This document shows positions 1 through 64,000 of a stretch of DNA of 64,000 nt, in pieces. Numbering within the stretch: the first letter of the stretch is position 1; each line of letters opens with the position of its first letter. A program made the position numbers and the translations under genes. The notes beneath the pieces are model-generated. The model saw only the letters and a program-made list of their open reading frames with translations, was not told where the DNA came from and did not search any database. This stretch comes from Fibrobacteria bacterium (GTDB taxonomy: Bacteria > Fibrobacterota > Chitinivibrionia > Chitinivibrionales > FEN-1185), in assembly GCA_037447435.1 (NCBI GenBank), contig JBBIGR010000002.1, forward strand, positions 64,001-128,000. Reading direction: 5' to 3'.

Positions 1-1501
1 TCGATACAACCATTTCTTCGAAATACGTAAGGAAAAACGTCATGAGCAAATACCGGATGTGGAAACCGTCCACGTCGGCATCGGTCGCTATCACGATCCG
101 GTTGTAGCGCAGCTGTTCGATGCTTTCTTCTATGCCGAGCGCCATCATCAAATTGTACAGTTCTTCGTTCTGGTAAATGGCCGCCCGCGTTTTCGCATAA
201 ACGTTTTCAGGTTTGCCCTTGAGCGTGAATATAGCCTGGTTCAGCACGTCGCGAGCGGAGACGATGGATCCTGCGGCCGATTGTCCTTCTGTCAGGAATA
301 TCGTGGATTCCTCGCCGTGCTTTTCATCTCCCAAATGATATTTGCAGTCCTTAAGGCATGGGATTTTAATTTCGATGCGTTTTGCCGCTTCCTTGGCTTC
401 CTTTTTGACCGCATTCAATTCCTTGCGCAACCGTTCGTTCTGGACGATTTTGCTCTCGAGCGATTTTGCGCTTTCGGGGTTTTTATGCAGAAAATCGACG
501 ACGCCGCTTTTCACTTCATTTAAAACCCAGGAGCGGATTTCCGTATTGCCGAGCTTGTTTTTGGTCTGCGATTCGAAAACCGGACTCTTGAGCTTTACCG
601 CGATTGCGCCGGCAATGCCTTCCCGCACGTCCAGGCCCGAATAATCTTTTTTGTAAAACTCGTTGATCCCTTTGAGTATGCCTTCGCGAAACGCCGACAA
701 ATGGGTACCGCCGTCACTGGTGAGCTGGCCATTCACAAAAGAGAAATACGTTTCGCCGTAGGTCTGCGTGTGCGTGAACGAAAATTCAAGAAACTTCGTC
801 TTGTAATGGCCAATGGGATAAGTAATGCCTTCGCCCACTTCTTCCGCCAACAAGTCCAGAAGCCCGTTTTTGGATTCGAAAACCTGCTTGTTGAATATGA
901 GTTTGAGCCCGGTGTTGAGGCAGGCGTAATTCCACATTCTGCTTTCGATATATTCGTAATTATACGTATATTCGCCGAAAAGTTCATTGTCGGGCGTGAA
1001 TTCGACGTAGGTCCCGTTGGGTTGGCCTTTTACCGGACCTTTGCGTTTGGAAATAAGTTTTCCTTTTGAGAAAACTGCTTCGAAGAATTCGCCGTCGCGA
1101 TACGACGTGACCTTAAAATGTGACGACATGCCGTTCACCGCTTTTGTGCCGACCCCGTTGAGACCAACCGAGAATTGGAACACGTCGTCATTGTATTTGG
1201 CGCCGGTATTTATCACCGATACGCATTCGATGACCTTACCGAGGGGAATTCCGCGACCGTAATCGCGCACCGAAAGGATGTTGTTTTCAATGGTGATTTC
1301 AACTTTTTTGCCAACGCCCATGATGAATTCATCGATGGAATTGTCTATCACTTCCTTAAGCAGAATGTAAATCCCGTCGTCGGGATTCGAGCCGTCGCCG
1401 AGCCTGCCTATGTACATGCCCGGCCGAAGCCTTATGTGGTCAAGGGAGCTTAAGGTCTTGATTGTTTTTTCGTCGTAAACTGGAGCTGTGGTTTTATTCA
1501 T
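1..1501 (-). CDS. parE: DNA topoisomerase IV subunit B (type II topoisomerase B subunit); 3' end runs off the window
   Basis: Absent from the ORF track because there is no stop in the window. Manual translation from ATG at 1501 gives MNKTTAPVYDEKTIKTLSSLDHIRLRPGMYIGRLGDG...EVIDNSIDE...RDYGRGIP...SVGLNGVGTKAVN (GHKL ATPase) and, near position 1, IATDADVDGFHI (Toprim). The parE versus gyrB call rests on recalled subfamily signatures. Confidence 0.88.
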   Translation of the reverse strand, partial: MNKTTAPVYDEKTIKTLSSLDHIRLRPGMYIGRLGDGSNPDDGIYILLKEVIDNSIDEFIMGVGKKVEITIENNILSVRDYGRGIPLGKVIECVSVINTGAKYNDDVFQFSVGLNGVGTKAVNGMSSHFKVTSYRDGEFFEAVFSKGKLISKRKGPVKGQPNGTYVEFTPDNELFGEYTYNYEYIESRMWNYACLNTGLKLIFNKQVFESKNGLLDLLAEEVGEGITYPIGHYKTKFLEFSFTHTQTYGETYFSFVNGQLTSDGGTHLSAFREGILKGINEFYKKDYSGLDVREGIAGAIAVKLKSPVFESQTKNKLGNTEIRSWVLNEVKSGVVDFLHKNPESAKSLESKIVQNERLRKELNAVKKEAKEAAKRIEIKIPCLKDCKYHLGDEKHGEESTIFLTEGQSAAGSIVSARDVLNQAIFTLKGKPENVYAKTRAAIYQNEELYNLMMALGIEESIEQLRYNRIVIATDADVDGFHIRYLLMTFFLTYFEEMVVS

Positions 1502-1632
1502 GCCTAATAGGTAGTACCAATTGAATGGAAATGTACAATCACTAGTGGAAAATTATGGTTTTAATATAATATCTGCAATCCGTGAATTTTGCGATGCACA
1601 AAGATTTTAATTTTTGGTTTTGTGAAAAAATT

Positions 1633-2547
1633 CTAATGTAAAAAGGTGATTTGCGGTTCCCTATTTACCACGCTCTTGCAAATCGCTACAAACTCCTCCG
1701 GGGTGAAATTGCTTTTGCAGGTATTGATCAGCCAGCCGCAGATTTCGAATTGCAATTCTTTGGCTTCCGGATCCGTGTGGTCTATTGTAGGAAGCAAGGC
1801 AAAGTCGTTATACTCAACGGTGAAGCCTCCCTGTTTTTCACTCACCCATGTCCCGATCTTTTCCCAGGCAAGTCTATCTCCTGTAAACGGATCGAAAAGT
1901 CCGCAGGCAATCACGGCAGCGTGAATTGCCCGACGGTAAATCGACATCGTCGCGCCGATCGAACAGATCCTGCCGCGCCTCTGGTCCCGTTCCAAAATGT
2001 ATTTGGCCTTGCGAAGTATCCATTTACGGTATTCCTTGAGCGTGCATATTCCCTCCAGAAAAGCCGGCAGTTCATACACCGGAATGACCGACGTGCCAAA
2101 TTCGCCGCATTTCCGATGCGCGATAATTTTCCGGCACATCGCAATAAATTCCGCAGGGGTCTGACAGTTTTTGCAGGAGTTGATTTTCCAGGAGCAAATC
2201 TCAAAATCCACCGTTTCGCCTGCCGGATCGCAATGGTCAAGCGTCGGCATCAGTAGAAACCGTTTTACATACGCTCTATTGTCTTTCGCTTTTTTCGCGT
2301 CCCATTCCTCTATCAGTTCCCATTGCAACGGCTCACCGGTAAACGGGTCCTTTTCTCCGCCGTTGCATACCGCTTCATGAATCGTATTTTCATACAGTGT
2401 AAAAGTCGCGCCGTTTGCACAGGGCCGGTTTCTTTTCCGGTCCTTTTCAAGTATTTCGCCGGTTTTTTCCCGAAGCCAAACATTGTAATAACCCTTGGTA
2501 ATCGTTCCCTGTAAATATTCCGGCAGAGGTTTTGATGGTCTGGGCAT
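1633..2547 (-). CDS. Putative HNH-family endonuclease made of two tandem ~150-aa copies
   Basis: Both halves carry DPFTG(E/D)xLxW, PT(L/I)DH and FEICxWxINxCK motifs, an HNH/beta-beta-alpha-metal-like DH...N...K pattern. Confidence 0.65.
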   Translation of the reverse strand: MPRPSKPLPEYLQGTITKGYYNVWLREKTGEILEKDRKRNRPCANGATFTLYENTIHEAVCNGGEKDPFTGEPLQWELIEEWDAKKAKDNRAYVKRFLLMPTLDHCDPAGETVDFEICSWKINSCKNCQTPAEFIAMCRKIIAHRKCGEFGTSVIPVYELPAFLEGICTLKEYRKWILRKAKYILERDQRRGRICSIGATMSIYRRAIHAAVIACGLFDPFTGDRLAWEKIGTWVSEKQGGFTVEYNDFALLPTIDHTDPEAKELQFEICGWLINTCKSNFTPEEFVAICKSVVNREPQITFLH

Positions 2548-2618
2548 AAAGAACCTTTCTTATGCCGATTTGCATTCAAAAAGAGTGGTGACGCGCAATG
2601 TCTCTGCAGGCGCCTTCT

Positions 2619-3791
2619 CTAAACAAGACCCAAAAGGAATTTGTCGGCAGAAACAATCCGTATACCCGATATCATTGTATCGACGCCTGACGTCTTGACA
2701 ACCTGGTAACAGAACGGGATTTTCCATTTTTCCTTAAAAAGCGCAAGTGCCGGGGAAAGCGAAATATCGCTGGTTTTCACCTCTACCGCAAACCACGGCT
2801 TGTTGTCGACCGTTACGACAAAATCAACTTCTCGCTTCGACATGTCTCGTAGGAAATAAAGCCCTGTTTTGTATCCCTCAAAATCATAAAGGTACTGAAC
2901 TAATTTTAATAAATGCGATGCGACCATATTTTCAAATCGAGCAGATTCGCCGGAAAGTTCCGACCAATCCCACAGATATAACTTTGGTTCTTTCTTGAGT
3001 GCTAATACGGATTTTGAAACAAACGGATATACACGAAAGTGGTAATAAAATGTTTCCAGTATATCTAACCAATGGGCAACCGCGCGAAAGCTTACGTCAA
3101 GGTCCTCACGGATCGCATTTGTAGACAATAGCGATCCCACTTTTTCCGGCAACAAATCGCTTAAAGCCTTCATACTGCCAAGATCGCGGATTATCGCAAT
3201 ATCCAGAATATCTTCGCGAAACATCCGTTCGATTTTTTCATTGTGCCATCTTCTGAGCACTCGGTCGCTTTGTTTCGTTAATGGCTCAGGAAACCCGCCG
3301 AAACTCATGAGGTCATTAAATGATTTTGGGGCAGAGCCGGTAGGTATATCAAGCTCATGAAACGGCTTAAACATATTTTTCTTGTTTTCCAACTCGGCAA
3401 CAGAAAACGGATGTAAACGATAAAAGTGATATCGCCCCTGTAACGAATCGCCACCTTTGCGAAACACATCCAGGCGGCTGCTGCCTGTGACAATAATACC
3501 GAAACGATCCTTGTTCTTGTCGTATTCGCCCTTGATAAATGCTTTCCATTTTTTGTACTTGTGGATTTCATCAAAGGAAACAAGATCCGCCTCCGTCGGC
3601 CACGCCGACGCCATGATTTGTTTTCTGTCTTGACGGTTGTCCCAGTTGAAATATGCGGGGCTTTTATACGTTTTTGCGACAATCTTGTTGGCAAGGGTGG
3701 TTTTTCCTACCTGGCGAGGGCCGCCCAGGAATACCATCTTTTTTTCGTGCAAATCTTCAATAATTGGCTCTGTGAGGTACCTTTTTTTCAT
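2619..3791 (-). CDS. AAA+ ATPase (AAA_14) with C-terminal DUF4143 / PD-(D/E)xK-like domain
   Basis: Walker A GPRQVGKT, Walker B FDEIH, VTGSS, SLQGR, FGGFPE, KLYLWD and REVDFVV...AVEVK. Start trimmed to MKKRYL (ATG at 3791). Confidence 0.88.
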   Translation of the reverse strand: MKKRYLTEPIIEDLHEKKMVFLGGPRQVGKTTLANKIVAKTYKSPAYFNWDNRQDRKQIMASAWPTEADLVSFDEIHKYKKWKAFIKGEYDKNKDRFGIIVTGSSRLDVFRKGGDSLQGRYHFYRLHPFSVAELENKKNMFKPFHELDIPTGSAPKSFNDLMSFGGFPEPLTKQSDRVLRRWHNEKIERMFREDILDIAIIRDLGSMKALSDLLPEKVGSLLSTNAIREDLDVSFRAVAHWLDILETFYYHFRVYPFVSKSVLALKKEPKLYLWDWSELSGESARFENMVASHLLKLVQYLYDFEGYKTGLYFLRDMSKREVDFVVTVDNKPWFAVEVKTSDISLSPALALFKEKWKIPFCYQVVKTSGVDTMISGIRIVSADKFLLGLV

Positions 3792-3912
3792 GATCCCGTA
3801 TGCCCCGTTCTTTTGCCTTAAACATACAATCACCGCGTTTTAAGGTCAAGAAAGATTTGCGTGTAAGCAAATCTTTCGATCGAAACATTTGCCTTAGAGC
3901 AAATGTTTCACG

Positions 3913-4806
3913 TCACCGTTGTGATGGGCGGCCTAACAACATGTCCTTAAGGACATCTCTATATTTATGCAATGTCACATACACTGCCTTATCCGGCATT
4001 GGCACTTCGCGGGGAAAAGGCCTGGAATAAATGCCGGTAACCGTATGATGCAGCACATGTTCACGGGAATCGTTATGGGTTAAAAACAAAAAAATCTTTT
4101 CCAAAATCCCGTTGCTTCGGAGGTTTCTCGTCCACAGGTTCCGCTCCTTCCAATCGCCTTCCATGATGAGGTTTCCGTGTTCGACAAGCTGCGAATGATG
4201 GAGAATAACGGAGCCTACCCAGAAAGCAAGCACGTACGCCATGACGATATCGCCCGGGCGCACCTCGAAAAGCAACGAACTCGCCAGTCCGGCGCAAAAG
4301 AGGTAGACGACCCAGACAAAAAACGAAACCGCCGCTTTCCAAATGCGGTATCTGTCCCTGAAATGCGCATTCCGCGGGACGGTGACAAGACTTACCGCCA
4401 CCAGATAGGCGATGCCGATGAAAATTTCCAACAGGTTATTGACTATTCTTAATAAGCGGGTCTTAATTTCCCCGTACGGGTGGAATTCCATGTCGCTCCA
4501 CGTGTGGATATGCGTATGGTGGTGGCCGTGTACCATTTTGTAAACCTGCGGATCGCTTACCAGCAAGAGTGCATACACGTTGTACATCGTTTTGTTTGGG
4601 ATAGTCGGAACGTATTTATGCCACGTCTCATGCATAAGGAAACCAAGCCAGGTAAAAAGAAATGCGCCGGGAAAAACGGCTGCAATTACGGCAAGCGCCC
4701 AATGGGCGCGATATATCGCAGGCAAGACGATTAAAAAAGCCACCCATGCGATGGGGGCAAAATAAAACTTCCACGTCTGATGTATAATTTGCGTTTTGGT
4801 AATCAT
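3913..4806 (-). CDS. Membrane fatty acid desaturase/hydroxylase family protein
   Basis: His boxes HETWH, HGHHH and HVLHH plus several hydrophobic helices. Confidence 0.8.
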   Translation of the reverse strand: MITKTQIIHQTWKFYFAPIAWVAFLIVLPAIYRAHWALAVIAAVFPGAFLFTWLGFLMHETWHKYVPTIPNKTMYNVYALLLVSDPQVYKMVHGHHHTHIHTWSDMEFHPYGEIKTRLLRIVNNLLEIFIGIAYLVAVSLVTVPRNAHFRDRYRIWKAAVSFFVWVVYLFCAGLASSLLFEVRPGDIVMAYVLAFWVGSVILHHSQLVEHGNLIMEGDWKERNLWTRNLRSNGILEKIFLFLTHNDSREHVLHHTVTGIYSRPFPREVPMPDKAVYVTLHKYRDVLKDMLLGRPSQR

Positions 4807-5016
4807 GCGGACCTTTTGCTATTTAAAGATGCAAACCGGGAATCACGACCGAACGGAAACTTTTTTCGAATGATAAAAAGAATATAAATACCGGCATATG
4901 CGGTACGGCTTTTGTATGGTTGAAGGAATTTTTCATTTCGGGCGTATAAATCCATAAGACAGCCGTATCCAATCTTTTATATTTATCCAAACAGCAAGTC
5001 ACCGATAAAGGAACGT

Positions 5017-6072
5017 ATGATCGCAAAACTCGGTTCAATTACTTTTTTCGGGAATTCCCTTTTGAATTATGCAGTGAGTATCGGTATAATTCTCGGGGGA
5101 ATCGCGGTGGTTTCCATAGTTCGGTCTATTTTGAAAAAACGCAAAGCAGGTCCGGGCAAAAAAGACGCCGAGCAATCGACCTCGAACATCGTCATGTTGG
5201 TGCAACGAGTAATCATTCCGTTGCTTTACCTGCTCGTTATTTACAGCGGGATAATGCACCTTACCATGCCTCAATTCGTCGAAAAAACGTTGCGCACGGT
5301 TTTTACCGCAGCCTTTACCGTTGTCGCCATAAATATCCTGATCGCTTTTTTAAATTCGGTCGTCCGGCACCTGATTCTTGACAAAAGCAGAGACGACGCG
5401 CAACAGCGTTCTTTTGGTGCCGTGTGGCCCATCGCGCAAGCGCTCATTTGGTCCATCGGTATCATTTTCCTTTTGGAAAATATCGGTTTTAAGATCACCA
5501 CGCTCGTTGCCGGACTCGGCGTCGGCGGCGTCGCGGTGGCGCTTGCAGGCCAGGCGCTGCTCAAAGACGTATTCGGCTATTTCACGATATTGCTTGACAA
5601 ACCGTTCGAACTGGGCGATTCGATCGCCGTCGGCGAATCCGCGGGAACCGTGGAACATATCGGCCTCAAAACAACAAGAATAAGGAGCCTTGAAGGGGAG
5701 TTGTTGATTTTGACAAATACGGCGCTCACGGATTCCCGGGTCCACAATTACAAAAACATGGCGCGACGCCGCGTGCAGTTCGGCATCGCCGTGGTTTACC
5801 AGACGCGACGGGAGCTCCTCGAATCGATTCCGGGGATTATCGAGGCGGCGATAAAGAGTACGTCCCAAACATCGTTCGACCGGGCGCATTTCGCCTCATT
5901 CGGGAACATCGGTTTTGTCTTCGAAGCTGTTTATTATGTGGAAAATCCTGATTACAATTTGTATATGGACCGCCAACAGGAAATCAATCTTCGCATCGTT
6001 CGGTCGTTTGAGGAAAAAGGAATATTACCGGCTTGTCAAGCATTGCCTCGCGCGCCGCATACATCGGCTTAG
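5017..6072 (+). CDS. mscS: Small-conductance mechanosensitive channel (MscS family)
   Basis: LVAGLGVGGVAVALAGQ, DKPFELGD, GTVEHIGLKTTRIRSLEGE and N-terminal TM helices. Confidence 0.92.
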   Translation: MIAKLGSITFFGNSLLNYAVSIGIILGGIAVVSIVRSILKKRKAGPGKKDAEQSTSNIVMLVQRVIIPLLYLLVIYSGIMHLTMPQFVEKTLRTVFTAAFTVVAINILIAFLNSVVRHLILDKSRDDAQQRSFGAVWPIAQALIWSIGIIFLLENIGFKITTLVAGLGVGGVAVALAGQALLKDVFGYFTILLDKPFELGDSIAVGESAGTVEHIGLKTTRIRSLEGELLILTNTALTDSRVHNYKNMARRRVQFGIAVVYQTRRELLESIPGIIEAAIKSTSQTSFDRAHFASFGNIGFVFEAVYYVENPDYNLYMDRQQEINLRIVRSFEEKGILPACQALPRAPHTSA

Positions 6073-6127
6073 CTTCCATTTTTAAACCCTCCTCTCACCC
6101 TCGCAACAGTACTATTTGGCGTCCTGC

Positions 6128-6282
6128 CGTAGACCAATTTTTACAATCAAGTCATCATTTATAGCCAATTTGAAAATTGTAACAAATTGATAAACAAACA
6201 GATAAGTGTTTAATTACGTAGTCCAAACGGTCTACACTTTTTGGTTTTTCACAAACCAATGCGTGTTTTGGCGTGCTATATT
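6128..6282 (+). promoter_or_regulatory. Activator-dependent promoter, copy 1: CGTAGACCA half-site (6128), IHF consensus (6180-6192), imperfect palindrome CGTAGTCCAAACGGTCTACA (6217-6236), extended -10 TGcTATATT (6274-6282)
   Basis: All four elements recur at the same offsets (0, +52, +89, +149) at 8430-8584. TAACAAATTGATA matches the IHF consensus YAANNNNTTGATW. Confidence 0.7.
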
Positions 6283-6350
6283 TATTTGCAAGGGAATTTA
6301 AATACCGAAAACCGGGATCCGTATCACACACAATAAAGAGGAGGTCGAGT

Positions 6351-8330
6351 ATGGTCCGAAAGTTCAGTTTGCTTATGTCAATTATCGCGCTTTGCGTCTT
6401 TGCCGTACAGGCGGCAACGTTAAGCGGCACGGTGAAAGTCGGCGACTCCACAGGAGCCGTTATCGCAAATGCGGTTGTCACGCTACGGGCGACCGGCGGC
6501 GGCGGGCAAACACTCGCCGATACGACGAACGCTTCGGGCGCATTCAGCTTTGCAAATGTTCCCGTCGGCACATACCGGCTTGTCGCGGCAAAGACCGGAT
6601 ACCTGGTAGCGAATTCAACAACAGTACAAATCACCGGCGCAACCGCTACCTATACGCAGAATTTGTTCCTTGTCGCAATCGGTCCGGCTGTTTTGGGAAA
6701 AATCACCGGTACCGTCATGGATTCCGTTGCCGGCACGGCGGCAACTCCCTTAAGCGGCGCCAAGGTAATCCTTAGTTCGGGTTTCGGCGCGACCGCGACA
6801 AGAGACACTGCCACGACGGCGGCTAATGGTACCTATACTTTTGATAGTGTCGCTCTCGGCACGTATACCCTTACGGCATCTGCCGCAAACCATTCCGGCC
6901 AAACCGCGACAACGACCATCATCAATGCAACAGCCCGCGTTGTAAACTTTAAATTGATCGGTGTTCAAACGGCATCCATCACCGGCACGGTTACCGACTC
7001 GGCCACTACAACAGCCATAGTCGGCGCAAAAGTGTATGTGCTTACGCGCGGCGGCGTCGCGACAATCGTTGATTCCGCCGTCACCGCAGCGGGCGGCGCA
7101 TTCACCTTCAGCGTCCCGAGCAACACAAATTATACGGTCCGTGCAAGCGCAAGTGCTTACGTTACAAGCAATATGAACGTGACGCTTACCGGAACAACCG
7201 GCCAAGCTTTAACGTTCAAACTTGTCAAAATAGCAATGGCGTCGATTACCGGGACCGTTACCGATTCTACGGCTTCGGGCGTTGCCCCGGTGGCTAATGC
7301 AAAAGTCTATCTGCGCACGACCGGGGGGACCATACTCGATTCGGCTACCACGCCCGCAGCAGGGACCTATACTTTTACTAATGTTCCGAGCGGCGTTTCT
7401 TACACGGTACGTGCAACTGCCGCCGGATACGTGACCGGCAACATTAATGTCAATGTGACCGGCACGTCCGCGGTTACGGTCAACATCCGACTTGTCAAGA
7501 CTCCGTCGGCCAATCTGTTTGTTCTGGTGAAAAAATCAAGCGATAGCACGGCGATCGCCGGCGCATCCGTAACTGTAAGCGGCACAACGGTATTGAATGC
7601 AACGACCCCGGCAAGCGGCTTGGTCGCTTTCACGGGTATCGGCATCGGCAATTACACAATCACGATTTCCGCCGCTAATTTTACCGCCCGCAGCGTTACA
7701 ACGGCCCTGACCGCAAACGCAGTCGACACGGTAAAAATTTATCTGACAGCCGCAGCAGGTGGAACAAAAGTACTCAAAGGAACCGTCGTGGATTCATCGT
7801 CGGCATCAAAGGCTCCTCTTGCCCATGTCGCCGTTATCCTTACCATCCAAGGCGCAGGCATCGGCGGAGGCACTTTGACGCTTATCGATTCCACCGACGC
7901 AACCGGCGCCTATAGCATCGCCGGCATCCCGTCGACACGGACTGGCGGCACGATAACCGCAACCCTGAGCGGCTATCGCGTCTATACCAACAATGCATTG
8001 ACGCTTGGCCAGGTCAACCTCGCCGACACGACGACATTCCGTATCGCGCTTCTCCCTGTCGCGTCATCGGTCAATAGCCCGGTTGCGATGGAAAACCCGG
8101 TTGCCCGCGGATTCACCATGACCCCCGGAATGCTTCGGTTAAGCAACTTGCGCGACGCCGGAGCGGTCAGGGTCTTTTCCGTAAACGGACAATTGCTGTT
8201 TAACAGCAAAATAGCCCCGAACACGTCGATTGTCGCAATCCCCGGCAATCTTGTAAAATCCGGAAGTGTGTACGTTGTCAGCGTTTCTCAGACAAATGCG
8301 GTGTATCGCAAACAGGTATTTGTCCCATAA
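6351..8330 (+). CDS. Secreted Ala/Thr-rich protein with six carboxypeptidase-regulatory-like beta-sandwich repeats and a T9SS-type C-terminal domain
   Basis: RBS GAGGAGG before ATG 6351. Signal peptide MVRKFSLL...AVQA, repeats of type ITGTVTDS...AKV...GxYT/F...YTVRA.A.GY, and tail VRVFSVNGQLL...GSVYVVSV...KQVFVP. Confidence 0.8.
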   Translation: MVRKFSLLMSIIALCVFAVQAATLSGTVKVGDSTGAVIANAVVTLRATGGGGQTLADTTNASGAFSFANVPVGTYRLVAAKTGYLVANSTTVQITGATATYTQNLFLVAIGPAVLGKITGTVMDSVAGTAATPLSGAKVILSSGFGATATRDTATTAANGTYTFDSVALGTYTLTASAANHSGQTATTTIINATARVVNFKLIGVQTASITGTVTDSATTTAIVGAKVYVLTRGGVATIVDSAVTAAGGAFTFSVPSNTNYTVRASASAYVTSNMNVTLTGTTGQALTFKLVKIAMASITGTVTDSTASGVAPVANAKVYLRTTGGTILDSATTPAAGTYTFTNVPSGVSYTVRATAAGYVTGNINVNVTGTSAVTVNIRLVKTPSANLFVLVKKSSDSTAIAGASVTVSGTTVLNATTPASGLVAFTGIGIGNYTITISAANFTARSVTTALTANAVDTVKIYLTAAAGGTKVLKGTVVDSSSASKAPLAHVAVILTIQGAGIGGGTLTLIDSTDATGAYSIAGIPSTRTGGTITATLSGYRVYTNNALTLGQVNLADTTTFRIALLPVASSVNSPVAMENPVARGFTMTPGMLRLSNLRDAGAVRVFSVNGQLLFNSKIAPNTSIVAIPGNLVKSGSVYVVSVSQTNAVYRKQVFVP

Positions 8331-8357
8331 AAATGGCGTAGTGTTTCTGTCCGGTAT

Positions 8358-8395
8358 GCGCCCCGCTCTCTTCTACAAAGGAAGCGGGGCGTTTT
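8358..8395 (+). terminator. Rho-independent terminator
   Basis: GCGCCCCGCT...AGCGGGGCGT stem followed by TTT, 28 bp after the stop codon. Confidence 0.7.
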
Positions 8396-8429
8396 ACTAT
8401 GCGCTCGAACATAAGCTGCAGGCTGCGCC

Positions 8430-8584
8430 CGTAGACCATTAACAAGAATAAAGCATCTGATTTAAATAGCACAAAACCATTTAACACGCTGATAATTATG
8501 AAATTAACTTTTTTATTCCGTAGTACATATGGTCTACATTTTTTTACATTTTTGTTATCGTTTTAATCTCTTTCGCGGTATATT
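8430..8584 (+). promoter_or_regulatory. Activator-dependent promoter, copy 2: CGTAGACCA (8430), IHF-like TAACACGCTGATA (8482-8494), palindrome CGTAGTACATATGGTCTACA (8519-8538), -10 TATATT (8579-8584)
   Basis: Same offsets as the 6128 element; the palindromes are 17/20 identical. Confidence 0.7.
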
Positions 8585-8616
8585 ATATGTATAGTACAAC
8601 AGAGGAACCTTAATTC

Positions 8617-9447
8617 ATGATAAACATTTTCGATTATTACGATTACCAAAAATTCCTACGGGCTTACTACGAGAATAAAAAGGCCGTGGATCCGAATTTT
8701 TCCTATCGCTTCATTCAACAGCGCGTCGGAATAGACCCGGGCTATCTGCTTAAGGTTTTCCAGGGTAAAAAAGATCTTACCGATCGTTTTGTCCCCAAGT
8801 TCACCGCGCTGCTCAAGCTTTCTAAGAGAGAAAGCGAATATTTTTCTCTCATGGTCAGGTTCGGAAGGGCAAAAAAGAACGTCGACATCAAACGCCATTT
8901 CGAACATATGCTTTCTTTTGTCGAATTCAGCAGCAATAAAGTCGATGCCGACAAATACGAATTTTATCAAAAATGGTATTATACCGCGGTACGCGAACTC
9001 ATCGGCATCATCCGTTTTTCCGACGATTACGACGAACTCGCCCGTATGGTGGAGCCGGCAATCAGGGCGCCGGAAGCAAAAAAGGCGATAGAACTTTTAG
9101 TCAGACTCGGGTTCATCCAGAAAAACAAGGACGGCATTTACGAAGTGACGTCCCGGTTCATCACCACCGGGGAAGAATGGCGTTCAATAGCCATTCGGAC
9201 GTTCCAAAAAGAGGCGCTCGGTCTTGCCCAGAACGCACTGGACTCCATTGCAAAAGACCAACGCGACATTTCCACGCTGACCATGAGCCTGTCGGCCGAC
9301 GGTTTTTTAAAGGTTCGCGAATGCCTCGCAAAATGCCGCAAGGAAATGCTGGATATCGCCCATAAAGACCTGGACGTGTCCCGGTCTTATCATGTCAATT
9401 TTTCCCTGTTTCCGATAACGAAACAAAACCCGGAGGTGGCCAAATGA
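8617..9447 (+). CDS. TIGR02147 family (DUF4423) protein, predicted DNA-binding regulator
   Basis: IFDYYDYQKFLRAYYE...FSYR...GYLLKVFQGK, YEFYQKWYYTAVRELI, RDISTLTMSLS and YHVNFSLFP, recognised as the Fibrobacter paralogous family. Confidence 0.88.
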   Translation: MINIFDYYDYQKFLRAYYENKKAVDPNFSYRFIQQRVGIDPGYLLKVFQGKKDLTDRFVPKFTALLKLSKRESEYFSLMVRFGRAKKNVDIKRHFEHMLSFVEFSSNKVDADKYEFYQKWYYTAVRELIGIIRFSDDYDELARMVEPAIRAPEAKKAIELLVRLGFIQKNKDGIYEVTSRFITTGEEWRSIAIRTFQKEALGLAQNALDSIAKDQRDISTLTMSLSADGFLKVRECLAKCRKEMLDIAHKDLDVSRSYHVNFSLFPITKQNPEVAK

Positions 9448-10718
9448 AAACCGCCTCTGGAATTATTTGCTTCGTTTCTTTGCTTTTGGGAACCGTGTTT
9501 TTCCAATGCTCGAGAACCACCGTCGTGGGCGGCCCCGGGACAGGCTCCGAAACGACCAACGGGATAACGGCAAAAGCGGAATATCCCAGCGGGCAACCCG
9601 CATCATTCGCTTCGGTGTTTTTAAAACCGAAGAATTTCCTGCCCGACACTGCAGGTTCCGACACGTCAAGCATTCCCGACGCCACGACCGACTCGGCGGG
9701 GACGTTTGTCATCGACTCTGTTGACACCGGCGAATATACCGTTGAAATAAACGACAAAAAGGCGAATGCGGTCATTTTTACCGTTAAAAAGGACTCGGTT
9801 TCGAAAAAGCCGGTCGATTTCGGAAAACAAGTGCTGCAGCCGACGTCCACGCTCAGCGGCCACATAGACCGCAGCAACTTTCCGCTCTCGGTTTCGGTGT
9901 ATGTCCAGATTTACGGAATGAACAAAACGACGACCGTGGATAAAAACGGAGCATTCTCCTTTTCCGATATCCCCGGCGGAATCCGGGAATTACGGATAAT
10001 CGCCAGCGACAAATCGCTGGGTACCATAGACCACGATTCTATCGTCGTTAGCCCGGGATTCAACCATGACCTCGGTAATTTCCAATTACCCGTCAACTTC
10101 TGGCAAGACACGCTCATCGTCCGTGCGATTCTGGATTCCAACGGTCTGGCAAATGTCCCCGTATCCAAAGTCTCTTCCCTGCGGGACGGAAGGATTTTCC
10201 AACTCGATTTGAGCCATCGCGGGCTTAAACGGTTGCCGCAGCAAATCGGTCAATTACGCATCACGCATTTATACCTCGACAGCAATTCGCTTGAATCGTT
10301 ACCGAGCGAAATCGGATCCATCGCGTCGCTGGTGACGCTCCACGCATCCGCCAATCGCCTTGGAACCATCCCTGCCGCAATAGGCAACCTCAAGGGCCTG
10401 CAGCATCTTGACTTAAGCAACAACCTGATCGATTCTCTCCCCGTATCGGTAAGCGGACTGGTTTCCCTTGTCGATCTGTGGCTGCAAAATAATGCGTTGA
10501 CCGTATTGCCGGAATCGTTGGGAAATCTCGGCCAATTGCGCATGCTCAATCTTGAGACCAACAAAATCGCATCATTGCCTTTGTCAATAACACGATTGCA
10601 CAGCCTTGCGTTTCTTTCCGTATTGCATAACCGGCTCGCAACGGTGCCGCCATCCGTTGCGAGTTGGCTCGATATGTATTCCACCGAAAAGGAATGGAGA
10701 GTATCGCAATTGCAATAA
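9444..10718 (+). CDS. Putative lipoprotein with two carboxypeptidase-regulatory-like domains and about seven 23-aa leucine-rich repeats
   Basis: ATGA overlap with the TIGR02147 gene. Signal ends FFQC, followed by GTGSETTNG; LRRs include LDLSNNLIDSLP and LWLQNNALTVLP. Confidence 0.8.
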   Translation: MKTASGIICFVSLLLGTVFFQCSRTTVVGGPGTGSETTNGITAKAEYPSGQPASFASVFLKPKNFLPDTAGSDTSSIPDATTDSAGTFVIDSVDTGEYTVEINDKKANAVIFTVKKDSVSKKPVDFGKQVLQPTSTLSGHIDRSNFPLSVSVYVQIYGMNKTTTVDKNGAFSFSDIPGGIRELRIIASDKSLGTIDHDSIVVSPGFNHDLGNFQLPVNFWQDTLIVRAILDSNGLANVPVSKVSSLRDGRIFQLDLSHRGLKRLPQQIGQLRITHLYLDSNSLESLPSEIGSIASLVTLHASANRLGTIPAAIGNLKGLQHLDLSNNLIDSLPVSVSGLVSLVDLWLQNNALTVLPESLGNLGQLRMLNLETNKIASLPLSITRLHSLAFLSVLHNRLATVPPSVASWLDMYSTEKEWRVSQLQ

Positions 10719-10802
10719 GGTCTGCTTTTAGGGTCTGCTTATGCGACAGGGTCGTACGGAAACGAATGTCGCTTCACAAGTATCGTCGGTGAGGTACTTG
10801 CG

Positions 10803-10846
10803 AAAACCCCGCTCCCCGTCTCTACCGGGAACGGGGTTTTTTATTT
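10803..10846 (+). terminator. Rho-independent terminator
   Basis: AAAACCCCG..CCC / GGG..CGGGGTTTT stem followed by TTATTT. Confidence 0.75.
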
Positions 10847-10877
10847 GCCGCCATCCGTTGTGAGTTATTTTAACGTC

Positions 10878-11978
10878 ATGGAACTTTCCAAAATCGTCAT
10901 CGGGACCATGCGCTTTCGCAATAAGAAAAGCGCGATATCGATCATTAAAAAGGCAATCGATTGCGGGTTCAACTATATCGACACGTCTCCCGCGTATTGT
11001 TACAAATCGGAAAACGAAAATTCCGAGGCCTGGGTCGGCGAGGCCCTGTTGGACGCCGGCTATCGAAACAGGGTCCTTGTTTCATCCAAGTGTTCGCCCG
11101 GAAACGGCGGCCTCGGATTTTGCCCGTTCAACCGGTCAAAAGGACTGGGCGTTGAGAAACAAGAACAATTCGACTCGGTGTTCGACCAGACGTTGCAGCG
11201 GATGAAACTGGAAACGCTGGATTATTATCATCTGTGGACAACGCATACCATGGAACAATTCGACCGGGCGATGCGGCCCCGTCATTGGTACGACGCCGCG
11301 ATGCGCCACAGGGCACTCGGACATTTTTCACAACTCGGGCTTACGACGCACGCCGATGCCGCCACGGTCATTTCGTTTTTAAAAACCGGGAAATTCTCTA
11401 CTGTCACCATTCCCTTCAACGTGCTCAACCGAGCGCAGCTTCCCCTCGTCGACTATTGCGAAAAAAACAATATCAGGGTCATTGCAATGAACCCGCTGGC
11501 CGGCGGACTCCTGGCCGCCAACGCCCGTTTAAAGGAATTGGCGTTCCGCTATCTCCTGTCATTTCCGACGCTGCACATTCTGGTGGGGTTCACCACGCTT
11601 CCCCAGGTCGATTATGCGAAACGGATGCTCGATACCGCGCCGCAGTACAAAAAATCAAGAGACCAAATTCTTTCAATCGTCGATTCGGTCATCGATTCGA
11701 ACGAAACGCGTTGCACCGGTTGCGGGTATTGCCTGCCGTGCCCCAACAACATCAATGTCGGCGCCTGCCTCGCCTATTACAATCTTTACAAATACATGAA
11801 ACTGCCCGAGGCAAAAAAAACATTTACCGATAAGCAGTGGGACGACGGGCTGCGGCTCGATCGCTGCTCTTTTTGCGGAACATGCACCGTCAAATGTCCC
11901 AACCAATTGCCGCTTCGTTCGATAATCAAAGACGCCCAATCCGCTTTGTACGCGAATCAGGCGAAAAAAATCCGATAA
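10878..11978 (+). CDS. Aldo/keto reductase with C-terminal 4Fe-4S dicluster domain
   Basis: IGTMRF, NYIDTSPAY, AMNPLAGG; CTGCGYCLPCP and CSFCGTCTVKCP. Confidence 0.88.
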   Translation: MELSKIVIGTMRFRNKKSAISIIKKAIDCGFNYIDTSPAYCYKSENENSEAWVGEALLDAGYRNRVLVSSKCSPGNGGLGFCPFNRSKGLGVEKQEQFDSVFDQTLQRMKLETLDYYHLWTTHTMEQFDRAMRPRHWYDAAMRHRALGHFSQLGLTTHADAATVISFLKTGKFSTVTIPFNVLNRAQLPLVDYCEKNNIRVIAMNPLAGGLLAANARLKELAFRYLLSFPTLHILVGFTTLPQVDYAKRMLDTAPQYKKSRDQILSIVDSVIDSNETRCTGCGYCLPCPNNINVGACLAYYNLYKYMKLPEAKKTFTDKQWDDGLRLDRCSFCGTCTVKCPNQLPLRSIIKDAQSALYANQAKKIR

Positions 11979-11982
11979 ACAG

Positions 11983-12012
11983 TTGACTTGATGTTCTGGA
12001 TTTGCTTATACT
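11983..12012 (+). promoter_or_regulatory. Candidate sigma70 promoter of the TPR gene (TTGACT-N18-TATACT)
   Basis: Near-consensus hexamers about 80 bp upstream of ATG 12094. Confidence 0.5.
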
Positions 12013-12093
12013 TCTATATTATTGTATTGGTTCATTTTGCCCTCGAATTTAATTTGTTCCATATTGCCAAACTATCGCAGAAGGAGTCTTGTT

Positions 12094-15000
12094 ATGCGCA
12101 GGGACTGTTTTAAAACGTTCTTTTTTGCTTCCGCCGTGTTCGTCTGCTGGCTTTGCTCCCCGGTTTTTTCCGACGAAGCATTCGACAAATTGATGGATGC
12201 TAAAAATTATTCGGAAGCGATCAACTATGCCGACAAGAAAATCCCGACCACCAACCGCGAAGCCGCAGTATGGGTAAAACTCGGCGTGGCCAACCTCGAA
12301 CTCGGGCTTGCCGAAAAAGCGCTCGCCTGTTATCTGGTTGCTAACCGGATGGACGCAAAAAACTACGATGCATTGCTGGGAAGCGCGAAAGTATATAATT
12401 CCCTTTCGCAACCTGCCAATGCCGCCGCAGCAGCCAAAAAGGCGCTCGACCAAAACTTCACTCCCGAGGCAAGCTGGGAATACGCCCGTGCGTGCATTGC
12501 GCTGAACAAACCGGCCGACGCAAAAAAGGCATTGGAAAAAGTGGCCGAATCCGACCCCAACAATTCGGCCGCAGTCAAAGAACTCGGGCTAATTTACTTT
12601 AACGAAAAAAACTACGCAAAAGCGGTCGACCTTCTTAAAATAGCCAATGTCAAGCAGCCCGATCCCGCGCTCACGCTAAAAATCGGTCTGGCCTACAAGG
12701 AATCCAACGGTCCCGATTCGGCACTTGTCTATCTTAAGGCCGCAAAAGACAAAAAGCCGACCGCTCCCGAAGCGGCATTCGAACTGGCCAAAATTTATTT
12801 CAATACGCAGCAATTCGACAAGGCTGCGGCCGAATTCGAAGACGCATCCGCCAAGATCCAACTCGGTGCGTTCGACTTCTGGGCATGGGGAACATCCTTG
12901 TCAAAAACAAACGGCAATGCCGATAAGATCGTCAAGATATTCCAACAGTCGCTCGATAAGTTCGGCGCATCTAAAAGCAAGGAAGCCCTCGAGGCGCATG
13001 CGGCGGTCGGCACTTATTATCTCGACAAGAAAAACTATCAGGCCGCAGTTTCGCATTTCCAGGCCATTTATGCGGCCGACAGTACAGGCAAGCTCGTGCC
13101 CGACATCAATTTTTCCCTCGCCCTTTGCAGTCAAGGGCTCGATTTGCCCAAAAAAGCCATTGCCCAATTGGAACGCGAGCTTGTCGTAAACAGCGGGAAC
13201 GTCGGCGCCTACGCGATGCTCGGCGACTTGTACGAAAAAGCCGGGCTCGCCGAAAAGGCGAAGGCCGTGTACGAAAAAATGCTCTCGCTCAACCCCAATA
13301 ATCCCAAGATACAAATGGCGCTCGGCGACTATTATCTAAAAGCAAAAAAGCACCAGGAAGCGCTGAAATATTACCAAAAAAGCTACACGCTGGAACGAAG
13401 CGCGCTTGCGGCACAGGGAATGGCGGTCTGCGCCTTTGCGCTCGAACAGCCCGACATGGCGCGCGATGCGGCCGAGAGCGCCTTGCATCTCGATGCCAAT
13501 TTGTGGGAACCCCATGTTGTTTTGTCCAAAATTTACTTAAAAGATAAAAACTTCAAAGACGCCAAAGACCAATTCGAATTCATGGTTAAGAAACAACCGA
13601 ATTCGAAGGAATACTGGCTGCAGCTTGCGGTATGTTACGAACAGCTCAACGACCCGGTCCGGTTGGCCGACATCGATAAAAAAATCATTGCGCTCGACCC
13701 GAAAAACATCGCGTCCCGTACCAGACTTGCCCGTTTTACGTTGTCAATGGGCGATACGAAAGCTGCGATCGAACAATATAAGGAACTTGCCGCTATCGCG
13801 CCCAAAGACGCCGAAGTGTTCAAGAACCTCTACGACTTGTCTGTCAAGAACAATGCTATGACGGAGGCCGCGCAGTATTTGCGTTCCTACGTACTTCTCA
13901 AACCGACCGACGCAAGCGCCCAGAAATCGCTCGGCGACATGCTGTACGACAAAAAAGACAATGCCGGCGCATTGTCCGCGTACCGCGCGGCGGTCAAGGC
14001 CGATCCTGCGATAAAAGGCGTTTACAAAAAGTATATCGAATTGCTCGGTACCGGCGCGGAACCCACGGAATTCGCAAGTGCGCTCAACGGCGCAATCGCA
14101 ACGAGTGAAGCCGATGCGCAAACCTATGCGATGCTCGGCACTATTTTTCTCAAACAGGGACAATGCCCCAAAGCCATAGAAATGTTCCAGAAATCAATTC
14201 AGCTCGATCCGCATAACACGAACGTCCTTACGATGCTCGCCCAATGCCAGGCTAAAACCGGCAACGCGAACGAGGCGATCATTTCGTACGAACAAGCGCT
14301 GGCAATGAACGACAAGGCGGTTGAAGAACTCAAAGCGCTCGGCGATTTATACCAGCAACAATCCAAGACGTCTCAAGCCGTGGCTTCGTATAAGAAATAC
14401 CTGGCAAAAGTTCCGGCAAATTCGAAAATCGCAAAAATCATTGCCGATTACGAATACGGTCAGAAAAATTATACCGAGGCGAATGTTTACTTTGCCAAGG
14501 TTACCGGCGAAACCGCGAAATCAGCGGACATGCTTTTCAAATACGGCCAATCGTGCTATTTGGCAAAAGATTTCAAAAAGGCCAAAGAACTGTATCTGCA
14601 GCTTGCTGCGGTTACCCCGAAAAATGCCGACGTGTTTAAAACGTTGTTCGACATTGTTTCCAAAGACAGCACGGCGAAAACGGAAGCAGTGTCGTATATG
14701 CAAAAGTACGTGGCATTAAAACCCGCCGACGCGTCTGCGCAAAAAGACCTCGGCGACATGCAGTACGACCTTAAAAACAACCTCGCCGCCCTGAGCGCTT
14801 ACCGTGCGGCGCTTGCCGCCGACCCCGCCATAAAGGGTGTTTACAAGAGATACGTCGAGCTCGTCGTGCTCAAGGGCACTTCCGAGGAACTGGTCAAAGC
14901 GCTTACCGGTGCGATCAGCGCCCAGGAAGCCGACGCCGCCATGTACGGGTCCCTCGGTGCCGTATACCAAAAACAGGGTAATTGCGCAAAAGCAATAGAC

Positions 15001-18000
15001 ATGTACCAAAAGGCGATCCAGCTCGACCCGCGAAATACCGCAGTGGTGTCGAGCCTTGCCCAGTGCCAGGCAAAGACCGGCGCGACCAGCGATGCCGTGG
15101 TATCGTACGAGCAGGCCATCGCCTTAAACGACAAGGCCGTCGACGAGCTCAAGGAACTCGGCGAATTATACATTGCCCAGAAAAAAACCGCCCAGGCGGT
15201 GACGATGTTTAAAAAGTACGTCGCGAAAAAACCGTCTGACGTTCGCGTCGCCAAATTTATCGCAGACAACGAATTTTCCCAGAAAAACTATGATGAGGCG
15301 ATCAAATATTACGCAATGGTCACCGGTACTGCGGCGAATTCCGCCGAGTTCCTTTCCAAATACGGCCAATCGTGCTACTTTGTAAAAAACTATAAAAAAG
15401 CAAAAGAACTGTTCGTCCAGCTCGCGACGATTTCGCCGAAAAATGCCGACGTATTTAAAACGTTATACGACATTGCGGAAAAAGATCCCGCAACAAAAGC
15501 CGAATCGCAAACCTATTTGCAGAAATATGTTTCCCTCAATCCGGGTGATGCGTCTGCGCAAAAAGACCTCGGCGACATGCAGTACGATGCAAAGAACCAA
15601 AGTGGCGCCCTTGCGGCGTACCGTGCGGCGATAGAGGCCGACCCGTCGATCAAAGGGATATACAAACGCTATGTCGAATTGGTAATGGCAAAAGGAACGT
15701 CCGAAGAACTTGTCAAGGCGCTTACGGGAGCCATCAAGGCGTCGGAAGCCGATGCCGCGATGTTCGCCTCGCTCGGCGCAGTATACCAAAAGCAACTTGC
15801 CTGGGCAAAAGCCGTGGACATGTATCAAAAAGCAATGCAGGCCGACCCGCGCAACGTTTCCGTTTTGTCGTCGCTTGCGAAATGCCAGGCAAAATCGGGC
15901 AATATCAACGATGCCGTTGTTTCCTATGAACAGGTCGTTGCCATGAATCCTGCGGCAATCGAAGAATCGCAGGAACTCGGCGACCTGTACGCAAAACAGG
16001 GCAAAATGAGTCAGGCAATGGCGATGTACAAAAAATGCCTGGAGAAAAAGCCCGGCGACTATCGTACAGCCAAAGCGGTCGGCGATTTTTCCTATACGCA
16101 GAAGAACTATGATGACGCAATCAAATACTATTCGATGGTTTCCGGGCCCGAAACCAAAAACGCCGATTTCTTGTTCAAATTCGGGCAGTCGTGCTATTTT
16201 TCCAAAAATTACAAAAAAGCGGCGGAGTTGCTCAATCAACTCTCGGCGCTTACGCCGGCAAACGCGGAAATTTACAAAACATTATATGATATCGCCGTTA
16301 AAAACAACGGTACGAAAACCGAACAAATTGCCTATCTCAAGAAATACGTCGCCGTAAAACCCGGTGATGCGCAAATGCAAAAAACCCTGGGCGATTTGCA
16401 GTTCGAGCAAAAAAATTCGGCAGCGGCGATTGCCGCATATAAAGCGGCGATCGCCGCCGATCCCGCGATCAAAGGCTTTTACAAAAACTATGTCGAACTC
16501 GTTTCCGCAAACGGGCTTCCCGAAGATATTGTCAAGGCCATGAAGGGTGCCGTCAATGCGGGCGAAGCGGATGCCGCAATGTACGAAGCGATCGGCGGGC
16601 TCGAACAAAAAGCCGGCGCGTACGCAAAAGCGATGGACTATTATCAAAAGTCTATGCAGCTCGACCCGCGTAACGTCAAGGTCCTTTCGAGCCTCGCGCA
16701 ATGCCAGGCCAAAACCGGCAATGTAAACGACGCGGTCATTTCCTATGAACAGGCGGTTGCGATGAATGCCGATGCGATAGAAGAATACCGCATACTCGGC
16801 GAATTGTACCAGCAGCAGAAAAAGCAGTCGCAATCCATAGCGATGTATAAAAAATATTTGGAAAAACGTCCTTCGAATTATACCGTCGCTTTGGCTGTCG
16901 GCGATTTTGCATACGGCCAAAAAAACTATGAAGATGCGGCCAAATATTATGCCATGGTCGGCGGCGAAATTTCGCGTAAAGCCCCGTTCCTGTTCAAATA
17001 TGCACAATCGTGTTATAACGCGAAAAACAACAAGAAAGCCGTTGAAGTATTGTCTCAACTGGCAACGCTTACGCCGCTTAATGCCGAAGTCTTTAAAATG
17101 CTGTACGACATAACCGTTGCGGATCCGACGACTAAAAAAGACGCCAGCGGGTACCTTAAGAAATATGTAAAGCTCAGTCCTACCGATGCCGCAGCCCAAA
17201 AGAATCTCGGCGATTTGTTGTTCGAAGAAAAAAATACGGTCGGCGCGCTTGCGGCATACAAGGCAGCGCTTACTGCCGATCCCTCTCTCAAGGGTTTTTA
17301 CAAACGATATGTTGAACTGGTTACGACGCAAGGTAATGCCGAGGAAACGGTCAAGGCGTTAAAAGGAGCCATATCCGCAGGCGAAGCCGATGCCCCGATG
17401 TACTTCAATCTCGGCAGCGTCTATCAGAAAGCGGCAAATTATTCAAAAGCGATAGAGATGTTTACAAAAGCGTTGCAGCTCGATGCGCAAAACATGAAAG
17501 CATTGTCTGCGCTTGCTTTGTGTCAGGCAAAATCGGGAAATGTGAAGGAAGCGACAATCACCTATGAACAGGTGGTCGCGCTCGATCCGAATAACGTCTC
17601 GGAACTTCGCGCGCTTGCCGATTTATACCTTCGGCAAAACAAAAACGACCAGGCTATGGGCATGTATAAAAAATGCCTTGAAAAGAACCCGGGCGATTTC
17701 AAGACCGCTATTGCGGTCGGCGACTATTCCTTAAAAATCAAGGATTATGACGCCGCGGTGAAATATTATGCCATGGTCGGCGGTGCCGACGCGAAAACGT
17801 CGGCGTTTTTGCTGAATTACGGCGAAGCGTGCTACAAGAGCAAGACCTGTTCCAAGTCCGTCGATATTTACAAAGAATTATTGGTCCTGACCCCGACCAA
17901 CGCCACGGTCGTTAAAACATTGTACGACATTGCGGTCAAGGCAAATAACACTGCCGACGAGATTGTTTACTTAAAGAAATATGTCGCCCTGAAACCCGGC

Positions 18001-19920
18001 GATGCGCAATCGCAAAAAGACTTGGGCGATTTGCTGTACGATCAAAAAGAAACGTCCGGCGCTCTCTCGGCATACCGTGCCGCCCTTAAAGCCGATCCGT
18101 CGTTAAAAGGCTTTTACAAGCGATATGTCGAACTCGTGACCCCGCGCGGCACACAGGAAGAAATCTCCAAGGCGCTTGCCGGAGCCGCTGCAGCAGGCGA
18201 AGCCGATGCGACGATGTATGCGACGCTCGGTGCAATTTACCAAAAACAGGCTTCTTACGAAAAAGCAATTACGGCGTATCAAAAAGCGTTGTCCCTCGAC
18301 CCTCGTAACATTGCAGTGCTTTCGTCGCTTGCGATGTGCCAGGCAAAGAGCGGCAACACGAACGAAGCGGTTATTTCGTATGAGCAGGCAACAGCCATGA
18401 ACCCCGACGCTGTCGCAGAATACAAGGCGCTCGGCGATTTGTATTCCAAGCAGAACAAAGCCGGCCAGGCGCTTGCAATGTATAAGAAATACCTGGAAAA
18501 AAATCCCAAAGATATGGATGTGGCCAATTCCGTTGGCCAGGCGGCCTTTGCAACCAAGAAATACGACGAAGCAGTGAAATACTTTGCCATGATGTCCGGC
18601 CCGGAAACAAACAGCATGGAATTCCTGTATGTGTACGGCCAATCCTGTTATTATTCGAAAGACTACAAAAAGACCATTGAACTTTTCGAAAAATACAGAA
18701 CAAACAATGCAAAACTCGCGACCAAACATGCGGGTGCAATGACGGTTGCAAAATTACTTGCCGATTCCTACGACAAATCTAACAACAGCGAAAAGGCCCT
18801 TGAACTGTATTCGCTGTATACCAAGACCGCTGCCGGCGCCAAAGACGCCGAAGCCTGCTTCCGACGGGCACAACTTACCGAAGCTTCCAGCCCGGCAACT
18901 GCGGCTAAACTCTATGAAGAGAATACGATATCGTTTCCCAAAGACTATCGCAATTTCCTGTATGCCGGCCTATACTATGCAAAGCAGAAAACAATGCTCG
19001 ATAAAGCGTTGGGTATGATGAAGAAATGTGCCGCGCTTGCCGATTCCATTCCGTCGTTATGGCTGGAAATGGGACAGGTGTACGGAAAACTCGGAAAAGA
19101 CAAGGAAGAACTTGAAGCGTATCGCAAGTTCATCCAACTCGATCCGGAAAACGCCGAAGCCTGCGGAAAAATCGGGGAAATCCTGCTTGCCAAGAAAAAG
19201 ACGAACGACGCCATGGTATTTTTGGAAATGGCCAATGCGCTCAGAGGTAACGACCCGAAATTCATGGTGCTTCTGGCTCAAGGATATCTGACGACCGACC
19301 GTTCCAAGGAAGCACTTGATTTATTGGAAAAGGCCGACAAGGTCAAGCCCGACGACGAAAACGTCAAGAGCATGCTTTTCGAATTATACAAGCAGACCAA
19401 TCAGCCGCAAAAAGCGCTTTCAGCCATTAAGGTAATTGCCGAAAAACGCCGCGACACGAAAACGAAACTCAAATATGCCGAGGCATTATATCTTGCGGGT
19501 TCCTACGCTCTTGCCGAAAGTGCGATTAAAGACATTACGGCAACCGAGCCGGAAAACATCGATGCGCTTATGATTTACGGTAAAACGCAATCGGTGCAGA
19601 ACAAGCTCGACGATGCCTTGGAAACGTACAAAGAAATATCCTATATCAATCCGAATTATGCGCCTGCATTGTACGAACGCGCCGAAATCTACGTTACCCA
19701 AACCAAGATCCAGTGGGCCAAAACGTTTTACGAACGCGCGCTCAAAGCCGATCCTAATTTCGCCCTGGCCGAACTCGGGCTTGCAAAGCTCGCAAAAAGC
19801 CAAAAAGATGTTGCAGGTTATCAGCTCCATCTGGAAAAAGCAAAAAAGCTGGATCCGAACAACAGGCTCATTCTCGATGAAACCGGCGGTGTAGCAAAGC
19901 CAAAAAAAACCGGTAAATAA
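12094..19920 (+). CDS. Giant exported tetratricopeptide-repeat protein (2,608 aa)
   Basis: RBS AAGGAG, signal peptide MRRDCFKTFF...VFS, continuous TPR motifs (LGxxY...A...Y.KA...DP.N). Confidence 0.9.
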   Translation: MRRDCFKTFFFASAVFVCWLCSPVFSDEAFDKLMDAKNYSEAINYADKKIPTTNREAAVWVKLGVANLELGLAEKALACYLVANRMDAKNYDALLGSAKVYNSLSQPANAAAAAKKALDQNFTPEASWEYARACIALNKPADAKKALEKVAESDPNNSAAVKELGLIYFNEKNYAKAVDLLKIANVKQPDPALTLKIGLAYKESNGPDSALVYLKAAKDKKPTAPEAAFELAKIYFNTQQFDKAAAEFEDASAKIQLGAFDFWAWGTSLSKTNGNADKIVKIFQQSLDKFGASKSKEALEAHAAVGTYYLDKKNYQAAVSHFQAIYAADSTGKLVPDINFSLALCSQGLDLPKKAIAQLERELVVNSGNVGAYAMLGDLYEKAGLAEKAKAVYEKMLSLNPNNPKIQMALGDYYLKAKKHQEALKYYQKSYTLERSALAAQGMAVCAFALEQPDMARDAAESALHLDANLWEPHVVLSKIYLKDKNFKDAKDQFEFMVKKQPNSKEYWLQLAVCYEQLNDPVRLADIDKKIIALDPKNIASRTRLARFTLSMGDTKAAIEQYKELAAIAPKDAEVFKNLYDLSVKNNAMTEAAQYLRSYVLLKPTDASAQKSLGDMLYDKKDNAGALSAYRAAVKADPAIKGVYKKYIELLGTGAEPTEFASALNGAIATSEADAQTYAMLGTIFLKQGQCPKAIEMFQKSIQLDPHNTNVLTMLAQCQAKTGNANEAIISYEQALAMNDKAVEELKALGDLYQQQSKTSQAVASYKKYLAKVPANSKIAKIIADYEYGQKNYTEANVYFAKVTGETAKSADMLFKYGQSCYLAKDFKKAKELYLQLAAVTPKNADVFKTLFDIVSKDSTAKTEAVSYMQKYVALKPADASAQKDLGDMQYDLKNNLAALSAYRAALAADPAIKGVYKRYVELVVLKGTSEELVKALTGAISAQEADAAMYGSLGAVYQKQGNCAKAIDMYQKAIQLDPRNTAVVSSLAQCQAKTGATSDAVVSYEQAIALNDKAVDELKELGELYIAQKKTAQAVTMFKKYVAKKPSDVRVAKFIADNEFSQKNYDEAIKYYAMVTGTAANSAEFLSKYGQSCYFVKNYKKAKELFVQLATISPKNADVFKTLYDIAEKDPATKAESQTYLQKYVSLNPGDASAQKDLGDMQYDAKNQSGALAAYRAAIEADPSIKGIYKRYVELVMAKGTSEELVKALTGAIKASEADAAMFASLGAVYQKQLAWAKAVDMYQKAMQADPRNVSVLSSLAKCQAKSGNINDAVVSYEQVVAMNPAAIEESQELGDLYAKQGKMSQAMAMYKKCLEKKPGDYRTAKAVGDFSYTQKNYDDAIKYYSMVSGPETKNADFLFKFGQSCYFSKNYKKAAELLNQLSALTPANAEIYKTLYDIAVKNNGTKTEQIAYLKKYVAVKPGDAQMQKTLGDLQFEQKNSAAAIAAYKAAIAADPAIKGFYKNYVELVSANGLPEDIVKAMKGAVNAGEADAAMYEAIGGLEQKAGAYAKAMDYYQKSMQLDPRNVKVLSSLAQCQAKTGNVNDAVISYEQAVAMNADAIEEYRILGELYQQQKKQSQSIAMYKKYLEKRPSNYTVALAVGDFAYGQKNYEDAAKYYAMVGGEISRKAPFLFKYAQSCYNAKNNKKAVEVLSQLATLTPLNAEVFKMLYDITVADPTTKKDASGYLKKYVKLSPTDAAAQKNLGDLLFEEKNTVGALAAYKAALTADPSLKGFYKRYVELVTTQGNAEETVKALKGAISAGEADAPMYFNLGSVYQKAANYSKAIEMFTKALQLDAQNMKALSALALCQAKSGNVKEATITYEQVVALDPNNVSELRALADLYLRQNKNDQAMGMYKKCLEKNPGDFKTAIAVGDYSLKIKDYDAAVKYYAMVGGADAKTSAFLLNYGEACYKSKTCSKSVDIYKELLVLTPTNATVVKTLYDIAVKANNTADEIVYLKKYVALKPGDAQSQKDLGDLLYDQKETSGALSAYRAALKADPSLKGFYKRYVELVTPRGTQEEISKALAGAAAAGEADATMYATLGAIYQKQASYEKAITAYQKALSLDPRNIAVLSSLAMCQAKSGNTNEAVISYEQATAMNPDAVAEYKALGDLYSKQNKAGQALAMYKKYLEKNPKDMDVANSVGQAAFATKKYDEAVKYFAMMSGPETNSMEFLYVYGQSCYYSKDYKKTIELFEKYRTNNAKLATKHAGAMTVAKLLADSYDKSNNSEKALELYSLYTKTAAGAKDAEACFRRAQLTEASSPATAAKLYEENTISFPKDYRNFLYAGLYYAKQKTMLDKALGMMKKCAALADSIPSLWLEMGQVYGKLGKDKEELEAYRKFIQLDPENAEACGKIGEILLAKKKTNDAMVFLEMANALRGNDPKFMVLLAQGYLTTDRSKEALDLLEKADKVKPDDENVKSMLFELYKQTNQPQKALSAIKVIAEKRRDTKTKLKYAEALYLAGSYALAESAIKDITATEPENIDALMIYGKTQSVQNKLDDALETYKEISYINPNYAPALYERAEIYVTQTKIQWAKTFYERALKADPNFALAELGLAKLAKSQKDVAGYQLHLEKAKKLDPNNRLILDETGGVAKPKKTGK
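13930..18700 (+). repeat. Intragenic super-repeat of 819 bp (273 aa, about 8 TPRs), six copies with the last partial; end coordinate approximate
   Basis: The LGD(M/L) anchor of the QKxLGD motif starts at 13930, 14749, 15568, 16387, 17206 and 18022 (periods 819, 819, 819, 819, 816). Confidence 0.9.
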
Positions 19921-19936
19921 TACATCGTTTCACTCT

Positions 19937-19976
19937 TCAAATAAAAAAGGCGCTTTACGGCGCCTTTTTTATTTGA
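19937..19976 (+). terminator. Rho-independent terminator, potentially bidirectional
   Basis: Perfect 17-bp inverted repeat TCAAATAAAAAAGGCGC / GCGCCTTTTTTATTTGA. Confidence 0.88.
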
Positions 19977-20085
19977 GCGAAGTCTTCATCCCATTTTCCG
20001 CCCAAAGCGGCAGTTGGAATGCCGTTTCCTTGAAATATTCCATGGAGCAAAGAGTAATTTAATATATTGTACCTGAGGGCTTTTT

Positions 20086-21015
20086 ATGAATAAAGGTCGT
20101 AGTTGTCTTTTTGCCGTTATCCTGTTTGCAGCGGGAAGCGTTTTTGTTTGTTCTGCAAAACAGGGCGACGGTCATGCGGTTACAGTTCAGCCAAACGCGG
20201 TACCATCGGCAAAAACAAGCCTTAAAAACAAAATTACCTGGCACGATGGCATCACAGCCCTCAAAGCCGGCGAATTGACAAAAGGCCTTTTGCTTCTCGA
20301 CAGTTTTCGGATGAGCGGTTGCAAAAACGACACTTTCGTGGAACTGTACTCTAAAGAAGCGCTCAATTCGCTTGTGCCGCAAAAGCCCGACTCGGTGGTT
20401 TCCCTTTTTCGTCAATTCACCACCATCGACACCGGACTGTTTAACCCCGCGACCCATTTCTTCACTGTTTCGCAATCGGTCAACAGAAATACATCCAGGA
20501 TAGCGCCGTGTTACACCTACGGCGCCACGTTTGAATTGCGGAAACCCTTCAGGCTGGTTTTTTCCGGTCTGGCGATTACCGAACAAACGGTAATGAATAT
20601 CGGCTTTCATTACGACCCGACGGTCGACGCGTCGCTCAATCGCCAGCGATACGACCGCAAGGACATTGCCTCTTGCAAATTGTACATAGACCTCAGCGCA
20701 ACGCTGGGCTCCCCGATGCAATACATCCGCGACAAAATCAACGGCAAATTCGATTCGATTTCGGTGCGACACGATTTCAGCGACAAACAGGGAATTTCAT
20801 TGCGGTGCATAACGCGGTCCCGTAACAACGACGACGATTCCTATACTGCAATTGCCACCTTCGACAAGATGCTGCCCGACGTGCATACCCATTCCAATCG
20901 CCGGTCCGATACGACCATGACCCTGGTACGCTATACCCTCATCGCGCAATCCTGCAACGGCAATGCCGACCGCATCGAGGCGCGGTTTCTTACCGTACTG
21001 CATAATCTTTTATGA
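20086..21015 (+). CDS. Hypothetical exported protein
   Basis: 309-aa ORF with a hydrophobic N-terminal signal-like segment; no family recognised. Confidence 0.6.
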   Translation: MNKGRSCLFAVILFAAGSVFVCSAKQGDGHAVTVQPNAVPSAKTSLKNKITWHDGITALKAGELTKGLLLLDSFRMSGCKNDTFVELYSKEALNSLVPQKPDSVVSLFRQFTTIDTGLFNPATHFFTVSQSVNRNTSRIAPCYTYGATFELRKPFRLVFSGLAITEQTVMNIGFHYDPTVDASLNRQRYDRKDIASCKLYIDLSATLGSPMQYIRDKINGKFDSISVRHDFSDKQGISLRCITRSRNNDDDSYTAIATFDKMLPDVHTHSNRRSDTTMTLVRYTLIAQSCNGNADRIEARFLTVLHNLL

Positions 21016-22209
21016 TATTTTTTGAGAGGTTTTCTTTTGGAGCTGCAGAAAAACAAAATACCCGCCGATCCAACCGATAGCCCCCAGACCTATCGCCAGC
21101 ACGATACTGCCGAAAAACCACTCTATGCCGCCGTTGATTATTGCGCCATATTTCGAGTGTGATGCGGCAACAACCATATACTGCGGGACAACTATTTTAC
21201 CGATGGCAACCGCTGCCGCAATGATAAAAGGCAAAAACGGGAACGACGAAATGCTGACCCCTAAAAAGGCTAACGGCCTATTGAGCTTAAGTAAAAAGCT
21301 CAGCGCCATGAGTGAAATTACCTGAAACCCGTAAATCGGCAATAACCCGAAAAATATCCCAAAAGACAACGAACTTGCGGCTCGTTTTGGCGTGCTGTGC
21401 GCGTGAAGTTCCCGTTTGAAAAGAGCCAGGATTTTCTCTTTCCACGAGGCACCCGGCATGTCGACGATTAAAAACGGAAGCAGTATTTTTATAAGCGCCG
21501 CCTTCGAATTTACTTTTGATATCCTTAAAAAATCACGTACCGGCCTGAAATGCGACACCCTGTTTTCCCGGGGTTCGTAATGACGATGTACGGGAATGCC
21601 GATTACGGGAATGCCTTGCCAGGCCGCTTTTATCAGAACGTCCTGCTCGTATTCATATCTGCCGCCTTTACATCCGAGTGCGGCGATACGGCTCAGCGGA
21701 TACGCGCGAAACCCCGATTGCGTGTCGGCAATGGCGATACCCGTGAAGAACCTGTACCAGAACGCCCCGAATTTCGCACCGACGGATGACCGCAGAGGCA
21801 TATTGTCTCGGTTTCCCCGCAACGTTCTTTGCCCAATGTAAAGTGCGTCCGGATTTTCCTTTAATTTTTCCGAAAACAGCGGTATGTCCTGCGGATAATG
21901 CTGGCCGTCGGCATCTATGGTAATTGCATGGGTAAAGCCCATGGACGAGGCAGTTTCAAATCCTGCCTTTAAAGCGAATCCTTTTCCGCGGTTTATTTCA
22001 AAATCGACAACGACCAGTCCTTTTACAGAAGACTGCATTCCCCGGATAATTTCTCCGGTAGTATCGGTCGAACCGTCATTGACAATGATAATATCCCGGA
22101 TATGAGGATGCGATTCGTTAACAACCCGCTCTATCGTGAGCGGGTTGTTATACGTCGGGACGATAATTGCGATGCGCACGGGCGAACCGTCGGATTTTGC
22201 CGTGTTCAT
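21010..22209 (-). CDS. Family 2 glycosyltransferase fused to a C-terminal DUF2062 membrane domain
   Basis: IIVPTYNN, VNDGSTD, NRGKGFAL, TIDADGQH, DTQSGFRAYP, SHFRPVRDF; C-terminal STPKRAASSLSFGIFFGLLPIYGFQ. Confidence 0.88.
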   Translation of the reverse strand: MNTAKSDGSPVRIAIIVPTYNNPLTIERVVNESHPHIRDIIIVNDGSTDTTGEIIRGMQSSVKGLVVVDFEINRGKGFALKAGFETASSMGFTHAITIDADGQHYPQDIPLFSEKLKENPDALYIGQRTLRGNRDNMPLRSSVGAKFGAFWYRFFTGIAIADTQSGFRAYPLSRIAALGCKGGRYEYEQDVLIKAAWQGIPVIGIPVHRHYEPRENRVSHFRPVRDFLRISKVNSKAALIKILLPFLIVDMPGASWKEKILALFKRELHAHSTPKRAASSLSFGIFFGLLPIYGFQVISLMALSFLLKLNRPLAFLGVSISSFPFLPFIIAAAVAIGKIVVPQYMVVAASHSKYGAIINGGIEWFFGSIVLAIGLGAIGWIGGYFVFLQLQKKTSQKIS

Positions 22210-22212
22210 GAA

Positions 22213-23511
22213 TTACTTCGAAAGCTTGCGTTTGCGCTGATCGATGACCCGTATTTTTTTTGTGGTTGTTGCGCCGCGATAATGCTTTATGGTGGCCGCA
22301 TTCGACACCAGTACGGGCAATTGCACTCGCGCCTCGGTACGCAAATGGGAAATGATCTTTTCCAAATTCGAAGGCGGCGTCACTGCCTGGATGGTGACCC
22401 GGTCCGATAACGATTCGTCGTCTTCCAGAATTATGACATAATCCTCGATACCGTCTATGGCGTCCATGACATTGGTGATCGCAAGCGGATAAATCGTCGT
22501 GCCTTTGAATTTAATCATTTGAGATTTGCGGCCCATGATGGGCCCGATGCGCAAGGAATTCCTGCCGCAGGCGCACGTACCCGGCACCTTGAAAGTAATA
22601 TCGCCGGTGCGGTACCGTAAAAGCGGAATACCTTCGACGCCGAGCGGGGTAGCGACGAGCTCGCCGACCGCGCCGTCCTCGACGGGATTTCCCACTTCAT
22701 CGACTATCTCGGTATACACGAGTTCCGGATGCGCATGACCGCCGTATTGGGTCGTGCATTCGCAGTACGCGGTCGAAAGTTCGGTCGACGCGTACGTGGA
22801 AAAAACCTTTGCATTATATAATTCCTCGAGCGCTCTGCCGACCGAATTCAATTCCATGTCCTGGTTGCGCAACGCTTCGCCGATGGCGAATATTTTCTGT
22901 ACCGCGGAACCGCGCGTATCGAATCCTTTTTTGTTAAGCTCCTTGGCGAGCTTTAATAAAAACGACGGCACCCCGACGATGACGGTCGGTTTCAGCAATT
23001 CGATATAATGCTGCTGCATGTCGAACGGCAAGACGCCGATGCGGGCGGTATTCGCACCAAGCAACGTAAGTCCCCGATAATACGCCATGCCCGCGATGAA
23101 CAGTCGGTCGAGCGAGGCCAGGATTTGGACCTTGTCTTTGGCCGTGACCCCCGCGGCATGAAACGACAATGCCTCATTAAACGCAAGGCGGTCGATGTCG
23201 GCGGCGGTCATGGAAAAAACCAGCGGCTTTCCGGTAGAACCGGACGTTACTACGGTTTCCACGATTTGCTGCGGCACGACGCCCAGAAACAAATCGACAT
23301 CTTCGACCAGTTCCCGTTTTTCCGTAAGCGGCAGTTTTGCGATGTCCGAAATGGTTTTGATGTCTTCCGGGAAAACATCAAACAGCGAGTTTTGATAATG
23401 GGGAGACACTTCCTTGACATGACGCACCTGGTTGCGCACAGCGCGTACCGAGCGCGATTCTATTTCGTCTACAGACATGAATTCCCACGATAATTCGGGT
23501 CTAAAAACCAA
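22213..23511 (-). CDS. Phenylacetate-CoA ligase-like acyl-adenylating enzyme (PaaK/ANL family)
   Basis: TSGSTGKP, IGEA, STYASTE, PLLRYRTGDI, CACGR, KGTTIYP; TTG start. Confidence 0.85.
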   Translation of the reverse strand: MVFRPELSWEFMSVDEIESRSVRAVRNQVRHVKEVSPHYQNSLFDVFPEDIKTISDIAKLPLTEKRELVEDVDLFLGVVPQQIVETVVTSGSTGKPLVFSMTAADIDRLAFNEALSFHAAGVTAKDKVQILASLDRLFIAGMAYYRGLTLLGANTARIGVLPFDMQQHYIELLKPTVIVGVPSFLLKLAKELNKKGFDTRGSAVQKIFAIGEALRNQDMELNSVGRALEELYNAKVFSTYASTELSTAYCECTTQYGGHAHPELVYTEIVDEVGNPVEDGAVGELVATPLGVEGIPLLRYRTGDITFKVPGTCACGRNSLRIGPIMGRKSQMIKFKGTTIYPLAITNVMDAIDGIEDYVIILEDDESLSDRVTIQAVTPPSNLEKIISHLRTEARVQLPVLVSNAATIKHYRGATTTKKIRVIDQRKRKLSK

Positions 23512-25918
23512 GGATGATACCTCCTGCTGGAAAAAACATCAATTGATACACCGGCGTCGGCGCGGGCCGGGAATCGGCGTAAATTCTGGTCCATATATTT
23601 TTTTGGCCGTATACATTTTGCAAATCAAAATAGTAGATCAGTTGCAAAAAACCAAAGCCAAATCGGCGCTCCCACCGTATATCGAGTTTATGGTATGCAC
23701 CGTACACGTCCGCGTTTAGCGCGGCGTCGGAATCCACATACCATCGACGATACGTTTGATCGTATACCGGCGACGTGTGCGGCCGCGCTCCCAGATACCG
23801 CCATTTCGCGGAAATTTCGTTCCGGTCGCCAATAGGCATCACCCACGACAGCATGGCAAACCAGCGGTGGCGTTTCAGCGCCTGGTACCAGGCATAGCCG
23901 AGCAGTTCTTTTTTCCACCCGCCGCTCAGCGTGACCATCGAGACAAAATCGTAATCGCCCCGGTACCACTCGCCCTCATGGCCCGGCCGCATGTCCTGCA
24001 TTTCCGATTTCGACAGCGAATATGCCGCGCTCCAGGAAAACTCATTTGTCAATTTTTTCTGGGCGAACAATTCCAAACCGTAGCTGCGCCCCTTTCCAAC
24101 CGATACCAGCGTGTTGGACTGGGAAAACCGTTCGGCCGGCGATTTGGACGCATTCGACAAAAGCAACGACGAATCGAGGGGCATGTCCGACATTTTTTTG
24201 TAATATCCCTCGATAATGCATTTGACGCCGGTTCGTTCGAACACATATTCCAGCCCGCCGATACCGATCATGATGTTTTTCGGCTTCAGCCCTCTGTTGA
24301 AATCGGCCTTGACAATATCCGCGTAGTCCGGGTCCTGGTATTGTATGCCGAAGGCGGCTGTCGCCTCCAATGCCGACGACAGCATATACGACGCGCCGAG
24401 CCGGGGCGAAACCGTAACGCTCTTGATATACGGGAACGCGTCGAAACGCAGGCCCGGCATGATGCGGATGCGGCTTGCGGGCCTGACAATGGAAGAAATG
24501 TAGCCGCCGTATTTATACGCGACATCGGCGCCGTGTGCCGCCGATTCCTCGGTAACGGGCTTGCCGTTATTATCATATACGACCGTGCCCGCCGAATCGC
24601 CGGGACCGGCGTATGTTTTTAGGGTGTCGCTGTTTTGCCTGATCTCGATATCGAAATTCGCGCGCTTCACTACGCCGCCGATCATAAGCCTGTTGTTTCC
24701 CGGAAAATCGTAGGCAATTTGGCCTTTAAGCGCCTGTTCTTCTTCGGAAGAGGTATTCTTGTATACCGTGTCCTGGCCCGTGTACTCTAATCTGTCAAAA
24801 GTATTTCCCACCCCCGAAACCGTAAACGATGTCGAAACCGCCTTGGAAACGCTTTGTTCCCATGTCGCTCCCACCGCATAGACCTTGCCGCCCGAAAGTA
24901 TGGTCGACCCGACGGTACCGTACAAGGAATCGGCATTGTCGATTTCAATGCTGTTGTCGCCGTAAACGCCGTTTGCGTACACTTTCGTATCCGCCGTGTT
25001 ATACGCGAGCCTTGCCTGTGCGCCCCAGTATTTCGGAACGGCAACCGCTTCGGTGTTAAACCGGGAATTCGCAATGAAATCCAAATAGCTTTTGGTGGCC
25101 GACACCATGAAATTCGATTGCTTGGTCATCGGACCTTCGGCGTGAAAGCCCAAACCGGCAACGCCCAAATCGACACCGCCCAAAACCATGTCGCTGTTTC
25201 CGTCGCGCAGTTTCACGTCCAAAACCGACGAGGCCTTTCCGCCGTATTGCGCCGGAGGAGCGCCGGCATTGAACGTCAGGCCCTTTACCAGCAACGGATT
25301 GACAAGAGAAATGACCCCGCCGCCGCTGCCCTGTTCGGCAAAGTGGTTTGGGTTCGGTATTTCTATATTGTCCAGAAGAAAGAGGTTTTCGCCCGGCACG
25401 CCGCCCCGGACCACGATTTCATTGGTCTTGTCCCCGCCCGACGCAACACTGGGCAGGTTCTGCACGACACGCTGCACATCCATGATCGCACCGGGCGCAC
25501 GTAAAAGCTCGTCGTAGGTTATGATCTTTGTCGACGACGCCATGTCCGGAGGACGCCGAAAGGCATTTGCACGGACCACCATACGGTCAACCGGTGTCGC
25601 TTTGGCTGCGGGTTCAAGTTCGGCATCAAGCTGTTTTTTCTCCTCGCCCGATACGTACGCGTCGCCGATGAACGTCGCCTCATAATTTGGATGGGAAAAT
25701 AAAACCGAATGGCTTCCCGGCGACACCGAATCGAAAGAATAATTTCCCGACTGGTCCGTGTGCGCGGTACAGGCCGGGGCCGAGACGATCACGAGCACCG
25801 ACGGTATTTTTTTCCCCGTTTGCGCGTTTGTCACCGTGCCGGCAATGATTCCGGCAATCCCCGGGAAATAACAAATCAAACAAAAAAAGCAGATCGTTTT
25901 AAAAAACCGCATGCTCAT
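23501..25918 (-). CDS. TonB-dependent receptor with N-terminal carboxypeptidase-regulatory-like domain
   Basis: Plug motif VRGGVPGENLFLLDNIEIPNPNHF, YGGKASSVL, SPRLG, GRSYGLEL and terminal F. Start set at ATG 25918, an ATGA overlap with the radC stop. Confidence 0.9.
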   Translation of the reverse strand: MSMRFFKTICFFCLICYFPGIAGIIAGTVTNAQTGKKIPSVLVIVSAPACTAHTDQSGNYSFDSVSPGSHSVLFSHPNYEATFIGDAYVSGEEKKQLDAELEPAAKATPVDRMVVRANAFRRPPDMASSTKIITYDELLRAPGAIMDVQRVVQNLPSVASGGDKTNEIVVRGGVPGENLFLLDNIEIPNPNHFAEQGSGGGVISLVNPLLVKGLTFNAGAPPAQYGGKASSVLDVKLRDGNSDMVLGGVDLGVAGLGFHAEGPMTKQSNFMVSATKSYLDFIANSRFNTEAVAVPKYWGAQARLAYNTADTKVYANGVYGDNSIEIDNADSLYGTVGSTILSGGKVYAVGATWEQSVSKAVSTSFTVSGVGNTFDRLEYTGQDTVYKNTSSEEEQALKGQIAYDFPGNNRLMIGGVVKRANFDIEIRQNSDTLKTYAGPGDSAGTVVYDNNGKPVTEESAAHGADVAYKYGGYISSIVRPASRIRIMPGLRFDAFPYIKSVTVSPRLGASYMLSSALEATAAFGIQYQDPDYADIVKADFNRGLKPKNIMIGIGGLEYVFERTGVKCIIEGYYKKMSDMPLDSSLLLSNASKSPAERFSQSNTLVSVGKGRSYGLELFAQKKLTNEFSWSAAYSLSKSEMQDMRPGHEGEWYRGDYDFVSMVTLSGGWKKELLGYAWYQALKRHRWFAMLSWVMPIGDRNEISAKWRYLGARPHTSPVYDQTYRRWYVDSDAALNADVYGAYHKLDIRWERRFGFGFLQLIYYFDLQNVYGQKNIWTRIYADSRPAPTPVYQLMFFPAGGIILGF

Positions 25919-26604
25919 CGTTGTGCCTTCCACCGAGGGAAATCGCTGAGGCTGACTATCGTATCGCGGGCAACGATGACGTGATCCAAAAGCGGCATTT
26001 CAAGTAATTTACAAATATTATACAGCCGTTCGGTGATTTCCCAGTCGGCCGGCGAAGGTTCCGCGGTGCCGCCCGGATGGTTATGCGCAATGATGAGCGA
26101 TGTCGCCTTGTATCGCAACGCTTTATCGATAATGGTGCGGGGATACACGGCGCATTGATTGACCGTTCCCTCGTGGACGATTTCGGTTTCGATCACATTG
26201 TTGCCGTTGTCAAGGAACAGCACCGCGACATATTCGTCCGGCTTATACCCGAAAGCGAACCGCAGGTATTCCTTTACGTCGTTACGATGATGCACAATCG
26301 GTTTTTTATGGTATTTCTCCGCGAGGCAATAGGCGGTCACGTCCCTGAACAATACCAATAAGAGGCCGGCCTTTCTGCCGATCCCGGGGACTTTCTCAAC
26401 GTCCTCGCTGTCGGCGTGCAAAAGCCCGGATAGGGTTTTATATTTGCGCAGCAGTTCTTTTGCAATGGGTTTTGTGTCTTTACGGGGAATCGCAAAGGTC
26501 AATATCAGCTCGACGATTTCATAATCCTGCAGCGACGCGCAGCCGTTTTCTTCGAATCGCGAAAGCAAACGGCCGCGATGTCCGGCATATCCTTCGTCGG
26601 GCAT
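25915..26604 (-). CDS. radC: RadC family (UPF0758) JAB-domain protein
   Basis: GHRGRL, PRKDTKPIAK, HhH motif VPGIG, GTVNQCAVYPR, HNHPGGxxEPSxAD, LLDHVI. Confidence 0.92.
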   Translation of the reverse strand: MPDEGYAGHRGRLLSRFEENGCASLQDYEIVELILTFAIPRKDTKPIAKELLRKYKTLSGLLHADSEDVEKVPGIGRKAGLLLVLFRDVTAYCLAEKYHKKPIVHHRNDVKEYLRFAFGYKPDEYVAVLFLDNGNNVIETEIVHEGTVNQCAVYPRTIIDKALRYKATSLIIAHNHPGGTAEPSPADWEITERLYNICKLLEMPLLDHVIVARDTIVSLSDFPRWKAQR

Positions 26605-26620
26605 AAACGTTCCTTTTGTC

Positions 26621-27943
26621 TTACCACTCGATTGCCAAGGCAGCGATGGTCACCCCTGCCCCAACCGAACACAAGACGATTTTGTCGCCTTTATGCAGAT
26701 CTTTCTGTAATTCCAGTAAAGCAAGAGGAATGCTCGCGCTGGAGGTGTTTCCAACCCTGTCGATATTGATGTAAAACCGTTCGAACGGCACGCCGCCCTT
26801 TTGCGCGGCAGCCTTGAGAATGCGTGCGTTTGCCTGATGAGGAACAACCCAGTTTACATCCTGGGGCAACCATCCGCTTTTTGCCGCAGCTTCCGAGATA
26901 ATGGAAGCAAACCCGCCCGTGGCGAATCGGAACAGGGCATGCCCGGCGGTCCGGATCCAGGGGTTCAGGTTTTCAATGCCGAACGGGATTTTGAACCCGG
27001 GTACCGATCGCTTTGCAAGCAATAAACCCTTGGAATCGGCCTTGAGGACTGCCTGCTTGATTGCATGGCCCGGCCTGCTTCCGCTCACGATGGTTGCGCC
27101 GGCGCCGTCACCGAAGAGGAAATAGGTGCCCATATCTGTTTTGTCAATGAGTTGCGATTGAATTTCCGTACCCACGACCAGGATATTGTCTGCGGCACCC
27201 GATACGATCATGCCGCGCGCCATGGTAAGCGCGTATAGCCAGCCGGAGCAGGCAGCCTTGATGTCGAACGAGGGAATACCTCGTATGCCGAGCAAGTCCT
27301 GCAATATGCAGGCAGTGGACGGCATGGCCACATCCGGAGTCTCGGTCGACACGATGATCCCGCCGATGTCCTTTGCTTCAAGCCCGGAACGCTTGATGGC
27401 CTCTATTGCCGCCTGATACGCCATTTCCGATGGTTTTTCACCTTCTTTTGCCCAACGGCGTTCCCTGATGCCGGTCACGCCGAAAATGTAATCTTCGGTA
27501 ACGGCGGGAAATTCTTTCAATAATTCTTTGCTGGTCACCACACGGTCGGGCAAATAGCCGCCCAATCCTAAAATGCAAACATTACCCGCAACCGTAACGC
27601 TTGGCGAAGGCTGAGCAGGGAGCACGTCGGATTTCTCCACGTCCGATTTCACCGCCTGTGCTGCGGGAATGGAGTTTTTCATGCTCACGTCGCTTGTTTC
27701 AATTTCCAAAACAGCTGCTTCAAACGAAATGGTCTCGCCTTCGACGCACAGCACGCGAACGACGGTTCCGTCACAGGGCGCTTCAAAATCGAACGCAGCC
27801 TTTGCGCTTTCGATTTCACCCAAGATCTGACCTTTTGTAAATTTTGAGCCGACCGACACATTCCACTTCGTAATGGTGGCTTCTGTTTCCGCTGCGGCTT
27901 GGGACGGCAAATACAATGCGATGGTAAATACGTCAGCACTCAC
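26621..27943 (-). CDS. Fusion of a lipoyl domain and beta-ketoacyl-ACP synthase III (FabH-like)
   Basis: N-terminal GEIESAKAAFDFEAPCDG (lipoyl Lys48), A/P/S-rich linker, then TGIRERR, AACSG, FGDGAGA, VPHQAN and GNTSSAS (Cys-His-Asn triad). GTGA overlap with the E1 gene. Confidence 0.9.
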   Translation of the reverse strand: MSADVFTIALYLPSQAAAETEATITKWNVSVGSKFTKGQILGEIESAKAAFDFEAPCDGTVVRVLCVEGETISFEAAVLEIETSDVSMKNSIPAAQAVKSDVEKSDVLPAQPSPSVTVAGNVCILGLGGYLPDRVVTSKELLKEFPAVTEDYIFGVTGIRERRWAKEGEKPSEMAYQAAIEAIKRSGLEAKDIGGIIVSTETPDVAMPSTACILQDLLGIRGIPSFDIKAACSGWLYALTMARGMIVSGAADNILVVGTEIQSQLIDKTDMGTYFLFGDGAGATIVSGSRPGHAIKQAVLKADSKGLLLAKRSVPGFKIPFGIENLNPWIRTAGHALFRFATGGFASIISEAAAKSGWLPQDVNWVVPHQANARILKAAAQKGGVPFERFYINIDRVGNTSSASIPLALLELQKDLHKGDKIVLCSVGAGVTIAALAIEW

Positions 27944-29943
27944 GATTTCTCTCCAATCAATTGTGATAATTCTTTTGCAACCTGCTCACGCGATGGCCGG
28001 TAAAACTGTTCGAGCTCCGCGGCAAACGGTACCGGCATGGGCGGAGCGCTTATCAAAACCGGCTGTTTTTTCAAAAAGGAAAAACATTGCCTGCAAACAT
28101 GAGAAATGATCTGGTCGCCCAACCCGGCGATCTCCGTGCTTTCCTGAACGACAAGCAATTTCCCCGTCTTTTTCACCGATTCCAATATATTATTCAGGTT
28201 GAGCGGCGCCATGACGAAAGGATTCCATATGTCAACCTTCGCCTTGATGTCCTGACTCGCGTTGATTGCAATGTCGCACATGGCGCCGAACGCGACGACC
28301 GTACACTCGTCGCCGTCGGCATATTTGCGTTCCCGCCACACCTTGGCGCAATCGCCGTCGAACCGCACGTCTGTTCCGCGCACGCTGTTGTACAGCAATT
28401 TGTGCTCGAAAACAAAACAAGGGTTGGGGTCGTAAAAACCCGCAACAAGCGCTTCGAACATTTCTTGCGGTGTAAACGGATATAAAAGCTTGACGCCGCA
28501 GAATCGCGACCAAAGCCCTTCGAATTCCCCCGAATGAAACGCGCCCAGGGTGACGCCGCCGCCGCACGGCAAACGGAACAGCACCGGCGCTCCGTTGCCG
28601 CTGCGGAAATACCAGGTGCCGCAATTGAGACCGAGTTGCGTTGCGCATTCGGTTGCAAAATCGGCAAATTGAAATTCGACGATCGGCAGCGCTCCGGCTT
28701 GCGATGCGCCGAGGGCAAAACCGGTTATTGCCGATTCTGCAATAGGCATGTCCATGACGCGGTCGGTGCCGTATTTTTCAAACAGGCCTTTACCTGTTTT
28801 AAATGCGGAACCGTACGGCCCCACATCGAGTCCCAAAAGCGCGGCACGCGGGTTATTGGATAATATATAATCCTGCGCCATGGTCACGGCGTTGATGAAC
28901 TTGACTTTTGTCGCCTGAAACGGCGGGACGGTCCGAGAATGGTCCCCTTCCTTAAAAACGGGCGAATGCCCCAGCGCGACGACCGGATTGGGCCGCGGCG
29001 GAATCAGCGCGGCCTTGACCGCGGCTTCGACTTCGGCCGCAATCGGCTCTTCTATGGCAGCGATGGCATCGTCCGTCAATCCGACGTCCAAAAGTGCGGC
29101 GCGCGCCCGCATCAGCGGTTCGCGTTTGAGCCACTCGTCTTTTTCCTCTTTTGTCACATACTCGGCCTTATCGTAGACCGCATGACCTTCCAATCGCAAT
29201 GTTTGACTTTCAAGAATGAACGGCAGAGACGTTTCGTCCATTTCTGCGAGGGCGTCGCATACGGCGCTGTATACTTCCCAGACGTCGGTGCCGTCTATCG
29301 TTTTGCCGTTGATGCCGTATCCGCGCGCACGCTCCGAAAGGTTTTTGCAATTGTATTGGAGTTTTGTCGGCGTGGAATAGGAATAGTGGTTGTTCTCGAT
29401 AAGAAACAAAACAGGGACCTTACGCACCGAAGCGATATTCACGGATTCGTGAAATTCGCCTTTGCTGCTGCCGCCGTCGCCGATAATGGCCAGGCCGAAG
29501 GCGTCTTCGCCGCCCTGGCGCGCGGCCCAGGTTCCGCCCACGACAACCGAAAGCATATTTGACAAATGACTAATCATGGGAAAACGCCGCATGGCCGCAT
29601 TGCCGTGATGGACATTGCCTTCGCGCGCGTGCGACGGGCTGTCGGCATTGGCGATGTATTGGCAGAACATCTGATAGGGCGTATCGCCCAAAATCATATG
29701 CGCGGCAAAATCGCGTTGCATCAGGGACGTCACATCTTTACCCGGGCGAAGCGGAAGGCTCATACCGACGCTGGTCGCTTCGTTTCCGACGCTCAGAGTA
29801 ACGGTTCCCTTTACATACCGTTTAACGTAAAGTTCATTGAGCTTTTCTTCCATTTTCCGTGAAAGAAACATCCAGGAATAGGCGAGAGGAAGAAAATCCT
29901 CTTTCTTCATTTTTTGCGGATAACGCGGAATTGCGGTATTCAA
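27940..29943 (-). CDS. 2-oxoacid dehydrogenase E1, fused alpha and beta subunits (ThDP-dependent; branched-chain type suspected)
   Basis: GDGGSSKGEFHE...ENN ThDP motif and RLEGH; beta part DMPIAE, EFQFADF, GAFHS, FEHKLLY; TTG start. Confidence 0.9.
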   Translation of the reverse strand: MNTAIPRYPQKMKKEDFLPLAYSWMFLSRKMEEKLNELYVKRYVKGTVTLSVGNEATSVGMSLPLRPGKDVTSLMQRDFAAHMILGDTPYQMFCQYIANADSPSHAREGNVHHGNAAMRRFPMISHLSNMLSVVVGGTWAARQGGEDAFGLAIIGDGGSSKGEFHESVNIASVRKVPVLFLIENNHYSYSTPTKLQYNCKNLSERARGYGINGKTIDGTDVWEVYSAVCDALAEMDETSLPFILESQTLRLEGHAVYDKAEYVTKEEKDEWLKREPLMRARAALLDVGLTDDAIAAIEEPIAAEVEAAVKAALIPPRPNPVVALGHSPVFKEGDHSRTVPPFQATKVKFINAVTMAQDYILSNNPRAALLGLDVGPYGSAFKTGKGLFEKYGTDRVMDMPIAESAITGFALGASQAGALPIVEFQFADFATECATQLGLNCGTWYFRSGNGAPVLFRLPCGGGVTLGAFHSGEFEGLWSRFCGVKLLYPFTPQEMFEALVAGFYDPNPCFVFEHKLLYNSVRGTDVRFDGDCAKVWRERKYADGDECTVVAFGAMCDIAINASQDIKAKVDIWNPFVMAPLNLNNILESVKKTGKLLVVQESTEIAGLGDQIISHVCRQCFSFLKKQPVLISAPPMPVPFAAELEQFYRPSREQVAKELSQLIGEKS

Positions 29944-30119
29944 TGACCCTCACTCGGCAAATATAATGGGTTTATATGATTCTATAATATACGTTAGGCT
30001 TTTTATGTTGGATTTGATTTTTAGCCATGAAGAAAATCTAATTCGAATTTTCCTTTATGATTATTATTGTCATAATTAGCGGGTCATAAGTAGAAACGCA
30101 CGAGAGTATATTAATATCT

Positions 30120-30533
30120 ATGGAACAAAAGAATACAATACAAGTGGTTTGCGCCATAATTGAAAAAGACGGAAAAATTCTCGTTGCCAAGCGCAGAATT
30201 TCCCAATCCCAGGGCGGATTTTGGGAATTTCCCGGTGGGAAAATCAATGGGCAGGAAACGCCGGAACAAGCGGTTATTCGCGAAATACGGGAAGAACTCG
30301 GCATCGAAATACTTGTGGAAAAAAAGCTGGACCCCGTTTCCTATTCTTATCCCGGTAAAGAAGTCCTGCTTATTCCTTTTATTGCAGGTATTATCTCGGG
30401 TACGCCGTTTCCGCACGAACACGACGCCATCGATTGGATCACCCGCGCCGGTTCGGACGAGCTCAATTGGTTGCCGCCGGATATTGAAATCGCCGCTTCC
30501 TATTGGAAAGAAAAAGCGTATGCCGTGATTTAA
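30120..30533 (+). CDS. NUDIX hydrolase, MutT/NudG-like
   Basis: WEFPGGK...ETPEQAVIREIREELG Nudix box. Confidence 0.9.
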   Translation: MEQKNTIQVVCAIIEKDGKILVAKRRISQSQGGFWEFPGGKINGQETPEQAVIREIREELGIEILVEKKLDPVSYSYPGKEVLLIPFIAGIISGTPFPHEHDAIDWITRAGSDELNWLPPDIEIAASYWKEKAYAVI

Positions 30534-30650
30534 TTTTCCCTTACCGCATTCTCTCGTTGCATACTTGAAATAAGCTCGGCCCAATGATAGTATAAAAAAG
30601 ACCTCCTTTTCTCTGGAAATCGGGCATTCATTCAAGACACGGGCCATCCC

Positions 30651-31361
30651 ATGATGCTGCTTTACAAGACTTTAAAAAAACACGCCGTCGCTATTGCATG
30701 CGCTTTGTTTTTGCCCGGATGCATATTCGATTCGAACACCGGCGATTCCGTGTTGACCTGTTCCTATCTCGGCATCCAGCGGGACACCGTGTCGCCCGAG
30801 CCGACGCTGCGTTTCGCTTTTTCGTCTCCTCTTTCGTCAACATTGGATTTCGATTTTTCTCCGGCCATCGGGCAACAATATGCCATCACCTTCGATTCGG
30901 CGCACGACACGGCATCGCTTTCATTACTGGAACCGTTGCCGTCCGACACCCGGTACGTCCTGACTTTTCATTCTTCACTAATAGGAAAAGACGGGAGCAG
31001 GCTTGATCCCGGAAAAGACAGCGTCGTTTTCATAACCGGGCATGCCGAAACCGAACCCAACAACTCTCCAAGCCTTGCCGACACCCTGACCTCCTCGATA
31101 TATGGTTTTTTGTCAACGAGCCGGGACACGGATTACTACTGCGTTGTCGGCAGTCATGCCCGGTATTACTGTATTGCGTCCGAAAACACTCTGTTTTCGG
31201 TTTCCGACAGCGCACATAATCCCGTGCAAATCATCACTTCCGGAAGCGACGCCAGCGCGTTTTCAGTACCCGATTCGACGCGATATCCGATATTCGTGTG
31301 TTTTTATTCCTTGACAAAAGGTGTTGTCGAAAATTATAAATTCGGAATTTTGAAACAATAG
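30651..31361 (+). CDS. Hypothetical lipoprotein, likely with an Ig-like domain
   Basis: Lipobox LPGC; PLPSDTRYVLT; ETEPNNS...DTDYY. Confidence 0.65.
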   Translation: MMLLYKTLKKHAVAIACALFLPGCIFDSNTGDSVLTCSYLGIQRDTVSPEPTLRFAFSSPLSSTLDFDFSPAIGQQYAITFDSAHDTASLSLLEPLPSDTRYVLTFHSSLIGKDGSRLDPGKDSVVFITGHAETEPNNSPSLADTLTSSIYGFLSTSRDTDYYCVVGSHARYYCIASENTLFSVSDSAHNPVQIITSGSDASAFSVPDSTRYPIFVCFYSLTKGVVENYKFGILKQ

Positions 31362-31373
31362 CAGGGTGACCTT

Positions 31374-33080
31374 ATGGAATTCAGCAAATCGGATTTGGAA
31401 TTATTAAATGCAATAAAAGACAAATCTGCCGACCCGGCAAAACTGCGGGACGCAGGCACGTTGTATTGGAACGCCATTGAACAAGGGGTTGGCGATTGCC
31501 TGCGGAAAAAAAGCGACATCGCCGCCTTTTGCGACAAGGACCGCGATTTTATAGATTTTGGAATATCGGCCCATGTCTTGGACCGGCCCGTTGAAATACG
31601 GAAAAAAATCACTGACAATGTTCCGAAAGAAAGTTTCCTGTCCGTCCTCTATTTTTCAGACTGGATAAAACAGCTTTACGCTAAAATTATTCAAGGCGAC
31701 AAAAAAGAACTGCTGGAAAAGGAAATATCCTTCACGAACATCCAAATATCGCGGCTCGAAAAGGAAATTCTGGAACTGCAGCAGCAGCGCAAAGACGCCC
31801 TTTTGGCCGAGCAAGCGAAAACAACGGCAACCCGCCAAACTATAGACCAGAAAAGCGGCATCGATATATTGGAACAATACGATACGCTGCTTCGTCAGAA
31901 CCTGAAATTTAAAAAAGCAGTTTCCAAAGGTACTTTTTTTTCCGTTACCGACAAACGCAAACACTGCGAGCGGGAAAACACACTCAGCGCCCTCAAAGCA
32001 AAAGCAGAATCCTTTCTGGAATCGTATCAGCCAAAAGACCGCGCTACGGTCAAGGGTTTCTCGACCCAAATAGCCGACGATTTCGGAAAGATCACGGATT
32101 TCGACGACAATGTCGCGAAAATGCAGGCGGAAATCGGCGAACTTATCAAAAAGAAAGAGTCAATTTCGGCCATAGAAACCGATGCCCGTATCAGGCAGGA
32201 AATCGATTATATCCATGACCTTGTCAAGCTTGCGGCAAAGCGTTTGCACACCGAAAACTGCCCGATCATTCGGCCCGACGAAAGCTTTTTTACCGCAAGC
32301 ATCCTGCACGATTGCCTGAACCGTATCATGGAATTCGACCCGCAGGTTTTTCACAACGACCGCGTGGCTATTTTCGGAAAACCATCTGTTTTGCTCATTC
32401 CCGGAAACGGCAATACCTTGTACGACTGGAAAAACAACCTCATCATCGTCCCGATACTTCCCTTTGGCGGAAATTTCATGGCCTCCATCGCGACCGGGCT
32501 CATCGAATACCGTATCGATACCGACGAAGACAAACGCCTTACCTCGTCGTACAATCAACTTCCTCAGTACGTAAACGTACGGTCCATATTCCAGCTCCGC
32601 GCGAACTTGACAAAAGATTATATAACGTGGATGGTATCGGAATTCAAAGGGTATAAGAACCTTGCCAAAGAGGTGAGAAAATGGTTCGAACACGAAATAG
32701 CCCCCTCGAAAAACGATATTTACATTCCTCCGCAATACCATTCCTTTGTCATGGCTGCCGACGAATTCTCGAAAAACCTTGACTCTTGCGAGACCCGGCT
32801 GTCGTCGGGGCTTGCGACCGCCGCCGAAAACGACCTTTGGGTCGGAAGCATTTTGCATTACATGCGTGGAAATTTCGACCGCAGTATCGAATTGCTTAAA
32901 ACGCTTATCGTTAAAAACCCGAAACATGAAAAGGCTTTTTATAATTTGGGATATATATGTATGAAACTCATGTACAAACAGGATGCCCTGCATGCCTTTA
33001 CGGAGTATACGAAGTTGAACCCCCAAAGCTGGTATAGCGGCGTTGTCATGGATTTTACCCGAAAGCTTTCTGTAGGCTAA
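31374..33080 (+). CDS. Hypothetical protein with coiled coil and C-terminal TPRs
   Basis: 568-aa ORF with a heptad-rich region and TPR-like AFYNLGYI...ALHAFTEYTKLNP. Confidence 0.7.
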   Translation: MEFSKSDLELLNAIKDKSADPAKLRDAGTLYWNAIEQGVGDCLRKKSDIAAFCDKDRDFIDFGISAHVLDRPVEIRKKITDNVPKESFLSVLYFSDWIKQLYAKIIQGDKKELLEKEISFTNIQISRLEKEILELQQQRKDALLAEQAKTTATRQTIDQKSGIDILEQYDTLLRQNLKFKKAVSKGTFFSVTDKRKHCERENTLSALKAKAESFLESYQPKDRATVKGFSTQIADDFGKITDFDDNVAKMQAEIGELIKKKESISAIETDARIRQEIDYIHDLVKLAAKRLHTENCPIIRPDESFFTASILHDCLNRIMEFDPQVFHNDRVAIFGKPSVLLIPGNGNTLYDWKNNLIIVPILPFGGNFMASIATGLIEYRIDTDEDKRLTSSYNQLPQYVNVRSIFQLRANLTKDYITWMVSEFKGYKNLAKEVRKWFEHEIAPSKNDIYIPPQYHSFVMAADEFSKNLDSCETRLSSGLATAAENDLWVGSILHYMRGNFDRSIELLKTLIVKNPKHEKAFYNLGYICMKLMYKQDALHAFTEYTKLNPQSWYSGVVMDFTRKLSVG

Positions 33081-33140
33081 TTACGGCTCAATATTGACTC
33101 TGAGGCAAAACATAAGGTAACTTTCATCTCGCACTATTCT

Positions 33141-33177
33141 CAACAACCATCCGTTAGGCCTCAACGGATGGTTGTTG
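33141..33177. other. Perfect 15-bp inverted repeat (terminator or der leader hairpin)
   Basis: CAACAACCATCCGTT-aggcctc-AACGGATGGTTGTTG. Confidence 0.65.
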
Positions 33178-33234
33178 TTGTGATCTTACGCAAAATGCGT
33201 TGCTAATTTTTATTTAGATACTAAGGAATCTCTT

Positions 33235-34632
33235 TTGCTTCCAATCGTTTCCATTGTCGGACGCCCCAATGTGGGCAAGTCTTGTTTTTTCAACAGAATC
33301 CTGGGAAAACGGGTAGCCGTTGTCGATGACTATTCCGGAGTGACCCGGGACAGAAATTACCAGACCGCGCAATGGAATAAATGTGCGTTTTCCCTCGTCG
33401 ATACCGGCGGACTGATTGTCGGCACAAAAGATTCAATGGCAATGGACATCGAAAAACAGGTTGCCATCGCCTGCGATGAATCCGATGTGATTCTTTTCCT
33501 TGTAGACGCTAAAAACGGCATAACCGACATAGATCTTTCCATAGCTCAAAGACTCCGGAAGCTGCAACGGGGAAAAGTCATGCTGGTTATTAACAAATCA
33601 GAATCCAGGCAGGCGCAATACGATATCGGCAATTTCATGAAACTGGGACTCGGCGAAGGACATGCGGTTTCGGCCCTTCACGGCTCCGGCGTGGCGGATT
33701 TGCTCGACGAAGTATGCGTATATTTGAAACGGACGGTCGGCAAACGCGCCAAGCCCGACAATATTCCCGTCGACACCAGCATGCGCATCGCGATTGTCGG
33801 CCGGCCCAATGCCGGTAAATCCTCCTTAGTAAACAAGCTTTCGGGCGTGGACCGTATGATCGTTCGTCCCGAAGCAGGCACCACGCGCGATTCCATCGAT
33901 TCGCTTATCGAGTATAAAGGCACGCCGATATCGCTTATCGACACGGCCGGGCTCCGTAAAAAATCAAACGTCAAAATGGACCTCGAGTATTACTGCAACT
34001 TGCGCGCCATCGCCAGCATACAGCGATGCGACATTGCGGTGCTGCTCATCGATGCCGAACAAGGCCTCGGGGAACAAGACCTTAAAATCGTCAAACAAAT
34101 CGTCGATATGAGAAAAGGCATGATCGTCTGCTTTAACAAATGGGACTTGCTTAAAAAAGACCATTCGACCTTCGACGAAATCGTGTCGTATACGAAAAAG
34201 CAGTACCTGGAATTCCACCACGTCCCGGTGTTGTCGATTTCGGCAAAAACCGGACAGCGAATTACGTCGGTGCTCGATGCGGCGCTCGCGGTACACGCGA
34301 AAATGAAGACCCGCGTCGACGAAAAAGAACTGTGGGCCCAAATGCGGGAATGGATCGTGGTGCATCCGCATCCCGTGACCGCGAACAAACGCGTCGTCAT
34401 TAACGGATGTAAACAGGGCAATGCTCCCTATCCGTTGTTTCTGGTAAACGCGACGAACCCGCGTGTCGCCACTCCCGCGTACAAACGTTACTTTGCAAAT
34501 AAAATCTATGATTTATATGATTTTGACGGATGTCCCCTGGTTGTCGAGTTCATTCCGGCAAAACGGCAGGTCAATACCGGAAGCGGCCAGGGCGATCCTT
34601 CAGTGTTCTTAAAAGGAGAAGACGAGTCGTGA
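33235..34632 (+). CDS. der: Ribosome biogenesis GTPase Der (EngA)
   Basis: Two G-domains: GRPNVGKS/GVTRD/DTGG/NKSE and GRPNAGKS/GTTRD/DTAG/NKWD; TTG start after AAGGA. Confidence 0.96.
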   Translation: MLPIVSIVGRPNVGKSCFFNRILGKRVAVVDDYSGVTRDRNYQTAQWNKCAFSLVDTGGLIVGTKDSMAMDIEKQVAIACDESDVILFLVDAKNGITDIDLSIAQRLRKLQRGKVMLVINKSESRQAQYDIGNFMKLGLGEGHAVSALHGSGVADLLDEVCVYLKRTVGKRAKPDNIPVDTSMRIAIVGRPNAGKSSLVNKLSGVDRMIVRPEAGTTRDSIDSLIEYKGTPISLIDTAGLRKKSNVKMDLEYYCNLRAIASIQRCDIAVLLIDAEQGLGEQDLKIVKQIVDMRKGMIVCFNKWDLLKKDHSTFDEIVSYTKKQYLEFHHVPVLSISAKTGQRITSVLDAALAVHAKMKTRVDEKELWAQMREWIVVHPHPVTANKRVVINGCKQGNAPYPLFLVNATNPRVATPAYKRYFANKIYDLYDFDGCPLVVEFIPAKRQVNTGSGQGDPSVFLKGEDES

Positions 34633-35657
34633 ATATTACCATCCTTGGCGGAGGCAGTTGGGGCATCGCCCTGGCCGTATTGCTTTGTGGAAAAAATCAT
34701 TCCGTACGCATGTGGGAATTTTCCCCAAAAGACGCTGCTATGCTCCGCGAAAAACGCGAGCATGTATTGAAATTACCGGGCATCAAAATACCCCAGGACG
34801 TCATCATCACCAGCGATATCAAGGAAGCTATTGATTCTTCGGAATTCGTATTGTGCGTAGTACCGTCGCAAACTATGAGGAAAACCTGTAAAACCCTTGT
34901 CGCTTCGGTGGAAGCATCCACTTTGAACGCGGTCAAAGGATGGATCATCGCGTCCAAAGGAATCGAATGTACGACGCTTAAACTGATGACCGAAGTCCTT
35001 GTCGAGGAAATTCCCGGCCTGACCGGCGATAAACTCGTTGTCCTTTCCGGCCCTTCGCACGCCGAGGAAGTGTCCCGCAATATTCCCACAACCGTGGTCG
35101 CGGCTTCCGAAAGCCAGGAATTGGCTTCTCGAATTCAAAAGGAATGCTCGACCGACACGTTCAGGATTTATACCAACAACGATCCCCGCGGCGTGGAACT
35201 TGCCGCAAGCGTCAAGAACGTCATCGCCTTGGCGGCCGGGATTTGCGACGGACTTGGCCTGGGCGACAATACTAAGGGCGCCTTGCTCACCAGAGGCATG
35301 GCAGAAATCGTCCGGCTCGGCCATAAAATGGGCGCCGCGGAACAAACGTTTTTCGGGCTTGCCGGCGTGGGCGACTTGATCACCACCTGCATAAGTAAAC
35401 ATTCCCGCAATCGCAACATGGGAGAACTCATCGCTTCCGGCCTGACGCTCGAGCAGGCGCTCGGTAAAATGGTCATGGTCGCCGAAGGCGTCGAAACCGC
35501 AAAATCCGCGTACGCGCTCGCGCAACGGTATCAAATCGAAATGCCCATCACGACCGAGGTTTACAAAACATTGTTCGAGGGCAAACCGGTCAAGGAAGCG
35601 GTTCGCGATCTCATGATGCGCGAAAGCAAACCCGAACGCTGGGGACATGTTTCCTGA
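34629..35657 (+). CDS. gpsA: NAD(P)H-dependent glycerol-3-phosphate dehydrogenase
   Basis: GGGSWG, SKGIE, SGPSHAEEV, KNVIA, GVGDLITTC, SRNR; GTG start overlapping the der stop (GTGA). Confidence 0.96.
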   Translation: MNITILGGGSWGIALAVLLCGKNHSVRMWEFSPKDAAMLREKREHVLKLPGIKIPQDVIITSDIKEAIDSSEFVLCVVPSQTMRKTCKTLVASVEASTLNAVKGWIIASKGIECTTLKLMTEVLVEEIPGLTGDKLVVLSGPSHAEEVSRNIPTTVVAASESQELASRIQKECSTDTFRIYTNNDPRGVELAASVKNVIALAAGICDGLGLGDNTKGALLTRGMAEIVRLGHKMGAAEQTFFGLAGVGDLITTCISKHSRNRNMGELIASGLTLEQALGKMVMVAEGVETAKSAYALAQRYQIEMPITTEVYKTLFEGKPVKEAVRDLMMRESKPERWGHVS

Positions 35658-35768
35658 TTTTTACTCAATACCCTTTTGGGTGATATTGCTGCAGATTATA
35701 TTATAATAATGCTGCACATAAGCTAATTGTCATAACCAACCTAATGAAAAGCCTTTACGGTACATCGA

Positions 35769-36179
35769 ATGGCCGAGAATAAAAAGACATATTATTCAAT
35801 CAGCGAGGTTTGCACCAAAACCGGTTTGGAACCTCATGTCTTGCGGTATTGGGAAAGCGAATTTTCGCAGCTTCGCCCTAAAAAGAACCGTGCCGGCAAC
35901 AGGGCATACCGGGAAAAAGACATAGACATTATCCGCTATATCAAGTATTTGCTTTATCAGGAACAATTCACCATTCCTGGTGCAAAGAAAAAGCTTTTGG
36001 AGGCCCGCGATTACGAAATCCCGCACCAGATGCTGCTTCCTTTACAAATATTAACTCCGCCGCCTCCGGTCGTTGCGACACCCCAAACCGCGGCCGTTGT
36101 TCCCCCGTCTCAAAACGGCATCCTGCTTGAAATAAAAAGCGAATTACAGGCTTTGCTTGCCCATCTTTCGCGAAAATAA
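35769..36179 (+). CDS. MerR-family HTH transcriptional regulator
   Basis: YYSISEV...PHVLRYWESEF.QLRPKKNRAGNRAY...FTIPGAKKKL. Confidence 0.9.
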   Translation: MAENKKTYYSISEVCTKTGLEPHVLRYWESEFSQLRPKKNRAGNRAYREKDIDIIRYIKYLLYQEQFTIPGAKKKLLEARDYEIPHQMLLPLQILTPPPPVVATPQTAAVVPPSQNGILLEIKSELQALLAHLSRK

Positions 36180-36200
36180 TCTTTTCGGTCGCGTGAAAAA

Positions 36201-36231
36201 AAAACGCGTTCAATGATTATGAACGCGTTTT
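36201..36231. terminator. Bidirectional terminator between convergent genes
   Basis: AAAACGCGTTCA / TGAACGCGTTTT inverted repeat with A/T tracts. Confidence 0.75.
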
Positions 36232-36255
36232 CCCGTTTCTTTAAAATAAGCCTCG

Positions 36256-38319
36256 CTAGTTTTTTGCCTGCTTGCGTATTTTATACGAGCTTTCGACCAT
36301 ATTTTTCAACTGTTTGAAATCCTCGCTTGTCATGAATTTCTTCAGCATTTTTTCCGTTTTCTTGAATTCACCGTAAGCCGCCTCTATTTTATTGTCGCGA
36401 ATATAGCTGTTTATTATGTCAATCGATTCCTGCTCCGGCAACCTCGGTTTTGCCCGGGCGGGCTGTGCCTGCGGCTCGGCCGGCGCGGACGCCTGCGACT
36501 GTTCGGCGATTGCACTTTGAACGACCGATTGTTCAAGCACGTTGAAAACCTGGGCATCGACGAACTGGGCAATGAATTTTCTGTTTTGTTTGAATTTTTC
36601 CAAAGCCTCGTGCGACTGGTTCTTGTCCATAAGATCGTACAATTCCATAAGCTGTTCCTGCGCTTTTTTACGGTTGTCGTTCAGGCTTTGCAAATACGCC
36701 TGTGCATTCTTGGAAAGCACCGGAGGTTTTTCAGCTTGCCCTGCTTCCGGATGCGGTGTAGAGGCAATGACCACTTGCGGTCGGGGCGGTTCGGGCTGTT
36801 TTTCAGCTGCTACCGGTGCACTTTCCTTCCGCTTCTGCTGCTGTCGTTGTTCTTCCAAAGCAGCTCTCCGTTGTTCCTCGAGGGCGGCTTTTCCCTGTTT
36901 TTCCTGTTCAGCAAACGCAACGATACTGTCTTTGCGCATTTGCTCCCTTTGCGCAATAATCTGTTTCTGGCGGTCGTTGTTTTTAGATAAAACCCCGGGC
37001 TTTTGTTGTTCCGCAACCGCGGGTGCGCTTTCCCTCTGGGCCGGCTTTTCGGCAATCGCTTTATTTTGCTTTTCCTGCGCCGCAATCGCAGCCAGGCTGT
37101 CTTTACGCATTTGTTCCATTTGAACAAGAATCTGCTTTTGACGGTCATTATTTTGGCGCGCCAGCTGTTCCTGCTTTTGACGGTCTTTTTGCTGCATCTG
37201 TTCGGCAAGTTTCTGCGCCGTCGCAATGCTGTCCTGCCTTGCCTTTTCTTTTTGCGCTAGTTCCAGATCCCTGCGCTCCTCTTCTTTTCTTGCCTGTTTT
37301 TCCTGTTCCTTTTGCGCCTGCGTCAGTTTTTGCAGACGCTGTTTGTCCTGCTGCGCCAATTCCTCCTGCTTACGGAATGCGGCAACACTGTCTTTGCGCG
37401 CTTTTTCAGCAACGGCCATTTGCTGTTTCTGGCGTTCTTCTTCTATTTTAGCAAGACGCTGCTTTTCCTTTTCCTCGGCTTCCGCTTGCTTGCGCTGCTT
37501 TTCCTGTTCCGCCAGACGGATTTTTTCGTCCTCCTGCCGTTGTTTTTCCGCTTTTTCCTCGGCGACTTTCCGTTCCTTTTCCTCTTTTTCCAGGCGCGCT
37601 CTTTCAACTTTCTGCTTTTCTTCCATTTCCTTGCGGTTTTTCGCGTTTTCCACTGCCGAAATACTATCGGCATGCGCCTTGATGATTCGTTGCGCCGTGC
37701 GCATTATATACGGATCGATATTTTGGTCGAGCGGTTCATTGTTTTGCAGTGCTTTGACCGCGCGTTCTATTTGTTTGCGTTCCAGTGACTGTTGTACCTG
37801 GGGGGCTTCGTCGAGAATTTGCTTTTCAACGGCGTTGGCCCGTTTCTCCGACACGCCCATCATTTTCAACTCGTTTTGCAAATAGGCGAGCGCGGGTTCC
37901 ACTCCTTGATTGTGCAGAACGTCAATATTGACTTTTGCCAACGAATCCTCCTTCGCAGAGATCCGTTGCGAATAGCCGTCTATTTTCTGTTGGAACGTCG
38001 CGGCCTCATCCTTACCGATACCGGATTTCATCTGTTTCAATTTATGGTTCAACAACTCAATCTGGCTTCTTGCATTCGATAATTTGTTTTGAGACAGGAA
38101 TTCCTCGGTTTGCGTCATGTCTTTTTGCAGATTTGCCTTTTGTTTATTGATATCGACGTCGAACAATTTTTCCTCTGCCGCAGCAAGTCCCAGGTAATTG
38201 ATAAAGCCGCTCGTTGGTCCGACGATTTGCTCAACCAAAGATGCACCTGCGGTCACGATGAACACTGCCGCATATAACGCCGATTGCCGTAAAATCATTG
38301 TGCGTCGAAGATTTTTCAT
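36256..38319 (-). CDS. Hypothetical exported/membrane-anchored protein with a long E/K/Q-rich helical region
   Basis: RBS AGGAGGA before ATG 38319; N-terminal hydrophobic segment; internal repeats NNDRQKQI..QxEQMRKDS. Confidence 0.75.
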   Translation of the reverse strand: MKNLRRTMILRQSALYAAVFIVTAGASLVEQIVGPTSGFINYLGLAAAEEKLFDVDINKQKANLQKDMTQTEEFLSQNKLSNARSQIELLNHKLKQMKSGIGKDEAATFQQKIDGYSQRISAKEDSLAKVNIDVLHNQGVEPALAYLQNELKMMGVSEKRANAVEKQILDEAPQVQQSLERKQIERAVKALQNNEPLDQNIDPYIMRTAQRIIKAHADSISAVENAKNRKEMEEKQKVERARLEKEEKERKVAEEKAEKQRQEDEKIRLAEQEKQRKQAEAEEKEKQRLAKIEEERQKQQMAVAEKARKDSVAAFRKQEELAQQDKQRLQKLTQAQKEQEKQARKEEERRDLELAQKEKARQDSIATAQKLAEQMQQKDRQKQEQLARQNNDRQKQILVQMEQMRKDSLAAIAAQEKQNKAIAEKPAQRESAPAVAEQQKPGVLSKNNDRQKQIIAQREQMRKDSIVAFAEQEKQGKAALEEQRRAALEEQRQQQKRKESAPVAAEKQPEPPRPQVVIASTPHPEAGQAEKPPVLSKNAQAYLQSLNDNRKKAQEQLMELYDLMDKNQSHEALEKFKQNRKFIAQFVDAQVFNVLEQSVVQSAIAEQSQASAPAEPQAQPARAKPRLPEQESIDIINSYIRDNKIEAAYGEFKKTEKMLKKFMTSEDFKQLKNMVESSYKIRKQAKN

Positions 38320-38488
38320 CCGATAATTCCTCCTGAAAACAATCATAAGAAAAAGCGTCGGCTTATAATTTCTAAAAAACGTTGTATGGCAAACCGACGG
38401 TTTCGTCAGATTAAAATTCGCATTATTTTGGCAATAGGAAATATAACGTTTAACCGGTAAAATTTCCAAAAAGAATGAGGCCTTTTTC

Positions 38489-39466
38489 TCAAGCCCTTGT
38501 TTTGCGGGTTTTTCGTTGGAACAGCATAGGGCCAAGCGTTTGCAAAACCGTCGAAACCGACAAATAAGAATCTATGGCATAATACTGGTACCAACCGCAA
38601 TTACGCGTGCAGGTTGCCATCGCGCGACGGTATGCGGCGGCGCTTTCGCTTTTAAGCCAGCTGCAAAGATCTATAGTCGCAAGATCAGGCCCCTTGGTTC
38701 CCTGAATGTGGCACGGATAATACAAATTGCCGTCGGGGGCAATGATGACCGACGCGCTCGAACATTTTGCGCCTTTAAAGGCCTTAAAATAGCCCGCAGG
38801 CGTATGTATTGTCAGGGGATACATTTTCCGCAGCCGGGCCAATTCCTTTTCAAGTTCAGCGATATTCGGAAAAAAATCTTCTGTTTTGTCCATATGGGTT
38901 GCGGGGATAATCACGATATTTGCGCCGCAGGCGTGGCACGCACGTACTTTTTCCTCAAGTGCGTCAAGCGTTTGTTTTGTAACGACAACCTGCACCGACA
39001 CCTGGCTTTTTAACCGCGAAACAAGCTGCGGCAATGCATCATACAATTCACAATTGTCATGACCTTCGTCTATGGAAATATGAAAAAAATCAATGCATTT
39101 CCCGTATTGTTCCAACGGATACGATAAAATATTTTTAACGCTGGTGGTAAACAGAAGGTAAAATTTCCCCTTCGACCGCGCATACTGCAATAATTCGCCT
39201 ATATCATTCCGCAGCAGCGGTTCGCCGCCTTCAAAACTTACCATAAGCACCGGCGATCGTGAAAGATTGTCCAGAATGTCCTTAATGGCCGCTGTGGACA
39301 AATCCGGCACCGGGTCTTTTTTTACATTACAAAACGGGCATCCGAAATGACAGCGCGACGTGACTTTGAATGAGGCATAAAACGGAAAAACGGCTTTTCG
39401 GGCAACAATATTATAAATCAACCCTTTCAGGGTAGACCAATAGGTATTCAAAGATAACAGTCTCAT
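38489..39466 (-). CDS. Radical SAM protein with SPASM/twitch-like C-terminus
   Basis: CHFGCPFC, GGEPLLR, C...IAPDGNLYYPC, CTRNCGW; start trimmed to MRLLSL. Confidence 0.88.
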   Translation of the reverse strand: MRLLSLNTYWSTLKGLIYNIVARKAVFPFYASFKVTSRCHFGCPFCNVKKDPVPDLSTAAIKDILDNLSRSPVLMVSFEGGEPLLRNDIGELLQYARSKGKFYLLFTTSVKNILSYPLEQYGKCIDFFHISIDEGHDNCELYDALPQLVSRLKSQVSVQVVVTKQTLDALEEKVRACHACGANIVIIPATHMDKTEDFFPNIAELEKELARLRKMYPLTIHTPAGYFKAFKGAKCSSASVIIAPDGNLYYPCHIQGTKGPDLATIDLCSWLKSESAAAYRRAMATCTRNCGWYQYYAIDSYLSVSTVLQTLGPMLFQRKTRKTRA

Positions 39467-39518
39467 AGATTCGCCTTCAGGTACCGCAGGGCATCGTTTT
39501 TCGCAAACTAAAACCCGG

Positions 39519-40067
39519 CTATTCCAATTCCAATTTAACGCGCACGCAACCTTGCTTGCCCAACCCGATCGCCTTTGCCGCAACCAGGGACAAATCGATA
39601 ATATGGTTGCTGCCGAACGGTCCCCGATCATTGATCCGTACCACAACCTCTTTGGCATTGTCCAAATTGGTGACCCGCACTTTGGTGCCGAACGGCAACG
39701 TCCTGTGCGCAGCGGTAAATTTATTGATATCGAACCGCTCGCCGCTTGCCGTTTTTCTCCCGTGAAACTTCAACCCGTAATACACTGCCGTTCCTTCCTG
39801 GTAAAACGACGATTTTGCAGCGCCGGGAACGTTTTTTTGCGCAGGTTGATCGTTGTTTTGTTCGATATCCGTATCATCGTCGTCCGAACGGGCCGTATCT
39901 TTTACTTCGGGCAAGGCCTGCTGCCTGGGCGGCATTCCTTCCCCGGTTTTCTCGGCCGGCCCTGCCTCTTTTGTATTCTTATGGGTAAATTTAGGCGCGG
40001 GCGTGCATACGCAAAATAGCAAGCCCGCTGCCGTGCAGAAGCAAAACAATTCGGTTCGAAATCGCAT
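39519..40067 (-). CDS. rlpA: Septal ring lytic transglycosylase RlpA family lipoprotein
   Basis: [40 protein letters not shown] overlap with the pyrD stop. Confidence 0.9.
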
Positions 40068-40972
40068 TAGGGGACAAACCTGTGAAAATCGTTGATCGAG
40101 CCGAGTTTTTCCCGTTCGGCAAACTCGCAGATTTCTTTTAAGACCTTGGACACGGTTTGCGGATCGACAAAATTTGCCGTGCCTATTTGTACCGCGGAGG
40201 CACCGGCAAGCAGATATTCCAATGCATCGCGACCGCAACTGATGCCGCCCATACCGATGACCGGAATCGACACTGCACGATGCACCGCATAGGTGGCGGC
40301 AACTCCCACCGGCCGAATCGCCGGTCCGGAAAGACCGCCGGTTTTCATTTGCAACACGGTGCGTTTTGCCTCGACGTCTATTGCCATACCCACCAGGGTA
40401 TTGATGCATGAGACCGCATCGGCACCGCCCGATTCGGCCGCTTTCGCAACCACACGAATATCGGTGACATTGGGAGTCAGTTTGATGATAAGCGGTTTTC
40501 TCGTCCGGTTTCGGATGGTACGGGTAAGCTGCTCGACCAACACGGGATCGGTGCCGAAAGCAAGGCCGCCATGCTTGACATTAGGACAAGAGATGTTTAT
40601 TTCGTAGCCGAAAATCCCTTCGCATGTTTCAAGCCTGTCCACCACGCTTGCGTATTCGTCGATGCTGGAACCGGCGACATTGACGACAATGGAACAGGGC
40701 ATTTTCGCGCATGCAGGCATTTTTTCCTGTATGAACCGTTCGACGCCGACATTTGCCAGGCCGATTGAATTGAGGATACCGCTCGGCGTTTCGATGATGC
40801 GGGGAATATCGTTACCGCTTCTGGGCAGCATAGTGACCGCCTTGGTGTACAATGCGCCGATGTTCTTCAAATCAATAAGTTGCTCGTATTCGCTGCCGTA
40901 ACCGAAGGTTCCCGAAGCAACACCGACGGGGTTGGAAAGCGTTTTATTGCCGATTGCGACACTCAGATCCAT
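40067..40972 (-). CDS. pyrD: Dihydroorotate dehydrogenase B, catalytic subunit
   Basis: [45 protein letters not shown]. Confidence 0.95.
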
Positions 40973-41739
40973 ACTACCCTTTCGGCGGGAAACACCGGCC
41001 CTTCGATGCAGGCACGGGCATATCCCTCTTTCGATTCGTTCATGACCTTTACCGCACATCCCATGCATGCGCCGACGCCGCAGGCCATAACTTGTTCGAG
41101 CGACACAAAACACGGAAAACCGCAATCCGATGCCCATCGGGCGCATCCCCGCATGAGCGGAACCGGGCCGCAGGTAAATACCGTGGTGTTTTTTTCAAGG
41201 TTGTTATTTATTGACGATAAATAATCGAGCGGCGTTCCCTTGAATCCGGCACTTCCGTCGTCGGTCGTGAACACCGGATCGCATGCGGAAAGGGACAAAA
41301 GCGACGGTATTTGCGAACGAGTCTTATATCCCAATAGCAATGTGCTCTTTTTCCCTTTTAATGCGGCCCAGCGCGCTAAGAAAAGCATTGGCCCAAAGCC
41401 GGTGCCTCCTGCAACGCAAATAAGCGTTTCGCAGTCTTTGTCGCAAAACGAAGATCCCAACGGCCCGATAATGTCAAGCGAATCACCTTCGTTCTTTGCA
41501 ACAAGCAGCCCGGTCGCAGGCCCCCGCTGCTTGTAAATTATCGAAGCGGCTTTTGATTGAGGGTCGTAATCGGAAAAAGCGAACGGCCGTCGCAACAGCG
41601 GTGCCGAATACGGTGATACCCGAATCGTGCAAAACTGTCCGGGTAATGGATTTTGTCCATTGTCCCATGTAAAAGACAATTCATAAAATGAATCGGAAAT
41701 CCGATGATTCGAAAGTATTGTCGAAAGGCTTTGTTTCAT
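40963..41739 (-). CDS. pyrK: Dihydroorotate dehydrogenase electron transfer subunit
   Basis: LLRRPF, GPLG, GGTG, CGP, MACGVGACMGC...CIEGPVF (2Fe-2S). Confidence 0.94.
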   Translation of the reverse strand: MKQSLSTILSNHRISDSFYELSFTWDNGQNPLPGQFCTIRVSPYSAPLLRRPFAFSDYDPQSKAASIIYKQRGPATGLLVAKNEGDSLDIIGPLGSSFCDKDCETLICVAGGTGFGPMLFLARWAALKGKKSTLLLGYKTRSQIPSLLSLSACDPVFTTDDGSAGFKGTPLDYLSSINNNLEKNTTVFTCGPVPLMRGCARWASDCGFPCFVSLEQVMACGVGACMGCAVKVMNESKEGYARACIEGPVFPAERVVWI

Positions 41740-41892
41740 AGTTTAATAATAACTTTTTTGCACAAACGAATTCCTATTAAAATACCTTTTGTTTGAGCGC
41801 GGGTCATTTCCTTTTTATTCTCAATGTGCATGATAAGCTAATTTATTATATTAAAACGTTAATCGAATCCCTTTTTCAATAAGGAGCGCATC

Positions 41893-43497
41893 CTGAATAC
41901 CAAACATTTTTTCCTTTTTGGGCTTTTTATTTTGCTCGCCTCGGCCCTAGCCATACCCCCGGTTTTCGCATTGGATTTATCAGATTATAAAAACCTTTCC
42001 AAATTAGCATCACAAAACGGAAATACGGATGAGCAACCATCCTTGGAGTCGCAACCCGATAATTCCATAGACCCTCAAACCTATTATATCGGCGGCGGCG
42101 ATGTTTTTTTAATATCCGTCATCCAATCGCCCTCAATTCATTTTACCGGAACGGTCAACGAGAATTGCGACATATTCATCAGCGATTTGGGACTTATAAA
42201 AATCGGAAAACAAACGCTTGCCCAGGCGAAAATCACCCTGAGCGATTTCGTCACCTCAAAACTCAACAACCGGTATTCGGTTTACGTTTCCCTTGTTAAG
42301 GTAAAAACGTCGGTGGTCACGGTCAGCGGCGGGGTGGCAAATCCCGGAACGTTCACGTTAAAGGGAAATGTCAGGATACTCGACGCAATACGAATGGCAA
42401 ACAACAATGCGATACCGGCATTAAACGAACTTGATTTTCGGTCCGTGCGCTGTTCCAATCGCGACACGGTAAACAATTACGATCTTTTTTCGTTCTTAAA
42501 ACAGGGCAATCTGACCCAAAACCCTTATGTATATCCCGGGGACAACATCTTTTTATCATTTGCAAAGCAACGGGTTTTTATTGTCGGCGCCATTAAGTCC
42601 GCAACGTTCGGCGATGTCCCTATTCAAAACAACGAAACGCTTTCCGGTTTTCTTTCCCTGTTCACCTTCGAAGAATCGGCGGATTCGGATCATATCGTTG
42701 TGGAAAGAACGGATTCCAATGGGAAAAGCGAATCGCGTATCATGTCGGTCCGCGAAGCGCAAACCTTTACCTTGCGCGACAAGGACCTGATCATTGTTTC
42801 TCAAAAGAAAAATTATCCGAAAGTCCTCACCGTATCCGTTGGCGGCGAAATTGCCCGCCCCGGGCTTTACCCGTTGCTTAAAAACGTTTCAAAGGCCTCC
42901 GACATTATCGAATTGGCCGGCGGCCCCACTCCCGAAGGTCAAATTGAACGGGCATATGTGATACGACGGAAAAAAATGCTTTCCGACGAATTCAAAAAAA
43001 ATGTTGCATCGGTAAAGCCTTCGATAACGGGCGGGACGAGCGACAATTCGGTACGCCCCGAAATAAACACTTCCCTGTTTCATATGAACACCGCAAACGA
43101 CTTTGCCGTGCTGCGGGCAAGCGACCATTCCGAAGGCATTCTCCTTGAACAAGACGACGAGATCTTTATCCCCAAGCAAGAACATTACGTCTATGTCTCG
43201 GGAAGCGTCCGCATACCCGGAGCGTATGCTTTTGTCGCGGGGAAAAACAAAGAATATTATATCAATCAGGCCGGCGGGTTTTCCTCGAAGGCGGATCACA
43301 CGAACACCTCCATCGTCGCGTATTTCGGCGAAGTCCAGCAAATCAAGGACAAACAGACCGTCGAACCCGGCGATATCGTGGTCGTTCCCGACGCCGTGCA
43401 ATACAAATTCCTGACCAGCGTCGTGCTTCCCATTATCGCCACTGCCGCATCGGTGGTTGCGACATTGCTTGTTTTGTCTACCAATATAAAATGGTAA
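41893..43497 (+). CDS. SLBB-domain polysaccharide export protein (Wza/KpsD-like)
   Basis: YYIGGGD, VSGGVANPG, GEIARPG..AGG, GSVRIPG..AGGF, PGDIVVVP. Probable CTG start at 41893 after AAGGAG; the ORF track uses TTG 41932. Confidence 0.85.
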   Translation: MNTKHFFLFGLFILLASALAIPPVFALDLSDYKNLSKLASQNGNTDEQPSLESQPDNSIDPQTYYIGGGDVFLISVIQSPSIHFTGTVNENCDIFISDLGLIKIGKQTLAQAKITLSDFVTSKLNNRYSVYVSLVKVKTSVVTVSGGVANPGTFTLKGNVRILDAIRMANNNAIPALNELDFRSVRCSNRDTVNNYDLFSFLKQGNLTQNPYVYPGDNIFLSFAKQRVFIVGAIKSATFGDVPIQNNETLSGFLSLFTFEESADSDHIVVERTDSNGKSESRIMSVREAQTFTLRDKDLIIVSQKKNYPKVLTVSVGGEIARPGLYPLLKNVSKASDIIELAGGPTPEGQIERAYVIRRKKMLSDEFKKNVASVKPSITGGTSDNSVRPEINTSLFHMNTANDFAVLRASDHSEGILLEQDDEIFIPKQEHYVYVSGSVRIPGAYAFVAGKNKEYYINQAGGFSSKADHTNTSIVAYFGEVQQIKDKQTVEPGDIVVVPDAVQYKFLTSVVLPIIATAASVVATLLVLSTNIKW

Positions 43498-43498
43498 A

Positions 43499-43568
43499 AT
43501 GCAGTTCACCGACATTTTGTGCATTTCACGGAATTCCGTTTGCTGCACGTTGTCGGGCATTGTAAATT
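43499..43568 (+). promoter_or_regulatory. Promoter with tandem direct repeat TGCAgTTCACcGA / TGCAtTTCACgGA (20-bp period), -35 TTGCTG (43540) and -10 TAAATT (43563); candidate LytTR site
   Basis: 27/34 identical to 58656-58689, with -35 and -10 at identical offsets (+41, +64) and a 17-bp spacer. Confidence 0.72.
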
Positions 43569-43637
43569 TTAGTCGCATACGGAAAAGAATAGCCGGTTAT
43601 TATTTGTGAAACTGTTCCAATTTTTAAGGAGTCTTCT

Positions 43638-44270
43638 ATGATACAAACCATTGCAACGTTTTTTAATTCCGGCGGCGCTTTCATGTGGGTCATTCTTGCC
43701 GTCGGCGCAATGGCAACCGCGGTTGTCCTCGAACGTTTGATTTTCTACTTTATCACCTGCAATGTTTCGGGGCCTAAATTATTGCAAAAAATCGCCGCGG
43801 CATTGCAGAACGGGAAAACGGACGAAGCCAAGGACCTTTTAAAAAAAGGCAAGGCGCCCATGCATGTTCTTGTCCGCACCGCGCTCGAACGTTATGGCGC
43901 AAACATGAGCGTCGCCGACATCGAGGAAGGCATCAGCGAAGCGGCGATCATCGAAATGCCGAAAATGATCCAACGGCTCAACTATCTTTCCCTTTTCGCC
44001 AACATCGGAACCTTGCTCGGTTTGCTCGGTACGATTTCCGGTCTGCAAGGTTCGTTTTCATCATTGGCCTCGGTGGAGGCCTCCAAAAAGGCGACCATGC
44101 TTGCCGCAGGTATCGCCGAAGCCATGAATTGCACCGCGTTCGGCCTTATCGTAGCCGTGCCCTGCATGTTATTGTATACATTCTTATATAACAAGCAGGC
44201 ACAATTGACAAAAAGCATAGACGACACGGTCATCAAACTCCTCAACCTGATGAAACGGCTTAAAGCATGA
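43638..44270 (+). CDS. exbB: MotA/TolQ/ExbB proton channel protein
   Basis: GTLLGLLGTISGL, GIAEAMNCTAFGLIVAVP; RBS AAGGAG. Confidence 0.9.
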   Translation: MIQTIATFFNSGGAFMWVILAVGAMATAVVLERLIFYFITCNVSGPKLLQKIAAALQNGKTDEAKDLLKKGKAPMHVLVRTALERYGANMSVADIEEGISEAAIIEMPKMIQRLNYLSLFANIGTLLGLLGTISGLQGSFSSLASVEASKKATMLAAGIAEAMNCTAFGLIVAVPCMLLYTFLYNKQAQLTKSIDDTVIKLLNLMKRLKA

Positions 44271-44767
44271 AAACGCTTTCGCTTTCGTCTAAAACCTTTG
44301 TCCCGTCCGATGCAATGGATGCGGAAATCGACATCGACGTCAAGCCGATGATGAACGTTCTTGTCATTCTCATTCCGTTCCTCGTATCGGTTTCCGAATA
44401 CACGAGGCTTGCCATTATCGACATGTCGTTGCCGCCCAATATCACCAGCGTGGGGGGGCAAGGATCATCCGAAAAACCGAAGGTAAAGTTGACTGTCGTG
44501 TTGGCGCCGCAATATTGCACCATCGTACTCGGTGAAAACATTCTCGATTCGATTGCCCGCAAATCCGACGATTATTCCTACGATACGCTGTCGACCCTTT
44601 TGGCCAAACGGCGCGCCGCGCTTGAGATAAAAGACGAAGTCATTGTTGCGCCGCGCGACGGCATTCATTTCAAATACGTCGTTCATGTCATGGACGTATG
44701 CAAAAAAGTCGGGTTCGAAAAGATCAATTTGGCCAGCGCCACCGAAAACCCAAACGCCGGACAATAA
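44267..44767 (+). CDS. exbD: ExbD/TolR family protein 1 (TM Asp replaced by Asn)
   Basis: IDVKPMMNVLVILIPFL; FKYVVHVMDVCKKVGFEKINL. Confidence 0.85.
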   Translation: MKTLSLSSKTFVPSDAMDAEIDIDVKPMMNVLVILIPFLVSVSEYTRLAIIDMSLPPNITSVGGQGSSEKPKVKLTVVLAPQYCTIVLGENILDSIARKSDDYSYDTLSTLLAKRRAALEIKDEVIVAPRDGIHFKYVVHVMDVCKKVGFEKINLASATENPNAGQ

Positions 44768-44769
44768 GC

Positions 44770-45243
44770 GTGCCCTTATTCAAGAAAAAATCATTAGCGC
44801 CGGTCGATCATTTCGGCGACACGTTTAAACCGCAAATGACGTCGCTTATCGATATTCTCACTTTGTTATTGGTTTTCCTGATTCAAAGCTTTTCCGCCGA
44901 AGGTAATCTGGTTACCCCGTCCGCCGACCTTCAGCTTCCGCTGTCGTCGTCGAAAAAGCCTCCCAAGCCGAGCCTTATGCTCGAATTGACAAATACCGGA
45001 ATCATCGCCGACGGGCATCAGCTTGCCGATAATAAAACCTTTGCCGCGGCAGGCGACTTGACCGTGAAAAACGTTTACAATTGGCTCATCGCACAGAAAA
45101 CCCGATTGGCTTCCACAGACGCCGACAAAAAAATCATACTCCAATGCGACAAGGATTTGGAGTTTAATATCGTCAAACGGATCATGTACACCTGCAGCAA
45201 GGCGGGCTTTACCGATTTTTCCGTCCTTGTCATCGAGGAATAG
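44770..45243 (+). CDS. exbD: ExbD/TolR family protein 2
   Basis: TSLIDILTLLLVFL; LQCDKDLEFNIVKRIMYTCSKAGF; GTG start at 44770. Confidence 0.85.
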   Translation: MPLFKKKSLAPVDHFGDTFKPQMTSLIDILTLLLVFLIQSFSAEGNLVTPSADLQLPLSSSKKPPKPSLMLELTNTGIIADGHQLADNKTFAAAGDLTVKNVYNWLIAQKTRLASTDADKKIILQCDKDLEFNIVKRIMYTCSKAGFTDFSVLVIEE

Positions 45244-45247
45244 CATC

Positions 45248-46045
45248 ATGCAACCCCAAAACGCCTCCCTGCAACAAATCCTCGTCCCGCCTCCGCAAAG
45301 CGGCCAAAACAATGTATTCACCGTTATTTTTATCATAACCGTTCTGGCATTTTTGGGATGCGGGCTTTACCTTAAAACCATAAAGCCCGTTCCAAGCGCG
45401 GCGTTCGAGGAAAAAAAAGCGGTTATGACCCAAACGCAATTCCTGATCGCCGAGAAGAAAAAAACACCGCCTCCCAAACCGAAAGCGCCCGAGGTAAAAA
45501 AGGACGCGCCAAAGGAAGTCATAGACCTTACCAAGGCTCCTTTGCTTAATCAGAAAACCGATTTCACGGCACCCGAACAACCCAAACAAACAACGGCGCC
45601 GGCCCGGCCGGTGTACGGCCTCAGACGCGTCTTTTCGACCGGATTCGGGGCCGGCGGCACGGCGGGCGATGCGGTGATCGGCAAAGTAGGAAATACTTTA
45701 AACAAGGATGTCGACACGGTCCACGCAACAAAGCAGGATCTGAAAGGAACCGTTGTTTCGATTTCAACGGTATCGACCGCTCCCCGGTTAAAACACGACG
45801 TTAAACCGCAATTTACCAAAGAAATGATAGCCGCCAAGCTCGAAGGCGTCATCAAGGCGGAATTGCTTATCGATATCGACGGTAAAGTCAAGGAAGTAAA
45901 GATACTCAATGATTTGGGATTCGGCACGAAAGAGAAAGCATTGGAAGCGTTTTTGCAATGGGAATTCGACCCTGCCATGCGCGACGGCAAGCCGGTTGCC
46001 ACCTGGATTTCATATTCCATTCGTTTCGTTCTTTTGCAGGAGTGA
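45248..46045 (+). CDS. tonB: Energy transducer TonB
   Basis: N-terminal TM, Pro/Lys-rich linker, C-terminal LEGVI...IDIDGKV...WEFDPAMRDGKPV...IRF. Confidence 0.88.
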   Translation: MQPQNASLQQILVPPPQSGQNNVFTVIFIITVLAFLGCGLYLKTIKPVPSAAFEEKKAVMTQTQFLIAEKKKTPPPKPKAPEVKKDAPKEVIDLTKAPLLNQKTDFTAPEQPKQTTAPARPVYGLRRVFSTGFGAGGTAGDAVIGKVGNTLNKDVDTVHATKQDLKGTVVSISTVSTAPRLKHDVKPQFTKEMIAAKLEGVIKAELLIDIDGKVKEVKILNDLGFGTKEKALEAFLQWEFDPAMRDGKPVATWISYSIRFVLLQE

Positions 46046-46047
46046 TC

Positions 46048-48843
46048 ATGCTATTTAAATCCGTTTGTAACGTACCTCGAAAAGTATTGCCTTTAATTTG
46101 CGTTTTAGCAACAATTTTAATGGGGCAGATATCCGAAACAGTACCGGCAAAAGGAAAGGCCGACGCCGGGGCAGCGGCATCGCAACAATCGGTCCAACAG
46201 CAGCCGGACAGCCTTCCGGCCATCGATTCCATGCCGCGGCTTTTGGAGTTTATCAAAGCCGATTATCCCGCAGATTGCGTAAAAAAAGGCATTGAGGGCG
46301 AAGTCGTGCTCGACCTGGTGGTCGACACCCTCGGCATCGTCGACTCATGCGCTGTTGTCAAGGGACTTTTTCCGGCCCTCGATTCAAGCGCATTGCATAC
46401 GGTAAAAAAATTCCGTTTCAGGCCTGCGCTTGCGCAGGGTTTTCCTATTCCCGTGATCATGCAGTACGCCTATCGGTTCAACCTCGATGAAATCGTCCAA
46501 AAAATCCAGCAATACGTCAATTTCAAAGGAAGACTCCTGGAACGCGGAACCCGTATACCCGTCCGGGATGCGACCGTTGTCGTCGCGTTTCCCGATTCAT
46601 CGGCCGATCATTCCCTTTCAATTCCTTTTTCCGCGTATTTAAAAAAAATCGGAAGCTTTCCTAATCAGCATTGTGAAGACAAGACCATCATCACCACTAC
46701 CGATTCCTTGGGCAGGTTCGAATTCACCTCGCTTCCGTCGGGCCCGATCACCGTCAAAGCAATATATCCGGGTTACGAACAATTGAAAGAAGAGGAACGT
46801 CTAAAAGCCGGCGAGCAAACCGAAGTTACCTATTATATCCAGCGGTTTTCGTACGGAGAAAACGAAATCGTCGTATACGGGAAAGCGGAACAAAAAGAAG
46901 TCGCGAAGCGGACTCTCACGCTTAACGAAGTAAAAAAGGTTCCGGGGTTTGGCGGCGATGCGGTCAAGGTTGTGCAGGCGTTACCCGGCGTTGCCCGCGC
47001 ATCGTTCATGAGCGGCGCCATTGTCGTACGCGGCGCAAGCAACGCCGATTCCCGGTTTTACCTTGACGGCGTGCAAATCCCGGTGTTGTTTCACTTCGGC
47101 GGCCTCAAATCGACCTATAATTCCGATGCGCTCGAAAGCGTCGATTTTTATCCCGGAGGGTTCGGTACCCGATACGGTGACGTGACTGCGGGCGTCATAG
47201 AAATCAAGGGGCGCCAGGCAAAAAGCGACCGCATCCATGCAACGATTGACGCCAATTTGTACGACGCGTCTTTTATGGTCGAAGGCCCGGTTACTAAAAA
47301 TATTTCCACGTTGCTCACGGCACGCCGCAGTTTTATCGGCGATATTTTGAGCTGGGTGATACGAAAGATCGATTTACCGGTGTCCGTGGAACCTTATTAT
47401 TACGATTATATCTGGCGTACCGATTATACTCCTTCAAAAAATCAGAAGTTTTATCTTACGCTTTTCGGATCTCAAGACGAATTGCAGCTCATAACCCGTC
47501 CGATACGCGGCGGTTTGCCCAATGTCGGCGACGGTTCCGACCAGGTAAACCAGAAAACGTTTTTCAATATGGGGATTGCGGGTTGGGACTGGACCGTATC
47601 GCCGTCGGTGAAAAATTCGTTCACGTACTCCTTGACTTATGGCGACAAATACCTGTCGGTTTTCAACTTTGTCAAAAGCGATCAACGGGCATGGATACAT
47701 AACCTGAGAAACCAAACTGCACTTACGCTTTCACCGGATCTTACCATGAACGTCGGTTTGGATGCGCAGGTGTATCCTGCAAACTTTTACCTCGATATGA
47801 TAACCGCTGCGGACACGGTTTCCAAGGATACCGTCAACAACTGGGTATTCGGCGACATCGGGCCGTATCTTAATTTCGACTGGAAACCGTTGCCCGCGCT
47901 TGAAATAATTCCGGGCATTCGATACGACTATTACCCCGAACTTGATTATAGAGGCGGCATTGTTCCGGCATTTTGGGACTACGCACATATCGACAATCAT
48001 CAAGGTACCTCGGGCGAACCGTCGTTGCGGTTGACGGTAAAATATAAACTCAACGAAAAGCATTTGGTGAAATTCGCACTAGGCAATTACAATCAGACGC
48101 CGCAACCGCTCGGCCAAACCATCATGGAAAAATGGGGCGACCCGCATTTGCCTGCGACAAAGGCGGCGCAATATGTTGCCGGATACGAATGGACCATGTC
48201 GGACCTCATCCATACCGATATTGAGGCGTATTATAACGACCAGTGGAACATACCCCGGTCCGTCACCAGCCAAGACATCGCTTCGGGTTCGCAAAAAGGG
48301 TTTTATGCAGACCAAAACGGCCGGATGTACGGCCTCGAACTCATGCTCAAACACGATCAAGGAAAGCACTTTTTCGGCTGGATAGCCTATTCACTTTCCA
48401 GAAGCGAACGCCAGGACCCGTTTACAAAACAGTGGAGCCTGTATTCAAAAGACGAAACGCATAACGTGCAGTTCGTCGGCAGTTATCGCTTGCCTAAATA
48501 CTGGGAAATCGGCTGCCGCGTCAGATACGTCACCGGCGATCCCACCACCCCCATCGCGGGAATCGGATACAATGAAGGAACGCAAACCCCGCGGTTTTTT
48601 GAAATTTTCGGTCCAAAGAACTCGGCGCGGCTGGACCCGTTTTTCCAGCTTGATTTACGTATAGAAAAGAAATTCATGATGAAAAACTGGATCCTGACGT
48701 CATACCTTGACATCCAGGACTTGAGCTATTTTGTTTATAAAAGCCCGGAATTTTACACCTATAATTTCAGATACGATCAAAACACCAAAACGCCGGTCGG
48801 TGCGATAATTTACCCGTCTGTCGGGCTTTCTGCGGAATTTTAA
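46048..48843 (+). CDS. TonB-dependent receptor with an N-terminal TonB C-terminal-like domain and a carboxypeptidase-regulatory-like domain
   Basis: ADYP...GIEGEVVLDLVVDTLG...FRFRPA; plug VQALPGV..IVVRG..LDGVQIPVLFHFGG, GGFGTRYG; barrel ending SAEF. Confidence 0.9.
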   Translation: MLFKSVCNVPRKVLPLICVLATILMGQISETVPAKGKADAGAAASQQSVQQQPDSLPAIDSMPRLLEFIKADYPADCVKKGIEGEVVLDLVVDTLGIVDSCAVVKGLFPALDSSALHTVKKFRFRPALAQGFPIPVIMQYAYRFNLDEIVQKIQQYVNFKGRLLERGTRIPVRDATVVVAFPDSSADHSLSIPFSAYLKKIGSFPNQHCEDKTIITTTDSLGRFEFTSLPSGPITVKAIYPGYEQLKEEERLKAGEQTEVTYYIQRFSYGENEIVVYGKAEQKEVAKRTLTLNEVKKVPGFGGDAVKVVQALPGVARASFMSGAIVVRGASNADSRFYLDGVQIPVLFHFGGLKSTYNSDALESVDFYPGGFGTRYGDVTAGVIEIKGRQAKSDRIHATIDANLYDASFMVEGPVTKNISTLLTARRSFIGDILSWVIRKIDLPVSVEPYYYDYIWRTDYTPSKNQKFYLTLFGSQDELQLITRPIRGGLPNVGDGSDQVNQKTFFNMGIAGWDWTVSPSVKNSFTYSLTYGDKYLSVFNFVKSDQRAWIHNLRNQTALTLSPDLTMNVGLDAQVYPANFYLDMITAADTVSKDTVNNWVFGDIGPYLNFDWKPLPALEIIPGIRYDYYPELDYRGGIVPAFWDYAHIDNHQGTSGEPSLRLTVKYKLNEKHLVKFALGNYNQTPQPLGQTIMEKWGDPHLPATKAAQYVAGYEWTMSDLIHTDIEAYYNDQWNIPRSVTSQDIASGSQKGFYADQNGRMYGLELMLKHDQGKHFFGWIAYSLSRSERQDPFTKQWSLYSKDETHNVQFVGSYRLPKYWEIGCRVRYVTGDPTTPIAGIGYNEGTQTPRFFEIFGPKNSARLDPFFQLDLRIEKKFMMKNWILTSYLDIQDLSYFVYKSPEFYTYNFRYDQNTKTPVGAIIYPSVGLSAEF

Positions 48844-48859
48844 AAGGAGATTTTTTCAT

Positions 48860-50110
48860 ATGAACAGGCGCTCTGTAAAATCGACTCTTTTTGCCGTGCT
48901 GGCATCGGGAATGCTTTTGTTTTCGTGTACCCAGTTCCCCACGCAATTCGGCTATATCGGCCCCGAATACGTGCAAACGGTAGGATTCGTATTCTCTCCC
49001 ATGGCGGAAGGCGCACCCGGAGACACGTTGCATCTCACCGCGCATTTTGCAGGGCAGGCCGTACATTCCTTTGCCTGTAGCCTGTCGACGCAATACAATC
49101 TCAGCATTTACGGAAACGACACGGCAGTGAATTTCATACCGCTTGTCGATCCAAACGCGACATTCGGGCCGGATTCAATTTCATTGTCTTTTGTAATTCC
49201 TCAGAATTTTTTCGCTTCTTCGGGTCCGCTTATTCTTGCGGTACTAAAAGACATTCCCGATTCCGTTAAAGCAAAATTCAACTTGGATTCCGAATCGCTT
49301 AAAAGCGTGCCCGTATCGCAGCTTCCTATTTTCGCCGGACTGTTTTTAACCACAACCGATTTTTCAAAATCCGATACCGCAACAGCCAAAATGATGGCCC
49401 ATCTGATTGAGACCTTGTCCGGCCAAATGGTTTTGCACTGTGCGGTGAACGGCGGGTATACGATAATCCGTAACATTACCGTGCGTTACAATTCCCATGT
49501 ACGCGGCGATCCGTATGTCTATATCAACCACAACCCGGATCCCCAGTGGTTCGCAATGTATAAGGTGAAAAAAACCGGAAAAGTTTCTTACGATCTTCCT
49601 CATACGGAAAACGACACGTTGGTCTGCATTTACAAAAGCAACAACCTCGATTCCTCTAAAATAGCAGGACCAAGACTATTTACCGACACGGTGCTTATCG
49701 ACACGGGATATTCATATTACATGATGGGCGACACGGGAATATTTATTTTCGACAGCATTACGCCGGGCGGGGCCCATGTTACCGCAACCGATACGACACT
49801 CGACAAATCTTTTTCTTTCGACAACAGAATCACCTATGAACGTTACGGTTACACCTGGTTTTACGAGCCCGACTCCACAACACTCCCCGGTGTTAAGCCG
49901 GAAAATTCGGTAATTATCGGCAATTCCGGCGGCAATGTTTCACAGTTTTTGCCGCCGCTCGATACGGTTGTACAAAAAGTCAATCTCTGGGTCCGCGCAT
50001 CGGACGTTTCCGACGGCGAGCTCAATCGCCCTGTTGGGGTATCAAGCAAAAAGCTTTCTTTGGTATTGAAGTACACGGCCGCTTATGCGGCAAATGTCCA
50101 GAAGAAATGA
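48860..50110 (+). CDS. Hypothetical lipoprotein partnering the TBDR
   Basis: RBS AAGGAG; lipobox LFSC; 16 bp after the TBDR stop. Confidence 0.75.
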   Translation: MNRRSVKSTLFAVLASGMLLFSCTQFPTQFGYIGPEYVQTVGFVFSPMAEGAPGDTLHLTAHFAGQAVHSFACSLSTQYNLSIYGNDTAVNFIPLVDPNATFGPDSISLSFVIPQNFFASSGPLILAVLKDIPDSVKAKFNLDSESLKSVPVSQLPIFAGLFLTTTDFSKSDTATAKMMAHLIETLSGQMVLHCAVNGGYTIIRNITVRYNSHVRGDPYVYINHNPDPQWFAMYKVKKTGKVSYDLPHTENDTLVCIYKSNNLDSSKIAGPRLFTDTVLIDTGYSYYMMGDTGIFIFDSITPGGAHVTATDTTLDKSFSFDNRITYERYGYTWFYEPDSTTLPGVKPENSVIIGNSGGNVSQFLPPLDTVVQKVNLWVRASDVSDGELNRPVGVSSKKLSLVLKYTAAYAANVQKK

Positions 50111-50134
50111 CGAAGCAGGATCTGTTTGTATCTC

Positions 50135-50157
50135 CCCTCTCCATTTTATGGAGAGGG
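50135..50157. terminator. Hairpin between convergent genes
   Basis: CCCTCTCCAT-ttt-ATGGAGAGGG; no clear U-tract. Confidence 0.55.
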
Positions 50158-50170
50158 TGCAAGGCCACTT

Positions 50171-50473
50171 TTAATCGGGATTTTTTAAAGCTCTTTCAAT
50201 GTCTTTCCATATGTCGTTCAATTCGTATTCCACGACATCCGCAACCGCGACCCAGTCTTGATTTTTAAACATTAAGAATATCGTCTCAAGCGAATAATTG
50301 AATTTTTGCAGCAGTCCCTTGGGAATGCGTGCCAGCATATTCCGCATGTCGGTATTTTGAAGCAGGGAAAGGAAACCGTTCAGGGTTTTCGCAGCATCGC
50401 CATAATCCCCGCGCCTGCAATGCGGGCCCAAGACCGCAAGATATGTTTCTATTTCATGCAAACTGTTTTCCAT
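50171..50473 (-). CDS. Small helical protein resembling flagellin-glycosylation-locus proteins
   Basis: DWVAVADVVEYEL motif, recalled from Maf-associated proteins; adjacent to the glycosyltransferase and flagellins. Confidence 0.6.
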   Translation of the reverse strand: MENSLHEIETYLAVLGPHCRRGDYGDAAKTLNGFLSLLQNTDMRNMLARIPKGLLQKFNYSLETIFLMFKNQDWVAVADVVEYELNDIWKDIERALKNPD

Positions 50474-50490
50474 TTAATTAAATTACTATC

Positions 50491-52125
50491 ATGCGGCCAA
50501 TGCTACAACTATTTACGGCAACTAACGGCAGTACGTCGGCCCGTGTCTCATTTGAAAACGAGGTGGTGCGCCATCTTCATTCCACCGTCGATCCCGATGC
50601 GGAAGCTGATTTATTTCAAAACATCGAGTTCTTCGGAGACATCATCGTTTTTACCGGTATCGGGCTGGGCTGGCACCTCAGGAACGCCTTGCCGAGGCTC
50701 CCGGAAAAAGCGCTTTGCATTGTTGTCGATTTTTTTCCCGAATGCATTTCATATTGTAAAGACACTTACTTTACGTTTAAACCGAATCCCGTCATTTACG
50801 TCTCTTCTCAATCCGGTTTGGGGCTTAAAACGGCCCTTGAGACGTTTTGCGAAACCACTCCAAATCCGCGATTGCAATACATCAAGCATCCGGCTTCTTT
50901 CTTTTGTTGTAAAGAATTTTACACGGACATCATGGATACGATTTCATCGTCGTGCATCCGGAAAAGCCCGGCTATCCCTCGTCCGGGTAAAAAAGCGGGC
51001 TTGTTTTTCGGCAATTTCTTTCTTGAAAAGGAATTGTCGAATGCGTTTGCCGCCGAATCGGTTGTCACGGCGCATTTTGAATATAACGACTATAAAAGCA
51101 ATTTCGATTTTGAAACCGCCTATTCAAAATTTATCCAAACCGAAAATCCGGACTTTATCATTTCCGTCAACATGAAAGGGTTCGATGCAAACGGTGAGGC
51201 GCTTGCCGCCGCGGCACGAAACGGTATTCCGGTTGTCGTATGGTTTGTCGACGATCCTCGGCCGATTTTGCTGTCGCACAAATCGGCAATCGATAAAATC
51301 GCCGTTGCATTATGCTGGGAAAAAAGGTTCGTGCCTTTTTTGAACCGACTCGGTTTTGCCAAAGTCGAGTACGTTCCGTTGGCCTGTGATCCGTCCCTTT
51401 TTTCAAATTCCCGGTCTTTAGGCCCGCAAACGTCTCTGGGGTTTGTCGGAACGGCGATGGTCGATGAATTTGCCGGAAAGATCAAAGAAAAATTCCTTTG
51501 GTCCCAATCATATTCGCCTCTCGTCGAGCTTCTCAGCGATCAAATCATCGCAACCAAAGACGTGCTTTTTTCCGATCCCCTTGAAAAAGCCGCCGCGTCG
51601 CTCGGAATCCGATTGAAATTTTCCGACGAAAAAAATATGACCTGGCTCATTTCCTATATTACGCATTTCGCAAGTATGAAAAAACGGAAAAGCCTTTTAC
51701 AGCCGCTCATGGCTTTAGGACTGGAAACATTCGGCGATCCCGACGGTTGGAAGGCTCTTTTGGGAAATTCGGTAAAAACACATAACAACATCGATTATCG
51801 GCACAATATCTCTTCCGTATACAATTCAATCGCGGTGAATATAAATATTACAAGCTGCCAAATGCCTTCTGCGGTCAATCAGCGCGTATTCGACATTCCC
51901 ATGGCCCACGGTTTTGTATTGTCCGATAAACAAAGCGATCTTCTGGAATTATTCGATATGAATGAAATCGCTTTTTTCGAAAACCAAACGGAACTTGTCG
52001 ATATGGCCGCGTTTTATCTTTCGCATGAAGTCCAAAGAAACGCCATAACCAACTCGGCTCGAAAAAGGATTCTTTCAGACCACACCTATGTAAATCGGGT
52101 AAAAAAAATCCTCAGCTTATTATAA
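50491..52125 (+). CDS. CgeB/DUF3880-like glycosyltransferase with Maf-like N-terminal domain; probable flagellin modification
   Basis: LHSTVDP..EA, TGIGLGWHL; WFVDDP, YVPLACDP, ININITSCQMPSAVNQRVFD, HTYVNR. Confidence 0.8.
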   Translation: MRPMLQLFTATNGSTSARVSFENEVVRHLHSTVDPDAEADLFQNIEFFGDIIVFTGIGLGWHLRNALPRLPEKALCIVVDFFPECISYCKDTYFTFKPNPVIYVSSQSGLGLKTALETFCETTPNPRLQYIKHPASFFCCKEFYTDIMDTISSSCIRKSPAIPRPGKKAGLFFGNFFLEKELSNAFAAESVVTAHFEYNDYKSNFDFETAYSKFIQTENPDFIISVNMKGFDANGEALAAAARNGIPVVVWFVDDPRPILLSHKSAIDKIAVALCWEKRFVPFLNRLGFAKVEYVPLACDPSLFSNSRSLGPQTSLGFVGTAMVDEFAGKIKEKFLWSQSYSPLVELLSDQIIATKDVLFSDPLEKAAASLGIRLKFSDEKNMTWLISYITHFASMKKRKSLLQPLMALGLETFGDPDGWKALLGNSVKTHNNIDYRHNISSVYNSIAVNINITSCQMPSAVNQRVFDIPMAHGFVLSDKQSDLLELFDMNEIAFFENQTELVDMAAFYLSHEVQRNAITNSARKRILSDHTYVNRVKKILSLL

Positions 52126-52173
52126 ATCAATCTCAGCCTTTGTTCGCATGCCGTTGTCGATACGGTAAAATTC

Positions 52174-52214
52174 AAAAACAAAAAGGAGACCTTTCGGCCT
52201 CCTTTTTGTTTTTT
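52174..52214. terminator. Bidirectional terminator
   Basis: AAAAACAAAAAGGAG..TTCG..CTCCTTTTTGTTTTT. Confidence 0.88.
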
Positions 52215-52236
52215 CGAACGTTTCGCTTCTTTCTTA

Positions 52237-53109
52237 TTACTTGAGCAAAGAGAGAACACTTTGCGGAACAGAATTGGCCTGACTTAACATTGCAGTACCG
52301 GATTGCGTCAGGATCTGGTTCCTGGTGAATTTCGCAGTTTCCGATGCAAAGTCTACGTCGCGGATAAGCGATTCTGCAGACTGTTGATTCGTGTTGGATA
52401 TGTTCAGGTTGTTGATGGCATGTTCGAGTCTATTGATATAGGCTCCCATGTCCGAACGCATTCTGTTGACGCTGTCGATAGCACCGTCGAGGCTGCTGAT
52501 AGCAGTTACCGACGCTGTCTGGCTGGTAAGATGTTGCAGTGTTGCGGATCCTACGGCACCGCCGACACCAAGGCTTTGGGCATTGAGTGTTGCAATGCTG
52601 ATCGTAATGCTGTCAATACCGCTGCGGGAATTCGCATCAATCCACAATGTCGATTGCGTTGCTCCGACATTCACCGCGCCAAAACGGCCTGCCGTTGTGG
52701 ACAATAATTGCTGTTTGTTGTAATTCGTCACATTGGCGATACGGTCTATTTCACTGTTGAGAGCCTGAAATTCCGATTCGCTATATGCACGTTCCACCGA
52801 GGTAAAGGTATCGTTGGAAGTCTGAACCGCAAGTTCACGCATACGCTGGAGTATGGAAGACACTTCGTTCGCCGCACCTTCGGCGATTGTCAGTGCGGCA
52901 ATTCCGTCCTGAGCATTTCTATTTGCCTGAGACGTACCATTGATTTGGGTGCGAAGGTTTTCCGACACGCCTAGTCCTGCGGCATCATCACTTGCTCTGT
53001 TGATGCGCAAGCCTGTTGACAACTTTTCCAATGACTTCGACATTTCTTTACCAACAGTGTAAAGAGATGTTTGCGTGACCATTGCGGCTATGTTATGATT
53101 AATACGCAT
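52237..53109 (-). CDS. fliC: Flagellin (short, 290 aa), copy 1
   Basis: MRINHN, LSTGLRINRASDDAAGL, LQRMRELAVQ, AESLIRDVDFA, QAN..PQSVLSLL. Confidence 0.96.
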   Translation of the reverse strand: MRINHNIAAMVTQTSLYTVGKEMSKSLEKLSTGLRINRASDDAAGLGVSENLRTQINGTSQANRNAQDGIAALTIAEGAANEVSSILQRMRELAVQTSNDTFTSVERAYSESEFQALNSEIDRIANVTNYNKQQLLSTTAGRFGAVNVGATQSTLWIDANSRSGIDSITISIATLNAQSLGVGGAVGSATLQHLTSQTASVTAISSLDGAIDSVNRMRSDMGAYINRLEHAINNLNISNTNQQSAESLIRDVDFASETAKFTRNQILTQSGTAMLSQANSVPQSVLSLLK

Positions 53110-53178
53110 AAGAGAACCTCCTTGTTAGAATGATGGCCATGCGCTAGACATCATTCGGTGACTTTGGCATCCTTGCCA
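53110..53178 (-). promoter_or_regulatory. Structured flagellin 5' leader with CsrA-type site, copy 1
   Basis: mRNA UGGCA-AGGA-UGCCA hairpin, a second hairpin, then ACAAGGAGG Shine-Dalgarno; conserved in copy 2. Confidence 0.75.
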
Positions 53179-53250
53179 TTGAAGCATTTAAGAATCTTTA
53201 ACCGTATCTACTTTTTTCTTTCAAACACAAATCCTCGGTCTCATTAAATA

Positions 53251-53278
53251 CTATCGGCTTTGTGCAAAAACGTCTTTA
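53251..53278 (-). promoter_or_regulatory. Sigma28 (FliA) promoter TAAA-N16-GCCGATAG
   Basis: Matches TAAA...GCCGATAA consensus upstream of flagellin 1. Confidence 0.82.
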
Positions 53279-53324
53279 ATATTTTTCTCCACATTTTTAA
53301 ATAGTTTACGCGGCTATTAAATAG

Positions 53325-53355
53325 CGTAGGGGAAAACCGTCTGTTTCCCCCTACG
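53325..53355 (-). terminator. Terminator-like hairpin after flagellin 2
   Basis: CGTAGGGG(A)AAA / TTTCCCCCTACG stem, followed on the minus strand by CTATTT. Confidence 0.65.
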
Positions 53356-53381
53356 AAATGAAGCAAATGAATTTGACTAAA

Positions 53382-54254
53382 TTATCTCAATAGCGAAAGC
53401 ACGCTTTGCGGAACCGAATTCGCCTGACTTAACATCGCGGTACCGGATTGTGTAAGGATCTGGTTCCTGGTAAACTTCGCAGTTTCAGATGCAAAGTCCA
53501 CGTCACGAATAAGAGACTCGGCAGACTGCTGGTTCGTATTCGATATATTCAGGTTATTTATCGCATGTTCCAGCCTATTGATATACGCACCCATGTCCGA
53601 ACGCATTCTGTTGACACTGTCGATGGCACCGTCAAGGCTGCTGATGGCCGTCACCGATGAGGTCTGACTGGTAAGATGCTGCAATGTTGCAGAGCCTGCT
53701 AATCCGCCGACTCCAAGCGTTGCCGCGTTCAATGTTGCTATGCTGACCGTAATGCTATCTATACCGCTTCGAGAATTGGCGTCAATCCACAATGTCGATT
53801 GCGTTGCGCCAACATTGACTGCACCAAATCTGCCGGCAGCAGTAGAGAGCAATTGCTGTTTATTGTAATTAGTAACATTTGAAATACGGTCTATTTCACT
53901 GTTGAGCGCCTGAAATTCCGATTCACTGTAAGCACGCTCGACCGAGGTAAAAGTATCGTTTGAGGATTGAACGGCAAGTTCGCGCATACGTTGCAAAATC
54001 GAGGACACTTCATTTGCGGCACCTTCGGCGATTGTCAGTGCAGCAATTCCGTCTTGCGCATTTCTATTTGCCTGGGAAGTACCATTGATCTGTGTGCGAA
54101 GGTTTTCCGAAACACCGAGGCCGGCAGCATCATCACTGGCTCTATTGATGCGCAGACCTGTGGACAATTTTTCCAAAGACTTCGACATCTCTTTACCAAC
54201 AGTATAAAGAGAAGTTTGTGTGACCATCGCGGCTATGTTGTGATTAATACGCAT
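53382..54254 (-). CDS. fliC: Flagellin (short, 290 aa), copy 2
   Basis: 10 amino-acid differences from copy 1 by manual alignment. Confidence 0.96.
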   Translation of the reverse strand: MRINHNIAAMVTQTSLYTVGKEMSKSLEKLSTGLRINRASDDAAGLGVSENLRTQINGTSQANRNAQDGIAALTIAEGAANEVSSILQRMRELAVQSSNDTFTSVERAYSESEFQALNSEIDRISNVTNYNKQQLLSTAAGRFGAVNVGATQSTLWIDANSRSGIDSITVSIATLNAATLGVGGLAGSATLQHLTSQTSSVTAISSLDGAIDSVNRMRSDMGAYINRLEHAINNLNISNTNQQSAESLIRDVDFASETAKFTRNQILTQSGTAMLSQANSVPQSVLSLLR

Positions 54255-54322
54255 AAGAGAACCTCCTTGTTAGAACGATATCCATGCGCTAGACATCATT
54301 CAGTGACCTGGCATCCTTGCCA
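54255..54322 (-). promoter_or_regulatory. Structured flagellin 5' leader with CsrA-type site, copy 2
   Basis: Near-identical to 53110-53178; stem substitutions keep pairing. Confidence 0.75.
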
Positions 54323-54465
54323 ATAAGATTGAGATACATATTCGTCTGCAGATACTTTATCTTTTACAGCCTTCCGCCTCCTTCCTTTCCCATATTTTTT
54401 TGTCTCTTTCATGAAACTTATTTTAAAAATTGACGGAATTCAGGCTATTAGTTATCTCCTTTAAT

Positions 54466-54492
54466 TTATCGGTCCGAATATTGAGCACTTTA
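54466..54492 (-). promoter_or_regulatory. Sigma28 (FliA) promoter TAAA-N15-ACCGATAA
   Basis: One mismatch to consensus, canonical spacing, upstream of flagellin 2. Confidence 0.8.
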
Positions 54493-54511
54493 GAAAAAAA
54501 TAATAATTAAA

Positions 54512-55558
54512 TCAAATAAATTCGGAGGCGGTTAATTGACCGCAAGCGCCTTTAATATCCTTGCCCCGGCTTTTTCGAACAGTGGCGGTTATTCCAAGAT
54601 CATAAAGCCCCTGAGTGAATTTATTGACCTTGTCCTCGGCTGGAGAAGAATAAATTCCCGAAGTACCGGGATTCACTGGAATTACATTAACCTTGCAAAC
54701 GATTTTCGTTAATAATGAGGCGAGCATTTTCATATGCTCGTAACCGTCATTTTCGTTTTCCACCAAAACATATTCAAACGTTACCGGTCTACCGGTTTTT
54801 TCAAAATATTCACCGGCTATCTCGACGAGCGTTTCAATCGGATATTTGTCGTTTATCGGCATTATCCTACTGCGATCCTCGTTATTGCAGGCATTAAGCG
54901 ATATTGCCAGGCCAATAGATAAATCTTCATTCAGCAGTTTACGGATCGACGGAACTACTCCTGCAGTCGATACGGTAATTCGTCTGCTTCCGATGGTAAA
55001 CCCGTTTTCCGATTGGATTATTTCAAGGCTCGACCGAAAGGCATCATAATTCGATAACGCCTCTCCCATGCCCATGAAAACGATATTCGTAACAAGTTTA
55101 TCGTTTTTTCCGGCCAAATAATCGTTTATTCCAATCAATTGTCCAATGATTTCACCTTGCGTCAGATTGCGAATAAACCCTAAGGCTCCTGTTTCACAAA
55201 ACACACAACCCAAATTACAGCCGATTTGACTCGATAAACAAGCGGTTCGCCTGTCTCCATCAATAAGCAAAACACTTTCAACGACCCATTTTCCGTCATT
55301 CGACAAAAAGCCGAATTTCACCGCATCGTTATCCTTTGATTCCAACACAACCCGGACCGGGAGTTTGTCAGTGGTGAATTGTTCCGCCATTTTCTGCCGG
55401 GAGGTTTTTGAAACATTCAGCATCCCGTCAAACGACGAAACGCGTTTCTGATATAGCCACTTCACAATTTGCGTCACTCGGAAGGCAGGTTCACCCAAGC
55501 AGGTTATGGCTTTGGACAGCTCCGGAAGAGAAAAGTCTTTTAGATTGGGTAACGTCAT
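54512..55558 (-). CDS. rlmN: 23S rRNA m2A2503 / tRNA methyltransferase RlmN
   Basis: CLSSQIGCNLGCVFCETG, MGMGE, TVSTAG, TFEYVL, DIKGACGQL. Confidence 0.95.
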   Translation of the reverse strand: MTLPNLKDFSLPELSKAITCLGEPAFRVTQIVKWLYQKRVSSFDGMLNVSKTSRQKMAEQFTTDKLPVRVVLESKDNDAVKFGFLSNDGKWVVESVLLIDGDRRTACLSSQIGCNLGCVFCETGALGFIRNLTQGEIIGQLIGINDYLAGKNDKLVTNIVFMGMGEALSNYDAFRSSLEIIQSENGFTIGSRRITVSTAGVVPSIRKLLNEDLSIGLAISLNACNNEDRSRIMPINDKYPIETLVEIAGEYFEKTGRPVTFEYVLVENENDGYEHMKMLASLLTKIVCKVNVIPVNPGTSGIYSSPAEDKVNKFTQGLYDLGITATVRKSRGKDIKGACGQLTASEFI

Positions 55559-55569
55559 GGAATTAATTT

Positions 55570-56016
55570 TTACTTCGCTATTGTTTTTTGGTTAATCGGT
55601 TGCAGCGGTTTTCCGGACTCATCGTACAACTTTTGCTCGCCGCTCTCCTTATTGTCGACAAACTCGATTTTTGCCATGAGCATACCGCTGGGATAATAAT
55701 ATTTCGCCAGGCCCTGGCGTTTATCGTCGCGATATCTGATTTCCGCCTTCATGACGCCGTTTTCAAAATATTGCCGAGTCGTACCGTTCAATTTGCCGTC
55801 CTCATATTCGTAAACAGCTTCGAGTTTTCCGCCGGGATAATAGCTTTTAATGATTTTTTTTCTGTCGAAATTGCTCGATTGTAATTCAACGCCGCCCGAC
55901 GGATAATACCCCCTGAACACTTGACCGCTTATCGTACCTATTCCCGGAGGAAGCGGCAAAAGCCCGGTGATGAATACCGATGCGAGGACCAAAACAATCC
56001 TTGATTTTCTCATCAT
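55570..56016 (-). CDS. Exported MORN-variant (YwqK-like) repeat protein
   Basis: Repeats YYPGGKL..Y.DGKLNG, YFENG, YYPSG, YDESG; N-terminal hydrophobic helix; start trimmed to MMRKSR. Confidence 0.75.
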   Translation of the reverse strand: MMRKSRIVLVLASVFITGLLPLPPGIGTISGQVFRGYYPSGGVELQSSNFDRKKIIKSYYPGGKLEAVYEYEDGKLNGTTRQYFENGVMKAEIRYRDDKRQGLAKYYYPSGMLMAKIEFVDNKESGEQKLYDESGKPLQPINQKTIAK

Positions 56017-56068
56017 ATATTTTATGGAAAAGGATTTTTGCAACTCTACCAGTCTTATAAAATACAGA

Positions 56069-57910
56069 ATGGATACGGCCATTTCACGTATGTACCTTAA
56101 AAGTGCGATATTCTATTGGATTTGCATGACGGTACTGTGCGGCGCACGATTGGGCCCTCCGGCATCGTGTCAGCCCGCCGAACCCCAGGCCGCCTATCTG
56201 TTTCCTTCGGAAACTCCAATAACCCAACTCGATCAGTGGAAACAGCGCATGGCCGATTCGATTGCCTTTAAAGAATACGCCTACGACGATTCCGCCTGGG
56301 CGACCGGTCCGAGCGGCATATTATGGGCTAATGAAAATGGCCGGGGAAAAGGGATTCGCTGGTTCAGAAAAATAATTTTCATTCCGGAGCAATTGGACTC
56401 TTTACAGGCGCTGGCTGTTTATCAGCGAAGTATCGTATGCGCCAACGATCTCTTTTGGGACGGAAGACTGATTTCACGGAACGGGAAGATCGGCAATTCG
56501 AAGGACGGCGAAATCCCCGGAGCTTCCTCCCGGATAACGATCATTCCAAATAGCCTCAGCAATCCGGGGAAACATGTCATGGCCCTCTGCGTATCCAATT
56601 ACCATACCTATTCCGGGCTCGTCGAGGCACCTTTACAAATTGGCTATTTATCCGAACTATTGAATTCCATTCATCGTAACGAAACGATCCTTTTGCTTTG
56701 CGCGGGTATTTTCCTTATCACCGCTTTGTTTCACTTTGCCGTTATTTTCGGAAGGGCCACGGGCCCCGCTTATGCATTGTTCGGCCTTTTATGTTTTTCA
56801 AGTGCAGCCTATCTTCTCATTGACACCATGATACATTATTTTCCTTTCGGCCTCGACCATTATTACTCGATCGCGTTGATAAACGACATTCCCTGGTTTT
56901 GCATGATGACGTTTTTGCCGGTTTTCTTTTTATATGAATTTTCGGTGCCGTTTCGCAACATTTGCGCGGCCGGCATCGCAGCGGTCGCGTTGTGCTGCAT
57001 TGTTCCGCCCCGGCTTATCATGTTCGATCTGCTGCCCGCATCCTGGCTGCCGGGGTTTGTCGTTTTAAACCAATACCTCATGTATGCGGTAACCCTAGTT
57101 GCCGCAGTTATAGCCTTTATCAATTTCTTATTTAAAAAACCCCACAGCCTGCTTTCGTTCATCGGCTGCATCGTGCTATTCATAGGCATTTACTTTTCAT
57201 CAATTTTCCATATACAATACGCCTGGGCCATCGGCTTTTGCGTGCTTATCGTCATGCTGACCATTTCGTTGTCGCGCCGCTTGGCAAATCAAAACAAGCA
57301 ACGACAGGAAAGCCGGTTACGCAGCGCCCGGCTCGAACTCGAATTGTTAAAAAAGCATATTCAGCCGCATTTTTTGCTGAATTCATTGAACTCCATCATT
57401 GCCTGGCTTGAGGAAAACCCGCAAACCGCTGCGAAACTGGTGCATGCGCTTGCCGAAGAATTACGGACGATCCTGGATTTCTCAAAAGAGAAACTCGTAT
57501 CGGTCAATGAGGAAATCAGGGTATGCAAACTTCATCTTGAGGTTATGGGGTTGCGCCGGGATGCGGCATATACGCTTGATGCAGATGCCGCTCCACCCGG
57601 GGAAAAACTCCCGCCGCTTCTTTTCCACACGCTTTTGGAAAATGCATTGACACACGGAAATCCCGTCGCTAACAACCTCGAATTTTCCATACGAAGGTCC
57701 GAAACGTCCGCGAATATCGAATATCGAATGTTTAACGAATGCCTACCCCCTGACGGTATCGCCGACACGCCGAAAGAAGGCACCGGCATCCGGTATGTCA
57801 AGTCTCGGCTCCAGGAGGCTTTTCCAAAAGCGTGGCAAATGACCTACGGCCCCGTGCAAAACGGGTGGGAAGTAAAAATCATTATCGCAAAATCCGGGAG
57901 AAGCGTATGA
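56069..57910 (+). CDS. LytS-type sensor histidine kinase with extracytoplasmic sugar-binding-like domain and 7TM region
   Basis: LKKHIQPHFLLNSLNSI, LLENALTHG, EGTGI; DDSAW...GIRWFRK...LFWDGRLI resembles a GH2 sugar-binding domain. Start uncertain (56069 or 56090). Confidence 0.88.
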   Translation: MDTAISRMYLKSAIFYWICMTVLCGARLGPPASCQPAEPQAAYLFPSETPITQLDQWKQRMADSIAFKEYAYDDSAWATGPSGILWANENGRGKGIRWFRKIIFIPEQLDSLQALAVYQRSIVCANDLFWDGRLISRNGKIGNSKDGEIPGASSRITIIPNSLSNPGKHVMALCVSNYHTYSGLVEAPLQIGYLSELLNSIHRNETILLLCAGIFLITALFHFAVIFGRATGPAYALFGLLCFSSAAYLLIDTMIHYFPFGLDHYYSIALINDIPWFCMMTFLPVFFLYEFSVPFRNICAAGIAAVALCCIVPPRLIMFDLLPASWLPGFVVLNQYLMYAVTLVAAVIAFINFLFKKPHSLLSFIGCIVLFIGIYFSSIFHIQYAWAIGFCVLIVMLTISLSRRLANQNKQRQESRLRSARLELELLKKHIQPHFLLNSLNSIIAWLEENPQTAAKLVHALAEELRTILDFSKEKLVSVNEEIRVCKLHLEVMGLRRDAAYTLDADAAPPGEKLPPLLFHTLLENALTHGNPVANNLEFSIRRSETSANIEYRMFNECLPPDGIADTPKEGTGIRYVKSRLQEAFPKAWQMTYGPVQNGWEVKIIIAKSGRSV

Positions 57911-58617
57911 ACGTCCTTATTGTCGAAGACGAAGCAGTGGCAGCCCGAAGGCTTGCGCGAATGACCCGGGAGCTCCTCGGTACCGTCCTCACATCATTAA
58001 CAACGGCAAAAACGGTCGAAGAAGCCGAAGCCCATATTTTGCGCAATAACACGAACCTCGTTTTATTGGACCTTACTATAAACGGCAAAAGCGGATTCGA
58101 TTTGTTTACACGGTTTACCGCAGGCTCGTTTCATACGATTGTCGTCTCGGGAAGCATCGATAAGGCGATAACCGCATTTGAATACGGCGTACTCGATTTT
58201 GTCGCAAAGCCCTTCGACAAAATCCGTTTGCAAAAAGCCTTCGACCGGTTGCAGTCGCCCCATGGAAACGGTGAAAACGCTTTGAAATATTTGTCGATAA
58301 AAAACCAAAGTGAAGTCAAACTGATTCCGCTTGATTCCGTGCATTATTTCAAAGGCGCCGACGATTATGTCGAAATCCATCTTCTTGACAATACGTATGA
58401 ACTATACAGCAAATCCATGGATTCTCTTTTGCAATTATTGCCTCCATCCTTCAACCGCATCCACAAATCGTTCATAGTGGATCTTTCAAGGGCGAAGACC
58501 ATTCATATTCATGGCGGAGGAAAATACGAACTCGAACTGCTCAGCGGATGCAAACTGCCCCTAAGCCGCACCCAATATCCCGTGATTCAAAACAAGTTAC
58601 AACCTGCCACTCTTTAA
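57907..58617 (+). CDS. LytTR-family response regulator
   Basis: IVEDE, LLDL, DFVAKPF; FNRIHKSFIVDL, LPLSR; ATGA overlap with the kinase. Confidence 0.93.
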   Translation: MNVLIVEDEAVAARRLARMTRELLGTVLTSLTTAKTVEEAEAHILRNNTNLVLLDLTINGKSGFDLFTRFTAGSFHTIVVSGSIDKAITAFEYGVLDFVAKPFDKIRLQKAFDRLQSPHGNGENALKYLSIKNQSEVKLIPLDSVHYFKGADDYVEIHLLDNTYELYSKSMDSLLQLLPPSFNRIHKSFIVDLSRAKTIHIHGGGKYELELLSGCKLPLSRTQYPVIQNKLQPATL

Positions 58618-58653
58618 TCTTCACTATTCACTCTTCACTCTTTAATCTTCAAT
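58612..58653 (+). repeat. Degenerate heptamer tandem repeat (6 x CTTYAMT-like)
   Basis: ctttaat cttcact attcact cttcact ctttaat cttcaat. Confidence 0.7.
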
Positions 58654-58655
58654 CA

Positions 58656-58725
58656 GTGCATTTCACCGACCCTTTGTGCAGTTTACTGATTGCCGATTGC
58701 TCATTCGATTTTGTTGTGGTAGATT
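58656..58725 (+). promoter_or_regulatory. Promoter with tandem direct repeat TGCAtTTCACcGA / TGCAgTTTACtGA, -35 TTGCTC (58697) and -10 TAGATT (58720); candidate LytTR site
   Basis: Immediately downstream of the LytTR gene; same architecture as 43499-43568. Confidence 0.72.
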
Positions 58726-58786
58726 TAACACATACAGTTTTAGTTGCGGTATTGATTTTGATACCTTTAACGAATCGAGGTCGGGC

Positions 58787-60040
58787 ATGAAAAAAAAAGC
58801 CATGCAATTGAGCGTTTCAATGGTTATCATTGGTATGTGCTTAACCAATATTTTCGCTGCAGACACGCAAAAACAGGAAATATCCGCTGCGGTCTCGGTC
58901 GATTCGACAAGCAAGAGCAAAGTAAAAGCCGATTCAGCCGCGGAACAGTCTTTGCCGTCTCTTTCCAAACCCAAAGTTCACTCGGAAGACATCAATACGA
59001 TAGAGAAAATGCAGGCCGAAGCGAATAAGCTCAGATCGGAAGCCAAGATTCTGCGCGCCATGGCCGATACGTTAAACAAGGCTTCCGACGATGCCGAAAA
59101 TAAAGTTGATGAGGCAAAGGAAAAAACGGAAAAACTCGACGAAGATCTGATCGATAAAAAGACTAAGCATATTGCCTACAAAGTAAAGCTGCAGGTCGAG
59201 CAAATGAAAAAACGCATCCTGGCCGATGTCGAACGGATTAAAAAACTCTACGGGCCGCAAGCCGCAAACGATTCTTTGGATAAAGTGTACAAAATGCAGG
59301 CCGACAGTATCGACACCATACTGGCCCACTCCGAAAAAGACACGTTATCGCAACTTGACAAACAAAATGCTTTACTCGCTCAAATTCATCAAAATTCCGA
59401 GGCATTGCTCGAAAAATCAAAGGAGATGTCGGTCAAAGCCCGTGAAATGGAAGACGCTGCAAAAGACCGGGAAGAAATGGCCGATGAGCTTGCCGATAAA
59501 GCACGGAAACTTGCCGAAGACCAGAATCCTTTGCCGCTTTCGAAACGATTCCCCTTTCATTTCGGTTTTCAACTCAGGATAACGCAAGTGAAGCCCTTCC
59601 TTTCCGACAATGTCGACTTGCTTCTTTTGCACGGCCTCAATGTCGGTTATTCGGTTTCGCCGCGTATAAAAATCGGGTTGGAAGACATTTCTTTATACAT
59701 GCAGCAAACCATGCTTGGCAACCGTTACGCCATCACCGGCGGTCCGGCAATGAGCTATTCTATTTTTCCCTTTAAACGGCTTCAGCTGGGCGCAATTGCC
59801 GGAGCTTCGTTACAAGGGAGAGTCGGCTGTGAAAAGGCTGCACGAATGAGCGTCGCACCCTATGCGGCAATTTTCAATGAGGTTTGGGTGAGAAACCATT
59901 TCTCCATTAGCCCGATTTTGCGGATTAACTATGCCGCATACGGCCCCTATTACACTACTGCATTGAGTCAACATTCCGGTGTTCTGCCGCAAGGCGCCGT
60001 ATGGATGGATTTCGGTATCGGATACAATTTCAACTTTTGA
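58787..60040 (+). CDS. Hypothetical exported protein: coiled coil plus C-terminal outer-membrane beta-barrel-like domain
   Basis: Signal peptide ending IFA; heptad-rich region; alternating beta strands ending MDFGIGYNFNF. Confidence 0.72.
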   Translation: MKKKAMQLSVSMVIIGMCLTNIFAADTQKQEISAAVSVDSTSKSKVKADSAAEQSLPSLSKPKVHSEDINTIEKMQAEANKLRSEAKILRAMADTLNKASDDAENKVDEAKEKTEKLDEDLIDKKTKHIAYKVKLQVEQMKKRILADVERIKKLYGPQAANDSLDKVYKMQADSIDTILAHSEKDTLSQLDKQNALLAQIHQNSEALLEKSKEMSVKAREMEDAAKDREEMADELADKARKLAEDQNPLPLSKRFPFHFGFQLRITQVKPFLSDNVDLLLLHGLNVGYSVSPRIKIGLEDISLYMQQTMLGNRYAITGGPAMSYSIFPFKRLQLGAIAGASLQGRVGCEKAARMSVAPYAAIFNEVWVRNHFSISPILRINYAAYGPYYTTALSQHSGVLPQGAVWMDFGIGYNFNF

Positions 60041-60057
60041 CCCGAAAGGATTCTATA

Positions 60058-60819
60058 ATGAAAAAACATATAAAAAACACAGTACTCGGTATTTTCGCCG
60101 CGGTCTGCGTTATTGCACTTAACGGATGCGTTTTCAACGTCGATCGAATCACCAAACAGAAGAGCGGTCAGGCGTCGAGCGACGGCCTTACCGAGGCAGC
60201 CATAGACATGAGCGGCTACTCCGGCGATATTACCGTCGGCGGGACCGAAGACTCTCTTGTTAAAGCAACCGTTTCCGTAAGCGAAATGGTCAAAACAGGC
60301 TCAGACAAATCCGCTTCCGACGAATTGGCAGTCACCGTAACCAAAACGGACAGCGTCGGTAGAATCGGTTTTGTTTTTTCCAGCGATAAAGACCTCTGGG
60401 AACAATTGCGTCTGGAAAACGTCACGTTGACTTGTAATAGCCAGCTTGCAATTTCCGCCAAAACCGTCAGCGGGGATATCAATGTAAACGATATCGCCGG
60501 AATTATTAATTTGGAAACGACAAGCGGCAATGTCTCTGCCGACGTGGTACGCGGGTGCAAAATTAAGGTGGTAAGCGGCGATGTCAATGTCTCCCTAAAA
60601 CCCGATTCGTCTTTCCGTCTTGCAAACATAGAAACCACCAGCGGCGATATTACGGTTCATGTCAAAAAAGGGCTTAAAGCCAATCTTGACCTCAAAACGA
60701 CAAGCGGCAGCATTCATACGCCAAACGATAATAATTCCTTATTAAACGGCGGTGATTCGTTGACGGCAATTACCTGCAAAGCAACGAGCGGAGATATCAG
60801 AATCGAAGAGGATCGATGA
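60058..60819 (+). CDS. DUF4097 beta-strand-repeat lipoprotein
   Basis: Lipobox LNGC; repeats T(V/T)SG(D/N)(I/V). Confidence 0.85.
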   Translation: MKKHIKNTVLGIFAAVCVIALNGCVFNVDRITKQKSGQASSDGLTEAAIDMSGYSGDITVGGTEDSLVKATVSVSEMVKTGSDKSASDELAVTVTKTDSVGRIGFVFSSDKDLWEQLRLENVTLTCNSQLAISAKTVSGDINVNDIAGIINLETTSGNVSADVVRGCKIKVVSGDVNVSLKPDSSFRLANIETTSGDITVHVKKGLKANLDLKTTSGSIHTPNDNNSLLNGGDSLTAITCKATSGDIRIEEDR

Positions 60820-60844
60820 AAACTGCCTAACAGGGAATATGAAA

Positions 60845-60886
60845 AAGAAAAGGTCTTGTTGCATTCTTGCAACAAGACCTTTTCTT
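60845..60886. terminator. Bidirectional terminator between the DUF4097 gene and the tRNA
   Basis: Perfect 19-bp inverted repeat AAGAAAAGGTCTTGTTGCA / TGCAACAAGACCTTTTCTT. Confidence 0.88.
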
Positions 60887-60897
60887 ATATAAAACAA

Positions 60898-60981
60898 TGC
60901 GGCCGGTCAGACTCGAACTGACACAGGTTTACACCCACATGCCCCTCAAACATGCGTGTCTACCAATTCCACCACGACCGC
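60898..60981 (-). tRNA. tRNA-Leu(GAG), CCA not encoded
   Basis: GCGGTCGTGGTGGAATTGGTAGACACGCATGTTTGAGGGGCATGTGGGTGTAAACCTGTGTCAGTTCGAGTCTGACCGGCCGCA: long variable arm, GAG anticodon, located downstream of secG. Confidence 0.95.
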
Positions 60982-61006
60982 AAATTGTCAAACAACAAAC
61001 CGTATC

Positions 61007-61444
61007 TTACTTAGCAGGTGCCGCCGGAGCCGGAGCAACAGGCAACGGAGCCTGAGTTCCTTGACCTTGCGGTAAGCCTGCCGGAGCAGCGCCGTTCTGC
61101 GCACCCATCGGCAACTGTTGGCTGCCGGAAAGGGCCGATGCCGGCGAAAATTGACCTTGTTTTTCTGCACGTTCTTTTAATGCCGATTTGCCCTGTTTTC
61201 CCGACGGATGCGATAAAAACACGGATAAAATCAAACACAAACCAAGAAACACGGATGCAAAAATAGTTGTTGCCCGCGTTAATATGTTTGCAGTATCTTG
61301 CGAACCGAGCAAATTACTTGCAGAGGCAAAACCGCCGCCGATTGCTCCGGATATACCGCCGCCCTTATCGGATTGAATAAGGATAAGCAGGCACAGGAAA
61401 ATGCAAACAATGACAAAAATGAACAGCAGAATTCCAAAAATCAT
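61007..61444 (-). CDS. secG: Preprotein translocase subunit SecG
   Basis: LILIQSDKGGG, LTRATTI, two TM helices; tpiA-secG-tRNA-Leu synteny. Confidence 0.93.
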   Translation of the reverse strand: MIFGILLFIFVIVCIFLCLLILIQSDKGGGISGAIGGGFASASNLLGSQDTANILTRATTIFASVFLGLCLILSVFLSHPSGKQGKSALKERAEKQGQFSPASALSGSQQLPMGAQNGAAPAGLPQGQGTQAPLPVAPAPAAPAK

Positions 61445-61498
61445 ACATTCACCAACCTTGAAAGGTTATAATATCACTACGTTATACGCTATAAAATA

Positions 61499-62254
61499 TT
61501 ACTTCGGCTTAACAATGCCAAAGAAATCATCAGCTTTTAATGCTGCACCGCCAATGAGACCGCCATCGACATCACTTAAGGCTAAAAGCGATTTTGCATT
61601 GTCCGGCTTCATGCTTCCGCCGTATTGGATGCGCATTGCAGCGGCAGTATCGGTGTCGTACATGCCGACGACCTGTTTACGGATGAAACCATGCATTTCG
61701 TTTGCCTGCTCCGGAGTGGCAGTCTCACCCGTGCCGATTGCCCAGACAGGTTCATACGCGATGGTGCATTTGAGAGCGTCTTCTTTGGAAATACCGACGA
61801 ATGCGCCTTTGGTTTGGGATTCGATAACCGAGAAAAGTTTTCCGGTTTTACGTTCATCAAGAGTTTCACCGACGCAAACGATGGGAAGAAGGCCCGCCGC
61901 AAGCGTCGCTTTGATCTTTTTATTAACGGTTTCATTTGTTTCATGGAAATACTGGCGCTGTTCGGAGTGTCCGATAATAACGTATTGAACGCCGACGCTT
62001 TTAAGCATTGCACAGCTGACTTTGCCGGTATATGCGCCTTTTGCTTCCCAATGCACATCCTGAGCGCCAAGCTTAACATTGGAACCTTTAAGAACATCAG
62101 CAACTGCTTTGAGGCTGATATAGGGAGGGCATACTGCAACGTCCACATCGGAAACAGTTCCCATTTTCTCGACAACAGCTTTTGCAAGCGCAACTGCTTC
62201 GTCCACTGTCGTATTCATTTTCCAGTTACCGGCGATAAACTTTTTACGTGCCAT
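61499..62254 (-). CDS. tpiA: Triosephosphate isomerase
   Basis: AGNWKMN, IGHSE, AYEPVWAIGTG, YGGS, DGGLIGGA. Confidence 0.97.
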   Translation of the reverse strand: MARKKFIAGNWKMNTTVDEAVALAKAVVEKMGTVSDVDVAVCPPYISLKAVADVLKGSNVKLGAQDVHWEAKGAYTGKVSCAMLKSVGVQYVIIGHSEQRQYFHETNETVNKKIKATLAAGLLPIVCVGETLDERKTGKLFSVIESQTKGAFVGISKEDALKCTIAYEPVWAIGTGETATPEQANEMHGFIRKQVVGMYDTDTAAAMRIQYGGSMKPDNAKSLLALSDVDGGLIGGAALKADDFFGIVKPK

Positions 62255-62333
62255 TATTGTATCTCCTTAAAATCGTATCGAGTTATAAGCTTTCCCGGGT
62301 TCTTGGGCAAAGCCTGTACAAAATATGTTATGT

Positions 62334-63602
62334 TCACTTATTGTTCAAAGCTTTTACGCCGGGAAGTTCTTTTCCTTCCACAAGCTCAAGCGACGCGCCG
62401 CCGCCGGTCGATATATGCGACATCTTCGATGCGACGCCGGCTTTGTTGACAGCCGAGACCGAATCTCCGCCGCCGATAACCGTCGTTGCGCCGACAAGAG
62501 TTGCTAGCGTATTGGCGATGACTTTTGTCCCTTCGCTGAATTTGGCAAATTCAAACACGCCCATGGGGCCGTTCCAGAACACCGTCTTGGAACCGGCAAG
62601 CGCGGCCTTGAACTTTTCAATCGACTTAGGACCAATGTCCATTCCCATCCAACCGTCGTCGATGCCCTCCGAAGCTGTTGCTTTCGAGGCTGCTTCCGCG
62701 GCAAATTCCTGCGTAACGATATGGTCGACGGGCAAAAGGATTTCAACTTTTTTCTCTGCGGCTTTGGCCATGACCGTTTTTGCGGTTTCGAGCATATCGT
62801 CCTCGATGAGCGATTTACCGACATTAAAGCCTTTTGCTTTTAAAAACGTGTATGCCATGCCGCCGCCGATGATGATTTTATCTACTTTGCCAAGTAAACT
62901 TTCGAGTACGGCGATTTTTGAGGAAACCTTGGCGCCGCCAATGACGGCAACAAAAGGTTTCACCGGGCTTTTAACGATTTTCTCCTGTAAAAACTCGAGT
63001 TCTTTTTCCATAAGGAAACCTGCTACCGCAGGCAGATAATGCGCAACGGTTTCCGTGGAAGCGTGAGCGCGATGGGCGGTCCCGAATGCGTCGTTGACAT
63101 ATACGTCCCCGTATGAGGCAAGGGCCTTTGCCAAGACATTTCGTTCCGTTTCGTCTTTGGAAGTTTCTTCTTTATGGAAACGCGTGTTTTCAAGAATGCA
63201 AATGCCGCCTTTGGGCAGACCTTTTACCATGGCTTCCGTTTCAGCTCCCATGCACGACGGAGCGAGTTTCACTTCTTTTCCAAGAAGTTTTGCAAGATGC
63301 GCGGCAATGGGCGCCATTTTATGTTTTCCGTCCGAAAATTTCTTTTCGTCAAACGGTTTTCCGTCTTTTTCAGCTTTTTCCTTGGCTTTTTTAATGTCTT
63401 TTTTCGGGTCCCCGACATGGGACATAAGGACGAGACTCCGGCACCCCTTTTCAAGAACATATTTAATGGAAGGAAGCGCTGCCTGAATACGGGTATCGTC
63501 TTGAATGACCCCATCTTTTAAAGGAACATTGAAGTCGACACGCATGAGAACGCGCTTACCGGTAACGTCTATGTCGCGAATTGTTTTCTTTGATATTGCC
63601 AT
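62334..63602 (-). CDS. pgk: Phosphoglycerate kinase
   Basis: RVDFNVP, LENTRF, NDAFGTAHRAHAS, GGAKVSSKI, WNGPMGVFE, STGGGASL. Confidence 0.97.
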   Translation of the reverse strand: MAISKKTIRDIDVTGKRVLMRVDFNVPLKDGVIQDDTRIQAALPSIKYVLEKGCRSLVLMSHVGDPKKDIKKAKEKAEKDGKPFDEKKFSDGKHKMAPIAAHLAKLLGKEVKLAPSCMGAETEAMVKGLPKGGICILENTRFHKEETSKDETERNVLAKALASYGDVYVNDAFGTAHRAHASTETVAHYLPAVAGFLMEKELEFLQEKIVKSPVKPFVAVIGGAKVSSKIAVLESLLGKVDKIIIGGGMAYTFLKAKGFNVGKSLIEDDMLETAKTVMAKAAEKKVEILLPVDHIVTQEFAAEAASKATASEGIDDGWMGMDIGPKSIEKFKAALAGSKTVFWNGPMGVFEFAKFSEGTKVIANTLATLVGATTVIGGGDSVSAVNKAGVASKMSHISTGGGASLELVEGKELPGVKALNNK

Positions 63603-63683
63603 TGTGTCCTCCGACCATGATTTTTCTGAATCGTTTACAGAATCATCGTGATTAAAGAAATGTGTTTTTTATTTTATCAAGAT

Positions 63684-63716
63684 AAGGCCGGGGACGGAAA
63701 TTCCGTCTCCGGCCTT
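63684..63716 (-). other. Strong hairpin between gap and pgk (partial terminator or mRNA stabiliser)
   Basis: AAGGCCGG(G)GACGGAA / TTCCGTC(T)CCGGCCTT; only a weak U-tract. Confidence 0.6.
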
Positions 63717-63744
63717 CATTACTGTAAGTATAGTTACAAAAGAA

Positions 63745-64000
<256 letters not shown>

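Follow-up and report, generated by a model that had tools for sequence, protein, structure and literature searches.

The window analysed here is a stretch of 64,000 nt (positions 64,001-128,000 of contig JBBIGR010000002.1, Fibrobacteria bacterium assembly GCA_037447435.1), and all coordinates are positions within it. The locus contains, in this order, an MscS gene, a promoter region (P1), the gene of a 659-aa protein (target gene 1; 6351-8330, + strand), a probable terminator, a second promoter region (P2), the gene of a 276-aa TIGR02147/DUF4423 protein (8617-9447, + strand) and a lipoprotein-like gene with leucine-rich repeats (LRR; 9444-10718, + strand) that overlaps the regulator stop by 4 nt; an aldo-keto reductase gene is also among the neighbours of the regulator. 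The 659-aa protein has a signal-peptide-like N-terminus (judged by eye) and repeated PF13620 (carboxypeptidase-regulatory-like) domains, and a domain search recognised no catalytic domain in it. The product of the overlapping gene combines Cys22 and the motif GGPGTGSETTNG with a PF13620-like domain and C-terminal leucine-rich repeats. We also considered this partner as an LRR effector and rejected the assignment, as its NCBIfam matches were all far below the cut-off and reflected the repeats only. On the + strand 3' of gene 1, a G+C-rich inverted repeat (inverted 7-mers) with a short T run is located at 8359-8395; judged from its sequence it is a probable terminator dividing the two units, and it is absent from the list returned by a terminator scan.

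P1 and P2 share four elements, in the places named in the original prediction and all on one ungapped offset of 2302: CGTAGACCA (6128/8430), 13-mers (6180/8482), 20-mers with three differences, i.e. 17/20 identical (6217/8519), and TATATT (6277/8579). The core of the 20-mers is an 18-bp palindrome of 7-4-7 form, here called the operator, which reads GTAGTCC-AAAC-GGTCTAC in P1 (6218-6235) and GTAGTAC-ATAT-GGTCTAC in P2 (8520-8537). The search pattern first proposed for it, GTAGWCC-N4-GGTCTAC, matches the site at 6218 only and not the P2 operator. An auxiliary half-site, GTAGACC, lies 89 bp 5' of the operator start in both regions (6129-6135 and 8431-8437, + strand); in P1 it is oriented like the left half of the operator and is a single half-site, with no second palindrome. 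Each region also carries an IHF-like site on the - strand, scored against the IHF consensus WATCAANNNNTTR: the P1 site is an exact match (6180-6192, 9/9 positions) and the P2 site has one mismatch (8482-8494, 8/9 positions). On the + strand, an A/T tract directly 3' of the P1 operator (6238-6249, a candidate alphaCTD site) and a T tract 3' of the P2 operator (8539-8545) precede the predicted -10 hexamers TATATT (6277-6282 and 8579-8584), the first of which lies 59 bp from its operator start. The reported absence of a recognisable -35 was borne out, in that a scan gave no sigma-70 -35/-10 pair at P1 or P2 and no TTG was present at -35.

This arrangement is unique to the locus within the 5.05-Mb genome. 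GTAGACC followed by GGTCTAC 70-100 bp on occurs only at P1 and P2, and a half-site with a palindrome (up to 2 mismatches) 70-170 bp later also has just two genome-wide occurrences. The 155-bp blocks of P1 and P2 are identical at 85/155 positions, and each finds its best match in the other when 1,147 upstream regions are compared, the next-best identities being 71 and 68 and the medians 56-57. Identity within the four motifs is 43/49 and outside them 42/106, against ~31% expected (p=0.03); since the latter slightly exceeds expectation, P1 and P2 are probably an old duplication with motifs and spacing retained. The closest orthologue, a metagenome locus (L031) with a regulator 91% identical, keeps the whole four-element set at unchanged spacing ahead of its secreted gene, including the P1 IHF-like site, and P2 is wholly absent from it.

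The regulator belongs to TIGR02147 (Fsuc_second), the family of Pfam DUF4423 (PF14394), and is far above both cut-offs (284.4 bits versus 50, and 113.7 versus 30). A structure model built from 56 sequences reached pLDDT 89.5 and pTM 0.61; a single-sequence prediction (pLDDT 39) was set aside. In the model, residues 7-90 match XRE/HigA-type helix-turn-helix (HTH) chains (Z 8.3-9.0, rmsd ~2.8-3.3, 76-82 residues aligned), residues 110-186 match ArsR-like winged helices, and the C-terminal alpha/beta part, taken as a whole, resembles Kfla_6221 (4g6q) to a middling degree (Z 7.4, rmsd 5.1). The predicted fold is thus an XRE-type HTH plus a winged helix, and its nearest HTH folds are the repressors HigA and DdrO. 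A Foldseek search with the model found nothing at E<=0.001, no Pfam HTH domain matched, and the weak PDB sequence matches of the regulator had E values of 0.06 and 0.12 (the latter lambda CI); HTH_3 was annotated on 14% of one Atlas cluster. Profile searches for an AAA+ domain and for an AraC HTH domain found neither.

The GTAG motif had been put forward as the operator of the TIGR02147 family as a whole, and this did not hold. The genome has 28 TIGR02147 matches representing 27 genes, one of them split, and the motif stands upstream of only this one of the 27 paralogues; it is therefore specific to one paralogue and not common to the others, several of which have repeated sites of their own. 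To see whose site it is we used 163 distinct proteins with upstream DNA, which came from 81 genomes (five protein searches), a scan of metagenomes and this genome. An unguided search for 7-4-7 palindromes upstream of the 163 genes gave operator types that track the HTH sequence. Seven HTH groups cover 85 of the 163 genes and leave 78 unclassified; as groups and consensus operators were drawn after viewing the data, the diagonal of the group-versus-operator table is circular, and its empty off-diagonal less so. The GTAG operator precedes 13/16 genes of the Q34+DPG helix type, 1/69 other classified genes and 0/77 unclassified ones (the 78th had too little upstream DNA to be counted). Six other HTH groups each have their own 7-4-7 palindrome, nearly confined to that group, and the SPxF and SSAGF subgroups yielded no operator. 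The GTAG operator is kept even where the downstream proteins share only 48-56% identity. Since the operator type tracks its HTH, the TIGR02147 protein encoded next to the sites is likely to be the binder, as originally proposed.

Covariation between protein columns and half-site bases was examined in 68 operator-bearing genes (effective n 35). For half-site position 2, residue 41 was the top of 268 columns (normalised mutual information 0.38, next 0.25, median 0.05), with His41 accompanying G in 19/20 half-sites and Pro41 accompanying T in 76/76. Residue 52 was the top column for positions 6 and 7; for bases 3 and 5 the best columns lay outside the recognition helix, and Q34 ranked fifth for base 3. 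In a tree built without the HTH, His41 occurs with GGTGAC on two separate branches, and the Q34/GTAG group has approximately one evolutionary origin, so that the 13 GTAG loci are not independent. In a held-out test of 40 unseen genes, with the rules frozen beforehand and no Q34+DPG gene in the set, 5 genes were covered, with 2 hits and 3 misses. One unseen gene (L253) has a GTAG palindrome without Q34, and two loci that lie outside the class agree, when inspected by eye, with the His and non-Q rules. Taken together, the covariation, the held-out test and the exceptions indicate that the HTH-operator code is real but partial.

The operator pattern alone occurred in 20/81 genomes, not more often than a reversed control (22/81). 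Its 22 sites comprise 9 directly 5' of Q34-type regulators (from which the pattern itself was derived), 2 further promoters and 11 without a TIGR02147 gene within 1.5 kb. A loose palindrome-plus-phase scan of the 27 paralogues was uninformative (8/27 versus 339/1,463, or 23%, in the background), and the promoter architecture is therefore shown for a subset only.

The distance between operator and promoter is what points to activation. TATATT-type words in this genome are strand-biased upstream of genes and have TTG enriched at the -35 position, which makes TATATT a fair -10. An operator within 3 mismatches was present in 69 of the 85 classified genes (16 were dropped), giving 55 non-redundant promoters, and in 51 of these a -10 was found 45-90 bp from the operator start. 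The distances fell into three clusters, 18 at 57-60, 28 at 66-71 and 5 at 77-80 bp, with none of the 55 promoters at 61-65 or 72-76 bp, and a mirror control was flat. Among the 40 genes fetched later, 22 had a general-class palindrome (a pattern written after the held-out test) and 19 of the 22 were in phase. Relative to the predicted -10 hexamers, these distances place the operator centres near -62, -72 and -83; the P1 palindrome falls at about -62 if TATATT is its -10, in agreement with the value first suggested. CRP class I sites have peaks at -61.5, -71.5 and -82.5 (PMC4132738). TTG at -35 occurred in 4/51 promoters, compared with 64/274 genome-wide sense sites and an antisense background of already 31/185. 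Positions +20 to +24 were A/T in 45-54 of the 55 promoters, and in most of them an A/T tract follows the operator. The three helical-phase clusters and the rare -35 make it probable that the protein is an activator, as had been proposed. Both promoters are its probable targets.

Although both the upstream half-site and the IHF-like site recur, some orthologues lack them. A lone exact half-site in the left-half orientation lies upstream in 17/26 promoters of the DPG and DH groups, with 0 reversed and a shuffle mean of 0.12, and is missing in 6/11 non-redundant Q34-type promoters. In other subgroups an extra half-site either covers the predicted start site, at 64-65 bp from where the operator begins, or lies 100-122 bp downstream; on or beyond the start site it would be more easily read as negative. 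IHF-like sites were present in 11/19 loops between half-site and operator (300 shuffles gave a mean of 3.7 and a maximum of 8; the loci are related), compared with 5/19 in the opposite orientation, 6/34 in loop-less promoters and 17% in A/T-rich background. Nine of the 11 loop sites fall slightly before the midpoint, at fractional positions of 0.36-0.46. Two genes of the HU/IHF family are present in the genome; IHF models give each of them its highest score, though one under the cut-off. Helical phasing of the auxiliary half-site was weak (R ~0.46-0.55, distances 34-169) and is not claimed. The IHF part of the original prediction is supported by the enrichment of the IHF-like site in half-site-to-operator loops. 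Because of the 6/11 promoters that lack the half-site, and of the extra half-sites over or beyond the start elsewhere, we favour at modest odds a modulating role, possibly negative as in AraC, over an activating loop.

An open reading frame lies downstream of 151/159 regulators, overlaps the regulator stop in 124 cases and has an early Cys in 147 (by a crude test). Most of these partners have a Gly-rich motif after the Cys, which varies by subgroup. A pattern tuned on the partners matched 9/18 adjacent genes versus 0/385 other candidate lipoproteins in this genome, and the N-terminal motif is thus not a general export signal. The coupled lipoprotein, with its system-specific N-terminal motif, is the candidate for the signal input.

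We consider it quite likely, from the sequence comparisons above, that both regions represent one promoter module, read by the TIGR02147 protein (8617-9447) as an activator of -35-less promoters that serves its own operon and the upstream gene. It is the shared module, together with related sites that track the recognition helix and stand at helical-turn steps from predicted promoters, that makes this protein a likely activator; activation is deduced from the operator geometry and dimerisation from the palindrome alone. A predicted dimer would bind the 18-bp palindrome through its N-terminal XRE-type HTH, whose specificity would depend on residues 41 and 52 and, with less clarity, on residue 34. 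By analogy with the CRP class I rules, the regulator, centred at about -62, would contact the RNA polymerase alphaCTD on the A/T tract beside the operator, and would so activate its own operon and the gene of the upstream, probably secreted, protein. More speculatively, the lone half-site and the IHF-like site may create a bent loop by which the switch is tuned. Within this model our preferred reading of the loop, held at a little short of even chances, is an AraC-like off state, in which one dimer would bridge the auxiliary half-site and a single half of the operator for as long as no signal is received; cooperative enhancement by the loop is a serious possibility, and a loop with no role seems rather unlikely. 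The least supported step is that the signal arrives through the coupled lipoprotein.

The likeness in fold of the HTH to repressors (HigA, DdrO, and lambda CI at E=0.12) and the further half-sites that other subgroups have over the predicted start (64-65 bp) or 100-122 bp downstream could also mean that binding of the TIGR02147 protein to these sites leads mainly to repression, or to activation or repression according to its concentration, and that the palindrome anchors repressing loops. We regard this as improbable, since the main operators are placed on the upstream side of the core promoter and keep strict helical phase with it, the promoters are mostly -35-less, and a downstream half-site is absent from both P1 and P2. 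It is very improbable that another, global regulator binds the palindrome and that the TIGR02147 gene is merely one of its targets: two loci (L253 and L245) do have GTAG-containing palindromes with other HTH sequences, but this genome has only two GTAG-type sites with a phased -10, both at this locus, and the palindrome differs between paralogues of one genome and tracks the HTH residues.

Sigma-54 promoters classically combine an IHF site with upstream activator sites, a layout that P1 and P2 resemble. That they are such promoters can nonetheless hardly be credited, as neither region has a -24/-12 motif or GG-N10-GC, a sigma-54-like match occurs in just 2/55 related promoters, and the regulator is without an AAA+ domain. 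We give equally little credence to the idea that the likeness of P1 and P2 is the remnant of a local duplication, with functionless motifs. The slight excess of identity outside the motifs would fit it, as would a locus (G070) with a near-identical distant copy of its own promoter; the motifs, however, have kept 43/49 identities against 42/106 elsewhere, and the operator persists upstream of the diverged proteins mentioned above (48-56% identity).

The mechanism so proposed appears to resemble known class I activation, with a palindrome near -61/-71/-82, a poor -35 and an A/T-rich element just downstream, as for CRP (PMC4132738). It differs from E. coli CRP in its unrelated fold (XRE HTH plus winged helix), its local, paralogue-specific operators, the extra lone half-site and the coupled lipoprotein. 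AraC acts at araBAD as a light switch, in which a distant half-site and a promoter-adjacent pair are joined in a loop that represses until ligand is bound. The distant single half-site and promoter-adjacent pair seen here could likewise share one dimer, although the likeness is one of anatomy alone; the regulator has no AraC domain, its main site is an inverted repeat near -62, and its loop of ~89 bp contains an IHF-like site. With the XRE/Cro-CI proteins (lambda CI, HigA, controller C proteins) it shares the predicted N-terminal HTH fold, a palindromic operator and probable autoregulation, but it has 276 aa with a second, winged-helix domain, and its unit contains no restriction-modification or toxin gene. 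Controller C proteins are small, HTH-only and linked to restriction-modification genes; such an identity was rejected for this three-part protein, whose neighbours encode a repeat protein, an LRR lipoprotein-like product and an aldo-keto reductase.

Trans-envelope glycan sensing is known from sigmaI-RsgI of Clostridium and from the hybrid two-component systems of Bacteroides. The many paralogous pairs of regulator and envelope protein, each apparently tied to secreted glycan-processing genes, recall these systems, but the regulator here belongs neither to the sigma factors nor to the response regulators, and its partner is lipoprotein-like with no evident cytoplasmic part. There is a real chance that the regulator-lipoprotein pair represents a new signalling class. 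In its full form the idea is tentative and carries roughly a one-in-three level of belief: TIGR02147 proteins would be the cytoplasmic halves of a trans-envelope class with dozens of members per Fibrobacterota genome; the coupled lipoprotein, whose C-terminus would vary and bind the ligand and whose N-terminus bears a GGxGSETTN-type motif specific to the system, would relay an outside signal, often polysaccharide; the XRE/winged-helix activator would flip from the IHF-bent half-site loop to the palindrome; and the HTH-operator code would predict the secreted enzymes of each paralogue.

Fibrobacterota, which are major degraders of plant polysaccharides, have in TIGR02147 a large family of paralogues, with 27 genes in this genome. 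In the literature library searched, no description of the family's function was found; one member, Bd3700, is a DUF4423 table row in a Bdellovibrio proteome study (PMC12546842). Operators, spacing rule and targets, which go beyond the family as described, were inferred in this analysis. It yields, for one member, an operator that can be tested, a rule of spacing that suggests activation, and part of a protein-DNA code; what this locus adds is the rule of helical spacing, the IHF-like site with its fixed orientation and mid-loop place, the residue-level covariation and the candidate enzyme regulons. If true, the model could help to explain how Fibrobacterota fit their sets of enzymes to the substrates, and the family would provide a natural collection of activator-operator pairs that may be orthogonal.

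In this genome the code singles out coherent sets of candidate targets. Among 1,463 upstream regions, 28 had a general-class palindrome and 10 of these a phased -10: the two sites at this locus, six matches (five sites) of the motif of the C26 paralogue and two of that of C43, assigned to these paralogues by motif likeness. The C26-type motif precedes GH16, GH2, two GH3 and one unassigned gene, and the C43-type motif stands before genes for GH9-CBM3 and GH5 enzymes. Four orthologous loci carry another GTAG operator before the gene of a PL11-type rhamnogalacturonan lyase, assigned in one case by Pfam and in three by N-terminal likeness.

Operators of the same general form were found at other members of the TIGR02147 regulator family in this genome (G000) and at genes for glycoside hydrolases. 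The palindrome GTGGAAC-N4-GTTCCAC occurs at five sites in G000 (C26:31139, C26:39850, C26:42357, C19:70062 and C22:34835), each with the -10 at 68-71 bp from the operator start, and the genes behind them encode GH2, GH3, GH3 and GH16 enzymes and one unassigned product. The C26:31139 site is shared, facing the regulator on one side and the divergent GH2 gene on the other. Palindromes of the GGTGAC type at C43:12399 and C58:3676 (-10 at 69 bp) precede genes for a GH9-CBM3 and a GH5 enzyme, which makes these two genes candidates for a cellulose regulon under the C43 paralogue. In another genome (G070), the operator-to--10 block is near-identical on two contigs (L103:3664 on C22 and L101:9020 on C92), which suggests that targets could be recruited by promoter duplication.

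The region upstream of G000:C26:21562 (locus L075) contains the palindrome GGGCACA-AAA-TGTGCCC, of 7-3-7 form, and 95 bp before it a single half-site; the architecture is thus that of the window's promoters, except for the spacer. The G000 TIGR02147 gene at C28:60972-61804 matches the model in two pieces (positions 1-180 and 171-271) and is apparently split, and C53:13080-13508 matches positions 1-141 only.

At the closest orthologous locus (L031, regulator 91% identical), the P2 promoter module is absent from the stretch between terminator and regulator start (L031:4861-5000), which is occupied by a hairpin of another kind. The module may have been lost at L031 or acquired in G000, or the difference may be an assembly error.

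Elsewhere in the window, a 304-aa protein without a Pfam match (1633-2547, minus strand) is built of two halves, 42% identical to each other, each with a DH...IN.CK motif that appears HNH-like by eye. A very large protein of 2,632 aa (12022-19920, plus strand) has apparent TPR-like repeats and repeated modules inside. At 43638-48840 (plus strand), ExbB/ExbD genes are followed by a gene whose 961-aa product carries a TonB C-terminal domain close to its N-terminal end and weakly matches an outer-membrane barrel. Two flagellin genes (290 aa) lie in tandem at 52240-54254 (minus strand).

Follow-up and report, generated by a model that had tools for sequence, protein, structure and literature searches.

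In the textbook synthesis of branched-chain fatty acids, a branched-chain 2-oxoacid dehydrogenase (BCKDH) complex yields free branched acyl-CoA, with which a permissive FabH starts the chain. Lipoyl-bound acyl groups are also used by QncN/QncL, and NapB/NapD form a system alike to these. To our knowledge, acyl-dihydrolipoamide has so far not been shown to prime a ketosynthase. The BCKDH, acyl-CoA and FabH pathway to branched priming is described in two accounts (PMC9328018; bioRxiv 10.1101/2025.09.03.673897). QncN/QncL (quinocarcin) and SclQ1-4 (scleric acid) use a ThDP enzyme to load a lipoyl arm, and the acyl group then enters a carrier-protein pathway independently of CoA (PMC6335953); there, an E2-like acyltransferase domain loads the ACP with a ketose-derived glycolyl group for an NRPS. 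No description of a lipoyl-KAS III fusion was found in the literature, where our coverage was short on subscription journals, nor any account of one in the BCKDH/FabH literature for Verrucomicrobia.

The window analysed here, a 64,000-nucleotide stretch of a Fibrobacteria bacterium genome, holds such a fusion beside a fused E1 gene. The initial annotation had described both genes and their GTGA overlap, and the two reading frames and their Pfam domains are confirmed. The features are as follows.

27940..29943, minus strand: fused E1αβ gene, 667 aa, TTG start (ORF and Pfam)
26621..27943, minus strand: lipoyl domain-linker-KAS III fusion gene, 440 aa, GTG start (ORF and Pfam)
27940..27943, minus strand: GTGA stop/start overlap between E1 and fusion, with GGAG upstream
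27695..27928, minus strand: lipoyl domain, E2-type, residues about 6-83 (PF00364, E=3e-11)
27800-27802, minus strand: predicted lipoyl-Lys48 codon, K48 within EIESAKA
27587..27670, minus strand: flexible A/S/V/P-rich linker without PSBD, residues about 92-119 (pLDDT below 50)
26624..27583, minus strand: KAS III domain, triad C232/H369/N399 (alignment to E. coli FabH)
21010..26604, minus strand: downstream co-oriented block of RadC, TonB-dependent receptor, FlxY/PaaK-like acyl-CoA ligase and GT2-DUF2062

Judged from sequence, the pair is probably a 2-oxoacid dehydrogenase module in which a KAS III takes the place of the E2 acyltransferase core. The overlap with its GGAG is a predicted translational coupling of E1 and fusion, and the aligned ends of the two genes lie 0-210 nt apart in 46 related loci; promoter and terminator scans at the locus gave chance-level results. 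Biotin_lipoyl and ACP_syn_III occur together in 119 of the 120 best homologs, so the fusion is not a chance event, and an assembly artefact was rejected as its source.

The fused E1 (E1_dh 25-318, Transket_pyr 347-519, Transketolase_C 543-655) is the genome's only E1 of its type and, by its motifs, a predicted BCKDH-like 2-oxoacid dehydrogenase component. It has the ThDP motif GDG155-157...NN184-185 and the catalytic residues His254 (alpha) and Glu403 and His470 (beta); all 32 aligned alpha halves share GDG/NN and H254, and all 43 aligned beta halves share E403 and H470. The alpha half has its best PDB matches in BCKDH, and the beta motifs EFQFADF and GAFHS are those of aligned BCKDH-type entries. 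The pocket differs from that of BCKDH, with human F85 replaced by Thr and Y113 by His/Gln (presumed numbering of the human E1), and the protein reached no NCBIfam E1 cut-off. The nearest sampled relative of the fused E1 clade lies in an ordinary E1a-E1b-E2 operon (L184).

As initially annotated, the fusion begins with a lipoyl domain bearing Lys48 in EIESAKA. Pfam places Biotin_lipoyl at 12-80, ACP_syn_III at 226-303 and ACP_syn_III_C at 354-440, and the best PDB matches of the first domain are E2 lipoyl domains, with weak matches to biotinyl domains. K48, the predicted site of lipoylation, is kept in 145 of 145 aligned rows, and the lipoyl Lys in 108 of 109 family members, none of them with an MKM-like context. 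The domain is conserved like the KAS (mean identity 0.67 vs 0.69), and the linker has a mean identity of 0.17 and interdomain lengths of 28-44 residues (145 rows). An AlphaFold2 model (pLDDT 85.9, pTM 0.74) folds residues 6-83 into a beta-barrel and leaves 92-119 as a disordered linker, followed by a FabH fold; as a single-chain model with no fixed lipoyl/KAS contact, it has no bearing on docking. The reported lack of a recognisable E3-binding domain (PSBD) in the window protein was borne out by a Pfam scan.

The claim of a complete KAS III with a Cys-His-Asn triad likewise stands: C232/H369/N399 align with C112/H244/N274 of E. coli FabH, N372 and R374 are retained, and the modelled thiolase fold superposes on E. 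coli FabH at an rmsd of about 2 Å. The fusion thus shares with FabH/KAS III (EC 2.3.1.180) the fold, the triad, N247 and R249, and it passes NF006829 (beta-ketoacyl-ACP synthase 3; 312.5 vs a cut-off of 249 bits) while remaining below the TIGR00747 fabH cut-off (283.7 vs 292.1 bits). Every one of the 68 two-gene fusions counted, from the window and 67 of 80 loci, has H244/N274, N247 and R249. To be counted, here and in the wider tallies of fused KAS domains, a locus needed a KAS alignment of more than 270-280 residues that shared a reading frame with the lipoyl domain; frameshifted or cut loci were left out. Across fused KAS domains, C112/N274 and H244/R249 are nearly always retained. The basic residues K214/R249/K257, which we take to serve ACP docking, are also kept in 68 of 68.

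Unlike FabH, the fusion has an N-terminal lipoyl domain, a changed acyl pocket and replacements at T28, W32 and R36. In E. coli FabH, CoA is bound by T28/W32/R36/R151 (PMC4606726); the fusion has V148 (T28), Y152 (W32), V156 (R36), M271 (R151) and F275 (I155) in the CoA site, and M207 (F87), Q262 (L142), A310 (L189) and V427 (F304) in the acyl pocket. The complete W32, R36 and R151 set occurs in 0 of 133 fused KAS domains vs 15 of 15 canonical FabH proteins. Within the window protein's own subfamily the change is partial: R151 is retained in 21 of 42 members, and the Tyr found there at W32 can still stack adenine. Loss of W32 is not specific to fusions, because four of six divergent stand-alone KAS III proteins also lack it. 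In an unrooted tree, a single branch (96/95) separates the fused KAS domains from 17 stand-alone KAS III.

Of 121 Fibrobacterota genomes, 44 have both E1 and fusion and the other 77 have neither. A fusion not conserved next to E1 would have spoken against the initial reading; E1 adjoins it in 46 of the 46 loci with enough upstream DNA. The two genes are unlinked in Opitutales, where all 15 fusion genomes have an orthologous E1; neither a lipoyl nor a KAS gene adjoins that E1 (14 loci), and no E2 core match lies nearby. Here the fusion reads lipoyl-PSBD-KAS III in six of six proteins scanned, by domain order an E2 layout with a swapped core. Among 151 Verrucomicrobiia genomes, five carry the fusion, all with an E1 ortholog, and in one further genome with the E1 ortholog (G300) the fusion was looked for but not found. 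Full single-chain E1a-E1b-lipoyl-KAS proteins number 41 among 153 examined, and this form occupies 22 of 29 metagenome loci. Sister single chains with the same E1-lipoyl front end, the uncharacterised E1ab-lipoyl-E2cat(-ACP/PKS) proteins, carry an E2 core in the KAS slot, so the slot after the lipoyl domain appears exchangeable; in the E1 tree, one E2cat protein (P0321) falls within the triple fusions. The architectures comprise lipoyl-KAS, lipoyl-PSBD-KAS, E1b-lipoyl-KAS and E1ab-lipoyl-KAS. Tentatively, at slightly less than even chances, these could represent a widespread 'lipoyl-primed' KAS family of single origin, with at least four architectures and two E1 clades, which would give a CoA-independent start to fatty acids and the main source of anteiso/iso chains in Chitinivibrionales, Opitutales and anaerobic Planctomycetota.

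The genome search suggested in the initial annotation recovered, outside the window, one E2 (SucB, in sucA-sucB-gltA, with no PSBD), lipA, an LplA-like ligase, a canonical FabH in the fab operon, and the stand-alone E3 gene that had been expected to lie elsewhere. E3 (TIGR01350 above cut-off) is present in the window genome and in 33 of 35 carriers, unlinked to the pair, and a second KAS III in 34 of 35 genomes. GcvH, another client of LipA and E3, is encoded in five of five genomes checked, and the window protein's subfamily lacks a PSBD; both points count against the reading proposed here. The E2 core (PF00198) has no match in the E1/fusion module, nor in 13 of 44 Fibrobacterota carriers (89-100% complete), and is present in the other 31; a Chitinispirillum MAG (L026) has E1, fusion and E3 without it. 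The module therefore would form no 24/60-mer core and have no obligatory acyl-CoA product. In this it differs from the BCKDH complex, with which it shares a heterotetramer-type E1, BCKDH-like motifs, a lipoyl arm, a genomic E3, the PSBD of Opitutales and, together with FabH, probably a role in branched fatty-acid priming; its arm belongs to the same chain as the condensing enzyme. Like QncN/QncL and SclQ1-4 it would combine a ThDP enzyme, a lipoyl arm and a CoA-free route, but the acceptor would be a ketosynthase that itself forms the C-C bond, and the module has no E2-like acyltransferase with a dedicated ACP in an NRPS/PKS cluster.

We consider it likely that E1 acylates the lipoyl arm, which passes the acyl group directly to the KAS cysteine; condensation with malonyl-ACP would follow, and no acyl-CoA would be involved. 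Single-chain E1-lipoyl-KAS proteins, E2-less genomes and the eroded CoA site add support beyond the initial annotation. LipA and the LplA-like ligase would lipoylate K48; E1-ThDP would decarboxylate a 2-oxoacid and reductively acylate the arm, as its motifs and homology suggest; the arm would swing on the linker into the CoA-pantetheine tunnel of the KAS, where K48 would come to lie next to the invariant residues Y152, V156, F275 and R312, and acylate C232; malonyl-ACP, decarboxylated at H369/N399, would condense to 3-oxoacyl-ACP and enter FAS II; and the stand-alone E3 would reoxidise dihydrolipoamide in trans. Given this mechanism, a branched-chain 2-oxoacid (3-methyl-2-oxopentanoate, 2-oxoisovalerate) leading to anteiso/iso fatty acids is the likeliest substrate, with chances somewhat better than even, because the E1 resembles BCKDH and anteiso-C15:0 is abundant in two cultured carriers. 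Chitinispirillum alkaliphilum (KMQ51893.1) has ai15:0 as its dominant fatty acid (PMC4814513) and Pelagicoccus mobilis (L083) has aiC15:0 (PMC13274419), the link resting on two species, both carriers. Canonical FabH would then start straight chains and the fusion anteiso/iso ones. If so, the BCKDH, acyl-CoA and FabH steps collapse into direct arm-to-cysteine channelling, which would shield the primer from the catabolic CoA pool and might account for branched fatty acids in bacteria without E2. The module would also be a compact tool to engineer branched biofuels or polyketide starters. Under the tentative family-wide reading, one or two genes would make a transferable cassette that supplies starters for branched lipids or polyketides.

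Other readings were weighed as well. The KAS might be a transacylase only, moving the lipoyl-bound acyl group via C232 to CoA or holo-ACP, with condensation elsewhere. FabH shows acyl-CoA:ACP transacylase side activity, most genomes hold the second KAS III, and Tyr at 32 with partly retained R151 leaves some CoA binding possible. QncL and SclQ4 also pass lipoyl-bound acyl groups to ACP (PMC6335953). We nevertheless regard this as unlikely, since the invariant H244/N274, N247 and R249 would be needless for pure transacylation and the CoA site is eroded, not kept. It is very unlikely that E1 works with an ordinary E2 to release free acyl-CoA, the lipoyl domain being a tether or relic and the KAS a normal acyl-CoA-primed FabH: the window genome has SucB and E3 and 31 of 44 carriers have an E2 core, but 13 do not, the lipoyl domain matches the KAS in conservation and has an invariant Lys, and the CoA site has decayed. 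SucB was rejected as cognate E2 because it sits in its own operon, and the other E2s examined mostly adjoin their own E1. Four OFOR-type genes in the window genome could make acyl-CoA primers, a point against the CoA-free reading. Biotinylation of Lys48 would have undone the initial reading. PF00364 spans both carrier types, and the weak biotinyl PDB matches fit a carrier delivering carboxyl groups, but the motif is (E/D)SAK or ESDK where the genome's biotin carrier has EAMKL, Opitutales proteins have a PSBD after the domain, and the triple proteins fuse it to E1. With no (A)MKM-type motif, a biotin carboxyl carrier was rejected as highly improbable.

A CoA-free mechanism might instead serve an aromatic or bulky 2-oxoacid priming a specialised lipid (aryl-polyene/flexirubin-like), which we judge improbable, a little more so than pure transacylation. 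The enlarged acyl pocket, the E1 pocket that differs from BCKDH, and the KR and ACP domains on one triple fusion (P0294) would suit it. So would the neighbours: FlxY-like and GT2-DUF2062 genes lie near the pair in 33 (all Fibrobacterota) and 22 of 164 loci, some of which share a genome, and three of four congeners have an aromatic ammonia-lyase and an acyltransferase-like gene 5-14 kb upstream. The latter, presumably LpxL-like, has no NCBIfam match at 1e-25. Against this, no Planctomycetota, Opitutales or triple-fusion locus has such neighbours, the Opitutales E1 and fusion genes have housekeeping surroundings (pyrG-kdsA; kdsC-lpt, as labelled from sequence), and ligase and lyase score below flexirubin cut-offs; a flexirubin cluster as general context was rejected. 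The downstream block from RadC to GT2-DUF2062 is probably lineage synteny outside the core module. In none of the 164 loci does the pair have an acpP-like, fab or E2 gene nearby, and in one (G133) an ilv/leu operon adjoins it upstream, an anecdotal observation.

The fused E1 gene and the gene downstream of it form an overlapping pair:

27940-29943, minus strand: fused E1 alpha+beta, 667 aa (open reading frame)
26621-27943, minus strand: lipoyl-KAS III fusion, 440 aa, GTG start (open reading frame, Pfam and NCBIfam)

The stop of the E1 gene overlaps the GTG start of the fusion gene, and Pfam and NCBIfam identify in the 440-aa protein a complete KAS III preceded by a lipoyl domain. In an AlphaFold2 model based on 145 homologs, residues 6-83 fold into a beta-barrel and 92-119 form a disordered linker, with a FabH fold after it. 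K48, C232, H369 and N399 are invariant across the 145 homolog rows, and the initial annotation of an E1 overlapping a lipoyl-linker-KAS III gene with its catalytic triad is thus borne out by reading frames, domain searches and invariant residues. Mean identity to the window protein is 0.67 in the lipoyl domain, 0.69 in the KAS and 0.17 in the linker; the lipoyl domain thus equals the KAS in conservation, unlike the linker, so the lipoyl arm is no relic. Source records label the close homologs Chitinivibrionales. The pair is a real, conserved variant and apparently undescribed, as searches of an open-access library found no description of a lipoyl-KAS III fusion.

The best PDB matches of the N-terminal domain are E2 lipoyl domains. 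The carrier lysine is present in 108 of 109 fused domains, within (E/D)SAK, ESDK or, mostly, EADK, unlike the EAMKL motif of the genome's biotin carrier. These motifs and structural matches make a biotinyl carrier very unlikely.

Among 80 related loci (51 of Fibrobacterota/Planctomycetota type, 29 of Opitutales type), E1 lies immediately upstream of the fusion in 46 of the 51; the remaining five have too little upstream DNA, so the expected conservation beside E1 holds in 46/46 informative loci of this type. No E1 lies near the fusion in the 29 Opitutales-type loci, and an orthologous fused E1 (38-43% identity; two in pieces) occurs elsewhere in 15/15 Opitutales-type genomes. There (L088-L101, L058-L086), the fusion follows pyrG(-kdsA) and E1 precedes kdsC-lpt genes, labels read from sequence, as if both had been inserted into one housekeeping block. 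In a sample of 121 Fibrobacterota genomes, in which kin are not independent, the two genes are present or absent together: 44 genomes have the pair and the other 77 lack both. Among 151 Verrucomicrobiia genomes, the fusion occurs in five, all with orthologous E1, and one further genome has E1 with no fusion detected.

No E2 catalytic domain was found in 13 of the 44 Fibrobacterota carriers (89-100% complete), nor in 6/35 carriers of a second, partly overlapping set. In the window's genome (99.6% complete), no second E1 of this type was found and the sole E2 catalytic domain is SucB, within a sucA-sucB-gltA operon (sucA and gltA labels being sequence readings). E3-like genes occur in 35/35 carriers (33 above cut-off), and the window's genome encodes a stand-alone E3, in agreement with the proposal that E3 comes from elsewhere, together with lipA, an LplA-like ligase, BirA and GcvH. 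Its SucB (L001:1075-2193) has no detectable E3-binding domain, so in this lineage lack of that domain would not necessarily exclude E3. The genome also has four OFOR-type genes. A second KAS III occurs in 34/35 carriers, and the best FabH-family match is the fusion itself in seven planctomycete genomes. A canonical fabH sits within a plsX-fabH-fabD-fabG-fabF block of the window's genome, which also carries two more KAS III/type III-like genes. Separately, L205:3375-6608 (contig C23, 8374-11607) groups a FabD-like gene with a FabF-like KS and a ketosynthase that weakly resembles StlD/DarB; a divergent small ACP-like gene lies close by.

In E. coli FabH (numbering used for the KAS below), T28, W32, R36 and R151 are reported to hold CoA (PMC4606726). 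All four are kept in 15/15 canonical FabHs from carrier genomes; W32, R36 and R151 occur together in 0/133 fused KAS, and W32 and R36 are both substituted in 68/68 two-gene fusions, which all keep C112/H244/N274, N247, R249 and a basic residue at each of 214 and 257. The fused KAS is thus an atypical FabH with an eroded CoA site. The loss is partial and not specific to fusions: the window's subfamily has Tyr at 32 and retains R151 in 21/42, single-chain triple fusions retain R36 in 20/41, and W32 is also absent from 4/6 divergent stand-alone KAS III. At F87, L142, L189 and F304, which we take to be pocket positions, the fusion has M, Q, A and V, and these changes suggest a primer larger than acetyl.

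We infer a new mechanism, in which E1 would decarboxylate a 2-oxoacid and acylate lipoyl-K48, the acyl-lipoyl arm would enter the pantetheine tunnel and acylate C232, the acyl-enzyme would condense with malonyl-ACP, and E3 would reoxidise the arm. Such direct, CoA-free priming is probable. The pair would work like BCKDH plus FabH, but stands outside the canonical complexes, having no E2 core. The nearest mechanistic precedent is QncN/QncL, whose lipoyl-bound acyl group reportedly reaches ACP via an E2-like domain (PMC6335953).

If priming is direct, a branched-chain substrate is somewhat favoured. The E1 alpha half best matches BCKDH structures; the beta half matches pyruvate dehydrogenase entry 1ik6, then BCKDH, with QF and aromatic-HS motifs common to them. 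An HLY motif present in PDH/acetoin-type E1s of the same genomes is absent from this E1. Most source annotations, which are automatic, give 2-oxoisovalerate dehydrogenase. The E1 substrate pocket differs from that of BCKDH. Two cultured species with the fusion, Chitinispirillum alkaliphilum (KMQ51893.1) and Pelagicoccus mobilis (L083), are reportedly dominated by anteiso-C15:0 (PMC4814513; PMC13274419), and Chitinivibrio and Fibrobacter by report have straight-chain acids (PMC4814513). Both genes are missing from whole sampled Fibrobacterota families (f2, 0/7; f8, 0/46), which may include these genera. Opitutales beyond the carriers named here are also described as rich in branched acids (PMC10288369, PMC12193912). 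In one genome only, which has no E2 core, an ilv/leu operon (ilvB-ilvN-ilvC-leuA-cimA-ilvE; L203:1105-8882) lies directly upstream of and co-oriented with the pair. An aromatic starter as E1 substrate is kept alive by Fibrobacterota neighbours of the pair, and genes of this kind are dispersed in the window's genome:

21010-25933: flexirubin/aryl-polyene-like genes (FlxY-like ligase, GT2-DUF2062, TonB receptor), scattered, below flexirubin cut-offs
L206:2043-3632, another contig: aromatic ammonia-lyase, below flexirubin cut-offs

However, the FlxY-like, GT2 and lyase neighbours are confined to Fibrobacterota, and this starter is unlikely.

Six of six Opitutales proteins scanned have the order lipoyl-E3_binding-KAS III which, judged by domain order, corresponds to an E2 whose catalytic core has been replaced. 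Single-chain E1a-E1b-lipoyl-KAS III proteins of about 1,100-1,150 aa (domains verified in the first three) also exist: of 153 proteins examined, 41 are full-length examples (three were search seeds), and 22/29 metagenome loci, many near kin, encode one. ESM Atlas fusion clusters, commonest in Planctomycetota, Fibrobacterota, Verrucomicrobiota and Spirochaetota, include a Transketolase_C-lipoyl-KAS form. In related E1-lipoyl chains, an E2 core or thioesterase occupies the KAS slot. A branch of the KAS tree (unrooted, small sample) splits 26 fused from 17 stand-alone KAS III with support 96/95. In the E1 tree (FastTree, 63 rows), a split E1a/E1b pair is the sister group of the window's clade, Opitutales included; an ordinary E2 comes after one member of that pair. 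Triple-fusion E1s form a clade of their own. One origin for lipoyl-KAS with more than one E1 partner would fit these trees, which do not prove it.

Similar front ends are joined to other machinery: E1ab-lipoyl precedes E2cat-ACP-KS-MT-C-A in a hybrid PKS/NRPS (P0355), E2cat-ACP in P0367, a thioesterase in P0326 and other machinery in P0321, while a triple fusion is lengthened by KR and ACP in P0294; all five are possibly 2-oxoacid-derived starter-loading modules. Proteins P0124-P0160 form a KAS III-SDR/KR fusion family of about 895 aa, two named Terriglobales/Bryocella. Elsewhere in the window, 12022-19920 encodes a 2632-aa, apparently TPR-repeat-rich protein whose start resembles a signal peptide and whose interior holds long repeats, and 1633-2547 a 304-aa frame with two similar halves (DPFTG...PT(L/I)DH..P), possibly a tandem HNH-like nuclease. 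At 52237-54254, two flagellin-like genes of 290 aa each, near-identical and in tandem, adjoin a possible flagellin-modifying gene (50491-52125).
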